Positions 1 to 38,949 of a stretch of 38,949 nucleotides of DNA are shown here, in pieces (positions within the stretch are counted from its first letter, which is position 1; each line of letters starts with the position of its first letter). The position numbers and the translations under genes are program-made. Under the pieces are notes generated by a model. The model was not told the DNA's origin, did not search any database, and saw only the letters and a list, made by a program, of their open reading frames with translations. The DNA comes from Cyclobacteriaceae bacterium (lineage in GTDB: Bacteria; Bacteroidota; Bacteroidia; Cytophagales; Cyclobacteriaceae), in contig DASYTA010000270.1 in the NCBI GenBank assembly GCA_036002745.1, positions 1 through 38,949 on the forward strand. Direction: 5' to 3'.

Positions 1-85
1 TGTCCTTAGACAATAAAGTCTCGGGCCGTTTTGACCACAATAAATGTGAATTGGAAAATCAATTGAACAAAATAGTTCCGGATTA
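1..85 (+). repeat. Transposon end with spaced TnsB-type sites (Tn7L-like)
   Basis: Terminal TGT; sites AGACAATAAAGTCTCGGGCCG (8-28) and GAACAAAATAGTTCCGGATTA (65-85) resemble Tn7 TnsB sites. Possible degenerate site at ~182-200. Confidence 0.85.
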
Positions 86-95
86 GTAACTGTCT

Positions 96-116
96 GTTAC
101 TAATATTGTTAGTAAC
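96..116. promoter_or_regulatory. Palindrome GTTACTAA-N5-TTAGTAAC, putative non-canonical LexA-type SOS box
   Basis: Perfect 8-bp arms; core CTAA-N5-TTAG (100-112) recurs at 19454-19466 and 37567-37579. Confidence 0.55.
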
Positions 117-224
117 CAGCATAGGGTTCTGTTTCGAATATTTCGATAGTCTCCGAAGGGCCTGATTAATATTAAATGAAAAAAAACCAACGTTTCGGAC
201 GTATCACCAAATATAAACTTGGGT

Positions 225-1706
225 TTACTTCATCTGCCTCTTCTTGTATTCATTCCAGTTTTCCGCAACTTGACAAATGAATTTTCCACTTTCTGGTAGT
301 AACGTAAGGGGGGTCTTTTTATGAACCTTAATTTGTGTTAATAGGAAGGTCTTCGAAATTCGTCTTTGCACATTTGGTAGATCAAGTTTTCTATACGTCA
401 ATTGTAGCTCCGCCAAAGTCGCACGATCACGTTGAATCAAATCTACTTTTCTCCTTCCAATCGCTTTTGCTACACGATTGCGCTTTGAAGGTCTGGGCTT
501 CTGACTTTGTCGGACTAACCAATGCTGGGCATCACGTAATTGCGGTTTCCAACGGTGATCAACAATTTTTTTAACCACCCTGAAGCATACGCCAATTCTC
601 CTTGATATTTCATTAAAAGAGAGTCCGCTTGATTTCAGCATCCGTACTCTGTCTTGAAAATTCTTCCCATAATCCAATACCCATGGCTTCCTTTGATTTT
701 CGATATAGTCGATAAATTTGATGCCACATTCTGGGCAGGTCGCAAAAAAACCGTTCTCGGTTCCGTTGTATACCTTCAGCGATAGATAAGCTTCTGGGGG
801 GAGTTCCACCTCATAGACTCCGCAAAAAGGGTTAATACACTTGACCACTTTGGTATTCAAGCTTTTCACATACTCGAGCACCATCAAGAAGAGAACGGGA
901 TGGACCGCTGATCTTCTGTTCATAATTGTCTCTCGAAAAACACGCTTAGGGCTTTCCAACAAGCGAGCATAGCTTGGATATTTGTTGGACATTCGTGTCC
1001 GAAGATTCTTCAGAAAAAAGTCTCCCCTTACCCAATTCTTTCGGATAATTTTAGCAAAGCCCTTTTTATCGGCGGTGTGATGGATTTCATCCAAGTCTAT
1101 CTTTTTTCCTTGTAGTATCTCGACCAATTCTCGACTAAGATCTTGGGAAGAATCTGTTGATATGGCCTGGTCGTGCTGGATTACCAAATCCGCAGCAAAA
1201 ATCTTCCCGGTTCCTAAATCACTTTCTGAAGGCACCCAATGAGCTAAATCGCAGTCATGGACTACGCATTTCGTCACAAAGGGAATATTATGACATCGTG
1301 TCCAAAAGGCTTCACCATAAGTTTCTCTTTGAACAGCAGCGCACAATGGGCAATAACCAAAAGACTCTTTGCGAATTTCAAGCAAGGCACCGAAGTGACG
1401 GCCTCTTGTACCTTTCAACATGTATTTCACAATGCTTTTCTTTCTTTTGGAATTTGAAAATGCTCCAATCAATGGATAAATCGTATGTTTACTCATCAGA
1501 GTTTCTATGTCACATTTTATAACGCAAGTAATTCTCTCAACAAATCGTAATAAATTGTTTGGTAGATGAAGGCTAAGCGTTGAAATTTTAGTTCCAAATA
1601 AATCAGCACAACCTTTTTTCTGAGATGAGTTTGTATGTTCAATATATCTCGCGACAATGCTATATAGTAACTCATCAGGATAAGGGTCAGGGAAATAGGC
1701 AATCAT
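225..1706 (-). CDS. tnsD: TnsD-like target selector (TniQ domain + C-terminal Zn ribbon/HTH), 493 aa
   Basis: N-terminal FPDPYPDELLYS..ARY; TniQ Zn finger CPLC...H...C..H; extra CINPFC/CPEC and HTH-like LSFNEISRRIGV; last gene of the tns operon. Confidence 0.85.
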   Translation of the reverse strand: MIAYFPDPYPDELLYSIVARYIEHTNSSQKKGCADLFGTKISTLSLHLPNNLLRFVERITCVIKCDIETLMSKHTIYPLIGAFSNSKRKKSIVKYMLKGTRGRHFGALLEIRKESFGYCPLCAAVQRETYGEAFWTRCHNIPFVTKCVVHDCDLAHWVPSESDLGTGKIFAADLVIQHDQAISTDSSQDLSRELVEILQGKKIDLDEIHHTADKKGFAKIIRKNWVRGDFFLKNLRTRMSNKYPSYARLLESPKRVFRETIMNRRSAVHPVLFLMVLEYVKSLNTKVVKCINPFCGVYEVELPPEAYLSLKVYNGTENGFFATCPECGIKFIDYIENQRKPWVLDYGKNFQDRVRMLKSSGLSFNEISRRIGVCFRVVKKIVDHRWKPQLRDAQHWLVRQSQKPRPSKRNRVAKAIGRRKVDLIQRDRATLAELQLTYRKLDLPNVQRRISKTFLLTQIKVHKKTPLTLLPESGKFICQVAENWNEYKKRQMK

Positions 1707-2590
1707 TGTTTCAATGTTTTTTTACTTTGCAATTCTAATTCTCTTAAGAAGTCTTCCAACACCAGAATTATCATTGGAAAAACTCCACCCCAATTTCCAT
1801 TAATTATTCTCGGAATTTGGTGAGCAAGTAGCGGAGATAAATGGTGCAGATACGGATAATTTTGGTCAACATATCTTCGCACATCCTGAATAAAATTTCG
1901 ATTTATCACGACCCTACTCGTCAACTTCTTCGCACAACCAAATTCAAGTGATCTGCGATAAATTTCTTGAGTGTCCATTGGCTTCGCGCCATTTAGAATA
2001 TCAATACAACGCTGATCAAAATTTTTTAGGGGGAAATTTTTGGTAACATCAGTTATTCGGAATAATGACGCTTCGGCACTCAAAATATTTCCATCTCTCA
2101 TCTCTCTATTTGACAATGCAGGTTGAACCAAATCGCATTTATGGATGGTACATGATAACACAAATGGTATGTTATGACTTCGTCGCCAATAGGTTTCTCC
2201 AAGATCTTGTCGGTCAACGGTTGAACACAGGGGACAATATTTGAAACTGTACGCATGCATACCATCAGTTTTTGCGAAAGTGAAGTCATTGTTATAGCCC
2301 TCCATATATTGTCGGATTACTTCCCTTCGCCTTGGTGATGCAAATGCGACGACAAATGGCTGTAGCGTGTGCTTGGCAATAAGTTTTTCTTGATCGATAC
2401 GAATTGTACTTCGAATATTCTCGAAAAGAACGTTTACTTTTTTTGGACAGTAAAAATTCACTCTTTCTGCGTTCGATTGAAACAAGTCTGAAGTCGTCTT
2501 TGACGTGGACTTATTGCAATGCTCAGAGTATCGAGCTATCACACTATACAATAACTCATCCGGATAGGGAGTAGGAAAATAAGGTATCAT
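1703..2590 (-). CDS. tniQ: Short TniQ-family protein, 295 aa
   Basis: FPTPYPDELLYS..ARY; CPLC...YWRRSH...C..H; follows tnsC; 4-bp ATGA overlap with the next gene. Confidence 0.85.
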   Translation of the reverse strand: MIPYFPTPYPDELLYSVIARYSEHCNKSTSKTTSDLFQSNAERVNFYCPKKVNVLFENIRSTIRIDQEKLIAKHTLQPFVVAFASPRRREVIRQYMEGYNNDFTFAKTDGMHAYSFKYCPLCSTVDRQDLGETYWRRSHNIPFVLSCTIHKCDLVQPALSNREMRDGNILSAEASLFRITDVTKNFPLKNFDQRCIDILNGAKPMDTQEIYRRSLEFGCAKKLTSRVVINRNFIQDVRRYVDQNYPYLHHLSPLLAHQIPRIINGNWGGVFPMIILVLEDFLRELELQSKKTLKQ

Positions 2591-2624
2591 AGTAAGAAGT
2601 GATACTCCAAGCGATGCAGAAAAA

Positions 2625-4148
2625 TTAGATAAGAATTTCTTGCAAAGTCTTTACCTGACCGGCCTCCTTCAATAAGTTATAGTTATCCAAATTAGATGCG
2701 CCATTTTCGCACACATCAAGCAGGTCTCCAGTCGGTTTCTTAAAAGTCTGCGCTTGAATTGTTCCCGCGACATTCAAGTTCGCAATAGCCTCGGCCAATT
2801 TCTCAAACTTCTTTTCAATAGCCAGCACATGAAAATCCTTTAAAATCATTTTTATGCACTCGCTTAGTTGTGACTTATCCATTTCTGGCCACCTATTTTT
2901 AGCGAACTCAATCAGAAATTTTTCATCGTCTGGTCTTCCGCAGACATCTTTTTTTGATTCCTTCTTCAAACCTCGCATTAAACTTTGAGTCATTTGAACA
3001 TCTGAATATTGGCTAAGAATTAAGCGATCACTTTTTGCCAACGCTTCGATGATTGGAGCTGTGCCTATCAGTTGACCTTTTACGGAGTCAAAATATTTTA
3101 ACTCAATAGTTTCTGAATTGTTTGACAATGCAATGTCTTGAACGAGACAATGGATTTGAATGAGCAGTCTAAGAATTCCTTGTGATTCTCGATAGTACGC
3201 CATCATTAATTCAGGAGTTAATTCTCCTGGCGCACGTAGAACCTGATGTTTCCACAGCTGCCTCAGTACGAACTTCCACTCCTCATCATCTTCATGAAAT
3301 CTGTCGACTATTGGCATCCCAATCCCCTGAATCCGGCTGGCAGTTTGAAAGTCTCCGAACAAAATGGGCGCAGCTTGATCTGTGCCAATGTATATAATCG
3401 GAACGCCAACAGTATTTGTGAGCTCCTTAAAGAAGTTCATAATTTTTCTTCGAATTATTTCATTCGAGTTTTCCAGATTATGTACTTCATCCACTACTAT
3501 TAATGAGAGTCTATGCAAGATTGCTTTAAGACCGACGGTAATTATAAGGCGTTCCTCTGATTCCTTCCCGTGTTGTTGGAAGTAATTTGTTCCTAATGCT
3601 CGATCGAATTCATTGAGTATAGATAAGCATAGTTGTTTGGTAGAACCCTTAACTGTACAATCTACTTTCAAGTAAGTTACCTGACGGATTCCAAAATCCA
3701 AATGGTCGACCACCTGAGGAATCATCTGAAACACTCTGTTGACAATGGTTGTCTTACCCATTCCGCTTATTCCAAGAAACGGAAATCCAAGAACGGTTTC
3801 TCGATTAACCAATAAACTATTGGGGCAACCCTTCATGTTCCTAACTTTCTTTAACGATTTTATCCAATCTGCTGGGGTACGAGCTGTTAAACTCTCATAC
3901 ATGACAATGAGCATTTTAATTGTGAAGTAATAATGGAAGGTCAATGGAATAAAAAGCTTATGACGCAATTCAATCAACTGCAGCAGTCGGTCACCAAGCT
4001 CTGCCTGTGGATCAAGCGCCGGCGATTGGGCAATCCTTTGAAAAAATTCTTCTTTGCTCATGATATTTGGCAAAGCGTTCAATAATGGATTATTGTCATC
4101 TTTTTTCATACTGATTTTGTTTAAAGGTTTAGTTGTCGAAAAGTACAT
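2625..4148 (-). CDS. tnsC: TnsC AAA+ transposition regulator (alternative start 4109)
   Basis: Walker A GISGMGKT, Walker B LIVVDEVH, YLKVDC motif; position after tnsB. Confidence 0.9.
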   Translation of the reverse strand: MYFSTTKPLNKISMKKDDNNPLLNALPNIMSKEEFFQRIAQSPALDPQAELGDRLLQLIELRHKLFIPLTFHYYFTIKMLIVMYESLTARTPADWIKSLKKVRNMKGCPNSLLVNRETVLGFPFLGISGMGKTTIVNRVFQMIPQVVDHLDFGIRQVTYLKVDCTVKGSTKQLCLSILNEFDRALGTNYFQQHGKESEERLIITVGLKAILHRLSLIVVDEVHNLENSNEIIRRKIMNFFKELTNTVGVPIIYIGTDQAAPILFGDFQTASRIQGIGMPIVDRFHEDDEEWKFVLRQLWKHQVLRAPGELTPELMMAYYRESQGILRLLIQIHCLVQDIALSNNSETIELKYFDSVKGQLIGTAPIIEALAKSDRLILSQYSDVQMTQSLMRGLKKESKKDVCGRPDDEKFLIEFAKNRWPEMDKSQLSECIKMILKDFHVLAIEKKFEKLAEAIANLNVAGTIQAQTFKKPTGDLLDVCENGASNLDNYNLLKEAGQVKTLQEILI

Positions 4149-6168
4149 TCAATGTGTCAGTCAATGATGGAAGTCCGGATGAATGTGCCCTCTTCTTCGG
4201 CTCTGTTTTTCGGGGAGGACCTTTGGTCACTTCAGGATCAACTTGCGCTAAAACAGTTTCACGGTGACGATTTATTTCCTTCTTCCGGTTTTCTCGAACA
4301 TTTTCGATTTCGATTTTCTTCGGTCTCCGGGCTTTCGCTTCTCTAATTATCTTATTTTGTTCCTGTCTTTTTTCTACTTCGTCATCGAGAGCCTGTCTTT
4401 TGTGTAAAATTTTCTTTTCACCAAGATCCTGCAGAAAGTTTTCCATTTCGAAATAACTCTGAAAGTTGATTTCTTGTTTGGGTTCCAATGGGATCATTTT
4501 TCCATCGTATCTCAGAAAGGTTTGCCGACAATCTGAAGGGTTGTAGGACACCTCGCATGCAGTTTTACCAAATGAGAAGTTGTGGATCAATGCATCGTAC
4601 TTTTCATCGACAGGAAAAAAGTGATAAGGCTTAATAAATATTCCTTTTCTCGAAACGCTGCATGTCTTTGTCGGCAAGCAGTTTCTCCAAACAGTCGTCT
4701 TGTCGAGCTTTCTAAAATTCCCCAAACCATTCTTTTTCGCCCAATTGAAAATTTCAAGTGGAGTTGGATTAATATTGTCTCGCCTCATGTCGGGAGTGAG
4801 GGGATAGTCGTCCATCCAATGATTCTTATTATAAAAAAGAATTTCCCTGATAATTAACGCCATCATGTCGTTTAACGTGAGCGTAGCTTGCTTCCTTGAG
4901 TCCTTCGTGATTCTCGGCTCATCATTTTTGTCGATAAGCCCAAGTCCATTCAAAATACCTTTTAGTTTTGATTGAAAGACTCCCATCTGCACTTCGACCA
5001 AACTTTTCAGGTCCGGTCGATAAGATGGTGTATTGGTTAAATTGATTTTCAAGTTTTTAGTAAGAGAACTTGCTGCGTCCGCCAAAAACTCACCACGGTC
5101 CGCAATTATTTTAAACGGTACATAACAGGATGGCCATAGATCCTCGGTAATGTAAATCCCATACCTGTTGCAGAATTCAACTTTGTCTTCTGTTGTGTTT
5201 ACTACACACATGCACCCAGTTAAATAAGAAGGATGTTCCGGTGTGATATAGACACCCGTTATCAAACCACTAAACACGTCAACAGTGAAGTAAATTGTTA
5301 GCCGGCCGATGTAACGGTCTCTGAATTCTGTAGATAGAACTCGCACATTATCTATCGTGCAGTCGATCATAACTTCCGACATAGGACCGAAGGCATTATC
5401 GCGCACCGTCCCTTTTAAAAGCCGTAGCCCCTTTAGGTACTTTATCGTACCCGTCCGTTTTTTTATTATTTCAATCGCATCGTTGAGTTCCCTTCCCCAA
5501 TAAATGAATTGCCTCAATGATGGGGCGTTAACTCCTTTCAAATTTTCAAAAGCGAGAAAATCTACATGCGCACTCGTCAACGAATTCTTTTCATTTTCAA
5601 TGTAGAACTTCTTGAATCCCTTCAAAATTTTTTCCTTCATGTCATTAGTCAGGACTAACCTTGCTATGGGCACTCTATCTTTTCTGCCAAGTGTATTCTT
5701 GGTTACTTTTTTCCTTACGCCTACTGCTCCACATGCGCTAAATCCGGGAAGCACGGCGTTGTCATCACATCCATGCGCCCAATATTGTTTTAGCAATTCA
5801 AATAGAACGGACTTTTTAAGGAAGCCTTCTTTTCTTGACAGAAAATTGATTGCCTTGTTGCGCCATTTCGAATCAAAAATGTCGGGGCTGTCGACCAACT
5901 CATTAATCGAAGTCATTCGAAATTCACGGTAACGCTTTTCAGCCTCTGATAGGTCTTCTTCTAGTCTATCTATCTTAAAGGGATCGTGATCAAGCAATCT
6001 GATTTGAGGCTTATAAAAAAAATCGATCGATTCCCTGTAAGGCATTCTCAATGGCTCACCGCTCTTAATTTTGATTACGATGAAGTCATCGCGTTCCGCT
6101 TCAGCCAAAACTCTGAAGTGGAGATCATTGTGGACGTCTTTGTAAACTCTATTTATTAATGGTCTCAT
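4129..6168 (-). CDS. tnsB: TnsB DDE transposase
   Basis: IDCT...DVFSGLITG, ADRGE, TPSYRPDLKSLVE (DDE/Mu-like core); overlaps tnsA and tnsC. Confidence 0.92.
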   Translation of the reverse strand: MRPLINRVYKDVHNDLHFRVLAEAERDDFIVIKIKSGEPLRMPYRESIDFFYKPQIRLLDHDPFKIDRLEEDLSEAEKRYREFRMTSINELVDSPDIFDSKWRNKAINFLSRKEGFLKKSVLFELLKQYWAHGCDDNAVLPGFSACGAVGVRKKVTKNTLGRKDRVPIARLVLTNDMKEKILKGFKKFYIENEKNSLTSAHVDFLAFENLKGVNAPSLRQFIYWGRELNDAIEIIKKRTGTIKYLKGLRLLKGTVRDNAFGPMSEVMIDCTIDNVRVLSTEFRDRYIGRLTIYFTVDVFSGLITGVYITPEHPSYLTGCMCVVNTTEDKVEFCNRYGIYITEDLWPSCYVPFKIIADRGEFLADAASSLTKNLKINLTNTPSYRPDLKSLVEVQMGVFQSKLKGILNGLGLIDKNDEPRITKDSRKQATLTLNDMMALIIREILFYNKNHWMDDYPLTPDMRRDNINPTPLEIFNWAKKNGLGNFRKLDKTTVWRNCLPTKTCSVSRKGIFIKPYHFFPVDEKYDALIHNFSFGKTACEVSYNPSDCRQTFLRYDGKMIPLEPKQEINFQSYFEMENFLQDLGEKKILHKRQALDDEVEKRQEQNKIIREAKARRPKKIEIENVRENRKKEINRHRETVLAQVDPEVTKGPPRKTEPKKRAHSSGLPSLTDTLNVLFDN

Positions 6169-6940
6169 CAGCTATAATTTTAAAGTTGAATAGTTGCATA
6201 TCCAGATTTAAACTTCGCCCGATATCAAACCAAACCCGTTGTGTCGCTAACAAGTGATAAAAAATCCGGCAACAGTCACCGAATTGAATTCTCAGTTTGA
6301 GAGCCGACTGCTTAACAAACTCTCGCAGGAGTAAATTCTTGTCTAATGAACACCTCTTAAACTCTTCAAAAACAACAGACGCTAAGAGTGAGTCCATTGT
6401 AAAATACTCGCGAAGAAATTTGACATTGTTCAACTTTATCTGATCAAGTTGTTTTTCAGTGACAATGCACCACTCGACATCTCTTTGTTTCCACCACTCT
6501 TTTTCAATCTGAAATTTTTGTAAAACTCTTTTAGTTATCAATGAAGACGGTTTCACGGTCACCGCTTTTTGTGACATTATTCCTGCCCGATCAACTGTCA
6601 ACAAAAAATCGGTCGTCATTACGACATCCTTATTCTTTTCATCATGCGGATGAATTATGTTTAAGTTGGCCGCAATCTGCTGAGTACTCGACAACGGTAG
6701 TAATGGATATTGCTCCTGAATATCTTTGATCGCAGGATTGAACCTGAATAGTATAGAGTAGTTCTCTTCCAGATTTGAAAGCACGATAAACTCTCGATCA
6801 ATTTTCGCATCACCTGCGATCCTTGTTGTGCATCCCTTTGAAGAAAAATGTCTAGGACGAATAAAGGGTTTATAATTTGCTCCATGACCTTGACCCAAGC
6901 CTCGCTTGAGTCTAGTCTCGTCGGAAATTCTCGATTTCAT
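6149..6940 (-). CDS. tnsA: TnsA endonuclease subunit
   Basis: GQGHGANYKPFI, LSNLE, DIQEQYPLL, VMTTDFLL, VKP, KFQIEKEWW are typical TnsA motifs. Confidence 0.95.
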   Translation of the reverse strand: MKSRISDETRLKRGLGQGHGANYKPFIRPRHFSSKGCTTRIAGDAKIDREFIVLSNLEENYSILFRFNPAIKDIQEQYPLLPLSSTQQIAANLNIIHPHDEKNKDVVMTTDFLLTVDRAGIMSQKAVTVKPSSLITKRVLQKFQIEKEWWKQRDVEWCIVTEKQLDQIKLNNVKFLREYFTMDSLLASVVFEEFKRCSLDKNLLLREFVKQSALKLRIQFGDCCRIFYHLLATQRVWFDIGRSLNLDMQLFNFKIIADETINK

Positions 6941-7149
6941 AAATGATGGTGATTGGGAGTTTGAAATCCTTTCTGACTTCTTCCATTTAGGAAATCGGGA
7001 TCGATATAGCTGTTAAAAAAGTACGACATGTTTCGCACCAGAGTAGAAGTAAATGGGCTTAGCTTTTCGGTTTGCCCAAACAGTTCCGCTTGAGCTCCAG
7101 TCCCCTTAGTGCCTTCACGGGGCTTCGCAATTGAATTTTTGGTTTTCAT
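6937..7149 (-). CDS. Small hypothetical protein (70 aa) coupled to tnsA
   Basis: ATG start after an AT-rich leader; stop overlaps the tnsA start (ATGA). Confidence 0.5.
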   Translation of the reverse strand: MKTKNSIAKPREGTKGTGAQAELFGQTEKLSPFTSTLVRNMSYFFNSYIDPDFLNGRSQKGFQTPNHHHL

Positions 7150-7287
7150 ATGTTTATTGGTTTAAGGTTTGAGATTTTCTTTAGAGTAATTTTTTTGCCA
7201 AAAACGATGAGCTACATTTACTGTAATCCAAACTATCAAGAGCAAGATTGAACAAAGCAGTAAATCACCCATAAATTAAAAGTTTAT

Positions 7288-7359
7288 TGCATTATATACA
7301 TCATTGATATGCTTTTAATTACATATCAAATTTGCATTAAAAAACATTAATATGCAAAT
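7288..7359. promoter_or_regulatory. Putative operator array in the divergent tns/xre promoter region
   Basis: Inverted repeats TTGATATG-N10-CATATCAA (7304-7329) and ATTTGCAT..ATGCAAAT (7330-7359); TGC-W-rich-ACAT units at 7288, 7310 and 7333. Confidence 0.5.
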
Positions 7360-7400
7360 ATGTTATATTTTGCAATGGTTATAAATACATAACACTAAGA

Positions 7401-7772
7401 ATGGAAATACAAGAGTTACTCAAAGTATTGTCCCGAAATATCAGCCAAATCAGGGTGGCGAAAGGGATGTCACAAAAGGAGGTCGCACTCGGAGCTGGCG
7501 TCGATCAAGGACAGTATTCTCGCATTGAAAATGGAAAGATTGACCCCGCTCTATCCACCCTTCAAAAACTGGCGGATGCTTTTGATGTTCCCCTAACAGA
7601 TTTTTTTAAGGCTGACGCGCCGGAAGAAATGGTATTCACGGATAAGCTAAAGGCCGTTATGAAAATGAACAAGGAAGACAAGCAACTGGTTGAGAAGATA
7701 ATCGATATGACTTTGTTCACAAGAAAGAGCTTGGATAACGCCGAAGCGTTAAATCAGAAGAAGTCAAAATGA
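7401..7772 (+). CDS. XRE-family HTH transcriptional regulator
   Basis: IRVAKGMSQKEVA...YSRIENGK..P..STL.KLA HTH_3 signature; divergent from the tns operon. Confidence 0.9.
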   Translation: MEIQELLKVLSRNISQIRVAKGMSQKEVALGAGVDQGQYSRIENGKIDPALSTLQKLADAFDVPLTDFFKADAPEEMVFTDKLKAVMKMNKEDKQLVEKIIDMTLFTRKSLDNAEALNQKKSK

Positions 7773-7816
7773 ATAATTAAGCAACTCCTCGTTCACAAGA
7801 CTCTTTCCTCCTAGAC

Positions 7817-8032
7817 TTAGGAATTTATAAGATCCTTAACATTTACTCTTAATATTCTTGCTATTTCGAAGAAGCGCTCAAGCGACGGTTGACGATGATT
7901 ATTAATGTAGCGATTCATCGTTCTAAACTCAATGTCCATTTCTCCGGCCAACCAGGATTGGGTCTTGCCCTGAGAGTCAAGAACCTCCTTGATTAAGTTT
8001 AGTTTTTTGCCCGGTTTTTTGCCTTTTGCCAC
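7817..8032 (-). CDS. Small XRE-family HTH protein
   Basis: LNLIKEVL..QGKTQSWLA...YINNHRQPSLE.FFEIARIL; GTG start. Confidence 0.85.
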   Translation of the reverse strand: MAKGKKPGKKLNLIKEVLDSQGKTQSWLAGEMDIEFRTMNRYINNHRQPSLERFFEIARILRVNVKDLINS

Positions 8033-8108
8033 AGGTTCAAATTAGTCCTATGGCATTTCTTGCTGTGAGACCAATTTGATCCTATATTAGATTCTGTAAA
8101 TCAACGGT

Positions 8109-8603
8109 ATGAATGATAAAATTGTAAGCAGGACATCCATGACACACTTGACCTCAGTTATTTTATTGTTGCTAACTCAGGCATGTGGAGTCTTTGACAA
8201 CAGAGAAGGAATTGCCAAAGAGCAATTACAGCAAAACGTCAAAAGTCAGTCAGAATCGGCACTTGTGGTAACCACTTTCAAGAAAACTAACGGTTATGAT
8301 CAAAACTTTTCAGGGTTTAATCTGTACGTAATTGAATGGGAAACGGATCTTACTACAAAAAGAGAAATTTGGAAAATTTCGCCGGATGGTTTTGGACAAT
8401 TTTATTGGTCCAATTTTTCTGTTTCAACTACAGACCCAAAGACCTGGAAAGGGATGTGGAATTCTCCTTATCAACATTTGGATAAGAATGCTGTTGTTCA
8501 TCTTACAGGCCAAACGGTTTTGCTGAAAACTGAGAATGGCTGGCAGGCACGCGATTGGAAGGTGACAACGTCTAAACTTGTAAGCGGTTGGTTCAACAAT
8601 TAA
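8109..8603 (+). CDS. Putative lipoprotein of unknown function
   Basis: Hydrophobic stretch ending in lipobox-like LTQAC; the true start may be the second Met. Confidence 0.65.
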   Translation: MNDKIVSRTSMTHLTSVILLLLTQACGVFDNREGIAKEQLQQNVKSQSESALVVTTFKKTNGYDQNFSGFNLYVIEWETDLTTKREIWKISPDGFGQFYWSNFSVSTTDPKTWKGMWNSPYQHLDKNAVVHLTGQTVLLKTENGWQARDWKVTTSKLVSGWFNN

Positions 8604-8613
8604 TTGCCACAAC

Positions 8614-8635
8614 GTTGTTACTCTAGAGTAACAAC
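8614..8635. repeat. Perfect 22-bp palindrome GTTGTTACTCTAGAGTAACAAC
   Basis: Directly visible; intergenic, 10 bp after a stop codon and upstream of the SRAP-containing cluster. Confidence 0.8.
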
Positions 8636-8750
8636 TTGTCCTCCATTATATATATGCAAGGGCGCCGCGCTCATTTAATTCGCTTTTGTTATATTTATTG
8701 AAGTCAAGCTAGGCTAAATCACCTGGTGCAGCAACTACAATAAAGATGGT

Positions 8751-9011
8751 GTGACATTTCTCCAGACCATGAAAGAATGGGATATATCCTTCATTAATAC
8801 AGCCTGGTTGTTGGGAAGAAATAACATCATTCACCTAGAGGACGTACCAGATGTTCTTCAAAGGGACTTAATTACTTTCATGTTTGGCAAGACCGTTTCG
8901 GAGGACGAAAAAGGAATAGTGATTCACAAGAGTGACTACTTAGCTTGGCTGACTAAGCTTAACACTCAGGGATTTGACTATGACATTCAGCTAAACGAAA
9001 AAAAGAGCTAA
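8751..9011 (+). CDS. Hypothetical protein (86 aa) immediately upstream of SRAP
   Basis: Protein-like composition; stop lies 1 bp before the SRAP ATG. Confidence 0.65.
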   Translation: MTFLQTMKEWDISFINTAWLLGRNNIIHLEDVPDVLQRDLITFMFGKTVSEDEKGIVIHKSDYLAWLTKLNTQGFDYDIQLNEKKS

Positions 9012-9012
9012 T

Positions 9013-10110
9013 ATGTGCTACTATAAATCGCTAGCCCAAAAAGAAGCAGAACTGCTTGCTCACTACGATGCGTCGTTTCAAACAATCACAGATGAGCTTG
9101 AACCAATTAAGGAACGTTTCACTATCCTGCTCCAAAAAGATAATAATCTAGGCGCTCTCACGCTCAACAAAGCAGACCAAATCCATAATATCCTTGTAGC
9201 CTATTCTCAAAAAGATGCACTGCCTGCTGCTTACACTAAACAGGAACTGTCTGAAATGAAATGGTGCCTCAAAACACTTTCTGCATTTCATGATGGCGGG
9301 ATCTATCGTTACATGGAAAACGGCTTTGATTATCTCCCCACTCCAATCATCACTGCAGGTGATCCGAAAAATTTCAAGTTGTTCAGGTGGGGCCTTATCC
9401 CTTTTTATATGAATGACAAGGAGAAGGCAATGATACTCCGAACAAAAACTCTGAATTGCATTTCTGAAGAGATGTACAACACTCAATCATTCAAAGACGC
9501 AGCAAAAAATGCACAGCGGTGTTTGATACCAGTCTCCGGATTTTATGAATGGCGATGGCTCGACGACGAAGGCACCGTGAAAATTCCTTGGTATGTAACT
9601 TTTAGAGATCGCCAAATACGATCGATGGCAGGGTTGTACTCCCGTTGGAAAGACAATGAAACTAGTGAATACTATTACAGCTATACTGTGCTCACGACTG
9701 CAGCAAATGAAATTCTTGAATACGTCCACAACAGTAAGAAGCGCATGCCGGTGTTCATTGCCAAAGAGAATGAACAAGCCTGGCTCAATCGCGACCTGAC
9801 TCCAAAGGATGTAACTGAATTATGCCATCCCACAGAAGATCCGGCGATGGGTGCTTATACGATATCTAAACTTTTGACGACAAGGAATATTAATACCAAC
9901 GTACCTGAAGTACGAAAGCCAATGAACTATCAACAGGCCATTGATCAGGCAAATCAATATCTTCAGTCTGGCGATAAGAAGAAAGCCCTTGAAGCGTTTA
10001 AGAATTCAATCAGTGGCGAAAAAATAAAAATTGACGATTTGGTCAATGTCGCTAACCAAAAAATATTGGCTCAGCTTGGAGCTGGAATAACCACAGATAT
10101 CCTAGATTAG
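9013..10110 (+). CDS. SOS response-associated peptidase (SRAP/YedK/HMCES family), intact and enlarged
   Basis: N-terminal MC, WGLIP, RCLIPVSGFYEW, MAGLY, VH...RMPV motifs all present. Confidence 0.92.
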   Translation: MCYYKSLAQKEAELLAHYDASFQTITDELEPIKERFTILLQKDNNLGALTLNKADQIHNILVAYSQKDALPAAYTKQELSEMKWCLKTLSAFHDGGIYRYMENGFDYLPTPIITAGDPKNFKLFRWGLIPFYMNDKEKAMILRTKTLNCISEEMYNTQSFKDAAKNAQRCLIPVSGFYEWRWLDDEGTVKIPWYVTFRDRQIRSMAGLYSRWKDNETSEYYYSYTVLTTAANEILEYVHNSKKRMPVFIAKENEQAWLNRDLTPKDVTELCHPTEDPAMGAYTISKLLTTRNINTNVPEVRKPMNYQQAIDQANQYLQSGDKKKALEAFKNSISGEKIKIDDLVNVANQKILAQLGAGITTDILD

Positions 10111-10125
10111 AATATAGGTATAGCA

Positions 10126-10290
10126 ATGCGTAAGCTTATGATCGAACAACGCAAGAAAGACAGACCAAAAACCTTTTGGGCATTTGTTCGCATTAATGCT
10201 ATTGAAGCAATCTATGAACTATTTGAACCTATCACTTGGTTAAAGAACGGCATTCGACATTTGTATAACTTAGCACGCAATCATCAATAA
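10126..10290 (+). CDS. Small hypothetical protein (54 aa)
   Basis: Read by hand: MRKLMIEQRKKDRPKTFW...RNHQ; tightly packed in a co-oriented cluster. Confidence 0.4.
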   Translation: MRKLMIEQRKKDRPKTFWAFVRINAIEAIYELFEPITWLKNGIRHLYNLARNHQ

Positions 10291-10293
10291 CAT

Positions 10294-10428
10294 ATGATGA
10301 AAGTCCTTGAAGATTTTGTTAAGATGATTTTCGGGCTTCCCGAGGAGCGCCGGTTGACGAAAACCGAAATACTAATTCCATTCTTTGGTGTGCTATTCAT
10401 AATTCTGATGGTTTGGTTAGCTGCTTGA
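10294..10428 (+). CDS. Small single-TM protein (44 aa)
   Basis: Read by hand: MMKVLEDFVK...ILIPFFGVLFIILMVWLAA; 3-bp gaps to both neighbours. Confidence 0.5.
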   Translation: MMKVLEDFVKMIFGLPEERRLTKTEILIPFFGVLFIILMVWLAA

Positions 10429-10431
10429 ACT

Positions 10432-10644
10432 ATGAACGAAGAAGCAGAATTTATATGGACGCACGGTAAATACCTAATCAGTATAGAATACTATGCATTC
10501 AAAATTAATTTATACTCTGTGAAGAAGAACTTCTACGAGATTTTTTATCATCCCAACACTAATGAAATAACGAAGATCAATCGCGCCTCTTTTATTGATT
10601 TGGAAAAATATTTGAACAGGATTGAATTGGAAAAATTGCAATAA
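10432..10644 (+). CDS. Hypothetical protein (70 aa)
   Basis: ATG start; aromatic-rich INLYSV..FYEIFY; TAATG overlap with the next ORF. Confidence 0.65.
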   Translation: MNEEAEFIWTHGKYLISIEYYAFKINLYSVKKNFYEIFYHPNTNEITKINRASFIDLEKYLNRIELEKLQ

Positions 10645-10829
10645 TGGAAAAAATTAAAATTAAACTGACTCACATCAGCCCTGAATTAAATGTGACACCA
10701 ATGATGAAGAAAACTGACTTGAAAAAAACCGTTATTCAATCTCTTAAAATCTCCAAGACCAGGACTTACAATGTCGAAGTGCTAAATGAGAAGGGTGAAG
10801 TCCTGTTAAAATTCAAACACACTGACTAA
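10644..10829 (+). CDS. Hypothetical protein (61 aa)
   Basis: Start overlaps the upstream stop (TAATG). Confidence 0.55.
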   Translation: MEKIKIKLTHISPELNVTPMMKKTDLKKTVIQSLKISKTRTYNVEVLNEKGEVLLKFKHTD

Positions 10830-10869
10830 TAGAGGATTGATCAATCCCATTTTTGAACATTGAAAATAT

Positions 10870-12282
10870 TTAGTGGTCGTTCTTTGGTTTAAGTGCTTCT
10901 TGAATTTGCGACTCGTAACCGTTGAACCTAGGCTCTTTTAAAAGCCTTTCAAGCATTTCAATTGTATCTCTACTTTGGATTTTGCCTAACACTTTTATTA
11001 AGTCTCCCATAATACTTAAGTCCCGATTACCCTCCTCGCTATAAAAATTATTTTCTCCGGGAGTCTTAAGAATATTATCAAAATAATTGAGAAGGACAGA
11101 TGAAGCCGGCAGGGCTCTCACCCTGTCACAAGATTCAACCAAAAAGCTCGCAGCCTCCCAGCACATCATATAATGGTTAAGACGAAGTTCACTCACATCA
11201 GGCTCATCTCCGAAATGCAGCAAGCTCAAGTCAGTTGCAACTTTTGCAACGATAAAGGAAAAACCGTCAGGCATAATCCCGTCATGAAATTTAAGGCTCA
11301 TTATACCAATTACTGCTCTTGTGTAATCTATGTTTGACTTGTTGTCATACCTGATTGACAATTCTTTAGTCAATTCCTTAATCGACAATTGACTTATCAA
11401 TCCGAAAATTCTTATGCCTCTCAATTCATGCTTGGAGAACGAGGCTCCATATTTATTTTCATCCGTGGGATGAAAAATGAGGAACAATGAATACATGTGC
11501 TTAGAAATAAACTCAAGGTCGTTTAATTGACTAAATTCCTTAACTCCTTGTTCGTTCACGGATTCTAAAATAATCCGCCGTAGGGGCGAACCATATTTTT
11601 TAGTTAGAGCGTAACCGGATAGCGCGCCATCCTTATACACAATATCCACATACTCTCTTGCTATCTTCCTACTATTCTCCAGAAGAGATTCAAATCCTTC
11701 TGGCATACATGATTTCGAGATTCGAATGAAGTCCTCTTCTGGAAGGCCTTCTTTATATAATCGAAACGCAACATCAAATCCAACACCTTTATCAATCACT
11801 TGAGTTAGAATTGCTGATCTCAAAGTGTAACCCCGTGTAAAAATATTCTTAGTACTGTCTGTGATAATTGGCCAAATCTCCTTTCCTAAACTTGACCTTT
11901 CAAATTCTAATTTGATTCTCTCGCTTTCATTAGCAGCCTTTTTAAAGTCTAGATCCTTTTTTTCTCTCTCTTTCTCAAATTCTCTCTGCTTATCTTTTTC
12001 TATCTTCTCATATACTAAACGATTGTTATCTAAGTCTTTTGCAAATTTCTGTTGAAGACTTTGAATTTCTAATGAGAATGCATTTTGATTTTTTTGAAGC
12101 AGCTCCCGTTCTTCTCTATCAGACTTATCTTTGATGTTGTCGTAAACAAGAAATGCAGCACCAATGATGGCCCCGATAACAATTTTATCAAGAACCAGTA
12201 AAGCGACTTTATTTTGAAATGAATCGGGGTCACGGCTGGGCTTATTTTGGTCAGGCTTAGAATCAGGTTCAGTCTTAGACAT
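10870..12282 (-). CDS. Hypothetical membrane-anchored coiled-coil/helical protein (470 aa)
   Basis: Long ORF; N-terminal TM (IVIGAIIGAAFLVY), charged coiled coil, possibly HEAT-like C-terminus. Confidence 0.75.
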   Translation of the reverse strand: MSKTEPDSKPDQNKPSRDPDSFQNKVALLVLDKIVIGAIIGAAFLVYDNIKDKSDREERELLQKNQNAFSLEIQSLQQKFAKDLDNNRLVYEKIEKDKQREFEKEREKKDLDFKKAANESERIKLEFERSSLGKEIWPIITDSTKNIFTRGYTLRSAILTQVIDKGVGFDVAFRLYKEGLPEEDFIRISKSCMPEGFESLLENSRKIAREYVDIVYKDGALSGYALTKKYGSPLRRIILESVNEQGVKEFSQLNDLEFISKHMYSLFLIFHPTDENKYGASFSKHELRGIRIFGLISQLSIKELTKELSIRYDNKSNIDYTRAVIGIMSLKFHDGIMPDGFSFIVAKVATDLSLLHFGDEPDVSELRLNHYMMCWEAASFLVESCDRVRALPASSVLLNYFDNILKTPGENNFYSEEGNRDLSIMGDLIKVLGKIQSRDTIEMLERLLKEPRFNGYESQIQEALKPKNDH

Positions 12283-12317
12283 AATTATAAAATTTGCTCT
12301 CAGTTTGCACTTTCACA

Positions 12318-12355
12318 ACGGGCTTTTTACCGTCACGCTACGGGTTTTTTCCCCT
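12318..12355. promoter_or_regulatory. Two ACGGG-N6-CCCGT-like palindromes
   Basis: ACGGGCTTTTTACCGT (12318-12333) and ACGGGTTTTTTCCCCT (12340-12355), upstream of the 470-aa gene. Confidence 0.5.
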
Positions 12356-12478
12356 CAATTTTTCTCCAACAGTTTATCTGTCCCCTTCCCAATATCTTAA
12401 ATTAAATTGAACTGACTATATCGCTCGCAACTCTTCTTAGTTATGTTATATCGAGTGTTACTCTTCAAATAATTAACT

Positions 12479-12907
12479 TTGAAAATGTTTGATTACGTTA
12501 AACATTGCAATGCCCCAAGGCTTAGAAAAGCAAAGTCGTTTTTCGAACTATATTCTTATATCAAACAAAGGCCTTTGAAAAAAAAGAATTTGATTGCAAT
12601 AGCAAAAAAATTCAAGTTCACCGACGAGCAATCAGCTAGGATGATCGGTCTGTCACTGAGAACTTTTCGAACGATTACTCCAACTTCGGATCTAAGTGTC
12701 CTGGCATCGGAAATGGTCATAAGATTATCAGAGCTATATGAATGCGGGGTCAACACTTTCGGGAACTCCAAGTCGTTTATTTTATGGCTCAACTCAGACA
12801 TCCCAGCACTAGGATATCGCAAGCCTATTTTGTTGATTGAATCCGGTATGGGGGTAAGTATTGTAATAAACCTGCTTACTGGGATGGAGTATGGAGTAGT
12901 TATGTGA
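12479..12907 (+). CDS. Xre/MbcA/ParS-type antitoxin (no adjacent RES toxin)
   Basis: HTH-like ARMIGLSLRTF and C-terminal FG....F..WL...IPALG..KPI.LI....G...V..LL..MEYG signature; probable start at the second Met. Confidence 0.85.
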   Translation: MKMFDYVKHCNAPRLRKAKSFFELYSYIKQRPLKKKNLIAIAKKFKFTDEQSARMIGLSLRTFRTITPTSDLSVLASEMVIRLSELYECGVNTFGNSKSFILWLNSDIPALGYRKPILLIESGMGVSIVINLLTGMEYGVVM

Positions 12908-12934
12908 CATATCAAGCGCAAACTGAAAAAAATT

Positions 12935-15900
12935 TTACCTGAAATTTCTTCCCTCATGAAAGACACTTTCCTCAAATATCTTCATTTGGGATCTATCTCG
13001 AGTGTCTGGCCCCCGTGAAGTTGTCTCATCTGATCGCATACGCGTGTCAAGCGTTGGATACCCCGTGCCATACGGAATCAAGTTTTGAAGCAGCTTTGAA
13101 ACATTAAAGCAACGTTTCACGATAACATGAATTACTTCGCCTTCGATCTGGAGTTTACCTTCTACCATCAACAAACGTGATTGAATGATTTCCTTCCGGT
13201 ACTGATCAAACAGATCTCGCCATACAACGAGGTTCATTGTTCCTGATTCATCTTCAAGAGTGATGAAACAAATTCCGCTCGCGGTTCCTGGGCGTTGCCT
13301 TACTAGAATAAGACCTGCAACTTTTACCCGGTCACCATTCTTTGCCTCCTTGAGTGATCGTGCCGTTAGGCATCGAAGTTGTACAAGTTGTTCGCGAATA
13401 AAGCTCACTGGATGCGCTTTCAATGACAATGATATCGAAGCATAATCGTGAACTACGTGTTCGGACATTGCCATTTCAGGAAGTGAAATATTTTCTTCTC
13501 CAACATTTTTTGCCTGATCAGAAAACAGCGCTTTCAATTGGTGATCTTGAGTTGATGCTTCCCACAACGCTTTTCTTCGATCATATCCTATCGACCGAAA
13601 TGCATCTGAGTCTGCCAGCTTCCCCAAAACAGCATCCGTTATTCCAGCTTCACGAAGTTCATGAATCGAATGATAACCATTGCCCCTTGCTTGAATTAGG
13701 TGTTCTATGTCATCTTCACGTAGTCCTTTCACTTGTCTAAAACCCAAGCGAAGTGGACAGTATTTCCCAGTTCTTTCTTCAAGTTTGTTGTCCCAGTTAG
13801 AAAAATTAACATCCACCGGAAGCATCTCTACTCCATGGTTGGTGGCATCAATTACAATTTGCGCTGGTTCATAAAATCCCATTGGTAAACTATTGAGCAG
13901 GGAGCAAGCGAACACATCAGGGTAATAGCATTTCAACCAAGATGAAACATAAACTAGAAGGGCAAAACTCACTGCGTGGCTTTCCGGAAATCCATAACTA
14001 CCGAATCCCTCTAATTGCTTAAAAACTCTGCGAGCATATTCCAAGGTGTATCCATTTGAGGTCATCCCATTGATGAGTTTGTCTTCAAAATGAGAGATCA
14101 GCCCATTGACTTTAAATGTTGCCATGCTTCTTCGCAGCTTGTCAGCTTCGGCTGGCGTAAATCCTGCAGCTACAATAGCAATCTTCATGGCTTGCTCCTG
14201 GAATAGTGGCACACCAAGTGTTCGGCCTAAAATTTCTTCTAGTTCCTTCGATGGATAAGTGATTGGCTCCTCTCCGTTTCTTCTTCTTAGGTACGGATGA
14301 ACCATGTCACCTTGAATAGGACCTGGCCTCACGATAGCGACTTCGATCACTAAATCGTAGAAACAATTCGGTCGTAGTCTTGGCAACATGGATTGTTGTG
14401 CGCGGCTCTCGATTTGAAATACTCCAATTGTATCTGCGTGAGTCACCATCTCATATACCTTAGGATCATCCTGTGGAATATTCGCCAAGGTTAGATCTAG
14501 ATTGTAGTAGCCCTTTGCTAGATCAAATGCTTTACGAATACAGGTCAACATTCCCAACGCGAGCACGTCAATTTTCATAAAACCAAGTACATCAATGTCG
14601 TCCTTATTCCATTCAATGTTCGTGCGATCTTCCATCCGCGCGTTGATGATTGGACAGAGATCAGAAAGTTTTCCTTCGGTAATTACAAATCCACCAGTGT
14701 GCTGGCCAAGCTGCCGCGGAAAACCAATGAATTGTTCTGTAAGCTGAAGCACTTTCTTAATGGTGGGGTCGTCTGGATTTATTCCTTGACTAATGATTCG
14801 ATTACGATCAAACCCTTCATCTTTAAAATCCCAGATCAAACCTGAGAGTCGACCAATGGTATCCACTGAAAGGCCCATTGCTTTTCCTACATCCCGAATT
14901 GCTCCTTTATGATGTTGTTGTGTTACTGTTGCCACGACAGCAGCGCGGTCACGTCCATACTTACTAAATATGTATTGCATGACTTCCTCCCTTCGCTCAT
15001 GTTCGAAGTCTACATCGATATCAGGGGGTTCATTGCGAGCAGATGAAATAAACCTTTCAAACAACAAATCGAATTTCGATGGATCAACTGAAGTGATTCC
15101 GAGGCAATAACAGACTGTAGAGTTTGCAGCTGAACCACGGCCTTGACAGAGGATTTTTTGCCCTCTTGCGTAGCGGACAATATCATATACGGTGAGAAAG
15201 TATTCAGCGTAGTTGACCTCATTAATAAAACTGAGTTCATACTCGATATTCGCTCTTACCTTATCCGGAATCTGATTGTTGAAAATTTGTTTCGCTCCTT
15301 CCCATGCCAAGTAGGTAAGTTCTTCCTGCGGTGTACGGCCTTCACTTGTTACTTCTTTGGGGTATCTGTATTTGAGTTGGTCGAGCGAGAATGTGCATGC
15401 ATCACTAATTATTTGCGTTTGCTCGATCGCATCTGGATATTGAAGGAACAGCCGTGCCATTTCTGTCGGCGGTTTTAAATATCTTTCTGCATTAGGATGT
15501 AAACGAAACCCGGCATTGTGGATAGTGCACTTTTCCCTGACACAAGTCACAACATCCTGCAATTCTCTGCGAGTAAAAGAATGATAGTGAATATCGTTTG
15601 TTGCTACCATCGGCATACGGAGTTGCTTACTGAGCCGTGACATGCGATACAATAGTTTTCCATCATCACCACTATAGGTTCTTGACGCGGCAATCCAAAG
15701 TTGTTCACTTAATACGTCACGATATTCTCGTGCGAGTCTTTTGAATTGATCTTCAAAATCAAATACTTTATTTAGTGTAGTTGGGGGAAGTAGTATAAAT
15801 TTTGATCCTGCCGCATACTCAAATACATCCGCTTTGTACAATTCACACTTGCCCTTTTCGGTTCTGAGATTTCCAATGGTCAACAAATTGGATATTCTGG

Positions 15901-16156
15901 AGTAAGCGTTGATATCAGTGGGAAGCGCTAGAAGACTTGGACCGTCCTTTAAATCGAGACGGCAACCAGGTATGATTCGGATGTCTAATTGCTTCGCCGC
16001 TGCATGTGCGCGAACTATTCCGGCAAGTGTATTGCGATCAGTAATAGCGATCGATTTGTAACCTAGAAGCGATGCTTCTTTAACGAGTTCTTCCGGATGC
16101 GAAGCACCCCGCAGAAAACTGAAGTTCGTAGTTACCTGTAACTCTATATAGCTCAT
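12935..16156 (-). CDS. dnaE2: Error-prone DNA polymerase III alpha (DnaE2/ImuC)
   Basis: NFSFLRGASHPEEL PHP start, GRGSAANS, PDIDVDFE, YGFPESH, RQRPGTA, C-terminal GRNFR. Confidence 0.97.
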   Translation of the reverse strand: MSYIELQVTTNFSFLRGASHPEELVKEASLLGYKSIAITDRNTLAGIVRAHAAAKQLDIRIIPGCRLDLKDGPSLLALPTDINAYSRISNLLTIGNLRTEKGKCELYKADVFEYAAGSKFILLPPTTLNKVFDFEDQFKRLAREYRDVLSEQLWIAASRTYSGDDGKLLYRMSRLSKQLRMPMVATNDIHYHSFTRRELQDVVTCVREKCTIHNAGFRLHPNAERYLKPPTEMARLFLQYPDAIEQTQIISDACTFSLDQLKYRYPKEVTSEGRTPQEELTYLAWEGAKQIFNNQIPDKVRANIEYELSFINEVNYAEYFLTVYDIVRYARGQKILCQGRGSAANSTVCYCLGITSVDPSKFDLLFERFISSARNEPPDIDVDFEHERREEVMQYIFSKYGRDRAAVVATVTQQHHKGAIRDVGKAMGLSVDTIGRLSGLIWDFKDEGFDRNRIISQGINPDDPTIKKVLQLTEQFIGFPRQLGQHTGGFVITEGKLSDLCPIINARMEDRTNIEWNKDDIDVLGFMKIDVLALGMLTCIRKAFDLAKGYYNLDLTLANIPQDDPKVYEMVTHADTIGVFQIESRAQQSMLPRLRPNCFYDLVIEVAIVRPGPIQGDMVHPYLRRRNGEEPITYPSKELEEILGRTLGVPLFQEQAMKIAIVAAGFTPAEADKLRRSMATFKVNGLISHFEDKLINGMTSNGYTLEYARRVFKQLEGFGSYGFPESHAVSFALLVYVSSWLKCYYPDVFACSLLNSLPMGFYEPAQIVIDATNHGVEMLPVDVNFSNWDNKLEERTGKYCPLRLGFRQVKGLREDDIEHLIQARGNGYHSIHELREAGITDAVLGKLADSDAFRSIGYDRRKALWEASTQDHQLKALFSDQAKNVGEENISLPEMAMSEHVVHDYASISLSLKAHPVSFIREQLVQLRCLTARSLKEAKNGDRVKVAGLILVRQRPGTASGICFITLEDESGTMNLVVWRDLFDQYRKEIIQSRLLMVEGKLQIEGEVIHVIVKRCFNVSKLLQNLIPYGTGYPTLDTRMRSDETTSRGPDTRDRSQMKIFEESVFHEGRNFR

Positions 16157-16163
16157 GACTCAC

Positions 16164-17660
16164 CTAAGCAAAAAAACCATGAATGAACCATTGATATCTT
16201 TCCTCGTGATAGTGACCTAACCGGAACAACCAATAACGATTACCCTCATCATCTTCCACTCTATAATAATCACGGTGTTCTCCTTGCTGCAGCCACCACT
16301 CTTGTTCGATGCGTTCAGGGCCATCAGCCTTTATAATAGTGTGCAGCTTTTCCTTATATCTGAATAGCATTGGTGGATAATCCGGAATAGGCGCTGTTAC
16401 TTCAATTGCTTCTGGTGCTTTCAACAGCTGTATAGGTCGTGGCTTTTCTTCACGCCATGGTGCAACAGAAATTTCTTCTAAAGATGTTGCAAGCTTTATT
16501 GATCGCTCCGGCCAGTAATGTTCATCTGCAACGTATCGATGGATGGCATTCTCTCCAATTTTGTTTGCTATTCGATCCAGGAGTTCGGACACACGACTGT
16601 CCTTTAGTCCGCCGGATCCTTCCCACATTTTTTCTTGGGCGGGAAACAGATCCTCTACCTTGGGTGCTTCAAGAACAAAAAGTTCAATACCCAATGAAGG
16701 TTCTATGCTCGCAATTTTTATCTCAAATAATTTGAAGAGATGTTTGATACTTCTTGAAGGTCGGCTCGTACCAATTTCAATTTGTTCAATCTTATTATCG
16801 ACACGATAACACTTGAAGGCCGCTGTTCGAATTCCTTTTTGTTCGTGTTCGAGTCGAACGCATAATAATTCCAATAATCGATTCAGTGCTATTTCAATTC
16901 CAGCTGCAGTCACTATGGGATCCATGCACGGTAGTCGCTCATGATAAGGTTCTATTGGATGAATCGGTTCTACTAATTCAATTTCCTGACCCAATGCTTT
17001 GTCAAGCTGATGAAGGAACTGCGCGCCGAAGCGTCTGCGCAATGCGGGTCGCGGCATTTGGCTGAATTGACGAATGCGATGAAGTCCAAGCTTATGCAGA
17101 CGTTCTGAAATTTCTGCGTCGATGCGCAACGCTGCCGACGGCAAGTTCATTAGAACTTGAACATGCTTACCTATTGGCACAACGCAAGAGTTAGCAAACC
17201 GAGCAATCCCCCAAGCTGAACCAATGGTGTCGGCCATCGCCGCTCTTACATCATAACCACGAGCGGTGAGTTTTCTGATAATATCTTTCAAGTAAGGTTC
17301 ATCTCCATCCCATAAATGAGAACATCCAGTTACGTCAAACAGTAGTCCATCGGGTGGATCAATTGCTACAAACGGAGTAAAACGAATACACCACTCGCCA
17401 AGTCGACGAAGTAATTTGTCAACAAGATCGGGCTTATCATCGCGAACTTGCAAGTCAACGATAACTGCTCTCGCATCAGCAAGTACCATTCCTACGGATA
17501 CTCCTTTTGACTCAGCTACTTTGTTAGCAGCAACAACAATCATCCTTCCATGAGAAGGTGATCTCAGAACGAAAGGCAAATTCTTTAGTTGAGTTTGACG
17601 GAGGGTGAACCAGTCCGTCTTGAGGTGCGGGAGCCAGATGGATACAAATCGCTTCGACAT
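16164..17660 (-). CDS. imuB: ImuB, Y-family polymerase-like protein
   Basis: RFTP.VAID.PDGL..DVTG, GPERIEQEWW, RDYY.VED, WF.HGFFA; lies between imuA and dnaE2. Confidence 0.95.
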   Translation of the reverse strand: MSKRFVSIWLPHLKTDWFTLRQTQLKNLPFVLRSPSHGRMIVVAANKVAESKGVSVGMVLADARAVIVDLQVRDDKPDLVDKLLRRLGEWCIRFTPFVAIDPPDGLLFDVTGCSHLWDGDEPYLKDIIRKLTARGYDVRAAMADTIGSAWGIARFANSCVVPIGKHVQVLMNLPSAALRIDAEISERLHKLGLHRIRQFSQMPRPALRRRFGAQFLHQLDKALGQEIELVEPIHPIEPYHERLPCMDPIVTAAGIEIALNRLLELLCVRLEHEQKGIRTAAFKCYRVDNKIEQIEIGTSRPSRSIKHLFKLFEIKIASIEPSLGIELFVLEAPKVEDLFPAQEKMWEGSGGLKDSRVSELLDRIANKIGENAIHRYVADEHYWPERSIKLATSLEEISVAPWREEKPRPIQLLKAPEAIEVTAPIPDYPPMLFRYKEKLHTIIKADGPERIEQEWWLQQGEHRDYYRVEDDEGNRYWLFRLGHYHEERYQWFIHGFFA

Positions 17661-17661
17661 T

Positions 17662-18390
17662 TCATCCCGCTTTCTTTTGTATTTCTAAGAATGACATTAC
17701 AAGTTCTCTTTGCGCTTGTTGAAATCCTTTGTCTGTCCACTGGACATCCCATGTACCAGGTTTTCCATTTCGTATCCGTTGCAATTCAACTCTCCACTTT
17801 GCAAATGCAACACCGGGGAGTTCATCCAATTTTTCACTTGACAGCGAAGAGATCTTCCAACGAGACACACACGCGGTTGTGCTAAGCCGTTGATTGTTGT
17901 TGAGAATAAAACCCGTGACGTGACTTTTTTCAACAGCCAATTGCAGACGTCTTGATGCAGTAAAACTTAAGTCATTGAGTTCCCCAACCACAGCAGCCAG
18001 CGCACCACACTTCAACGATTCATCAATCGCCCACAATATTTCTTTTTCTTTGTTTGTGTCGATGAAAACAAATTTTCCGGGATCAATGGAAAAGTTCTTC
18101 AACCCTGGTGGAAACAATTTTCGTGATGAGCTAATCCATAGTACCGCACCATCATTTCCTATTAAGGTTGAAAGCAATCCACACAGAAATCCACTTGTTG
18201 CAGCTAGGTTTTCAGCACAGGGTGATAAAAATTCATGAACGGAACCGATAGGAAAGGATCGGTTGGGAAATGCATCTGCAATCGGTCCTAATGTTTCATT
18301 CAACTCGACATTATCGGCAAATCGAAGGCCTTGCAGCCGAAGAATATCTTCCCGCAGGATCTTGAAAATATCTGCCCTCGCTGATTGCAT
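17662..18390 (-). CDS. imuA: ImuA, RecA-like accessory protein
   Basis: FP.GSVHEF, ASRRLQLAVE, W.VEL.RIRNG.PG motifs; first gene of the imu cassette. Confidence 0.93.
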   Translation of the reverse strand: MQSARADIFKILREDILRLQGLRFADNVELNETLGPIADAFPNRSFPIGSVHEFLSPCAENLAATSGFLCGLLSTLIGNDGAVLWISSSRKLFPPGLKNFSIDPGKFVFIDTNKEKEILWAIDESLKCGALAAVVGELNDLSFTASRRLQLAVEKSHVTGFILNNNQRLSTTACVSRWKISSLSSEKLDELPGVAFAKWRVELQRIRNGKPGTWDVQWTDKGFQQAQRELVMSFLEIQKKAG

Positions 18391-18436
18391 AAAATATTAA
18401 GACCAATTCAGGCCCTTGCATTCAAAACTTTAAATT

Positions 18437-19033
18437 CTAATCAATTGTATAAGCTGGTTCTAAAAAATTTATCTTCATTGACTCTTCCTGGCGCTCGAAA
18501 TCCCTCCTTAACCTTTTTGTTCTCTTTACTTCTTTCTGATACAACCTTTCAAGCATATCTGGTGCAAATGGAACGCCATCAGCTTCTTCAAGTGGCAGCA
18601 CAAGAGGCTCGCTAGTTGCATCTCTTAGAAAACGATAAAGTTCATTAATTGTATAGGCCCACTGTGGGGGTGGCGAATTCTCCGGACGGGTCAATAATGC
18701 TTGAGTACTTTCATAAGCATCAAAGACCGCATCAATTTCTTGCTGGGTAAAAGGAGTGAATTTTAGAAAATTGATAAAGCGGTGTTCTTTGATATCTAGC
18801 AACTGAGGGTAGTCTTCTCTTGATTTAGCCAATGAGTAAACGTGATTCACCATGGATACTTTGAACAGGTCTGCTTTTCCTGGCAACACATCGAGGATCA
18901 TCCTTTTTGGATCAAACTTGTATTCGTACTTTTTCGAGACGATTTTAACATAAAGCTTGATCAGCCCCTCTCTTGTCTTTGGGGTAGCTTGTTTGTTTCT
19001 AAGTTCTTCATGAAGTTCTTCTGTAGTTTGCAT
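18437..19033 (-). CDS. Hypothetical protein (198 aa)
   Basis: Long ORF co-oriented with imuA, 46-bp gap. Confidence 0.75.
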   Translation of the reverse strand: MQTTEELHEELRNKQATPKTREGLIKLYVKIVSKKYEYKFDPKRMILDVLPGKADLFKVSMVNHVYSLAKSREDYPQLLDIKEHRFINFLKFTPFTQQEIDAVFDAYESTQALLTRPENSPPPQWAYTINELYRFLRDATSEPLVLPLEEADGVPFAPDMLERLYQKEVKRTKRLRRDFERQEESMKINFLEPAYTID

Positions 19034-19050
19034 AACATTAAGATTTAAGG

Positions 19051-19419
19051 TTAAACAGTCTCTAACTTTTTATTTTTTATTATAGAATTCATTGCTTCAT
19101 CAATCTCTTTGTAGAAGGGCTCATTGGTGAGATGAACAACTGCACGTTTCAAAAGCTGCTGAAGAACGTTGTCGTATGAATTGAGGTCAACACTTCCATC
19201 TCTTATTTCCAACAGCTTATCTTTTGCCTTAAACAAAATGTCCCCGTCAATTCTTGCTTCAAACTTGTAGCTCAGATACGTCCCCAGATCGCTGATCAAC
19301 CTGGTAATAATTATAGAGCGATGCTCCTTAATAATGCCCTTCAATTCCGCCACCATTACGTCGGCACTGGTGTCGGCTATTTGTTTACTTCCAAGGAGGG
19401 CTGATTTGACTGTTTTCAT
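19051..19419 (-). CDS. Hypothetical protein (122 aa)
   Basis: ATG start just downstream of the putative SOS boxes; 17-bp gap to the next gene. Confidence 0.75.
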   Translation of the reverse strand: MKTVKSALLGSKQIADTSADVMVAELKGIIKEHRSIIITRLISDLGTYLSYKFEARIDGDILFKAKDKLLEIRDGSVDLNSYDNVLQQLLKRAVVHLTNEPFYKEIDEAMNSIIKNKKLETV

Positions 19420-19453
19420 GGGAGAGATTCAACAGTGCGAAGGTATAGAAAAA

Positions 19454-19486
19454 CTAAATTATTTAGTAAACTACTAAAATAAATAG
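19454..19486. promoter_or_regulatory. Tandem putative non-canonical LexA-type SOS boxes
   Basis: CTAA-ATTAT-TTAG (19454-19466) and one-mismatch CTAA-AATAA-ATAG (19474-19486), upstream of the imu-containing operon. Confidence 0.7.
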
Positions 19487-19563
19487 TTTATGTGCCGGAA
19501 TTGAACTAAAAACGATGATTTCTTTAGAGTGCAGTATCCTCAATTAGCATTTCCGGCGTCATA

Positions 19564-19917
19564 TTATAAGGTGATATCGTCACAACACTTTTGCTCTTGA
19601 TGATAAATTAAATGCATCCTAACCTCATTTTGTTTTCTGTCTTTTGTAAACATTAAAACCCTGACTTTGTCGAAGTTTAGAATTGTGACTTTAGAAGTCT
19701 TACACCAAATCACGTGTGGTTTGTCTTGAAAATATATGATGTACAAATTGTTGTTCAGATAATAAACCTTGTCGCATTTGCATGATGGTTGGCGTTCAAT
19801 TTTGCTTGGTTGACCAAGTATCAAAGCAACCCCATCTTGTGTTGCTCCTTCAATTTTCTGAAGGTCTACAGAATAATTTTGAAATATTAAGGTTATAGCA
19901 ACTATGAAGAACGTCAT
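19564..19917 (-). CDS. Hypothetical exported protein (117 aa)
   Basis: Hydrophobic N-terminus; ILGQPSKIE motif; Cys pairs. Confidence 0.55.
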   Translation of the reverse strand: MTFFIVAITLIFQNYSVDLQKIEGATQDGVALILGQPSKIERQPSCKCDKVYYLNNNLYIIYFQDKPHVIWCKTSKVTILNFDKVRVLMFTKDRKQNEVRMHLIYHQEQKCCDDITL

Positions 19918-20315
19918 TCGCTTCTTAAATTTAAGATTTGATACTTATCAAGGTTGAAGTAATCAAGACTACCAACTCAATTTACGTCGACCTCCAAATG
20001 GTTTCTGGAAATAGGCATCACTACTAATCTCAACAGCTTTTGAAAGTTCCATTTCAAATTGAGGTCCAAAGGTTAGGTTAGTATTTTCGATTGATGTAAG
20101 CTTGCCTGAACCGAGTGATTTAAATTGATTAATTCGCATGTGTGTGCAGGAACCATTGAAAATAAACTGAGAACGGTCACGGAAATAAAGGAAACATAGA
20201 AGCGAGACTCAAATTCATTTACGAAGTCAACAGATGTAAGGAGTTGGATAAACTGAAAGAGATAATGCCAAATTCATGGACAATCCTACGCTGCTTTTAA
20301 ATCAAGTCTATCTAG

Positions 20316-20762
20316 TCATTTATATTTTTGGAAGATATACGAAAAACATGGAGTAGCCGAAGTAAAAATCCCTTTCTGGTGTGCTTGATGATGTTTCTCG
20401 GGCAATTTCTTAAACAGGCTGTATCTTTTTTTATTTATTTTATTGACTGAGGTGTAATCGTAGATTGCGTCAACCATCATTATCACTTCAAGGTTACTGC
20501 AGTCTGTCGGCAGCTTAATATTTGTTATTTCCATTCCTATAAAAACAAACATTAACTCGTCAGTCCCTGTTGGAATATCAATTTTAAAATTTCCATTTAC
20601 GTCTGTAGTTCCCAGTACAACCTTGTCACCAGTTTGAATTTTTACTTCAGGCATAGCAGACAGGTCGGATTCACTAATAACTTTTCCTCTCAAGGACCTT
20701 GTTTGCCCATCGCATAAAAATGGGATCGAAAAGATTGTAAGGATGGCGAATAACGCTTTCAT
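20316..20762 (-). CDS. Secreted carboxypeptidase-regulatory-like domain protein; candidate immunity protein
   Basis: Signal peptide; GKVI...PEVKI...GTTDVNGNFKI...FIG pattern; 22 bp downstream of the toxin gene. Confidence 0.75.
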   Translation of the reverse strand: MKALFAILTIFSIPFLCDGQTRSLRGKVISESDLSAMPEVKIQTGDKVVLGTTDVNGNFKIDIPTGTDELMFVFIGMEITNIKLPTDCSNLEVIMMVDAIYDYTSVNKINKKRYSLFKKLPEKHHQAHQKGIFTSATPCFSYIFQKYK

Positions 20763-20784
20763 ATTCGTGTCAAATAGTTATTTG

Positions 20785-22809
20785 TTAATACTCGATTTCT
20801 GATGCCTTAGAATCTGTTGAAGATTGATTGGTAATTATAATAAACCTGAGAGATGGATTAATTTGTAACTGGCGTGCCTTATGAGCCATATCGCCGCCGG
20901 GTATACTCTGGCCGGAGGGGACTAGTCTGTCATTATCACCAAAGCGTGACAAGTGTGTATGGAAATCTGTGGTTATATCCATCGTACTGAAAAGGTCAGG
21001 TCTATTAAAACCAGAATTTTCTGTTTGAGCATCATTTTTACCGTATGCACCAATAAAGACGTTGCTTGTTGCAGTTTCACCTTTATTTGAAAGGTAGTAT
21101 CCACCCACTTCTTTGTCGACATAGTTTGATAATTTCAAAGCGAAGTCTCTTACACCAGCAAGACTTGGCTGACCACTTCCCCCAACCCCGATCACATTAC
21201 TTTTAGTCTGAAAATTCATGCCATTATTTAAAATTCCTTTTTCAATGCCTCCGATGGCAACTTTAGCTTCCCCTTTATGGGCTTTACTAACCAGGAACCC
21301 TAAGAAGCCTTCTCCCTTTTTTAAAACATTTCCGTTTTTGTCAGTTCTTACAATTCTATCCGGGTCTTTGTTCTTGTCTCCGACTTGAGTTATTTCCCCT
21401 GTCTTTTTGTTTAACGCAAAGTCTGTTAAGCCGCTGGGATCAACTCTATTTATCGGATTGTTTTGCACAAAATTATACGGGGTAACCCAATATCTTTTCT
21501 CGGCTGCAGGATCTATTTGCCAAAACCTTCCAATTGCAGGGTCATAAGATCTACTAATAACATCGTCAGAAAAATCGTCTTTCTCAGGTTCAATGAACTT
21601 TACAATCTTTCCCGTTAACCTGTTAATTTCAACTGTTCCAATTCTTGTTGTTTCTTCCTGGTCAAAAAACTCATAATTTTCTCCATCGCCAGCCGTTACC
21701 ATTTTAACTTTGTAATTGTAATTTTTGAACGGTTGTGGAGATTCATATTTATAGGGCTTTCGCGTTGTATCCTTTCTCACACGGTACAGCCAATTCAAAT
21801 ACATTTCTCTCGGCATTCTTCTGTAGCCGGCCTGGTGTATAGCGTAATAAGATTGCTCGAGCTGGGTGAACTCGTTCTTCATAACAGGGTCGTTCCAAAG
21901 TTTGCTAAAATGAACCACGCCTTTGTCTTTCATAGACCGTTCATATTGCTTTTTCAATAATTCCGCTCTCAATATCATCGCGTTGGGATAGTTGGTATAA
22001 TAGCTCAACGCTACGTCTAGCCATTTAACGGGAGTAGCAATGTCCATGTAACCGAATTTCTTGACATAGCCCTGAGCCAAGTCCGTGATGACATAAGAAA
22101 TCGTTTCTTTGGCCGACAGCGTGTCCATGTAAACCCCATCAGCAATAGCTTCTGTCTTAATATAACTATTGTGTTTTATTTCCGAATCAAACGGAAAACG
22201 CCCGGTTGTTAATTCTGTATTGTACCATCCGGTTTTATCACTCCATTGTTTAATGTATGTATGACTTGGTGTAATGGCTAACCAGGATTGTACACCGATT
22301 TCATCAGCAAGTATTTTATACAATGCAGGCAGACTATGGCAGTTACCAGTTTGTTCGTAAAGAAGTTTTGTCACAAACATTTTTGTCCAATCGTTTTCAC
22401 CAGTGAAATCATCCATATCATAAGTGAAGGGGACTTTTCTGAAACTCACTTTTTTATCAGGGCTCTGAAATTGCAACGAATCTTTCATTACCTTATAAAT
22501 AGCTCCTGCCAACAAAACCGCGTTGCGATCATTTTTATTGTAATCAAGACCGTCCATCGCTGCAACTGCCTTTGTCAGTTTGATCAACGCTTCAATCTGA
22601 AAAGTAAAATCTTCATAGCTTAACAAGTTTTCCGTGTACGCATTTTCAGTTATAAAAACTGCTCTTTTAAAAGACAATGGTTTCTCGTTTCTCAACATCT
22701 GATTGAGTTCATCAAACGCCAGGTCATAATAAACTTTTGCGCCTATGTCTTGTCCGAAAGAACTAATTGCCACGCTGGCAAATAGTAAGTGTAGAAGCAT
22801 TTTGTTCAT
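20785..22809 (-). CDS. Secreted transglutaminase-like (SirB1-type) + RHS core + JAB-like toxin fusion
   Basis: Signal peptide; TGNCHSLP..H.Y..WYNTELT; YDPAIGRFWQIDP...PYNFVQNNPINRVDPSG; C-terminal EVGGY...HTH...PS...D. Confidence 0.8.
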   Translation of the reverse strand: MNKMLLHLLFASVAISSFGQDIGAKVYYDLAFDELNQMLRNEKPLSFKRAVFITENAYTENLLSYEDFTFQIEALIKLTKAVAAMDGLDYNKNDRNAVLLAGAIYKVMKDSLQFQSPDKKVSFRKVPFTYDMDDFTGENDWTKMFVTKLLYEQTGNCHSLPALYKILADEIGVQSWLAITPSHTYIKQWSDKTGWYNTELTTGRFPFDSEIKHNSYIKTEAIADGVYMDTLSAKETISYVITDLAQGYVKKFGYMDIATPVKWLDVALSYYTNYPNAMILRAELLKKQYERSMKDKGVVHFSKLWNDPVMKNEFTQLEQSYYAIHQAGYRRMPREMYLNWLYRVRKDTTRKPYKYESPQPFKNYNYKVKMVTAGDGENYEFFDQEETTRIGTVEINRLTGKIVKFIEPEKDDFSDDVISRSYDPAIGRFWQIDPAAEKRYWVTPYNFVQNNPINRVDPSGLTDFALNKKTGEITQVGDKNKDPDRIVRTDKNGNVLKKGEGFLGFLVSKAHKGEAKVAIGGIEKGILNNGMNFQTKSNVIGVGGSGQPSLAGVRDFALKLSNYVDKEVGGYYLSNKGETATSNVFIGAYGKNDAQTENSGFNRPDLFSTMDITTDFHTHLSRFGDNDRLVPSGQSIPGGDMAHKARQLQINPSLRFIIITNQSSTDSKASEIEY

Positions 22810-22837
22810 AACCGATGCAATTAATTATTGATGATTT

Positions 22838-24487
22838 CTATTTATGTCTATTCAATTGAAGTTCGAGTTGCCGTCTCCTTATAATGTGTTGCCCTTTATT
22901 TGCCAGGTTGTTCATGCCCTCAAGCCATTTTTTGTAGGCCCAGTCCGGCATTTCCTTCCAGCCTAAGTCCCTTTTTACGTATGAAACTGCCGCTTCCGCT
23001 TTTTGTTTTATCGTTCGTGCTTGCTCATCGTTGTTAAATTTATCTTTAGGCATTTGGAATGATTCATACTGTCGCACAATATTATTCCACAGATCATTGT
23101 AGTAGCCTGCGTAAATCATATTTGCAGTTAAGTTCCTTGGAAAATATTGCTTTGCCGTTGTAGCCATTTGTAATACGCGATCATCTGTTCCAATTGTCTT
23201 CACGTAGGATAGGGCTAATGTAGTCATTAAGTATGCAATGGTTTCTTTCTCTGTTGATGGTCTCAAATAAATCCCGCTCTTTACTTGTTCAGTCGTTATA
23301 AAACCACTTTGCCAATGATAGTCGGTAGCGATAAACATCCTTGCAGTCAATTCTATGTTTTGCCAGTTTCCGAGATTGTCTTTGAAGGTAACATAAGAAT
23401 GTTGCGGGGCGAAAGCGATGTAAACGTCAGCCCTGAACATTTTTGCATACATATAATAGAGCATCGGCAAACTCATGCATTGGCCGCTACCAGTGCGCAG
23501 CAGTTTGCTTACAAAAACTTTTGTGATGTCTTTCTTCCCAGCATAATCCTCGTAGTCATAAAGCATCGGCTTTGACACAATGTTTCTCTCTTTCGCCTTA
23601 ATGTAAACTTTTGTGGTGTCTGTCATGTATTTGAAAATTGACATGACTTTGGAAAGATTGTCATCGAGGCTCACTTTGTCCTGGAGCATTAAGGCGGAAA
23701 TTACTTCGACACCATCCTGAAACATTCCGTTGAATTCTTTCCATGTCAATGTTTGGTCGTGTGCACTCTCCACCAACCAGGCTGCCTTTACAAAATCAAT
23801 CGGCTGCCTTCCATCTAGCATTGATTCAAGTTCATTGTATGATTTTACAAACCTGTCAGCTTTTAAACCATTGTGGATACCGAGTGTATAGTTGATTGTC
23901 GGTGTAAATAGTTCCTGATTGGCCACATTGAGAATTTGTTGTGATCGTACATTGTTTTGTTCGTAGGCTCTCAGGTCGGCGTCAATCATCATCTGGTTTC
24001 TTTGCTCGATTGATAGGCCATTTTCGTAAAGGCTTTTTGGTATTCCATAATTTATTTGTTGGGTTGGTGTGGCGATGGAACTGTTAAACTCAACCTCAGC
24101 TTGGTTTGTGAAAGCGGTATTTGGGTTCGGAATCTTTTTCTCATTCATCAGCTGCTGACCAAAATCATTCTGATTTTGGTATTTATAAAGTTCAGGATAT
24201 AACTCTTGACTTGTTTTGGTTTTTGGGGCTTTAAATAGTTCCTGTCGTTTTTGTTCTTCAGTCAGGTAAGGCCGGTAATTGTCGTTAATGAGCAAGTTAG
24301 GTATCACTTGGCCGTTCACATCCGTTTTAATCAGAAACAGAAATACCAACTGTATCCAGCCTATCGTTTTGAAGCTCTCGGCCGAGAGCAAGTGTATTGC
24401 ATTATTATGGGGTTGTAAGCAGACAGTTGTTGCACTCTTGTTTAAAGCGTATTGTGCGGTGATGAGAAATAGTATTATGTAGACCAT
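22838..24487 (-). CDS. Transglutaminase-like (SirB1-type) protein, paralogue of the downstream gene's N-terminus
   Basis: FVSKLLRTGSGQCMSLP..APQHSY..WQNIELT parallels FVTKLLYEQTGNCHSLP..TPSHTY..WYNTELT; start uncertain. Confidence 0.75.
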   Translation of the reverse strand: MVYIILFLITAQYALNKSATTVCLQPHNNAIHLLSAESFKTIGWIQLVFLFLIKTDVNGQVIPNLLINDNYRPYLTEEQKRQELFKAPKTKTSQELYPELYKYQNQNDFGQQLMNEKKIPNPNTAFTNQAEVEFNSSIATPTQQINYGIPKSLYENGLSIEQRNQMMIDADLRAYEQNNVRSQQILNVANQELFTPTINYTLGIHNGLKADRFVKSYNELESMLDGRQPIDFVKAAWLVESAHDQTLTWKEFNGMFQDGVEVISALMLQDKVSLDDNLSKVMSIFKYMTDTTKVYIKAKERNIVSKPMLYDYEDYAGKKDITKVFVSKLLRTGSGQCMSLPMLYYMYAKMFRADVYIAFAPQHSYVTFKDNLGNWQNIELTARMFIATDYHWQSGFITTEQVKSGIYLRPSTEKETIAYLMTTLALSYVKTIGTDDRVLQMATTAKQYFPRNLTANMIYAGYYNDLWNNIVRQYESFQMPKDKFNNDEQARTIKQKAEAAVSYVKRDLGWKEMPDWAYKKWLEGMNNLANKGQHIIRRRQLELQLNRHK

Positions 24488-24847
24488 TTAGAAGTCAGTA
24501 TGTCTTATTTTTCGTGAGTAGCCAGCAAGCCCATTGTCTTGAGGTTACTCCTCTTATGGCCAACTTTTGGAATTTACCTACCTTATTGCAAATACAATGT
24601 AGGTATCTAAATTCATCATAGAGAATCGTTTAATTTAAAAATAAAGGCCCAAAAGCCCGCCTCGTTAAAAGGCTTATTAAATACCTCCGGGATGTTAGCT
24701 TAATTTTCCCATTCTGTAATTTTACAATTCCAGTCCAAGCAAGTCAATAAAAAGCTGATAATCCGTCTGATCATTATCTTCTGACGGTAAGTTTATATTA
24801 AGAAATAATCCCAATAGCAAAGCAATATCAAATCATTTAAGCAATCA

Positions 24848-24914
24848 ACGGGATTTTCCCCGGGGTCCATTCCTTTTCTTTCGGAGGGAATACTATCCAC
24901 GGGAAAATCCCCGT
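24848..24914. promoter_or_regulatory. Two ACGGG-N6-CCCG(T) palindromes
   Basis: ACGGGATTTTCCCCGG (24848-24863) and ACGGGAAAATCCCCGT (24899-24914), upstream of the S1/P1 nuclease. Confidence 0.55.
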
Positions 24915-24989
24915 AGCATTGAATACTGTGCAAGACGTACCTTACAGGTTAAATTCAAGCTCTCGTTTTGTTATACAACCCTCGATATT

Positions 24990-25916
24990 ATGAAACCTGC
25001 TTTGATTAAAATCGCATTTCTAATTTTACTTTTCCCATTTCAAAATCTTAAGGCTTGGGATCACGGCGGGCACATGTGCGTAGCTGCTATTGCTTACACC
25101 AACTTGAAAACTCACAATCCGACTCTTATTCCTAAAATTGTTTCAATCTTAAAGAAGCATCCGGACTATACGTCGGAATGGAAAGCGCATATCGACGCGT
25201 CCGGATCGGATAAAGACTTAGTACTTTTCATGCTTGCAGCGCGTTGGCCCGATGATATCAAATCATGGTACGCAAAAAATAATGCTGGTGAAATTCACAG
25301 ACCTTGGCATTACGTTAACCTGCCAATATCTTTTGACGGAACAAAAGGTCCTCAACCAAAGGAAGGAGATCAGGACATTTATCAAGCTTTCAAAACTCAT
25401 TTAGATGTTTTAGGGTCAAGTGCGACGGATGAAAAAAAAGCGATAGCACTATGCTGGGTTTTTCATCTACTTGGTGATGTTCATCAACCGTTACATAATG
25501 TTGCCTTATTCTCGAAAACCTTTTTGAAAGGCGATAAAGGTGGAAATAATTTTACCCTTCTTGGCACACCCAATGAACTGCATGCATTTTGGGATGACAC
25601 TTTTCTCCCCAACGGATCCAACATTGCAAATTTAGATGGTCAGTGGCTAGCGAAAGTTAAGACCGCCTACAATGATGCGATGAACAACAATAAAGTCACT
25701 TATGATCCTAACTATAGCTTTGATTATAAGAAAGTGTCTAATGATGGAAAAGCGTTAGCCCAAAATTCAGTATATCAATTTTCGGGAAAAAAATTAGTTC
25801 CGGACAATGCGGTTCCTGCTGGATACAAAGACGCGGTTAGGAAAATATCAAGTAAACAAATTGTTTTAGCTGGCACACGGTTAGCTGAAGTCTTATCCCA
25901 AAAGGTTAAGAAGTAA
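24990..25916 (+). CDS. S1/P1 nuclease, secreted
   Basis: Signal peptide then WDHGGH, WPDD, WHYVN, HLLGDVHQPLH, LHAFWD zinc-ligand motifs. Confidence 0.95.
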   Translation: MKPALIKIAFLILLFPFQNLKAWDHGGHMCVAAIAYTNLKTHNPTLIPKIVSILKKHPDYTSEWKAHIDASGSDKDLVLFMLAARWPDDIKSWYAKNNAGEIHRPWHYVNLPISFDGTKGPQPKEGDQDIYQAFKTHLDVLGSSATDEKKAIALCWVFHLLGDVHQPLHNVALFSKTFLKGDKGGNNFTLLGTPNELHAFWDDTFLPNGSNIANLDGQWLAKVKTAYNDAMNNNKVTYDPNYSFDYKKVSNDGKALAQNSVYQFSGKKLVPDNAVPAGYKDAVRKISSKQIVLAGTRLAEVLSQKVKK

Positions 25917-25982
25917 GTCTTGATAATTCGAGGAGATCGAGGTTGATCGCTTAAGAAATGAAGTCAACAAAAATGTAATAAG

Positions 25983-27953
25983 ATGATCTTGCACTATGTA
26001 TATATTTTAGACTATGAAGGTGTTTTTATCAACATAGGATTCAACCTTGGCGGTGCATATCGATTTAAATATGACATTAACTCTAAGCATCTAGAAGTTA
26101 CAGAAAATCCATTTTATACAAAAGATTTTTTTAACCTACTTGATTCAACTGAAAACGGTAACGCTGCTATTGGGAATGTGAGTGGAATCATTGGCGGGAA
26201 TGGTTCTGGAAAATCTAGTTTTCTCGCTTTTATGAAGACAAATTTCGTGCGCGGAATGTCTGGGATGGTGTACCCAGTGATTGTTGCCCTTACGACTGAT
26301 GATGGGGAACTGAAACTTTACCATGATAGAGGTATTCCAATCGAAAATAATTCAGGAGATTTTTTAGGGTTTGAAATCATTGAGACATCTTCTAATGCAA
26401 CGAAGCATGTGATTCCTGGTGCAGGTGTCATTAATATTTCAAATCGATCAGAGATTGATGAACTAGTAGAGACGGACTTCGTCTTTCTCTCAAATGTTTT
26501 TGACAATGTTGTGCAATATGAATTTCAGGGGCTGCACAATTTATCAACTGATTTTTTGCTAAAAAATGATTTGAAAGCAAAAGCGGAATTGATTAACACC
26601 TGGGGGATTAATTTGATGGCAGCAAATTCCGAGATTGATTTTCATAAATTTCAAGATCTTCACCGTCAACTCGAATTTATAAATGCAAACAAAATGAGGG
26701 AAAACGTTCCCTTCGATTTACCCAATAAGGTAATTGTTTCAATCGGAAAGGATTTATTGTTCAGCAAGGACAGTGAGATTGGATTACAGGCAGAGTCAAT
26801 GTTAAATGCGTATGAATATCAAGATTTTATTCGCCGGTTCAAATCCTACGCCCAACTTCAGCTTGACAAAAATGATTTCAAATCAAGAGGGGTAATTTAT
26901 ATAACTGCAAATGCATTGCTGAATTATTTTTATGAGATAGCAATCTTTACCAGGTATTATAGAATTTCTGGTTTAGATGATTTTAAAATCGAATCTTTCC
27001 AAAATTATCAGCAAGCTTTTGATAATTTAATCCAATTTTTGGTGACTGATCTCGAAAATTTCAAGCGCGTCAGTGATAAAGATAGGTTTGCCTATGAACC
27101 TTACGGGAAAGATCTAGACCAGCTAAAGGGTCTTAAGGAATTGTTAGATTTTTTATTGCTAAATCTCTCAAAACAAAATGTTGGCGAAAGAGGAAATAAT
27201 TTTCTAATTGAAGGTAGCGTAAAGTACATAGATGAGTTCTTCTCAATCTACAGGCGGACGTACAGATATGATTCATACCTAAATTTCACATGGTATGACT
27301 TGAGTTCTGGGCAAAAAGCTTTTTTAAATATTTATGCACGGCTTTACTCATTGAGTGATCAAATTATCTCTCAAAGGGGTGCCAACCTAATACTCAAAAA
27401 AAATATAATCGTGCTCGTCGATGAAGGAGAGGCTTTTCTTCACCCGAATTGGCAGAAATCATTTCTGACAAATTTATTAGAATTCCTCCAGTCCAATTTT
27501 AGATCTGTGAACTTTACACGGAGCATACAGTGCATACTGACTTCAAATTCACCTTTCCTTGCATCGGATTTACCTAGCTCTAATGTGTGTTTTCTGAAAA
27601 AAGATAAACAAGGTGTAACTAAGATTCATGATAGTTTGGAGGACAGGAAACAGACATTTGCCGCAAACATTCATTCTTTATTAACCGATGCCTTTTTTAT
27701 GGAGCAGGGAACAATTGGAGAGTTCGCAAAAAGAAAAATAAACAAGGTGATTGAGTTGCTACAAAAGAAACAAAGCACGATCGAAAGCAATAGAGAACTG
27801 ATTGAGAATACAATTAATATGATTGGTGAGCCGGTTATTAAGTCAAAGCTTACTCAGATGTTAGCAGAGCGAATTTCAGTTGACTACATTAATTTGGGCA
27901 ATCGCATAAGGTCTCTGGAAGAGGATGTTAAAGAGCTTAAAAAGAAGCAATAG
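25983..27953 (+). CDS. ABC-type ATPase, Septu PtuA-like
   Basis: GGNGSGKS, LSSGQ signature, LVDEGEAFLHPNWQ, TSNSPF..SDLP, TFAANI, IGEFA; followed by an HNH gene. Confidence 0.85.
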   Translation: MILHYVYILDYEGVFINIGFNLGGAYRFKYDINSKHLEVTENPFYTKDFFNLLDSTENGNAAIGNVSGIIGGNGSGKSSFLAFMKTNFVRGMSGMVYPVIVALTTDDGELKLYHDRGIPIENNSGDFLGFEIIETSSNATKHVIPGAGVINISNRSEIDELVETDFVFLSNVFDNVVQYEFQGLHNLSTDFLLKNDLKAKAELINTWGINLMAANSEIDFHKFQDLHRQLEFINANKMRENVPFDLPNKVIVSIGKDLLFSKDSEIGLQAESMLNAYEYQDFIRRFKSYAQLQLDKNDFKSRGVIYITANALLNYFYEIAIFTRYYRISGLDDFKIESFQNYQQAFDNLIQFLVTDLENFKRVSDKDRFAYEPYGKDLDQLKGLKELLDFLLLNLSKQNVGERGNNFLIEGSVKYIDEFFSIYRRTYRYDSYLNFTWYDLSSGQKAFLNIYARLYSLSDQIISQRGANLILKKNIIVLVDEGEAFLHPNWQKSFLTNLLEFLQSNFRSVNFTRSIQCILTSNSPFLASDLPSSNVCFLKKDKQGVTKIHDSLEDRKQTFAANIHSLLTDAFFMEQGTIGEFAKRKINKVIELLQKKQSTIESNRELIENTINMIGEPVIKSKLTQMLAERISVDYINLGNRIRSLEEDVKELKKKQ

Positions 27954-29046
27954 AAGTATGTTTTTATACAAAAGTGGCCCTGGAGGAAATTTTGATCAAC
28001 TGGCGAAAATACATTTCGATCAACTTAAAGGGATTCGAATTTTTAAGAACGGCGGCAGTGGCCACTATGCTTTTTCAATCATTAAAAAAATCGACAATAA
28101 TAGTAAAGCAAGGCGGATTGGAAGAGAATTTTTCATGGACCTGCAGCGTGATAACTACAAGTTGGCATTGGAGATCATATCGGGAAAGCCTAAGCGTCTA
28201 GCAGAAATTGTTGAGAGCATTAATCAAAATATTGCGTCAAGTAGATATCCTGAAATTTTTAGAATATCACGAAAGGGCGTCTCGCTAACGAAGTTCGGCC
28301 AAAAGGTCGAAAGTACGTTTGACTACGGTACCTTTTCAAATAAGAATACTCCAAATTGGAATGCCTACCTGCTTGCAGATTTAGTTGGAATCAATGTGTG
28401 CCCTTATTGCAACCGAGGGTACACTTTTACAGCTAAGAATACTAACGAGAAAATTGTTCGACCCGAGTTTGATCATTTCTATTCGAGAGAAAAACATCCC
28501 TACCTTAGTCTATCTTTCTATAATCTTATTCCATCTTGTCACATTTGCAACTCCAATCTTAAACATAAAGTTGAGTTCTCGGTAGATACCCACTTACACC
28601 CTTATGAGGAAAGCCTTGATGAGTTGGTGAGATTTAGCGTGCGCCTCAAAAAGAAAAATACTGGTTCGTTAGTTGATGAAAAAAAGTCATTTGGTGAAAG
28701 TTTTTTTTATGGGGATTTAGGCAGCTTCGATTTAGTCCTGCGAGCTGCGAAAAGAGGGATTAATCGTAAAACTCTTAAACGCGCAATGAGAAGTGTACGA
28801 ACGTTTAGAATTCGAGAGCTGTATCAAAAACATAAGGACATGGTAATCGATATGATTTTGAATACTATTGTGTATGACGACAGCCAACTAAACTCTCTTC
28901 TCAACAACTACGGCAATTTATTTCGGGATCGGAACGATGTATTAAGGCACATAACAAAAAATTATGTAGGTCTTTCGGAAATGCCTAACAGGACATTCTC
29001 CAAGTTAGCAAAAGACATTCATACCGAATTTGGCCTAATTTATTGA
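27925..29046 (+). CDS. HNH endonuclease, Septu PtuB-like (probable ATG at 27958)
   Basis: CPYCN, EFDHFY, NLIPSCHICNS.LK, HPY motifs. Confidence 0.87.
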   Translation: MLKSLKRSNRSMFLYKSGPGGNFDQLAKIHFDQLKGIRIFKNGGSGHYAFSIIKKIDNNSKARRIGREFFMDLQRDNYKLALEIISGKPKRLAEIVESINQNIASSRYPEIFRISRKGVSLTKFGQKVESTFDYGTFSNKNTPNWNAYLLADLVGINVCPYCNRGYTFTAKNTNEKIVRPEFDHFYSREKHPYLSLSFYNLIPSCHICNSNLKHKVEFSVDTHLHPYEESLDELVRFSVRLKKKNTGSLVDEKKSFGESFFYGDLGSFDLVLRAAKRGINRKTLKRAMRSVRTFRIRELYQKHKDMVIDMILNTIVYDDSQLNSLLNNYGNLFRDRNDVLRHITKNYVGLSEMPNRTFSKLAKDIHTEFGLIY

Positions 29047-29053
29047 ATCCCAT

Positions 29054-30553
29054 TTAAGGTGAAATCACTGTTGATTGTTGCAAAATATTCAAGCATCGAC
29101 TTAAAATCTCCGGGTTGTTGATAATGACAATACAAAGTTTAAGCCTGGTTCTTGAGACGATTTGAAACAGCATTTTAGTTGGGTGATAATATGGCCTTTT
29201 TTGATAGTTTTTAGTTGATAATGTAACACCTCTATAATAAAAGTGTGCGTCAATCACGGCTGCAACATTGTTAAATTCTTGCCCAATTACTGTATGCGCG
29301 TTGTCGGGCTCCACTTCCACATTATGGTGTTCATATGGATGTGTTGAAATCCTTGACGGTGTATAGTTTATTATCTTCCAGTCTTCTGTTCTTAGCTGAT
29401 ACAAATAGGTTCTGGCTTCTTGATAGTTTTCAAAAAAGCGGATCTCTATATTAGAATACTTGTATTTTTCTATAGGTCTATTCTTGTCAAACAGGCACTG
29501 AATAAATGAAGCAACTTCTTTATTTGTTCGGATTTTAGTTGTCAGTTCAAACGGTTTTGTGGTCACTTCTTTTTCAATTTTCTCCGCTATGTTCTCGTGA
29601 ATTTCTCCCCTTCTTAAAGTCTGGAACCCGTCGTATGAAAAAATGCAATTGTTCGAGTTTTTCTTCACCTCCCTGATTACATGTGTCAATTGAGTTTGGT
29701 AAATCCTTTGCGCTTCATCAATAATAATTAGAAAGTATTTTGATAAATCTTCACTTGTTAAGGTCTTTGCAGGGATAATATTCCAGCCACATTTGTCACG
29801 GAGAGTAAGATGACCGGCGTTCAGGTATCCGCAATGAACTATTAGAGTCTTCTTTTTCTGTAAGATCTCTTTTGCAATATCGAATGTGAGCAAGGTTTTA
29901 CCAGTACCCGCTCTACCCTTTATAGAGAGAATGGAATAAGTTGGAGTGCTCAACTGTTCCAAGGTTTTTTCTTTAATCATTTCCTGATGCGCCGTAAGGA
30001 AGTACTTTCCGTCAATAAATTCTTGGGTTGAATTGAATGGGGAAACTAGATAATTGGATGGGTTAAAATAACTGTCAATGTCTACGATCTTCTTTACAAT
30101 TTGAGAAGCCAGGGTTTCTAAAAGTTGGGTGATGGTCGTTTCTATCAGGCATTGGTCTTCATCAATAGTATATAGTTTTTTGTCTTCTGATACATATGAA
30201 TAATTATATGTCTTTCTTTTCAAGAAACTCAAATAGTATTTATTCCGGATTAGTTGAGTTTTGATTTTTTCATGCGTGCTACTTCTTTTCAACTCAATAT
30301 TGACAACCGATTCATCGTCTATTCTTAGTAGATCGAACTCTTTAGAAATTTGGGGAATTGTATATCCAATGAAGTATTTATCGAAAAGTGTCATTTTTGG
30401 ACTTTGAGATTTCAAATGATTCACCAATACTTCCAGATCTTTCAATTCATCATCTTTGATTTGCACTGAATGATATTCTAAGTATGAGTTAAACAATTCT
30501 GAGCTTAGGTTTTTATAAGCACTGAGAATTGAAATAAGATTAGCTTCTGTCAT
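29054..30553 (-). CDS. PD-(D/E)xK-like nuclease fused to SF1/DUF2075-like helicase
   Basis: EFDLLR...VNIELK; GRAGTGKT; IIIDEAQR; GQEF; SRTR. Confidence 0.8.
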   Translation of the reverse strand: MTEANLISILSAYKNLSSELFNSYLEYHSVQIKDDELKDLEVLVNHLKSQSPKMTLFDKYFIGYTIPQISKEFDLLRIDDESVVNIELKRSSTHEKIKTQLIRNKYYLSFLKRKTYNYSYVSEDKKLYTIDEDQCLIETTITQLLETLASQIVKKIVDIDSYFNPSNYLVSPFNSTQEFIDGKYFLTAHQEMIKEKTLEQLSTPTYSILSIKGRAGTGKTLLTFDIAKEILQKKKTLIVHCGYLNAGHLTLRDKCGWNIIPAKTLTSEDLSKYFLIIIDEAQRIYQTQLTHVIREVKKNSNNCIFSYDGFQTLRRGEIHENIAEKIEKEVTTKPFELTTKIRTNKEVASFIQCLFDKNRPIEKYKYSNIEIRFFENYQEARTYLYQLRTEDWKIINYTPSRISTHPYEHHNVEVEPDNAHTVIGQEFNNVAAVIDAHFYYRGVTLSTKNYQKRPYYHPTKMLFQIVSRTRLKLCIVIINNPEILSRCLNILQQSTVISP

Positions 30554-30587
30554 TGGTACTGAACATCTGTATTTTTGAGTCGTTGAA

Positions 30588-31085
30588 TCATGACTTCTTA
30601 CTGACCAATTCTACTTTAATTTGTCTTAGGAGCTTAATTGTTTCGCTATGGTCTTTACTGACATCTTTGGACACCTGAATTATTACAAATGACAAAAAGA
30701 ATAACATGCATAAAATCATTAAAGTAATTGCCATCAATAAATTAAGATAGTCGCTGAATTCAGGACCATTAACTGTTTTAGAATCTACCTGGGTGAACGG
30801 AGTGAGGGGGAAGAGAAATGCTGTAAATACTACTCCTGCGACACCGAAAACAATCTCAGGACTCAGACCTTTTTTTGCATCGGAATTATATAATTCTATA
30901 AGTGACGAAACTCCTTCTATGGATAGCAAATTCCTAGTCTTAAGAATCTTTTTCAGAATCTTAACTCTTTTTTCTGGCGTAGGGCTCCGACTAAAGAAAT
31001 TAACTATCCTTTGAAAAAAGGTAGTTGATTTTCTACTTCGATTAATCTTTTTTGAGTAGGCACTATTTATATCTTCTATTATCAT
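30588..31085 (-). CDS. Hypothetical 2-TM protein (165 aa)
   Basis: Two hydrophobic segments (IVFGVAGVVFTAFLF; LLMAITLMILCMLFFLSFVII). Confidence 0.65.
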   Translation of the reverse strand: MIIEDINSAYSKKINRSRKSTTFFQRIVNFFSRSPTPEKRVKILKKILKTRNLLSIEGVSSLIELYNSDAKKGLSPEIVFGVAGVVFTAFLFPLTPFTQVDSKTVNGPEFSDYLNLLMAITLMILCMLFFLSFVIIQVSKDVSKDHSETIKLLRQIKVELVSKKS

Positions 31086-31264
31086 TTACAAAACGTTTCA
31101 AGCATGTTAAACTCCGACCTTCATAATGCTTTTATATTCGTTCGAAGCTGAAATGGGTTTTCATCACACCATGGGGATATTCGGAAATATTTGAAACCGA
31201 TTTTAGATTTTATTTCTTCGCTCAAGAAAGTTGGTGTTTTGTTGATTCGGGCATAGTAATACGT

Positions 31265-33547
31265 TTATCTGTACTGAATGAGGTTTTCGGTAAGCTGTTC
31301 TAAACTATCTCTAAGATCAGAAAGTCTGATAAATGATTGCCTGTATTTTTCTTGTTCGTCAACGCTTAGAGGGTTGAGTTTTATTTCTTTGATCTGCAAG
31401 TGAATGTCAGAAAAATAGTTCGTAATTTTTTGATCGGCGTAGTTCTTAATAATAGCGACGTATTCGTCGATCACGCTTTGATACTGCTTTTGGATGTCAT
31501 TGAAGACGATGGCGCTGTGCGCTTTGGTCGTTTCCATTATCCGTGATATTTTTCTAACCCTCCTACTTTCGGCAGAAAAAATTAGGTGTCCAAAAAAACC
31601 GACTAGTGCTCCGACAACTAGCGCGCCAGGGCTTAGAATGGCTGCAAAAAACGCACCTAAAATACCCATTCCGAAGGACTCTGATAAATCAATATCAGGT
31701 ACTTTCATGGACTCAATTGGTGCTGTATTCACGTATCTGGTATCAGTGCTCGCGTTGAGTAGTTCTCTAACTTTTTTTAAATTTCCTTCAATCCAAATGT
31801 CAGCATCATTTTTGAGTTGGTTTTGGAGCCTCAAGTGCTCTTCATTTCCTTCGTTAATTATTTTGTTTACGCCATCAGATAGAAATTTTCTAATCTCAGT
31901 GGCTTTGGGTAAATCCTGGGCAATTGGGTATGACTTTAAACCATTGTGAAGATTGCTAAGTAGCTGAGTCTGTTTGGTCTCAAGAAATAACTCCAGGGAT
32001 TTTTTGATATCTAAATGTTTTATTCGGAATAGATTATTTAGTTCGGGCTGCTTATCGGTAATTTCCTTTATAAGACCTCTTAACAATGCGAGCTTTTCGG
32101 AATCAATTAACCTTGCCTTTAAAATGTCTTCAAAAACATAACTACCCTTCCGAAGATCGCCTACGGTTGAAATAAGTTTATCAATTCCGAGTCTATTTCC
32201 AGTAAGTAAAAACGCCCATAAGTCCTCTTCAAAAGAGTCTAACTGATCAACTTCGTCTGTTCGATTTTTCGGTGACAGCCTTTTATTGAGGCTAAGATTA
32301 GCGCTAACATAATAGAGGTTTTTACTCACTTTATCAGCCAAGTTTAATCTTTGCATATCATGCTTTATCCTTTTTTTTAATTCCTCAAGTCTGTCGGACT
32401 GAAGAACGTCGGTCTTGTTGAAGATCAAGAATATCTTATCAGAAGAAGCTCCAATTTCATTTATGTGTTTTTTGTAATCGGATCTGAAGACGAAACTACC
32501 AGTCGCCGCCGAGGAAACCTCGATGATATAAATTACCGCATTGAACGTTTTTACAAAACTCCACGTATCCTGGAGAATATCATCATCGGGGTCGTCCAAC
32601 CCAGGTATGTCAAAAAAAGAAACGCCTTTCTCCAAACTTTCATTAACCATCGAAATTGATACAAGCTTAACTTTCTTCTCATTGGCAACGTTGAAATCTT
32701 GAGAGGCGAATTGTTTAACTGTGTCCTTCGTAAATGGCTTACTGGTTTTAGTACCATCTTTAAAATATATCTCTATTTGATCTTTGTCACCAGGAATAAC
32801 TTGAATTGCTACGCCGGTAGTTTGCCAAACGCCAACGGGTGAAATGTCTCTCCTTAATAAAGCATTAATTAACGAACTCTTTCCTACTTTAGATGGTCCG
32901 ACGACAGCAACTCTGTAAATTGCTTTTTCAAGATTGCTAGTTAGATTTTTAACGATGTTGCCTGTCGATTCAAATCCAAACTGAGCAGATAGAGAATCAA
33001 AACTTTCTATCCGCTCCTTCACACATTTTTTCAGGTTAAAATAAGTTCCTGGAATTACCGCTTTAGTGTGATTAGTTTTTAAAAGAAGTCGTCGTATTTC
33101 TGATTTAGATTTTGTATTGAATTCATCTGATGAAATAAACTTTACTGATACACTAGTTTTTGTAGACCAATCCGGATTTGTTACACTCAATTCGGAAACA
33201 AACGCGTCGTCAATCCATTTTATGAAAAACTTGTCGAGTTGCTGAACATACAAAACCAATAATACTCTGATGTTTGCAGATGCCCATGATTTAATTTTGT
33301 CAATTTCTATTTTCACTGAATGTCTTTCATTTTTCGAATCAATTTTTGCTGTCGATTTTAATTGAACGTGAAAGAATAAACTTTCCAATTTTGATGATCC
33401 TGCATCGTTTACTTCGTTGCCCACTTGAACAAAGGCATCTACTCCGTAGTCCTTTTGAGCCCAGTTTACTACCCAGGGATCTACAAGTTTCTCAAATTCA
33501 CGTTTTGAGTTGTTCTCCTTTCGATGTGTCGAGTGATATTGGGGCAT
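31265..33547 (-). CDS. DUF4365-like nuclease fused to dynamin-like GTPase (760 aa)
   Basis: DYGVD...HVQLKST; G1 GPSKVGKS, G2 T, G3 DIPG, G4 NKTD; helical stalk with a hydrophobic paddle GILGAFFAAILSPGALVVGALVGFFG. Confidence 0.82.
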   Translation of the reverse strand: MPQYHSTHRKENNSKREFEKLVDPWVVNWAQKDYGVDAFVQVGNEVNDAGSSKLESLFFHVQLKSTAKIDSKNERHSVKIEIDKIKSWASANIRVLLVLYVQQLDKFFIKWIDDAFVSELSVTNPDWSTKTSVSVKFISSDEFNTKSKSEIRRLLLKTNHTKAVIPGTYFNLKKCVKERIESFDSLSAQFGFESTGNIVKNLTSNLEKAIYRVAVVGPSKVGKSSLINALLRRDISPVGVWQTTGVAIQVIPGDKDQIEIYFKDGTKTSKPFTKDTVKQFASQDFNVANEKKVKLVSISMVNESLEKGVSFFDIPGLDDPDDDILQDTWSFVKTFNAVIYIIEVSSAATGSFVFRSDYKKHINEIGASSDKIFLIFNKTDVLQSDRLEELKKRIKHDMQRLNLADKVSKNLYYVSANLSLNKRLSPKNRTDEVDQLDSFEEDLWAFLLTGNRLGIDKLISTVGDLRKGSYVFEDILKARLIDSEKLALLRGLIKEITDKQPELNNLFRIKHLDIKKSLELFLETKQTQLLSNLHNGLKSYPIAQDLPKATEIRKFLSDGVNKIINEGNEEHLRLQNQLKNDADIWIEGNLKKVRELLNASTDTRYVNTAPIESMKVPDIDLSESFGMGILGAFFAAILSPGALVVGALVGFFGHLIFSAESRRVRKISRIMETTKAHSAIVFNDIQKQYQSVIDEYVAIIKNYADQKITNYFSDIHLQIKEIKLNPLSVDEQEKYRQSFIRLSDLRDSLEQLTENLIQYR

Positions 33548-33571
33548 AATGTCTGGTTTAAGTCGACCAGT

Positions 33572-36500
33572 TTAGTCATCAAAAAAAGATCTTTTCAAAA
33601 ATAGCTCTCTTGCCTCTTCCAGAGTTCTCTTTTCTGAGTGGTGAACCATGTCATCGACAAATATTTTGTGCTCAAGATATTTGAGACTTTCAAATTCCCC
33701 CAACCCTTCTTGTATGGCTTTCCACTTACCCAAATAGGTTTCAGAAATATTTATTCTGCCCGAAAAGAATCCGCCTGTAGCCCCCCAATTTATCCTTTTG
33801 AAGTCTTCCAACTTCGAATTGTATTTCAGGAAAATTTTCATAAAGAAAATGACTTCACCTTTCCAAACTTCACAGACTAGATCCATCGCAAGTTTTGCTT
33901 TCGAAAGAATCTTGGCGTTTTTAGAGAGATAGCTAATTATATATTTTTTAAAATCCACATTGCTTTCGCTAAATGTCTCGTTAAGCGTCGTATAAAAATC
34001 ATCAGGGTATATATGTTCTCTTTTTGATAGGAAATTTAAGAATTGAGATGTCAAGGCCTCGAGGTTTGGATGGCCAACCAGGCCTTTTATAAATGAAGAG
34101 TCCTTAGATCCGTGAAAATTTTTTCGTCCAAATACTTCACGACAGAACTCCATCAAAAATGTGTCGTCTTTAGTAATTAACGTGTTAAAGCCTTCCCCTC
34201 GAAAATCGAATGTGTCAACAATTAAATATTGCATTATGTATGCTTTCTTGAGAAGATCTAAAGGAATATCTGTTGCTGCACTTTTAATGAAAAATTCCCG
34301 AGGAAGTATAATCCGACATTTTGATTTCCGCCATTTCTCCAGCAAAAGACTCAAGATTTCCGATTGCACAGTTGATCCAAACGAACCTATCCAAGTGAAG
34401 TCGAAGTAAAATCCTTCGCTTTGATCCTTAATGGTGTCTGTTAAGGTTGTTCTATAATTTGATGCAATTTTATCAGACTTGATATTTTGAATGAAAACAC
34501 CTATCCAATCTACAATAGATTTAAAAGTGTGGTTCTCAATGAAAGATAAGTAGGTGTCGTGTAGATCGCCTTTTTGGGCAAAAAGTGGAATTGTTTGGTA
34601 TGGGACGAAGTTGGCGGGGTTCGCGGTCTTTATTATTCCTTCGAGAATTGTCGCAGTCTTATTTACTTGATCATTTGTGAGGTAATGCTTCGATAGAATA
34701 TCTAAAGAATAAAATAGTCCATGACTGTAGTGATCGCCAATCAGTGGATGCCAGGTATTAACGAATTCTACTAAATCGCTTAATTCCTCCATAGAAAGCT
34801 CACCAAAGTTCTTTATAACTAGATTTGCTTTGTACCTGGTGTATTTTTCGATATCGCCTTTGTAGTTGATCCTTTCGGGATCGCTTGCCCACGAAAGAAT
34901 TGAATACATTTTGAATGTTTTCGAGTTTAAGTATCGCGATCTAATTTTTTGCGCAAGGTCAGATTTGATCTTAAGTTTTAAAATCAGGTTCTCCACCCTG
35001 GCTGCGCTTATTATTTGAACGAGATTGGAAGCATCATATTTGTTTAAAATTATTTTGGACAAATAAGAACTATCATACTGGATAAAATTCTTAATCAAAT
35101 CTATTCGGTGGTCGGCATAATGCGTGATTATGTTTGTGAAGGAATTTGCATCGCCATCAAATTTTTTGAGGATTTGATCCCATATTAACTTTCGATGTCT
35201 CCTTAAGGTTGCATTCAAAGGCGCAGAATGTTGAGCCAAGGAAATCGAGTTCCTCCGACGCATTGGACCATTTGTAGTAAACGTTGAATAGAGAAACTGA
35301 TTTGCAGTACTAAGAAATAATCTTTTATAGAGTGGATCACGATTCCAATTCTTGACAATAAGATTCAGATATTTTCCTTGTTTCTCATAGTTTGGATATG
35401 TGTCATCGCTATAAATCAGTCTGCCATTTAATATTTCTGCTAACTGGGCAAAATGATTCGGAGACTTTTTGACAAATTCAATGAGCAACTGAAGGGCGGG
35501 TAGAAAATCTTTATTATTATAATGAAGAAAATTGATTACCAAACGAAAATGTTTTGACGTTTGATAAATTGAATCAATCTTCGAGTGCGTTTCCCGATCT
35601 TGAACTGATAGTTGTTTAATATGGTTGTCGACGAATTGGAACACTTGATTTTGACAGTAGAACCAGAAACACTCGAAAAACAAAATTTTTTCTTTTTCAT
35701 CCTGAATTGTTTTTAGCTTACCCAGAAGAGAGGTAACTATTTTCTCTTTAATGTTGTCGTAGTCAAAAGTATTGTTTGCCCCTATTACCGCTTCCTTGAT
35801 TTGATTTGAGTATTCAGGAAAGAATTCATGCAGTAAAGAGGTTAGGCTCAATTTTTTCTCTAGTAAAAATGCTTTGTAAAAGGCATATGTTTGAAGGTTC
35901 TGTTCTGTGATTCTGATCAAGTCTCCATCAATTTCAACGAATTCAATATTCTCAAGATCATTTGCAGATTCCCAAAAAGGATTGGCTATCCAGATTAAAG
36001 GAACTGAGTATTTTCCGAGCTTGTTCTGAACTAAGATCAATTGCCGTAAATACAGATAATATTCCAAGACATTTAATATGGCGTGGGGATGAAAATATTT
36101 TTTGCTCTTTATCAATGTTATTGAAGTATTGGTCGAAGATCTCCGTTGCATTTGAAATGCGTTTTAAAGAGTTAGTTTCTTTAGCAACTCGTGCAGCCAT
36201 CAGCGCAATTCTTGGATTCCCTAGTGAGAGGCTAAGTATTTTGTTTACGGCGAGCCGTCCAAAGTTGGCGACGCTTCGAAGGATATCGATTAGCGCTCTC
36301 TCCTCCAATGGAGCAATGTGGTCAATTCTGGGTTTAAGATTTTGTAAGACGTGTTCAAGTTCCTGTCGTGCGTATTCTCTCACTGTGAGAACAAGACGAA
36401 TGGTCATTCCTTCGAGTAATGATTGGGTCATGAGATCTACCATTCGTGCGCACCTATTGGCATCATCAATAAATACTAGGTAGTGTTTGTTGTGTCTAAA

Positions 36501-37271
36501 ATAGGTTCGTACGTCGTCTAATGAAAAAGAGCCTTTATCTTTTAGACAGAATACAATCGTATCCGGATTTTCATTTTGATATTGGCGGATGGCTTCAAGA
36601 GCTAGCTTGGTTTTTCCGACACCAGGGGAGCCCGATAGTATGTATATTGGATTTTCTCGGATGGACTCTTTTGCTCTCCCTAACTCGGTTTCTCGATGAA
36701 GAAATTTGTTTGAAAGTGGCGTGCTGATTCCTCCGTATTCATATTCTCTAATATATTCATCTATTGTCAAGATCTGATTAGTCTCGACGGGCAGACCTAG
36801 ATGCTTGGCTAGAAAAGAATGTCTTCTGATTTCTTTTGCCCAGAAATCAATGTCACAGAAAACTACTTCAATATATTTTGATTTTAATGAAGAGAGAATT
36901 TCGTTCCTCGTTTTAAGTGGTATTGGATGAGATGATGCTAATATGATTTGGCGAATCTCTTCTAACTTAATGCCGGTTTTGATTGAATCTTGACAGTTCA
37001 TTAAGTCGCCGCGCAGTTTTTTAATATACTCCGACTTCTTCTTACTTTCTTTGGTTGTGTATTCAACCAAGATGTACTTCTCATTGTCTAGAATAATTAA
37101 TGTATCAGGTGTACCTTGTTTTGGTGCCTTCTTTCCAACAACAAGTCCAATCGGTTTGATCTCTTTGAATTTAATTTGGGAGCAAAACATAAAATAATCG
37201 TCCCCCAATCTATGGAACGTACTCGCATCAACTTCTAATAGCTTATTCTGAATTGACTCTAGTGACGGCAT
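33572..37271 (-). pseudogene. Restriction-endonuclease-like + STAND NTPase + helical sensor (Avs-like), split by a 1-nt frameshift at ~35974-35978
   Basis: 5' ORF 35958-37271 has GTPDT..VEYTT, GSPGVGKT, IDDAN, LVLTVR and GNPR. Removing one T from TCC TTTTT GG joins it to 33572-36151 as ..SFWESANDLENIEFVE.., giving ~1232 aa. Confidence 0.75.
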
Positions 37272-37448
37272 ATCGGTTGCTCTAAAATTGAATACTGGTG
37301 AAAATTGCTAAGGATAAAACTCAAGTCTTATTTTCCGATTTCATAAGGTTAAGTTCATATTAATTTCTCAACGGTTGCTTCCACAGGGATTAAATTTTTA
37401 AAACATAAAGGCGAAAGGCAGAAAGTTAGTAGGCTAGTGAAGATTGAT

Positions 37449-37487
37449 ACGTGAAAAATACGGGGACACCTACGGGAAAAGTCCCGT
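37449..37487. promoter_or_regulatory. ACGGG-N6-CCCGT palindrome plus a degenerate copy
   Basis: ACGGGAAAAGTCCCGT (37472-37487); degenerate ACGTGAAAAATACGGG (37449-37464); upstream of the STAND gene. Confidence 0.5.
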
Positions 37488-37566
37488 TGCAGTATTCAAA
37501 CAGATTACAAGTCCAAGTGGGGATATGCCGGTTATTAAGTGTCAATGGCACGAGTAAAAGTGGGCG

Positions 37567-37579
37567 CTAAAAAGTTTAG
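37567..37579. promoter_or_regulatory. CTAA-N5-TTAG putative SOS box next to the right-end TnsB sites
   Basis: CTAA-AAAGT-TTAG followed by TA; 4 bp from the innermost TnsB-type site. Confidence 0.45.
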
Positions 37580-37583
37580 TATA

Positions 37584-37653
37584 CAATCCGTGACTATTTT
37601 GAACAAGTCCGTAACTATTCTGAACTAGTCCGCACCTTTTTTGTTCACGCACA
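37584..37653 (-). repeat. Transposon end with three contiguous 21-bp TnsB-type sites (Tn7R-like)
   Basis: Minus strand: TGTGCGT GAACAAAAAAGGTGCGGACTA GTTCAGAATAGTTACGGACTT GTTCAAAATAGTCACGGATTG. Confidence 0.9.
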
Positions 37654-38024
37654 ATGAAATAAGGATATTTCACTTTACCAACGTGTCGCCATTCATAAAA
37701 ACCTGTGCTGGGTAGCAAACAGCGCTTTCCAGTTTTCGTGGAATCCTTGAATGCGTTTGTTGTGTAGGAGTTCTCGCTAACACAATTCAAGGTGTTTGCT
37801 ATTTTCGGGTAATCCTTTGTGGTAGCAAAATGCGGAATAAGCCCCCACTTGTATAACTGAAGCTCTCGGGGTTTATCAGCTGTTAGCACAAGGCCTGGTT
37901 TATAGTCAAAACCGTTTTCATAGAATTGCGCGGAATAAATTTCGGCCATTACTGCAGCATAGGAAGCGCTGTAGTAATTGGCAACATCATCAATGGTTTC
38001 GCGCTGTTGTCTGTGATAACACAT
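37654..38024 (-). pseudogene. 5' part of the resident SRAP gene, interrupted by the transposon
   Basis: MCY start, ENGFDY, WGLIP, RCLLPSTGFYEW, KYPYF. Similarity stops at the TGT end, and the AGL and H-RMP motifs are missing. Confidence 0.9.
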
Positions 38025-38049
38025 ATTGAGTTTTTTAATCTAAAGTAGT

Positions 38050-38874
38050 TTATAAAGGCCGATGCTTTCTCCAACGTCCACGTTCAAAAAAATATTGAGG
38101 ACCTCTTCTTATGAAAACAACCTTTTTTGGTTCCTTCGTGACTGGTTTTTCTTTGCCGCTGCTAATACGACCAACCCAATCGACGAAATTGTTTGTTAAC
38201 GCTTGCCACTCCCCATTTGATGTGTTTGTGATAAAGGCACCACGGGACATGACAGCTAATACAGATTCCTTTCCTAATCGACCAGGAAACAAACAGTAGA
38301 GCGCCCTTCTCTTATCGGCAGGATCTGTGACTGATTCAGCACCGAGGAAGTCAAATATAACCGGAACTGAACTTGTGGTCCATCCAACTGGAAACCATTT
38401 GCCGGGTATGTAGACGAAGTAGATCCATTTTTTAAGGGTAGAACGAAAATCTTTTTGCCAACCTTCAAGGAAACGAACGTAGTCTCTTTTCAAGCGGGTA
38501 CCGTCGACAACCCAGACCATATTTTTATAAAACCTCTCACGAGCGTCTCTTTCCTCATGATCAATGTGTGAGTGTTGAAACTCGATTACCAAGCCATGTT
38601 CAGTGCGAACATCTGCAATATGTCTTTCTCCGGTCAGCTCATCAGGTAACGAGATCTCTTGCCAATGGTCGGGAAACTTATTTTTCCAAGCTCGATGCCA
38701 TTCTGTTTCACTCTCCCACCATCGATCACAAATACTAATTCGTTTATGAGCCCAATGATTTATTTTAACTACTCCGCACTTAGCAATTAACTCTGAACCG
38801 CAGCTGGGACAAATTCCAGCGGCACCTTTGCTTGCTTCAGTTTTGCTACCATCTACAATAGCGAATTTCATCAC
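38050..38874 (-). CDS. CoiA-like nuclease-fold protein (outside the transposon)
   Basis: CPSC...KCG...HWAH...C..WWE.ETEWH..WK; HIADV...VIEFQHS. Confidence 0.85.
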   Translation of the reverse strand: MMKFAIVDGSKTEASKGAAGICPSCGSELIAKCGVVKINHWAHKRISICDRWWESETEWHRAWKNKFPDHWQEISLPDELTGERHIADVRTEHGLVIEFQHSHIDHEERDARERFYKNMVWVVDGTRLKRDYVRFLEGWQKDFRSTLKKWIYFVYIPGKWFPVGWTTSSVPVIFDFLGAESVTDPADKRRALYCLFPGRLGKESVLAVMSRGAFITNTSNGEWQALTNNFVDWVGRISSGKEKPVTKEPKKVVFIRRGPQYFFERGRWRKHRPL

Positions 38875-38949
38875 AACCCGATTTTCACTCCTTAAACAAA
38901 TCTACCAATTTTATTTTGGTGTCCATTTCAACCGTCGGTTAACAATTAT

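Follow-up and report, generated by a model that had tools for sequence, protein, structure and literature searches.

A complete Tn7-like element that encodes a short, core-only TniQ in tandem with a long TnsD was found at two insertion sites in one soil sample, one inside an accessory SRAP gene and the other at the promoter of an ssb gene. The explanation that we favour, with a confidence that stays below even, is that the two selectors serve two protein-guided routes: TnsD would read the SRAP gene, and the short TniQ would reach the ssb promoter via a host protein bound to a conserved repeat array. We infer that both insertions were targeted, which selector belongs to which site and that a host protein occupies the array.

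The Element and Its Selector Genes

The window, i.e. the whole stretch of DNA that was analysed, is contig C270 of the source genome G000 (DASYTA010000270.1) and comprises 38,949 nt. This genome is 93% complete and divided into 719 contigs, so that a genome-wide absence of Cas or TnsE is not thereby proven. The window DNA is held by one sequencing run of a soil sample, probably the source run of G000, and the contigs and unitigs of this run were used. The whole element covers positions 1 to 37653 of the window (37,653 bp) with both ends present. It possesses tnsA, tnsB, tnsC, a TniQ-family gene and TGT/ACA ends with multiple TnsB sites, by which Tn7-like elements are recognised. The gene content suggests a host in the Bacteroidota. 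The features of the element are as follows:

1..85, no strand: tnsD-side end; terminal TGT, three TnsB-type sites at wide spacings of 27 and 30 bp (sequence and end scorer)
225..1706, minus: TnsD, 493 aa; TniQ core, zinc-ribbon-like region, helix-turn-helix (HTH) and helical C-terminal part (Pfam TniQ and TnsD)
1703..2590, minus: short TniQ, 295 aa; complete TniQ core without C-terminal DNA-binding extension (Pfam TniQ)
2625..4148, minus: TnsC AAA+ ATPase (Pfam TniB/AAA_22); Walker A and B intact
4129..6168, minus: TnsB DDE transposase; catalytic motifs intact, no Pfam match, about 29% identical to annotated plasmid TnsB
6149..6940, minus: TnsA endonuclease (Pfam TnsA N and C)
6937..7149, minus: 70-aa ORF that shares 4 bp with the start of tnsA; no family in Pfam, NCBIfam, PADLOC or PHROGs
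7401..7772, plus: Xre-type HTH regulator, divergent from tnsA; several relatives have similar genes upstream of tnsA
9013..10110, plus: intact cargo SRAP gene (Pfam SRAP), 43-46% identical to the two halves of the interrupted SRAP
12935..18390, minus: cargo imuA-imuB-dnaE2 mutagenesis cassette (Pfam, NCBIfam)
25983..37271, no strand: defence-type cargo; PDC-M62A/B pair, AbiO/Nhi-like helicase, DUF4365-dynamin and a STAND NTPase in two overlapping frames (Pfam, PADLOC)
37584..37653, minus: tnsA-side end; terminal TGT and three contiguous TnsB-type sites with a 21-bp period (sequence, end scorer and three unitigs branching at 37653)

Both selector ORFs lie on the minus strand downstream of tnsC and overlap by ATGA. 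They are 32% identical across 293 residues (BLASTP, E 6e-54), and Pfam TnsD is matched by the long protein only. The first-pass annotation had described them as tandem paralogues coupled by ATGA, and both the coupling and the alignment are confirmed, with all motif pairs that it named (PYPDELLYS, YCPLC, HNIPFV, DILNG/EILQG) lying within the BLASTP alignment. It had further stated that only the long protein contains an extra CxNxxC..CPxC region and an HTH; the sequence and the HTH predicted at about residues 346-388 of the structure model agree with this. The AlphaFold model of TnsD (pLDDT 83) superimposes on residues 1-318 of Tn7 TnsD with a Z score of 20.6 and an rmsd of 3.7 over 272 residues. 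The model of the short TniQ (pLDDT 86, pTM 0.85) is a compact and complete core, and its best match is again Tn7 TnsD 1-318 (TM 0.70). TnsD is likely a direct DNA reader. Prediction of a complex between TnsD and the short TniQ, with single sequences as inputs, scored 0.00, which gives no answer either way.

The absence of a Cas or TnsE partner had also been claimed, and this held in all searches conducted. The window ORFs that were scanned (32 against Pfam, 30 against NCBIfam and 24 against PADLOC) contain no Cas family, and a crude k-mer scan revealed no CRISPR-like array. Cas1, the only Cas family sought genome-wide, was not found in G000, with a control that was positive in 7 of 14 genomes. 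An HMM built from five TnsE-like proteins of the family gave no TnsE in the window (best E 0.3), and tblastn with the family TnsE-like proteins gave nothing in G000; as a control for the HMM, all three TnsE-like proteins checked match PF18623. Recombinase or resolvase families were likewise absent among the window ORFs (Pfam, NCBIfam), the 224 bp between tnsD and the element end hold no gene, and none of the 11 unexplained cargo ORFs, considered as partner candidates, matches a PHROGs family. Thus, no gene for a partner of the short TniQ was found in the element, and since neither Cas nor TnsE was found, such a partner, if any, is probably host-encoded.

Two Insertion Sites in One Sample

Positions 1-141 of the window recur at 100% identity at the ends of contigs C524 and C217, which have different flanks. 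C524 contains the 3' half of a SRAP gene, of which the 5' half lies beyond the other end of the element in the window, and the two halves abut. On C217, an ssb gene starts about 100 bp from the element end; this contig is placed in G000 by binning and by carrying the sole G000 copy of a core gene. At the tnsA-side end, three unitigs of the run meet at 37653: one joins the end to SRAP (depth 3.0), one joins the end to another flank (3.6) and one represents the empty SRAP allele (2.7). The other flank begins with GCGAC, the same 5 bp with which the C217 flank ends. It also resembles the region upstream of ssb in relatives and scores 29.5 on the profile of the ssb array described below (95th background percentile -7.1). 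Because of the 5-bp duplication and the array match, the second flank is assigned to the other half of the ssb promoter. The target duplication is therefore 5 bp at the ssb site, compared with 4 bp at the SRAP site, where 5 bp would be usual.

On the same profile, the SRAP site scores -22.9, which is below the background median of -17.0. A motif common to both sites was rejected on this contrast of 29.5 with -22.9. A short CGT..GTA likeness near -30 between the two sites was noticed post hoc.

Each site was seen once, in one sample, and no second element was found at either. The simplest reading is recent movement or the presence of two sub-populations. The depth of the interior (10.5) exceeds the 6.6 summed over the two junctions, and more copies are possible, although depth does not equal copy number. 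Among viral contigs, the pattern of SRAP motif plus element end yielded three chance matches, none with SRAP or tns genes, and the alignment A1 search yielded 0 of 15.

The SRAP Target

The features at the SRAP site in the window are the following:

37654..37657, plus: target duplication ATGA, 4 bp, of the SRAP insertion (junction sequences)
37654..38024, minus: 5' half of the accessory SRAP that the insertion interrupts; C524 has the 3' half, and the empty allele is in the source run
37689..37703, minus: SRAP GFYEW codons, 36-50 bp from the tnsA-side end; candidate recognition box for TnsD, a role that we infer

All five relatives compared have one syntenic SRAP, which is 55-76% identical to the SRAP on C616 and about 30% identical to the target SRAP. 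Since the syntenic copy matches C616 and the target only at about 30%, the target SRAP is of an accessory type. Outside the element, only 2,847 bp of G000 (0.07%) are homologous to the cargo, and the insertion landed there; this rarity argument is post hoc. A further SRAP copy on C97 is uninterrupted and 48-52% identical to the target, i.e. it is closer than the cargo SRAP. A distant element with two long TnsD-like proteins (L047:8275-17842), in which one TnsD is encoded upstream of tnsA, also has a SRAP nearby that is 46% identical to the cargo SRAP of the window. With the closer copy on C97 uninterrupted and a SRAP also present in L047, SRAP may be ordinary cargo. A CoiA-like gene (38050-38874) adjoins the interrupted SRAP on its upstream side and is not part of the element.

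The ssb Promoter and Its Array

The ssb paralogue belongs to the core of the genus, being present in 95 of 110 other genus genomes and in one copy in G000. We examined 28 ssb loci of relatives and aligned the 26 that had the promoter anchor motif. In these 26 relatives, a conserved non-coding array of 57 bp with a CG about every 10 bp precedes ssb. The array ends 3 bp from the element, and the insertion separates it from the ssb promoter. Measured from the tnsA-side end, column conservation in the 26 relatives is 0.83 at 4-22 bp, 0.89 at 23-58 bp and 0.58 at 59-100 bp; the high value at 4-22 bp indicates that the array is not restricted to the zone of 23-58 bp where a recognised sequence would be expected. 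A selector without DNA-binding extension needs a DNA-bound partner, and none was found in the element; between the two sites, it is at the promoter array that a host protein would plausibly be bound.

In the genus relatives L104-L131, the array has a palindromic core of the CGTTTATAAACG type and is often located between ssb and a divergent gene for a DUF2116-like zinc-finger protein. It is unlike the two Bacteroidetes SOS motifs presented in the part of PMC8565304 that was consulted. Judged from its sequence, the array may be the site of a regulator not yet described. The cargo does not contain it as a regulon box, as no profile match above 5 occurs anywhere in G000; the contig that carries the array itself seems to be missing from the G000 assembly.

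Relatives and Origin of the Short TniQ

Elements of this kind are rare. They were detected in 4 of 176 genomes of the genus and in 8, 1 and 1 of 400 genomes each at the family, order and class level, none of them with a short plus long pair. Of the 12 loci from these genomes, six encode TnsD and TnsE, five carry a pair of long TniQ-family genes, and the last is truncated by a contig end. Among 45 metagenome loci, the closest (L030/L031 and L032, with TnsB 47% identical) encode two proteins of about 600 aa and no short copy. Plasmids gave 482 TnsB matches, all below 60% identity, with the best at about 31% among the matches listed. A TnsC scan of the genome collection passed 1 of 159 stretches, which was rejected as a spurious 36-residue match.

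A quick tree of the selectors contained 59 rows, of which 25 were kept for a careful tree. In the latter, the short TniQ forms a clade with P0001 and P0114 (support 99/97), and the long TnsD groups with P0090 (100/97). The short and long groups are sisters at 90/78 only, and all are nested in an eight-row second-slot clade (97/94). An origin of the short TniQ as a cut-down first-slot TnsD is rejected by the AU test (p-AU 1e-81; the group was named after the quick tree had been seen). Since both selectors fall into the second-slot clade and the first-slot grouping is rejected, the lineage likely lost its first-slot selector and duplicated the second, as far as the sequences reveal. P0001, P0114 and P0090 are known as proteins alone, so that co-occurrence of a short and a long selector is shown only in the window element.

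The short subfamily consists of three proteins of 282-295 aa, whose C-termini differ in position by no more than about a dozen residues. In residues 1-160, the short and long groups share 32-44% identity. Over residues 186-283, the short proteins are 39-48% identical among themselves and 16-27% identical to the long paralogues. This shared short-type C-terminal helical domain (Hel2) would fit selection for a new surface rather than decay. A recent decayed copy was also considered and rejected, because only short DNA matches to tnsD remain, and because the short TniQ has its own clade and conserves its Hel2 domain. On whether the short copy is absent or decayed in relatives, as the first-pass annotation had put it, the evidence divides: the closest loci with readable DNA have two long proteins, but intact short relatives exist at 40% identity.

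The other elements with two long selectors vary in their surroundings. In G045 (C4:219392-255088), a complete element of 35.7 kb with two long TnsD-like genes and a TTTTT duplication lies 25 bp after glmS, the glmS stop being 25 bp from the tnsA-side end. Others end beside unrelated genes, namely at L030:12105 (a 110-aa hypothetical protein), on G124:C11 near 72630 and on G136:C18 near 240980; the neighbours in G124 and G136 we take to resemble homogentisate dioxygenase and superoxide dismutase. The element ends in G124 and G136 are not of the TGT type. Second-slot TnsDs may thus have varied targets. L030:2626-3540 and L032:2657-3598 each hold a gene for a protein of 304 or 313 aa just upstream of tnsA. 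These proteins are 36% identical to each other and weakly resemble the C-terminal half of TnsB (E about 2e-7); they were not found in the window.

Possible Roles of the Two Selectors

In the favoured mechanism, the long TnsD would read a conserved coding motif of accessory SRAP genes, and the short TniQ would be brought to the ssb promoter by the host protein predicted on the repeat array, for which one candidate is the DUF2116-like zinc-finger protein whose gene lies divergently to ssb in many relatives. On either route, TnsC would be loaded by the TniQ core, and TnsAB would integrate the element a few turns of DNA from the recognised sequence, towards which the tnsA-side end would point. We prefer this assignment because TnsD proteins read conserved coding DNA, the array looks like the site of a host protein, the insertion hit the 0.07% of the genome with cargo homology, and an archaeal element provides a precedent. 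Tn7 TnsD binds at +23 to +58 (PMC12372198), and recognised sequences tend to lie on the side of the end whose TnsB sites are close together (PMC11406308); in the window element, this is the tnsA-side end. The glmS stop of G045, 25 bp from its tnsA-side end, agrees with such an arrangement. Both sites contain a conserved feature inside the 23-58 bp zone on that side, an argument from distance that is post hoc and involves one event each. The Hel2 domain has been linked to partner binding (Faure et al. 2023, PMC10293859). Against the favoured reading, the roles are reversed with respect to the usual pattern, in which TnsD homes to a core gene. The single event per site, the 4-bp duplication, the uninterrupted and closer SRAP copy on C97 and the SRAP in L047 also count against it. 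Of the possibilities raised in the first-pass annotation, two pathways gain support from the same element at two sites without a common motif; a host partner is supported indirectly, by the conserved non-coding array next to one of the sites and by the failure to find a partner gene within the element.

A rather unlikely alternative is a single route, in which only one of the two sites is a true target of TnsD and the other was hit off-target, the short TniQ being dispensable, damping through competition for TnsC, or relaxing the targeting. In Tn7 TnsD, the N-terminal domain loads TnsC, and its binding to DNA is not sequence-specific (PMC12372198), and TniQ reduces TnsD homing in CyCAST and McCAST (PMC10293859, PMC9881144). 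The lack of a short copy in the closest readable relatives and the atypical duplication at one site point the same way, as does the inclusion of both SRAP and ssb among predicted Bacteroidetes SOS genes (PMC8565304), as damage-induced loci might be more open. A single route is, however, difficult to reconcile with a conserved feature at the expected distance and on the expected side at both sites, with insertion into a cargo homologue as a 0.07% event (again post hoc), and with the retention of its own Hel2 residues by the short subfamily. Still less probable is an exchange of the two roles, so that TnsD homes to the core genome by reading the ssb array, and the short TniQ, together with a partner, directs the element to accessory islands such as SRAP. 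This would match the usual Tn7 lifestyle (PMC11406308), the core status of the ssb paralogue with its canonical 5-bp duplication, and the accessory type of the target SRAP. Yet a gene for such a partner was not found, there is no sign of a protein bound in the middle of SRAP, a phased non-coding array is more simply explained as the site of a host protein, and the separation of array and promoter by the insertion implies that ssb is not an obvious safe haven.

The translational coupling of tniQ and tnsD would also suit cooperation in one pathway, which we consider improbable: TnsD would read the DNA, and the short TniQ would sit on the TnsC ring as a second core or bind TnsD, so that both are needed. 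The resemblance of the short TniQ to Tn7 TnsD 1-318 is consistent with this, given that one solved Tn7 complex has a TnsC:TnsD:DNA ratio of 7:2:1 according to its entry title. AvCAST complexes, however, hold one TnsD or one TniQ per heptamer (PMC13251919), the two dissimilar sites would require an extra explanation, and long relatives of the same clade lack a short copy in readable loci. To return to the two protein-guided routes, a doubtful but specific history may be proposed for them, in which the core-only TniQ was re-tuned to dock on a host protein at the operator-like array of ssb and its TnsD paralogue enters accessory islands via SRAP, both being derived from a single duplicated gene once the first-slot selector, probably one for glmS, had been lost. 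If true, the element would home without any DNA reader of its own on the ssb route and would have built the two-pathway life of Tn7 from one duplicated gene.

Comparison with Known Systems

The dual tniQ-tnsD layout is itself a known class, and the insertion context is new. Faure et al. (2023, PMC10293859) have published 998 dual loci, including short TniQs without partner, and further second TniQs without Cas are listed by Hsieh and Peters (PMC9881144). The dual loci of Faure et al. share with the window element one protein above 400 aa and one much shorter, an in situ duplication and a partnerless short TniQ, for which these authors proposed selectors recruited in trans. In contrast to them, the window element has two natural sites with candidate boxes, its short copy is of the second-slot type and the first-slot TnsD is missing. 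With prototype Tn7 and the glmS/TnsE elements of the family, the element shares the tnsABC order, TGT ends, the TniQ core fold and the recognition zone at the close-site end. It differs in that no TnsE was detected and it is not at glmS, whereas the six family elements have TnsD plus TnsE.

CAST I-B1, I-B2, I-D and Tn7017 likewise have a short core-only TniQ beside TnsD, but no Cas genes or arrays were found in the window. The TniQ of Tn5053 presumably requires bound resolvase. Tn6022 (short TniQ plus TnsF, comM) and Tn5053 (TniQ, res sites) resemble the window element in that a short TniQ depends on another DNA-bound protein and in a target that is a disrupted gene (PMC11406308). They differ from it because the window element has no gene after tnsD, no resolvase was found, and its targets are SRAP and ssb and not comM. 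A Tn7-like element of Heimdallarchaeota (10.1101/2025.07.27.667033) also disrupts its target gene and carries a homologue of it as cargo. For this archaeal element, a single TniQ, a methylase as target and a cargo identity of 75% are described, together with experimental proof, in contrast to 43-46% identity and evidence from sequence only for the window element.

With its complete gene set, both ends and two natural targets, the element makes the function of a partnerless short TniQ directly testable. It bears on the target choice of such TniQs, which was left open by Faure et al. in the part of PMC10293859 consulted. Our literature searches, with supplements and most subscription papers outside their scope, found no paper with SRAP or ssb as a Tn7 attachment site, and a term search of the available text of Benler et al. 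(PMC8649781) gave no mention of SRAP. If the favoured reading is true, SRAP and ssb would be two attachment sites not found in the literature searched, and a natural TniQ core steered by a host regulator would bear on the building of TniQ-adaptor integrators. If it fails, the element adds one case to a class that already counts about 1000 loci.

Further Features of the Cargo

The STAND-type NTPase ORF (437 aa) and an 859-aa ORF at 33572-37271 overlap by about 190 bp in different frames and are possibly one frameshifted gene. At 20785-24487, the cargo holds two similar-looking secreted-type proteins, one of which has an RHS-associated core domain. The cargo DNA at 10432-10831 and 12483-12742 has relatives on contigs C97 and C59 (69% and 77% identical, respectively). 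As C97 also holds the uninterrupted accessory SRAP, related islands are scattered through G000.

Follow-up and report, generated by a model that had tools for sequence, protein, structure and literature searches.

A putative cage-less RHS toxin operon of Bacteroidota with two SirB1-like carriers and variable tips

The window analysed here is a stretch of 38,949 nucleotides from a Cyclobacteriaceae bacterium, and the locus consists of three open reading frames, all on the minus strand and at the positions given for them in an earlier note on this DNA (Table 1). The parts described for the central product, P0001 (a signal peptide, a Cys-His-Glu carrier, a DPxG core and a tip of approximately 213 aa), were confirmed from the sequence and from profile matches. 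The tip-less paralogue proposed upstream was recovered as P0002, which is 27% identical to P0001 over 330 aa (E 2e-32), and the small secreted protein proposed downstream as P0003, which is exported and matches PF13715 (E 1.4e-8). The hydrophobic leader of P0001, read from the sequence by eye, ends between G and Q, and a hydrophobic leader before Gln is common to relatives of carrier A, carrier B and the toxin. The P0001 leader is a probable Sec signal peptide, and mature P0002 probably starts at Q60, as judged from its relatives.

Table 1. Genes and predicted features of the toxin locus (window coordinates)
Feature	Coordinates	Strand	Description
Carrier A (P0002)	22838..24487	-	549 aa; tip-less SirB1/transglutaminase-like paralogue with N-terminal extension
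Fused carrier B-toxin gene (P0001)	20785..22809	-	674 aa
Probable Sec signal peptide of P0001	22753..22809	-	Residues 1-19; mature N-terminus Gln20
Carrier B domain of P0001	21754..22752	-	Residues 20-352; transglutaminase-like core with C157-H183-E199, and helical part
Pre-core module of P0001	21574..21753	-	Residues 353-412; predicted docking handle
C-terminal half of RHS-associated core, P0001	21427..21555	-	Residues 419-461; TIGR03696
Variable tip of P0001	20788..21426	-	Residues 462-674; JAB/MPN fold predicted at 542-674 (window 20788-21186)
Candidate immunity protein P0003	20316..20762	-	148 aa; exported, CarboxypepD_reg-like beta-sandwich with helical tail

Fusions with the carrier plus core architecture made up 145 of the 249 proteins retrieved. 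In GTDB genomes, 79 loci with carriers were collected, and their usual form is split into carrier A, carrier B, a toxin of about 330 aa (signal, pre-core, half core and tip) and a small variable gene. The two carriers and the toxin are separate in 57 loci, and carrier B is fused to the toxin in 14, each of which has an A-type gene directly upstream. A toxin-type gene was present in 71 of the 79 loci, and seven of the remaining eight end at a contig edge no more than 1.3 kb from the carrier. The operon was found in 12 of 400 sampled Bacteroidota genomes and in 11 of 100 closer relatives. No description of it was found in the literature searched, most subscription papers being outside its reach, and the operon is apparently undescribed.

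In a carrier tree built with FastTree and rooted at the midpoint, the fused carriers occupied three positions, all inside the B type, which can be read as three independent fusions. Relatives with separate genes had been named beforehand as evidence against the proposed delivery system. Most relatives are indeed split, but they are equally cage-less and do not refute it; the B-toxin fusion is, judging from these comparisons, a derived form of the three-part system. The earlier note had also allowed for a deletion-derived fusion. A one-off deletion or a misassembly, fusing a SirB1-like gene with the tail of an RHS gene, could be imagined for an assembly of 719 contigs whose window stretch was present in one DNA run only (no RNA dataset was listed with it), but the homologue searches refuted it: 145 independent fusion proteins, 14 fused and 57 split GTDB loci, and fused carriers at three tree positions, all of B type, leave such an accident with a negligible probability.

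The carrier B domain was modelled by AF2 with pLDDT mostly above 90. It matched menin 3re2 (Z 13.6, rmsd 4.3, 257 aligned; Foldseek E 3.6e-4) and an Atlas cluster of SirB1 type, 99% PF13369 (TM 0.82, 303 aligned), and the fold matches also included the solved transglutaminase 4xz7 (Z 8.0, rmsd 4.6, 147 aligned) and LapG (Z 7.4, rmsd 5.0, 144 aligned). The domain is accordingly predicted to have a SirB1/menin-like fold, with a transglutaminase-like core and a helical repeat. Menin is a transglutaminase-like peptide binder, the peptide binding being taken from PDB titles. By sequence, a Pfam search of P0001 and P0002 gave no match to PF13369, six relatives matched it weakly (E 0.004-0.05, all below 23.5 bits), and PDB sequence searches found no solved relative (best E 0.57 and 0.25). 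C157, H183 and E199 were invariant in 16/16 aligned carriers, and P0002 has a triad of its own, C337-H363-E379, which was invariant in all 58 A-type proteins. Over both types the Cys-His-Glu triad was present in 146/146 carriers, 137 of them by pattern and the other nine visibly in the printed sequences. Complete triads in both carriers count against a purely passive holder, which would not need them.

The carrier had been described as fused directly to a bare RHS core. This was corrected on the first point, as a conserved pre-core module of 60 aa sits in between; it matches residues ~17-90 of the short split toxins in relatives, where it forms the constant N-terminus. On the second point, the core does lie at the coordinates of Table 1 with its DPSG-L motif, but it is only a half core, since the TIGR03696 match (E 3.4e-11, 43.5 bits against a cut-off of 32.5) is limited to positions 35-76, that is, to 42 of the 76 positions of the profile. 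In split relatives the core likewise covers about positions 42-75. The half core contains an Asp pair, D433 and D457, within DPAA-x20-DPSG-L, and a pattern search found the second Asp in 88/89 relatives and the first in 82/89, which fits selection on protease residues. Cleavage is predicted after L461. Both motif Asp residues are required for tip cleavage in Tse5, according to PMC10684867. The half core was poorly modelled (pLDDT 39-55 in the fusion and 50-62 in a split relative) and was absent from the confident contacts of the complex model described below, and the autoprotease site within it is for this reason given as a prediction. RHS structures did not appear among the fold matches of either model, which does not mean that the folds differ.

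In RHS proteins the core is understood to plug a YD barrel, inside which the toxin is shielded until its release. The absence of a YD-repeat shell reported for P0001 was borne out: the protein has no Pfam match, hence no RHS/YD repeat, and approximately 66 residues separate its carrier from its core. The corresponding gap is 50-100 aa in 145/145 fusions, and the longest core-bearing ORF across the 79 loci has 741 aa. A YD shell encoded in cis was rejected, as shell-type domains were found in only one of 20 neighbouring ORFs longer than 800 aa. Elsewhere in the genome, long RHS-core proteins were encoded in all five tested genomes with the system, four of which gave YD matches.

The P0001 tip following DPSG-L has 213 aa. 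E567, H617, H619 and D640 were invariant in 36/36 tip relatives and S632 was present in 34/36. Residues 542-674 matched the JAB/MPN fold (PfJAMM1 5ld9, Z 10.0, rmsd 2.6, 103 aligned), and the tip is predicted to be a JAB-fold domain with an E-HxH-S-D motif. It matched no Pfam family at E 0.1, including PF15659 and PF14220, and a non-circular tip profile matched a true PF15659 tip only over its first 37 positions. Four RHS-core proteins, 1167-2625 aa long, bear this tip too, and a metagenome scan with it returned one locus only.

Homologues with a constant N-terminus and variable tips, which the earlier note had suggested searching for, were readily found: 141 tips of the 145 fusions fell into 66 clusters, and 90 tips of the GTDB loci into 53. 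Tips with a family name included Colicin_E5, AHH, Tox-REase-5, Toxin-JAB1, Ntox46, Tox-MPTase2, Peptidase_M91, TseH, a cell-wall hydrolase and DUF4329; the majority (62 of 72 proteins in one set and 37 of 46 in another) matched nothing in Pfam. Tip length at the loci was 170-255 aa in 85/86, against 33/51 for control RHS tips. A strict size limit was rejected on finding tips of up to 326 aa in the wider fusion set, and only a narrower range was retained. The tips are likely antibacterial toxins.

Since caged RHS proteins bear some of the same tips, and long RHS-core proteins exist in every tested genome, the short toxins might serve as donor cassettes or be packed as cargo into a YD shell whose gene lies elsewhere, with the carriers as incidental neighbours. 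This was considered very improbable, as the short toxins have leaders of their own, their pre-core was unseen on the four long proteins with the P0001 tip, the long RHS proteins have full cores of their own, carrier and core are joined across a short gap in all 145 fusions, and shell-type domains are so rare among the long neighbouring ORFs.

A small gene lies downstream of 87 of 90 tips. These genes formed 70 clusters that largely tracked the tip clusters; a crude heuristic assigned a hydrophobic N-terminus to 78 of the 87, and at one locus the gene is Imm8. For the P0001-type JAB tip, a P0003-like gene follows in two other loci (L036 and L183, the latter an ordinary RHS locus), and unrelated genes follow in six (L035, L174 and L176-L179). 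In five of the loci other than the window the gene behind the tip encodes a lipoprotein with a Y/F-x-C motif, here called YYFC, a family that has no Pfam match and was not found in G000. P0003 had been proposed as the immunity protein; its homologues behind the same tip in two loci speak for this assignment and the unrelated genes in six against it, and on these gene neighbourhoods P0003 is a plausible immunity protein of the JAB tip.

No conserved secretion neighbours were found across the 79 loci, where the largest neighbour clusters (9/79) consisted of an antisense ORF and a family of immunity type, and searches of P0001 and P0002 against Pfam and NCBIfam found no outer-membrane export signal. 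With no evident export route to a target, most tips unnamed and many downstream genes encoding exported proteins of no family, the products could instead be polymorphic secreted or surface enzymes with a non-killing use such as kin marking, scavenging or surface remodelling. We regard this as improbable, because the tips with a name fall into nuclease and peptidase families characteristic of polymorphic toxins used against bacteria, Imm8 lies downstream at one locus, and ordinary RHS loci such as L183 take part in the exchange of tip-partner pairs.

Modelling of P0002 together with P0001 gave scores of 0.83, 0.83 and 0.81, against 0.00 for the best control. The score mark was reached by 116/157 solved pairs and by 2/215 mismatched pairs, a calibration that applies only roughly, the complex having been scored with custom alignments. 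The runs shared at least 61% of contacts, and partner pLDDT was at least 81. The PDB sequence searches gave no solved relative that the prediction could have memorised. In the model the pre-core lies at the A-B interface, with residues 357-384 contacting carrier A, and A and the B-toxin are thus predicted to form a complex docked through the pre-core. The model places E379 of carrier A at the interface to the toxin chain; C337 and H363 were not among the named contacts.

The last observation bears on whether the carriers are active enzymes, with the Cys-His-Glu triad freeing the tip or linking the toxin covalently to a surface and the half core serving mainly as a recombination handle through which tips are swapped. 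The triad in 146/146 carriers of both types, the position of E379, the poor modelling of the half core, and transglutaminase 4xz7 and LapG among the fold matches all favour such a role, which is also compatible with docking. It seems rather unlikely: the second Asp is kept in 88/89 cores and the first in 82/89, and C337 and H363 lie outside the named contacts. We also know of no activity of SirB1-type proteins, which counts against it.

The explanation that we favour, and hold to be somewhat probable, is that Bacteroidota have a three-part toxin operon whose A and B carriers pair up to clamp the pre-core, in place of the YD cage, and whose half core frees the tip by its Asp pair. The helper, toxin and immunity arrangement of the earlier note is supported as a cage-less polymorphic system by the 66 tip clusters, the operon in 71/79 loci and the predicted helper-toxin complex. 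Two paralogous SirB1-like carriers, likely Sec-exported, would pair as a heterodimer and grip the toxin pre-core, substituting for the absent YD cage, and all parts would come together in the periplasm. The complex may leave the cell by a route outside the operon, the best guess being outer-membrane vesicles or surface display. D433 and D457 would cleave after L461, likely freeing the variable tip. The JAB tip may be a Zn-dependent enzyme active in the envelope of the target, a location suggested by the export of both candidate immunity families, and P0003 would shield the producer. Several findings count against this explanation: the half core is poorly modelled, both carriers keep a full triad, neither an export signal nor a conserved secretion gene was found in the searches described above, most tips match no Pfam family, the gene behind the JAB tip differs among loci, and the Arg-bearing RxYDP segment, which has a catalytic role, occurs in only 9/89 cores.

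In a large barrel-less family, selection has preserved half of the RHS core, accompanied by two dedicated carriers for which a docking site is predicted. If the favoured explanation is confirmed, Bacteroidota would have a new class of delivery system for polymorphic toxins, the need of the RHS protease for a cage would become directly testable, exported SirB1-like proteins would gain a function, and dozens of unnamed toxin-immunity pairs would be available in small, expressible genes of cultured environmental strains. Cultured carriers of the operon include Marivirga lumbricoides (L039), Fulvivirga kasyanovii (L044) and Chryseotalea sanaruensis (L053). In a stronger version, to which we give slightly less than an even chance, two active SirB1/menin-like proteins replace the RHS barrel, hold any tip via the 60-aa handle and complete or control the half protease. 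This would amount to a phylum-wide, undescribed packaging machine that uses RHS autocleavage chemistry without a cage, to a first concrete role for the orphan SirB1 fold, and to a Sec-dependent toxin route out of the Bacteroidota periplasm without a T6SS or a T9SS signal.

Several known systems resemble parts of this one. MafA/MafB of Neisseria and the TANFOR toxins of Bacteroidetes share a lineage-specific constant N-terminus and Sec export, and in Maf the upstream partner was proposed to hold the toxin, as stated in PMC3482391. TANFOR proteins are large and located among T9SS substrates, according to PMC7073777, and neither system is known to use an RHS half core or twin transglutaminase-like carriers. 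Pfam and NCBIfam searches of P0001 and P0002 found no MafB-N, TANFOR or T9SS C-terminal sorting domain, only TIGR03696 being matched.

Tox-JAB-1/Imm65 (Zhang et al. 2012) and the JAB/MPN+ metalloenzymes PfJAMM1, Cap3 and RadC share with the window tip the E, HxH, S, D motif and the predicted JAB fold. Tox-JAB-1 also shares its Bacteroidota RHS context, and true PF15659 tips are found on relatives in operons of this type; the window tip differs in having no PF15659 match, and P0003 is not a YYFC lipoprotein. SirB1/YchA (PF13369 Transglut_core2 with TPR) and menin resemble the carriers in fold (TM 0.82 and Z 13.6). The carriers differ from SirB1 in being exported, in forming a pair of paralogues within a toxin operon and, at some loci, in being joined to the toxin in one protein. 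The literature searched gave no connection between SirB1 and toxins.

The toxins with an 'inactive transglutaminase' and RHS described by Zhang et al. 2012 (PMC3482391) likewise have a transglutaminase-like domain directly after the signal peptide, and such domains are proposed there to anchor by peptide binding. They are said to have lost catalytic residues and to be followed by an RHS repeat array, whereas here the triad is present in 146/146 and there is no array; the two are set apart by that description, and overlap with the lists of the paper is possible. The RHS/YD toxins proper (Tse5, RhsA, Rhs1, the Tc BC components and the DUF6443-RHS proteins of Bacteroidota) are alike in the Asp pair of the core protease motif, in predicted cleavage after DPxG-L and in having variable tips followed by a small gene. 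A DUF6443 plus RHS protein of 1167 aa bears the same JAB tip as P0001, and an ordinary RHS C-terminus at L183 bears the tip-P0003 pair. Those toxins, however, exceed 1000 aa and have a YD barrel, whereas the toxins of this operon have about 330 aa in the split form, a half core and no barrel, and are accompanied by two dedicated carrier paralogues.

The three minus-strand ORFs described in the earlier note were recovered as carrier A (P0002), carrier B-toxin (P0001), and the candidate immunity protein (P0003). The Pfam scan of P0001 gave no match, and its only NCBIfam match, TIGR03696 at residues 419-461 (E 3.4e-11), aligns with the last 42 of the 76 positions in the RHS core profile (35-76), so the core proposed earlier is a half core. 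Its D433 and D457 lie within DPAA-x20-DPSG-L. A conserved 60-aa pre-core (353-412) sits between carrier and core, and had been overlooked when the two were described as directly fused. The signal peptide was read by eye from the sequence as a hydrophobic N-terminal leader ending just before Gln20, the Cys-His-Glu domain has invariant C157, H183, and E199 in 16/16 aligned carriers, and the E...HxH...S...D pattern of the 213-aa tip is kept as E567, H617, H619, and D640 in 36/36 relatives and S632 in 34/36. P0002 is indeed a tip-less upstream paralogue, 27% identical to P0001 across 330 aa. Its first ATG lies 59 codons ahead of the probable mature Gln (24300-24487, minus), and translation from a TTG close to codon 33 would yield an ordinary leader.

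Features of the window, with strand and basis of assignment
Feature	Position	Strand	Basis
TniQ/TnsD	225-1706	minus	Pfam
TniQ	1703-2590	minus	Pfam
TniB/AAA	2625-4148	minus	Pfam
TnsA	6149-6940	minus	Pfam
Presumed imuA-imuB-dnaE2-like genes and two SRAP genes (joint entry)	9013-10110; 12935-18390; 37542-38024	plus; minus; minus	
Three small ORFs (117, 122, 198 aa)	18437-19917	minus	
P0003, 148 aa	20316-20762	minus	ORF
Carrier B-toxin, P0001, 674 aa	20785-22809	minus	ORF
Carrier A, P0002, 549 aa	22838-24487	minus	ORF
S1/P1 nuclease with leader	24990-25916	plus	
PDC-M62A/B pair	25983-29046		PADLOC
AbiO/Nhi-like helicase-nuclease	29054-30553		PADLOC
DUF4365-dynamin-like GTPase	31265-33547		Pfam

Tn7-like transposon genes occupy 225-6940 (minus), with a 679-aa ORF lacking a Pfam match in the TnsB position, and a defence-like cluster (25983-33547) adjoins the toxin operon. 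The S1/P1 nuclease, divergent from the operon, was not a conserved neighbour across carrier loci; three further genes resemble an imuA-imuB-dnaE2 mutagenesis cassette. The small ORFs downstream of P0003 had no Pfam, NCBIfam, or PADLOC match.

Carrier-level matches occurred in 11 of 100 related genomes, fused in some and split in others. The protein set comprised 249 distinct sequences, drawn from a word search (best 120 of 364 homologues) and a full HMMER search (best 150 of 7913 matches at E 0.001), plus P0001. Among the matches listed, carrier and core were joined in 145/249 proteins, always 50-100 aa apart, and 141 fusion tips of at least 100 aa formed 66 clusters; the constant N-terminus with variable tips sought in the earlier note was thus found, and the fusion is not unique to one genome. 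Pfam matches were obtained for 10 of 72 scanned proteins (including Colicin_E5, AHH, Tox-REase-5, Toxin-JAB1, Ntox46, Tox-MPTase2, and Peptidase_M66) and none for the other 62. The window tip was present in 56/249 proteins among the matches listed. These include 25 fusions and four proteins of 1167-2625 aa, one of which combines DUF6443 with RHS repeats; tips have therefore been exchanged between caged and cage-less carriers. Tip lengths were narrow, 170-255 aa in 85/86 (L035-L113) vs 33/51 control RHS tips, and reached 326 aa in the wider fusion set. A second cage-less architecture (L179:1462-2802, minus; 447 aa) joins a leader, a PKD domain, and the same JAB-type tip, with two lipoprotein partners behind it.

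A GTDB scan yielded 300 carrier-encoding stretches, of which the best 80, a sample skewed toward carriers near P0001, gave 79 loci whose ORFs were classified with HMMs. Nearly all were from Bacteroidota (Cytophagales, Bacteroidales, Flavobacteriales, and Chitinophagales), the exceptions being Balneola, one Verrucomicrobia MAG, and an Ignavibacteriaceae. When genomes were sampled evenly across the phylum, 12/400 had a carrier at E 1e-20. The separate genes raised earlier as a possible refutation do exist in relatives, but alongside fused loci: among these 79 loci (best 80 of 300), 35 read A-B-toxin and 15 A-toxin-B, 14 have A ahead of a fused B-toxin, 7 show other or cut orders with toxin, and 8 had carriers without a toxin gene, 7/8 being truncated by a contig end at most 1.3 kb away. 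Split toxins (about 280-430 aa) consist of leader, pre-core, half core, and tip, and several loci hold two or three consecutive toxin-partner pairs. The longest core-bearing ORF was 741 aa and shell-type domains were detected in only 1 of 20 neighbouring ORFs >800 aa, which bears out the absence of a YD-repeat shell. Clustering of 90 tips, the window's own and 89 from loci, gave 53 groups; a small gene lay directly behind 87 tips, in 70 clusters largely tracking those of the tips, with a hydrophobic N-terminus in 78/87 by a crude hydropathy rule, and one was Imm8. A short-toxin subtype (about 370-430 aa; L027, L028, L030, L070, L095, L113; proteins P0116 and P0128) has a different ~100-aa N-terminal module, in some a lipoprotein-type leader, and an adjoining divergent B-like carrier, with two small lipoproteins beside it in L028 and L030.

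In a FastTree phylogeny of 146 carrier domains (midpoint root; 8 loci excluded as duplicates or near-duplicates), B-type and fused carriers clustered (support 0.994) and fused forms fell at three positions, the window's group of 12 (0.988) among split B carriers; the fusion is read as derived from a split operon. Cytophagales (Cyclobacteriaceae) supply the nearest named records and are the probable source group of the window. An RxYDP segment occurred in just 9/89 cores, chiefly in the window's clade (window 21520-21560; L035-L041), and is missing from split toxins, as if a longer piece of ordinary RHS core had perhaps been gained by recombination.

AlphaFold2 modelling of P0001 (144-row alignment; mean pLDDT 87.4, pTM 0.66) was confident for carrier, pre-core, and tip but not for the half core (pLDDT 39-55; 50-62 in a split relative sharing this tip). 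A sequence search for solved relatives found none. The predicted carrier fold matched menin (Foldseek E 3.6e-4; Z 13.6, rmsd 4.3, 257 aligned), a solved transglutaminase (Z 8.0, rmsd 4.6, 147 aligned), and a SirB1-type PF13369 cluster in the Atlas (TM 0.82). Residues 542-674 matched the JAB/MPN proteins PfJAMM1 (Z 10.0, rmsd 2.6, 103 aligned), Cap3 (Z 8.8), and RadC (Z 7.0), as did the tip of the split relative. A two-chain model of P0001 20-470 with P0002 150-549 scored 0.83, 0.83, and 0.81 (best control 0.00), above a mark attained by 116/157 solved vs 2/215 mismatched pairs, counts that are only rough because alignments were custom-made. Runs shared at least 61% of contacts, with partner pLDDT of at least 81. 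The confident interface pairs equivalent carrier segments (P0001 193-229 with P0002 370-409), and pre-core residues 357-384 pack on P0002 382-390, with the half core absent from confident contacts; the model supports P0001-P0002 binding.

P0003 is an exported CarboxypepD_reg-like protein. A homologue lies behind this JAB tip in both L036 and L183, the latter holding an ordinary RHS C-terminus with full core. Other loci speak against this pairing: a DUF6794 gene takes the position behind the tip in L035, and a conserved lipoprotein without a Pfam match does so in 5/5 further loci (L174, L176-L179). The Y/F-x-C motif of this lipoprotein fits the one given for Imm65 in PMC3482391; the lipoprotein was not found in the 93% complete genome G000. 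Across 250 family genomes there were 14 P0003-like loci, of which 1 lay behind core and tip, the others being among small exported genes or fused to a domain common to the L035 gene (E 6e-9). P0003 is somewhat favoured as the cognate immunity protein.

That this is some form of polymorphic toxin system is very probable. The operon, the polymorphism of the tips, the lack of repeats, and the conserved residues are seen directly in sequences and loci; the folds and the A-B-pre-core contact are predicted. In the mechanism we moderately favour, all parts would be exported by Sec, with an onward route presumed across the outer membrane; an A/B heterodimer would grip the pre-core, replacing the YD barrel; the Asp pair would free the tip after L461; and the JAB tip would act as a toxic Zn-dependent enzyme in a neighbour's envelope. 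A, B, and toxin all begin with hydrophobic leaders, most of which end just ahead of Gln. Pfam and NCBIfam scans of P0001 and P0002 detected neither a T9SS sorting domain nor any other export domain, and no secretion gene was a conserved neighbour across loci. By pattern, the second core Asp was kept in 88/89 and the first in 82/89. The carrier C, H, and E were found by pattern in 137/146, and are visible in the remaining 9 sequences; in the main rival, which we consider rather unlikely, these triads do the cutting or attaching.

A literature search of incomplete coverage found no description of the operon, and the available parts of 10.1101/2024.02.26.582050, PMC12419801, PMC13483458, 10.1101/2021.10.19.465003, 10.64898/2026.08.26.747336, and PMC3495828 do not mention it. 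The system is real and widespread, with an apparently new packaging module. The DPAA-x20-DPSG-L motif is comparable to DPXGX18DPXG, whose Asp residues are needed for tip cleavage in Tse5 (PMC10684867). The P0001 system would work like RHS toxins, yet lacks both of their defining structural features, a YD array and a full core. Its intact triad and missing repeats set it apart from the inactive transglutaminase-RHS toxins described by Zhang et al. 2012 (PMC3482391), and it is also distinct from TANFOR toxins (PMC7073777).

Follow-up and report, generated by a model that had tools for sequence, protein, structure and literature searches.

An apparently undescribed family of dynamin-like GTPases fused to a DREN-type nuclease domain and bearing exchangeable effectors

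In several prokaryotic defence systems, such as Avs/STAND, Lamassu and the short Argonautes (short-pAgo), the core is an NTPase or a scaffold whose heads (nuclease, SIR2, TIR or phosphoesterase) can be swapped, and SIR2, TIR and HEPN domains are typical cell-killing effectors. As for the dynamin superfamily, GTP-bound BDLP coats membranes with its paddle inserted, GBP1 coats recruit death effectors in animals, and nucleocapsids are the presumed target of Mx proteins. The nuclease domain DREN of SPARDA is described, in the available parts of the sources, as a monomer without detectable activity when alone, which is turned on once the SPARDA filament has brought four copies into helix1-helix1 and strand-strand contact (PMC12205087). 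The same domain acts without discrimination, and the host dies or stalls as a result (PMC12205087; bioRxiv 2023.06.08.544223), and its D41A/Q60A/K62A mutant is reported as dead (bioRxiv 2023.06.08.544223). The mechanism of Eleos is given as unknown in the available part of the preprint by Millman et al. (bioRxiv 2022.05.11.491447).

The window analysed here, i.e., the whole stretch of DNA studied, comprises 38,949 nucleotides of a contig from a Cyclobacteriaceae bacterium. One gene on its minus strand (31265..33547; ATG start) encodes a protein of 760 aa in which a DREN nuclease is joined to a dynamin-like GTPase. We lean, with confidence slightly better than even, to the view that this is a single-gene abortive-infection system, in which a membrane-assembled dynamin would bring DREN domains together as tetramers, so that DNA would be degraded and the infected cell stopped.

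Domains and active sites of the fused protein

In the Pfam search, DUF4365 (PF14280) spanned residues 14-154 (E 3.6e-13; 50.2 bits vs. a cut-off of 24.3) and Dynamin_N spanned residues 213-349 (E 4.3e-14; 53.3 bits vs. a cut-off of 27). D37, Q62 and K64 of the DUF4365/DREN domain and G217, G222, K223, S224, T244, D313 and G316 of the GTPase were invariant in 63/63 aligned homologs, which indicates that both active sites are under selection. The full-length AlphaFold2 model had a pLDDT of 79 and a pTM of 0.55. Promoter (26 vs. 21.8) and terminator (5 vs. 4.4) scans gave no signal above chance, and a repeat search returned nothing except short chance pairs.

The nuclease domain, which has the PD-(D/E)xK fold of the DUF4365/DREN type, covers residues 1-160 (33068..33547, minus strand) as judged from Pfam, conservation, alignment, fold searches and the predicted tetramer, and the codons of its key residues are at 33517-33515 (E11), 33439-33437 (D37), 33364-33362 (Q62) and 33358-33356 (K64) of the same strand. 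When the family profile was aligned to the SPARDA DREN chains 9jsb and 9qbq, the motifs GxD and vQxKS fell into register, and D37-Q62-K64 corresponded to the SPARDA catalytic triad D41/Q60/K62. For a separate model that covers the first 165 residues (pLDDT 80), Foldseek ranked the DREN domains of the SPARDA filaments 9qcc and 9jt2 highest (E 4.6e-9, TMq 0.69); with VIA-align, the model also superposed on I-Ssp6803I (Z 10.5, rmsd 3.0, 124 aligned) and Hjc (Z 10.2, rmsd 2.7, 109 aligned). A DREN homotetramer was predicted from four copies of residues 3-160 with a score of 0.88 (best control 0.01), the calibration of this score, in which 20/30 solved homo-pairs and 1/23 single chains passed, being only rough for four copies. 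The predicted contacts agreed by at least 88% between runs (pLDDT at least 87) and involved helix1-helix1 (residues 12-23) and strand-strand pairs (26-35, 56-58 and 90-93), both kinds of interface matching those described for SPARDA. The predicted tetramer may simply mirror the likeness of the domain to the solved SPARDA or I-Ssp6803I tetramers.

Two N-terminal helices of the dynamin core follow (residues ~165-208; 32924..33055, minus strand; AlphaFold2 helices 168-188 and 193-207), which may be called a neck by analogy to BDLP. The GTPase domain (residues ~210-450; 32198..32920, minus strand) contains the motifs G1 at 217-224 (32899-32876, with K223), G2 at T244, G3 at D313-G316 and G4 at N377-D380. 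The remainder is a long helical trunk or stalk (residues ~451-760; 31268..32197, minus strand) flanking a glycine-rich, hydrophobic helix-Pro-helix segment at its tip, the predicted membrane paddle (residues 625-657; 31577..31675, minus strand). The top Foldseek match of the full model was BDLP 2j69 (E 1.3e-18, TMq 0.42, TMt 0.46), with a superposition rmsd of 12, as expected with hinged domains, and the second was IniA (E 1e-15); BDLP was also the best match of the profile search (E 7e-19). The sequence-only reading had claimed an N-terminal DUF4365-type D...QxK nuclease motif with a nuclease fold, a complete dynamin-like GTPase and a membrane paddle. The first three are borne out by the Pfam scores above cut-off, the invariant triad and the best structural matches (SPARDA DREN domains for the N-terminal part; BDLP and IniA for the whole), and the hydrophobic stretch is present at ~625-657, its naming as a paddle being based on hydrophobicity and position.

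The best 19-residue Kyte-Doolittle mean in this stretch was 2.13, and the corresponding value was >1.6 in 51/63 homologs and <1.6 in 12/63. AlphaFold2 gave a pLDDT <50 at 601-657, i.e., no confident model of the stretch, and in the HMM comparison the paddle matched BDLP 559-581 in register, weakly (domain E 0.88). The hydrophobic tip was retained in the relatives with other N-terminal domains that are treated below (6/6 SIR2, 3/3 TIR and 19/19 headless rows). The same tip is also hydrophobic in 5/7 ordinary dynamins, so it is an inherited feature and no proof of a membrane trigger. This bears on an unlikely alternative, according to which killing would still be activated by assembly and the cue would not be the membrane: the dynamin would bind a phage structure or react to an altered GTP pool, and the paddle would be an anchor or a relic. 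A weakened paddle in one subclade (P0057, P0066, P0067, P0068 and P0070), whose nuclease and GTPase motifs are intact, is in line with such a cue, and so is Eleos, which in the available part of its preprint protects solely against jumbo phages and is proposed to act in an Mx-like mode (bioRxiv 2022.05.11.491447). However, the retention of the tip in nearly every effector class argues against it, as do the lack of a variable sensor domain and a protein length held tightly near 760 aa throughout the family.

The third residue of the P-loop was Arg in 175/193 family proteins and in 0/18 outgroup dynamins, and was Lys in the window protein (K220) and its closest relative. This position is described, in the available text of one source, as the site of the internal arginine finger in GBP1 and atlastin, and the same text describes Nostoc BDLP as having Lys there and as lacking lipid-stimulated GTPase activity (PMC5084822). 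By analogy, an internal finger would allow one gene product to activate itself through homodimerisation, which fits the absence of a second dynamin. The likeness to BDLP at this position counts against the favoured mechanism for the window protein, and with Lys there, the switch of this protein and of its nearest relative may be slower or otherwise tuned.

Distribution and genomic neighbourhood

A word-indexed search gave 81 matches, the first 70 of which (query included) constitute one family with identities of 27-73%; 67 of these 70 had both DUF4365 and Dynamin_N in precomputed annotations. The GTDB scan gave 38 loci, of which a weak Streptomyces match (L038) was excluded from every locus count, and 34 of the remaining 37 were in Bacteroidota. 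The family is rare and patchy. The gene was not found in the 300 same-family genomes searched, it is the sole Dynamin_N match in its own genome (93% complete), and broken copies occurred at 4/37 loci (L014, L023, L030 and L037). In viral contigs 12 loci matched, all of them through short GTPase-motif matches and none as a full relative; plasmids gave no match at E 1e-15. Longer fused forms (1331-3800 aa) were not found among 7976 scored candidates, which is weak evidence for their absence.

When all flanking ORFs (up to 10 kb) at the 37 loci were clustered, no conserved partner gene was found, the commonest neighbour cluster being present at nine loci and consisting, as far as its members were scanned, of integrases. 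Defence genes were frequent neighbours. Among the two nearest ORFs per side (147 proteins; 18 farther ORFs excluded), matches to PADLOC at E <= 1e-20 occurred at 24/37 loci and included Gabija, Qat, Avs, Dsr1, SIR2-HerA, restriction-modification, Mokosh and other systems; if WYL, DEDDh-only and capP matches were left aside, 21/37 loci still had defence neighbours, and 13/37 loci had no PADLOC match among the nearest four ORFs. In contrast, a match was present at 2/28 control sites, in both cases a partial match to one model; these controls were sites picked arbitrarily from genomes of the same family (110 proteins; 30 of 40 retrieved, two of them too short). The enrichment (Fisher p = 2e-6 for 24/37 and 2.5e-5 for 21/37) is overstated since the genomes are kin. 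At L010:12234-18323, L012:4653-10694 and L019:12270-19737 the gene directly preceded an Avs1b-like gene of ~2000 aa (a split one in L019), an arrangement that likely reflects shared island ancestry.

In the window itself, the gene lies near an Nhi/AbiO gene, a PDC-M62A/B pair and a STAND gene, and the defence island proposed by the sequence-only reading thus agrees with the neighbourhood of the family at large (24/37 loci vs. 2/28 control sites). The PDC-M62A/B pair (Septu-like ATPase and HNH-like; 25983-30553, PADLOC) is convergent with the Nhi/AbiO gene. Pfam further identified a Tn7-like set of TnsA, a TnsC/TniB-like ATPase and two TniQ/TnsD genes (225-6940, minus strand), with a 679-aa ORF lacking a Pfam match in the TnsB position, as well as an error-prone polymerase cassette (IMS-family and DnaE-type) with two SRAP genes and a CoiA-like nuclease (9013-18390 and 37542-38874). 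Genes like those of this cassette also flank the family homolog in L022. Two adjacent, mutually similar ORFs of 674 and 549 aa (20785-24487, minus strand; one BLAST cluster) had no Pfam match at E <= 1. A 165-aa ORF with two hydrophobic stretches (30588-31085, minus strand) had no match in Pfam, PADLOC or NCBIfam, and no homolog of it was found beside other family members at the 37 loci.

The STAND gene (nSTAND3-like, with a putative N-terminal nuclease-like domain; 33572..37271, minus strand) is a neighbour only. The claimed spacing of 24 bp between its stop and the start of the 760-aa ORF was confirmed. The STAND gene is not intact in the window, for a frameshift near 35,975, close to a T5 run (35978-35974), splits it into the ORFs 37271-35958 and 36151-33572. 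One public contig has identical letters across the frameshift and may be the source sample itself, while the homolog in L001 is one intact ORF of 1262 aa. A STAND homolog adjoined the dynamin gene at 2/37 loci, upstream in L001 with a gap of 8 bp and downstream in L007, and 4/300 family genomes, in none of which the search detected the dynamin, contained STAND homologs of 27-29% identity. Because of this infrequent adjacency, the dynamin-less occurrence and the frameshift, the STAND gene was rejected as a partner. The intact L001 homolog had no PADLOC match at E 1e-20, and its long C-terminal part is unannotated; the STAND gene is a candidate for a separate, uncatalogued Avs-like system.

These data also bear on a quite improbable alternative, namely that the protein has no anti-phage role or is no coupled machine, being a membrane GTPase that responds to stress, with a hitch-hiking nuclease, or acting with the STAND protein as its partner. 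The short spacings to the STAND gene (24 bp here, 8 bp in L001) would be in its favour, and mobile islands gather non-defence cargo too, with integrases flanking several family loci. However, the STAND homolog is adjacent at so few loci and occurs without the dynamin elsewhere, both catalytic sites are kept down to ~25% identity, and the nuclease-dynamin pair persists even as a split operon (see below).

Effector exchange on the dynamin core

When 1.84 billion representatives were searched with the profile, 214 proteins matched at E <= 1e-30; the best 150 of these 214 were inspected, and 52 of them were scanned by Pfam. Among the proteins scanned, the same dynamin core carried SIR2 in P0177, P0189, P0194, P0196 and also L059 (L060 repeats P0189), TIR in P0192, P0202 and P0209, a metallophosphoesterase in P0188 and P0199, and EAD1/2/5 heads in P0170, P0183, P0176 and P0197. 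In other proteins a module was added ahead of DREN, i.e., PNP, phosphoesterase, FAD-oxidoreductase, TIR or SEFIR, and the DREN triad was decayed in 7/8 proteins with a second module, be it ahead of DREN or at the C-terminus, the SEFIR fusion alone keeping it. Among single-effector proteins, the triad D-Q-K/R was retained in 149/150. The family shows effector exchange under way, in which the old nuclease decays after a new module is gained. In P0170, P0174 and P0187, a decayed DREN-like remnant was seen by eye between the EAD-type head and the dynamin (profile E 1.1 at best). One type of relative probably has a C-terminal Swt1-like HEPN domain, based on the Atlas and an RxxxxH motif found by eye; Pfam did not detect a HEPN domain at E <= 1.

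One clade is headless, and an intact, separate DREN gene lies directly upstream of the dynamin gene in L039/L040 and in L036/L044. The split DREN and dynamin gene pair was found in these two independent cases, wherever DNA was available. A TATA-binding protein is encoded on the same contig as the L039:805-3124/L040 pair, which is thus probably archaeal.

In the GTPase-domain tree (102 rows, after removal of eight near-duplicates and of roughly half the rows with DREN), the SIR2, TIR, phosphoesterase and EAD forms made up a single clade (support 100) among DREN-bearing rows (86-87), and three EAD-like rows sat inside a DREN clade (support 97-99). On branches with good support, SIR2 called for no fewer than three changes. 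Another tree, in which L040 was mislabelled as DREN, gave a similar picture. DREN served as the default label, also for P0224 with its degenerate DREN, and the outgroup was built from weak matches, its separation from the family being partly by construction. The nesting at support 86-99 suggests that DREN is ancestral and that the swaps led away from DREN. As far as can be judged from the sequences, these swaps follow the pattern of a switch that is conserved while its output can be exchanged.

The kind of effector exchanged is also relevant to a non-suicidal, local defence, in which the dynamin would patch the membrane like DynA, the nuclease would cut entering phage or plasmid DNA, and the cell would survive. 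This possibility, which we hold to be improbable, is suggested by DynA, which in the available parts of two reports clusters at membranes, delays lysis and requires membrane binding (PMC8844932; PMC12998192). However, DREN of SPARDA does not discriminate and leads to death or stalling of its host, and replacement by SIR2, TIR or HEPN, all cell-killing effectors, would make no sense if the output were local cutting of DNA.

Proposed mechanism and comparison with known systems

Based on these results, the abortive-infection system that we favour could work as follows. At rest, soluble closed monomers or dimers would keep the DREN domains apart. Infection would disturb the inner membrane, whereupon the GTP-bound protein would insert its paddle and polymerise; the N-terminal DREN domains would then come together as tetramers and degrade nucleic acids, and cell death or stall would follow. 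Polymerisation, the phage-caused membrane change as its cue and cell death as its outcome are inferred steps of this scheme. The idea that polymerisation activates the nuclease had already been put forward by the sequence-only reading, and it gains support from the SPARDA DREN precedent and the predicted DREN tetramer.

More tentatively, and with rather less than even confidence, the family could represent a dynamin-based class of immune receptors, in which membrane damage or deformation would lead a self-activating dynamin to polymerise and the carried, proximity-activated effector would fire. Such a class would extend over bacteria and probably archaea, with DREN, SIR2, TIR, HEPN, phosphoesterase or an EAD adaptor as effectors. 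If true, dynamin-superfamily GTPases would be signalling scaffolds alongside STAND/NLR proteins and Argonaute filaments, and the family would be a prokaryotic functional parallel of the GBP1 coats of animals. The known bacterial immune dynamins, DynA and Eleos, carry no enzyme. With a nuclease of known activation rule fused to a dynamin, DNA degradation would report dynamin assembly, and this read-out would make it possible to test which signal a bacterial immune dynamin perceives.

The effector-armed dynamin is real and conserved, and it is apparently undescribed. The sequence-only reading did not recognise the architecture, and this was upheld by PADLOC 2.0, in which the best match (E 1.5e-5) was to an unrelated nuclease model, by NCBIfam 20.0, in which every match was below cut-off, and by a literature search, which covered neither subscription journals nor bioRxiv supplements and found no fusion of a dynamin-like protein with DUF4365 or another effector. 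Large candidate tables in such literature could list the family. In the Kaur papers on EAD systems (2020 and 2021), the word dynamin is absent from the main text; it is also absent from the 2020 supplements searched, and among the 2021 supplements searched it occurs in three rows, at least two of them for animal proteins.

Among described systems, SPARDA (NbaSPARDA and XauSPARDA; PDB 9jt2 and 9qcc) shares with the window protein the DUF4365/DREN fold and the D-Q-K triad, the predicted tetramer interfaces and the proposed logic that a polymer activates a tethered nuclease. However, the window system is without Argonaute, APAZ domain or guide, and its nuclease is scaffolded by a dynamin-like GTPase within one chain; there was no Pfam match to PIWI in the 28 window ORFs, and the C-terminal part is a dynamin rather than APAZ. 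Guide-target pairing therefore cannot be the cue. Nostoc punctiforme BDLP (2j68 and 2j69) and mycobacterial IniA (6j72) have the G1-G4 motifs, the helical trunk and the hydrophobic tip in common with the window protein, and BDLP and the window copy share Lys as the third residue of the P-loop, where most of the family has Arg. BDLP and IniA carry no effector domain, whereas the present family does; it is also rare and is located within defence islands.

Eleos (LeoA/LeoBC) likewise places a dynamin-like GTPase in defence islands. However, it consists of a pair of dynamins, and the available part of the preprint mentions no enzyme fused to them (bioRxiv 2022.05.11.491447), whereas one dynamin is joined to a nuclease here. 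Membership of Eleos was rejected, based on the one Dynamin_N match in a 93%-complete genome and on weak profile scores (LeoBC over residues 199-725, E 3.8e-4; LeoA, E 2e-3). DynA of Bacillus subtilis is a dynamin-like protein described, in the available parts of the reports, as acting on membranes during phage infection (PMC8844932; PMC12998192). It is two-headed and delays lysis, whereas the window protein has a single GTPase domain; for this reason, and with a score of 43.6 against NCBIfam NF052648 (cut-off 1600), membership of DynA was also rejected. Finally, the cores of Avs/STAND, Lamassu and short-pAgo are STAND, SMC or Argonaute, whereas a GTPase of the dynamin superfamily, with a predicted membrane tip, forms the core here. 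The effector-armed dynamin is thus a candidate defence system of the kind that combines an NTPase switch with an exchangeable effector, built on dynamin.

Follow-up and report, generated by a model that had tools for sequence, protein, structure and literature searches.

Why does a Tn7-like transposon lie inside a gene of the SRAP family while carrying an SRAP gene of its own, and is that gene its attachment site? The element, 37.7 kb long, lies in a metagenomic bin (719 contigs) of a soil Cyclobacteriaceae bacterium, on contig C270, which is the whole of the stretch analyzed here (38,949 bp, hereafter the window). The original prediction held that a TnsD or TniQ protein reads the catalytic-motif codons of SRAP genes and that the cargo copy makes up for the interrupted one. 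Literature is cited below for those parts of each source that were available.

The element and its two TniQ-family proteins

The element is an intact, complete and genuine Tn7-like transposon with TnsABC, TniQ and TnsD and without Cas (Table 1). Its tnsA, tnsB, tnsC and TniQ-family genes lie together on the minus strand (225-6940), with tnsB, which had no family match in Pfam or NCBIfam, assigned by homology and position only. The termini are TGT...ACA with repeated TnsB sites, and about 30 kb of cargo separates the tns genes from the right end. Among 30 element and flank proteins, the Pfam scan named no TnsE, TnsF, integrase family or cas family, and PADLOC named no cas family among 14. We ruled out a chimeric assembly, as four junctions with matching duplications were recovered from two assemblers. 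Contig depths were 10.5 for the element, 6.1 for the SRAP half, 3.0 and 3.6 for the junctions and 2.7 for the empty SRAP allele, values that are compatible with two sites and are not copy numbers. The element is likely active.

Table 1. Features of the element and its flanks, in window positions
Feature	Position	Strand	Basis
Left end: terminal TGT and TnsB-type sites (about 8-28 and 65-85)	1-85	+	site 65-85 matches right-end repeats at 15-17/21 bases; C524 and C217 both join here
LexA-type box CTAA-N5-TTAG in left end (extended palindrome 97-115)	100-112		exact match; PWM 16.4, 10th-ranked distinct genome site
tnsD, 493 aa: TniQ core, TnsD zinc region, C-terminal HTH; likely target reader	225-1706	-	PF06527 and PF15978
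tniQ, 295 aa, lacking the C-terminal DNA-binding region; paralog of tnsD	1703-2590	-	PF06527; 32% identity to TnsD493
tnsC, AAA+ ATPase	2625-4148	-	PF05621/PF13401; clade of 8 metagenomic homologs at 41-61%
tnsB, transposase, open frame	4129-6168	-	32% over 634 aa, E 8e-104, to gene in tnsB position of a glmS-resident element
tnsA, endonuclease	6149-6940	-	PF08722 and PF08721
Cargo SRAP, 365 aa, long subfamily; FYEWR 15-mer at 9541-9555	9013-10110	+	PF02586
Cargo SOS mutasome operon: two genes of no assigned family, imuA, imuB, dnaE2	12935-19419	-	Pfam, NCBIfam
LexA-type box upstream of mutasome operon	19454-19466		exact match; PWM 23.9
Cargo defence genes: PDC-M62A/B ATPase and HNH pair, Nhi/AbiO-like helicase	25983-30553		PADLOC E 4e-153, 1e-82, 1e-175
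Weaker LexA-type box abutting third TnsB site of right end	37567-37579		exact CTAA-N5-TTAG; PWM 11.2, list cut-off 12
Right end: three head-to-tail 21-bp TnsB-type sites (37584-37646) and terminal ACA	37584-37653	-	graph branches into SRAP and ssb-promoter flanks
Target-site duplication ATGA (4 bp here; 5-bp AATGA probable in other assembly)	37654-37657	+	flank comparison; protein P0061
Resident SRAP, N-terminal half, 123 codons	37654-38024	-	PF02586 positions 1-128
Candidate TnsD recognition region: SRAP codons PxTGFYEW; decamer TTTATGAATG at 37690-37699	37690-37712	-	fixed-register profile scores

The two TniQ-family proteins differ in their predicted DNA-binding regions. The model of TnsD493 (pLDDT 81) matches Tn7 TnsD(1-318) with Z 20.8 over 273 residues, and its residues 346-392 match HTH domains with Z 5-7; a single-sequence fold of TnsD (pLDDT 36) was uninformative. 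TniQ295 ends before that HTH region. In a tree of the first 175 residues (41 rows), both proteins group with P0002, P0003 and the second TniQ-family protein of the relative G045, the last on a long branch (support 97/83), and stand apart from the glmS-homing TnsDs. Since the host glmS flank holds no element end and neither protein groups with glmS TnsDs, the attTn7/glmS pathway does not apply here. The simplest history would be loss of a glmS-type TnsD followed by local duplication, in line with the available text of PMC10293859.

Two insertion sites in one population

The SRAP gene (PF02586) is interrupted as first described: the terminal ACA at 37653 falls within the Ile codon of KYPYFI, and all coordinates given for the junction and the FYEWR codons hold. 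The C-terminal half (121 codons, PF02586 positions 123-212) is on the minus strand of contig C524, which overlaps window bases 1-141. Because this half adjoins the left-end TGT, the split is real. An empty SRAP allele occurs in the same sample as the interrupted one, according to the assembly graph of run X1 (possibly the source sample). The left flank had been predicted to end in ATGAA beside the remainder of the SRAP gene; the remainder was found, but the flank ends in AATGA, one base off. The right flank begins ATGAA, which leaves a shared ATGA, and the run X1 contigs agree.

A second junction at this position is suggested by P0061, an SRAP protein from a 44,046-bp JGI contig (the TnsD of the element is on a JGI contig of equal size). 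P0061 ends KYPYFI-CA*, and the right end starts TGT GCG TGA, which reads through as C-A-stop. Judging from this protein translation rather than from DNA, that assembly most likely has one extra base and hence a canonical 5-bp duplication, AATGA. The tail points to two junction alleles at one SRAP position and fixes the start of the duplication. The second allele suggests repeat insertion, though one insertion with uneven gap repair, or an assembly error, could produce it as well. In a protein search the read-through tail was seen in P0061 only; 44 other short SRAP matches, known from protein sequences alone, stop at scattered positions with no pile-up at this codon.

The identical element also occupies an ssb promoter in the same population, in the same orientation as in the SRAP gene. 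Contig C217 ends in the element's first 141 bases, with the flank GCGAC about 105 bases upstream of an ssb gene, and the run X1 graph forks at 37653 into the SRAP flank and a flank starting GCGAC. The duplication here is thus a clean 5 bp, as in the Tn7-like class. The far side of this site is absent from the assembly. Upstream of ssb is a conserved motif of about 50 bp that the second right flank matches; 30 bases in this comparison come from the population's own flank and the remainder from relatives. This motif is intact in 27 of 29 genus loci (one is without upstream DNA and one without the motif), and this ssb gene is found in 72 of 80 genus genomes. GCGAC marks the downstream edge of the motif, which the right end faces. 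Such an insertion need not be harmless, even with four ssb genes in the host. Homologous elements at unrelated loci had been named in advance as evidence against SRAP targeting, and the identical element in a conserved ssb promoter partly amounts to that.

The ssb motif (L079-L107; L063:142-245) is non-coding, with 10-bp periodic repeats TTTAC AAACG ... CGAAAGTAA. The gene that it precedes is an ssb paralog of only 110 aa, often accompanied by a small, divergently oriented Zn-ribbon-like gene. With no second full match in the genome, it is not a genome-wide regulon box. We also rejected it as a LexA box, as only 2 of the 29 ssb loci score over 12.

Searches for relatives returned no close element with a mapped site. 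The close clade consists of eight metagenomic TnsC proteins (41-61%) known from proteins alone. Against genome contigs, the TnsD query matched nothing and the TnsC alignment matched two distant Bacillus loci. A metagenome scan gave at least 37 distant loci (best segments 22-29% among the matches listed, and one 49-residue piece at 45%), viral scans gave none or one distant locus, and plasmid matches were all under 60% (29-32% among the matches listed). Searches of genomes (100 of relatives, 400 of the family, 176 of the genus, 400 of the phylum) yielded distant elements only. The family and genus searches contained 13 distant TnsABC-type elements (TnsB 25-33%), of which five lie behind a gene that we take to be glmS from its C-terminal sequence, one (G246) lies elsewhere, and the other seven are unmapped. 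The glmS relatives (G045, G123, G142, G191, G430) resemble the present element in their Cyclobacteriaceae-level hosts and TnsB (26-33%), and G045 also has two TniQ-family genes. They differ in keeping a 600-aa glmS-type TnsD and in sitting behind glmS.

The G246 element (G246:C11, about 72,630-102,420; L065-L067) is of another Tn7-like family; it has two long TnsD-like genes, and its ends, TGGGG...CCCCA, are non-canonical. It occupies a non-glmS intergenic site with a GTTAG duplication (read by eye), and a nearly identical tns block is present in G532:C52.

SRAP genes as a candidate attachment site, and the cargo copy

The original prediction drew attention to the FYEWR 15-mer that the resident and cargo SRAP genes share. 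Both occurrences of TTTTATGAATGGCGA are confirmed, on the minus strand at 37686-37700, 33-47 bases from the junction, and in the cargo SRAP, and it occurs nowhere else in the genome. However, it is less special than it appeared: it is simply the FYEWR codons, and it recurs in 1 of 29 other genus SRAP genes. Its first 12 bases occur in 4 of the 29 and in the host's SRAP gene on contig C97. We rejected identity of the 15-mer as evidence in itself. The C97 locus (L064; G000:C97) is a third SRAP gene, uninterrupted, near a tyrosine integrase and with the same TTTTATGAATGG codons.

SRAP codons could be a dedicated attachment site, with the cargo SRAP replacing the lost gene and the ssb promoter as a near-cognate secondary site. 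The position of the codons fits: the FYEW codons occupy +35 to +44 in Tn7 numbering, inside the footprint range of Tn7 TnsD (+23 to +58; PMC2918618, available part), which agrees with the original prediction that TnsD reads them. There are possibly two independent insertions at the same base, SRAP genes in general resemble the ssb motif (median p 0.06, 32 genes), and a Heimdallarchaeota element that disrupts a methylase gene offers a precedent (10.1101/2025.07.27.667033, available part). Against this, the resident type of SRAP occurs in only 60 of 176 genus genomes, and FYEW(R) is encoded by 25 forms of the 15-mer across 29 genus genes. The 65 SRAP matches outside the host all have frames of at least 244 aa (one with an internal stop), and the short SRAP proteins described above show no pile-up at the insertion codon. 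Homologous elements had been expected at SRAP genes; in the flanking DNA examined, none of the 13 distant elements lies beside SRAP and 5 are at glmS. These elements and genus genomes thus offer no independent example of SRAP targeting. The ssb insertion likewise does not support SRAP as the one attachment site.

The cargo gene does not favor replacement either. It shares 44 of 96 and 49 of 115 residues with the two resident halves (43%-46% identity). Its own subfamily is found, at 64%-73%, at all 10 genus loci chosen for long frames, none with tns matches within about 10 kb and three directly beside dnaE2-imuB-imuA. An association of SRAP with this cassette has been described (PMC3765255, available part), and the host has two further SRAP-family genes, on C97 and C616. 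Given the separate subfamily, the mutasome association and the additional host genes, the cargo SRAP is likely a passenger of a mutasome cassette rather than a selected replacement, and the proposal that it compensates for the knockout appears weak. A dedicated SRAP attachment site is unproven, and we regard it as quite improbable.

The element has further cargo. Genes of 198 and 122 aa (18437-19419) head the mutasome operon and had no Pfam, PHROG or NCBIfam match; the 122-aa gene is found again next to SRAP or imuA at eight genus loci, and on C186 with two LexA-type boxes. Two related-looking secreted proteins of 549 and 674 aa (20316-24487) had no Pfam match, and the longer has an RHS-core-like stretch followed by a possible deaminase- or JAB-like tail. 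Defence-type cargo (25983-37271) also includes a DUF4365-dynamin fusion and an apparently split STAND NTPase, with frames of 437 aa (35958-37271) and 859 aa (33572-36151).

A possible motif common to both targets, and known systems

When the two targets are aligned on the start of the duplication, TTTATGAATG in the FYEW codons falls opposite the ssb-promoter repeat TTTACAAACG at equal spacing. Both sites contain TTTAYRAAYG, ending 32 bases before the duplication, with this part of the ssb site supplied by the sequences of relatives. Scored on a profile of the ssb motif, the decamer in the SRAP flank had a raw p of 0.0006-0.0009, or 0.03-0.05 corrected over all windows and sizes. The whole 55 bases gave p 0.08, and windows set in advance from Tn7 gave p 0.065 (+23 to +58) and 0.021 (+31 to +54). 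A wider pattern, CC-N4-ACA-N4-TTTA-N2-AA-N-G, drawn post hoc, fits 11 of the 27 ssb promoters and has two occurrences in the assembled genome. We note that these p values are marginal and that the idea of a shared motif was formed after the sequences were seen. TTTAYRAAYG alone occurs 185 times in the genome, the C97 SRAP gene beats the resident one over the footprint window (p 0.001 versus 0.065) yet is uninterrupted, and in L079, the closest ssb homolog, the decamer is degenerate. The likeness of the two sites is therefore suggestive of a real shared signal but does not establish one.

These marginal statistics, with two unrelated genes hit, would also be expected if targeting were relaxed, that is, if loss of a glmS-type TnsD left little sequence choice (perhaps with a bias to SOS-opened loci) and both sites were accidents. 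Both TniQ-family proteins come from a non-glmS lineage, and Tn5469 is an untargeted Tn7-like element according to Table 1 of PMC11406308 (available part). Yet the graphs show only two left and two right junctions, and a second allele occurs at the same SRAP base. In the ssb promoter, the insertion coincides exactly with the border of a conserved non-coding motif, towards which the right end points. Of the readings weighed, we consider relaxed targeting the least probable.

We tentatively prefer, at somewhat less than even confidence, that one TnsD reads a short motif found at both targets, the ssb promoter and the SRAP gene, and sets the right end at a constant distance of 32 bases from it. 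TnsD493 would bind roughly the wider pattern at +35 to +57 and recruit TnsC and TnsAB in the manner of Tn7. The genus-wide ssb promoter would be the chromosomal home, and SRAP genes, with PxTGFYEW codons resembling the motif, would be second targets giving access to phage-related DNA. This reading is favored by the same-register score, the second SRAP allele, the presence of an HTH in TnsD493 only, the empty glmS and a phage-related neighbor. It is weakened by the dependence on one population and two sites, the use of relatives' sequence for the ssb motif, the marginal p values, the 185 decamers, the uninterrupted C97 gene, the degenerate L079, the possible harm of an ssb-promoter insertion and the reading of the 5-bp SRAP allele from a protein.

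The phage-related neighbor is a C524 gene 1.6 kb from the SRAP half, with homologs at 82% and 74% on two IMG/VR phage contigs and in none of 176 genus genomes. There was no SRAP gene in the two matching phage stretches. On the thin support of one gene, a prophage-like target region would fit, and SRAP genes are reported in temperate phages (PMC3765255, available part). Access to other mobile elements without TnsE or Cas, also part of the original prediction, gains from this neighbor and from the lack of a named TnsE or any Cas. No other element was found in an SRAP gene. One of the phage contigs sharing the C524 gene has a reverse-transcriptase-like gene (L149:8422-9375) with what we take to be a DGR-type start. 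The motif-plus-end pattern had 39 matches in viral contigs, none with SRAP, ssb or tns, and we treated these as chance.

The phage context could instead reflect two pathways, in which the ssb promoter is the home target of TnsD493, insertion into mobile DNA, including phage SRAP, depends on TniQ295 (with or without a host or phage factor), and the likeness of the motifs is chance. Dual TniQ/TnsD elements with chromosomal and mobile-element pathways are the norm (PMC11406308, PMC9881144, available parts). A conserved sequence and a canonical duplication mark the ssb site; the SRAP site, next to a phage-related gene, is polymorphic. However, TniQ295 is without the C-terminal DNA-binding region and the element encodes no Cas partner, the sites are alike in the same register, and two junction alleles occur at one SRAP position. 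We consider two pathways a doubtful, if serious, alternative to one TnsD with a shared motif.

LexA-type boxes in both ends raise the possibility of a link to DNA damage. The Bacteroidetes LexA box is CTAA-N5-TTAG, and SRAP and ssb are among the regulated genes (PMC8565304, available part). Exact boxes number 67 in 4.27 Mb against about 40 expected, and simple arithmetic puts the chance that both ends have a box in their outermost 120 bases or so at roughly 1 in 300,000. Strong host boxes precede genes that we take to be recA, dinB and splB. There was no such box at the ends of the 11 distant relatives scanned. The boxes may gate transposition by the SOS response, or may form an outward SOS-controlled promoter able to drive ssb at the second site. 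If the former, they would couple movement to DNA damage. The fullest account joins this gating to the shared motif: one TnsD would find, in SRAP catalytic-region codons and the ssb promoter, both a chromosomal home and a phage route without TnsE or Cas, and host LexA bound in both ends would free the element only after DNA damage, when phages are induced. As a whole, we consider that account unlikely.

If the targeting is real, SRAP genes and the ssb promoter join the known Tn7 landing sites, a Bacteroidota TnsD with two natural targets becomes available for comparison for the first time, and a Cas-free, TnsE-free route to phage DNA is suggested. The boxes in the ends would connect Tn7-family transposition with the SOS response in a way that can be tested. 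New attachment sites alone are found often. Because of this, and because disrupting a gene and carrying its homolog already has a tested precedent (10.1101/2025.07.27.667033, available part), the value of the locus is in the shared-motif and SOS-gating parts, both as yet proposals based on one population. In a search body without most subscription papers, a whole-word search found no co-mention of Tn7 with SRAP. Among the papers listed in related searches, there was no spelled-out form of the SRAP name, no combination of Tn7 with yedK, DUF159 or HMCES, and no "ssb promoter" or LexA. SRAP is also absent from the available main texts of PMC10293859, PMC8649781 and the archaeal preprint. A targeting rule based on a short motif common to SRAP and the ssb promoter, seen here in one population only, is thus absent from the literature searched.

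Compared with known systems, the element is closest in plan to Tn7, with the tnsA-tnsB-tnsC order, TGT/ACA ends with TnsB repeats, a 5-bp duplication (at the ssb site), the TnsD fold (Z 20.8), and a right end facing a candidate motif inside the +23 to +58 footprint. Unlike Tn7, it leaves the host glmS site unused, has no named TnsE, pairs a short TniQ with a 493-aa TnsD, and targets a promoter and a gene interior. Tn6022/AbaR elements (comM, TniQ and TnsF) similarly insert within a gene beside the codons of a conserved motif, but they require TnsF, of which the Pfam scan named none here, and the present target is an accessory SRAP gene. Dual TniQ-TnsD elements and CASTs I-B, I-D and I-F3 Tn7017 (PMC10293859, PMC11406308, available parts), share the tandem short TniQ and long TnsD, apparently from local duplication, whereas the present element encodes no CRISPR effector and its short TniQ is without a known partner. 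The clade VIII Tn7-like element of Heimdallarchaeota also disrupts a gene and carries a homolog of it (10.1101/2025.07.27.667033, available part). Its methylase attachment site was confirmed by assay and its cargo methylase is 75% identical, in contrast to a candidate site, a 43%-46% identical cargo SRAP and a second, unrelated site here.
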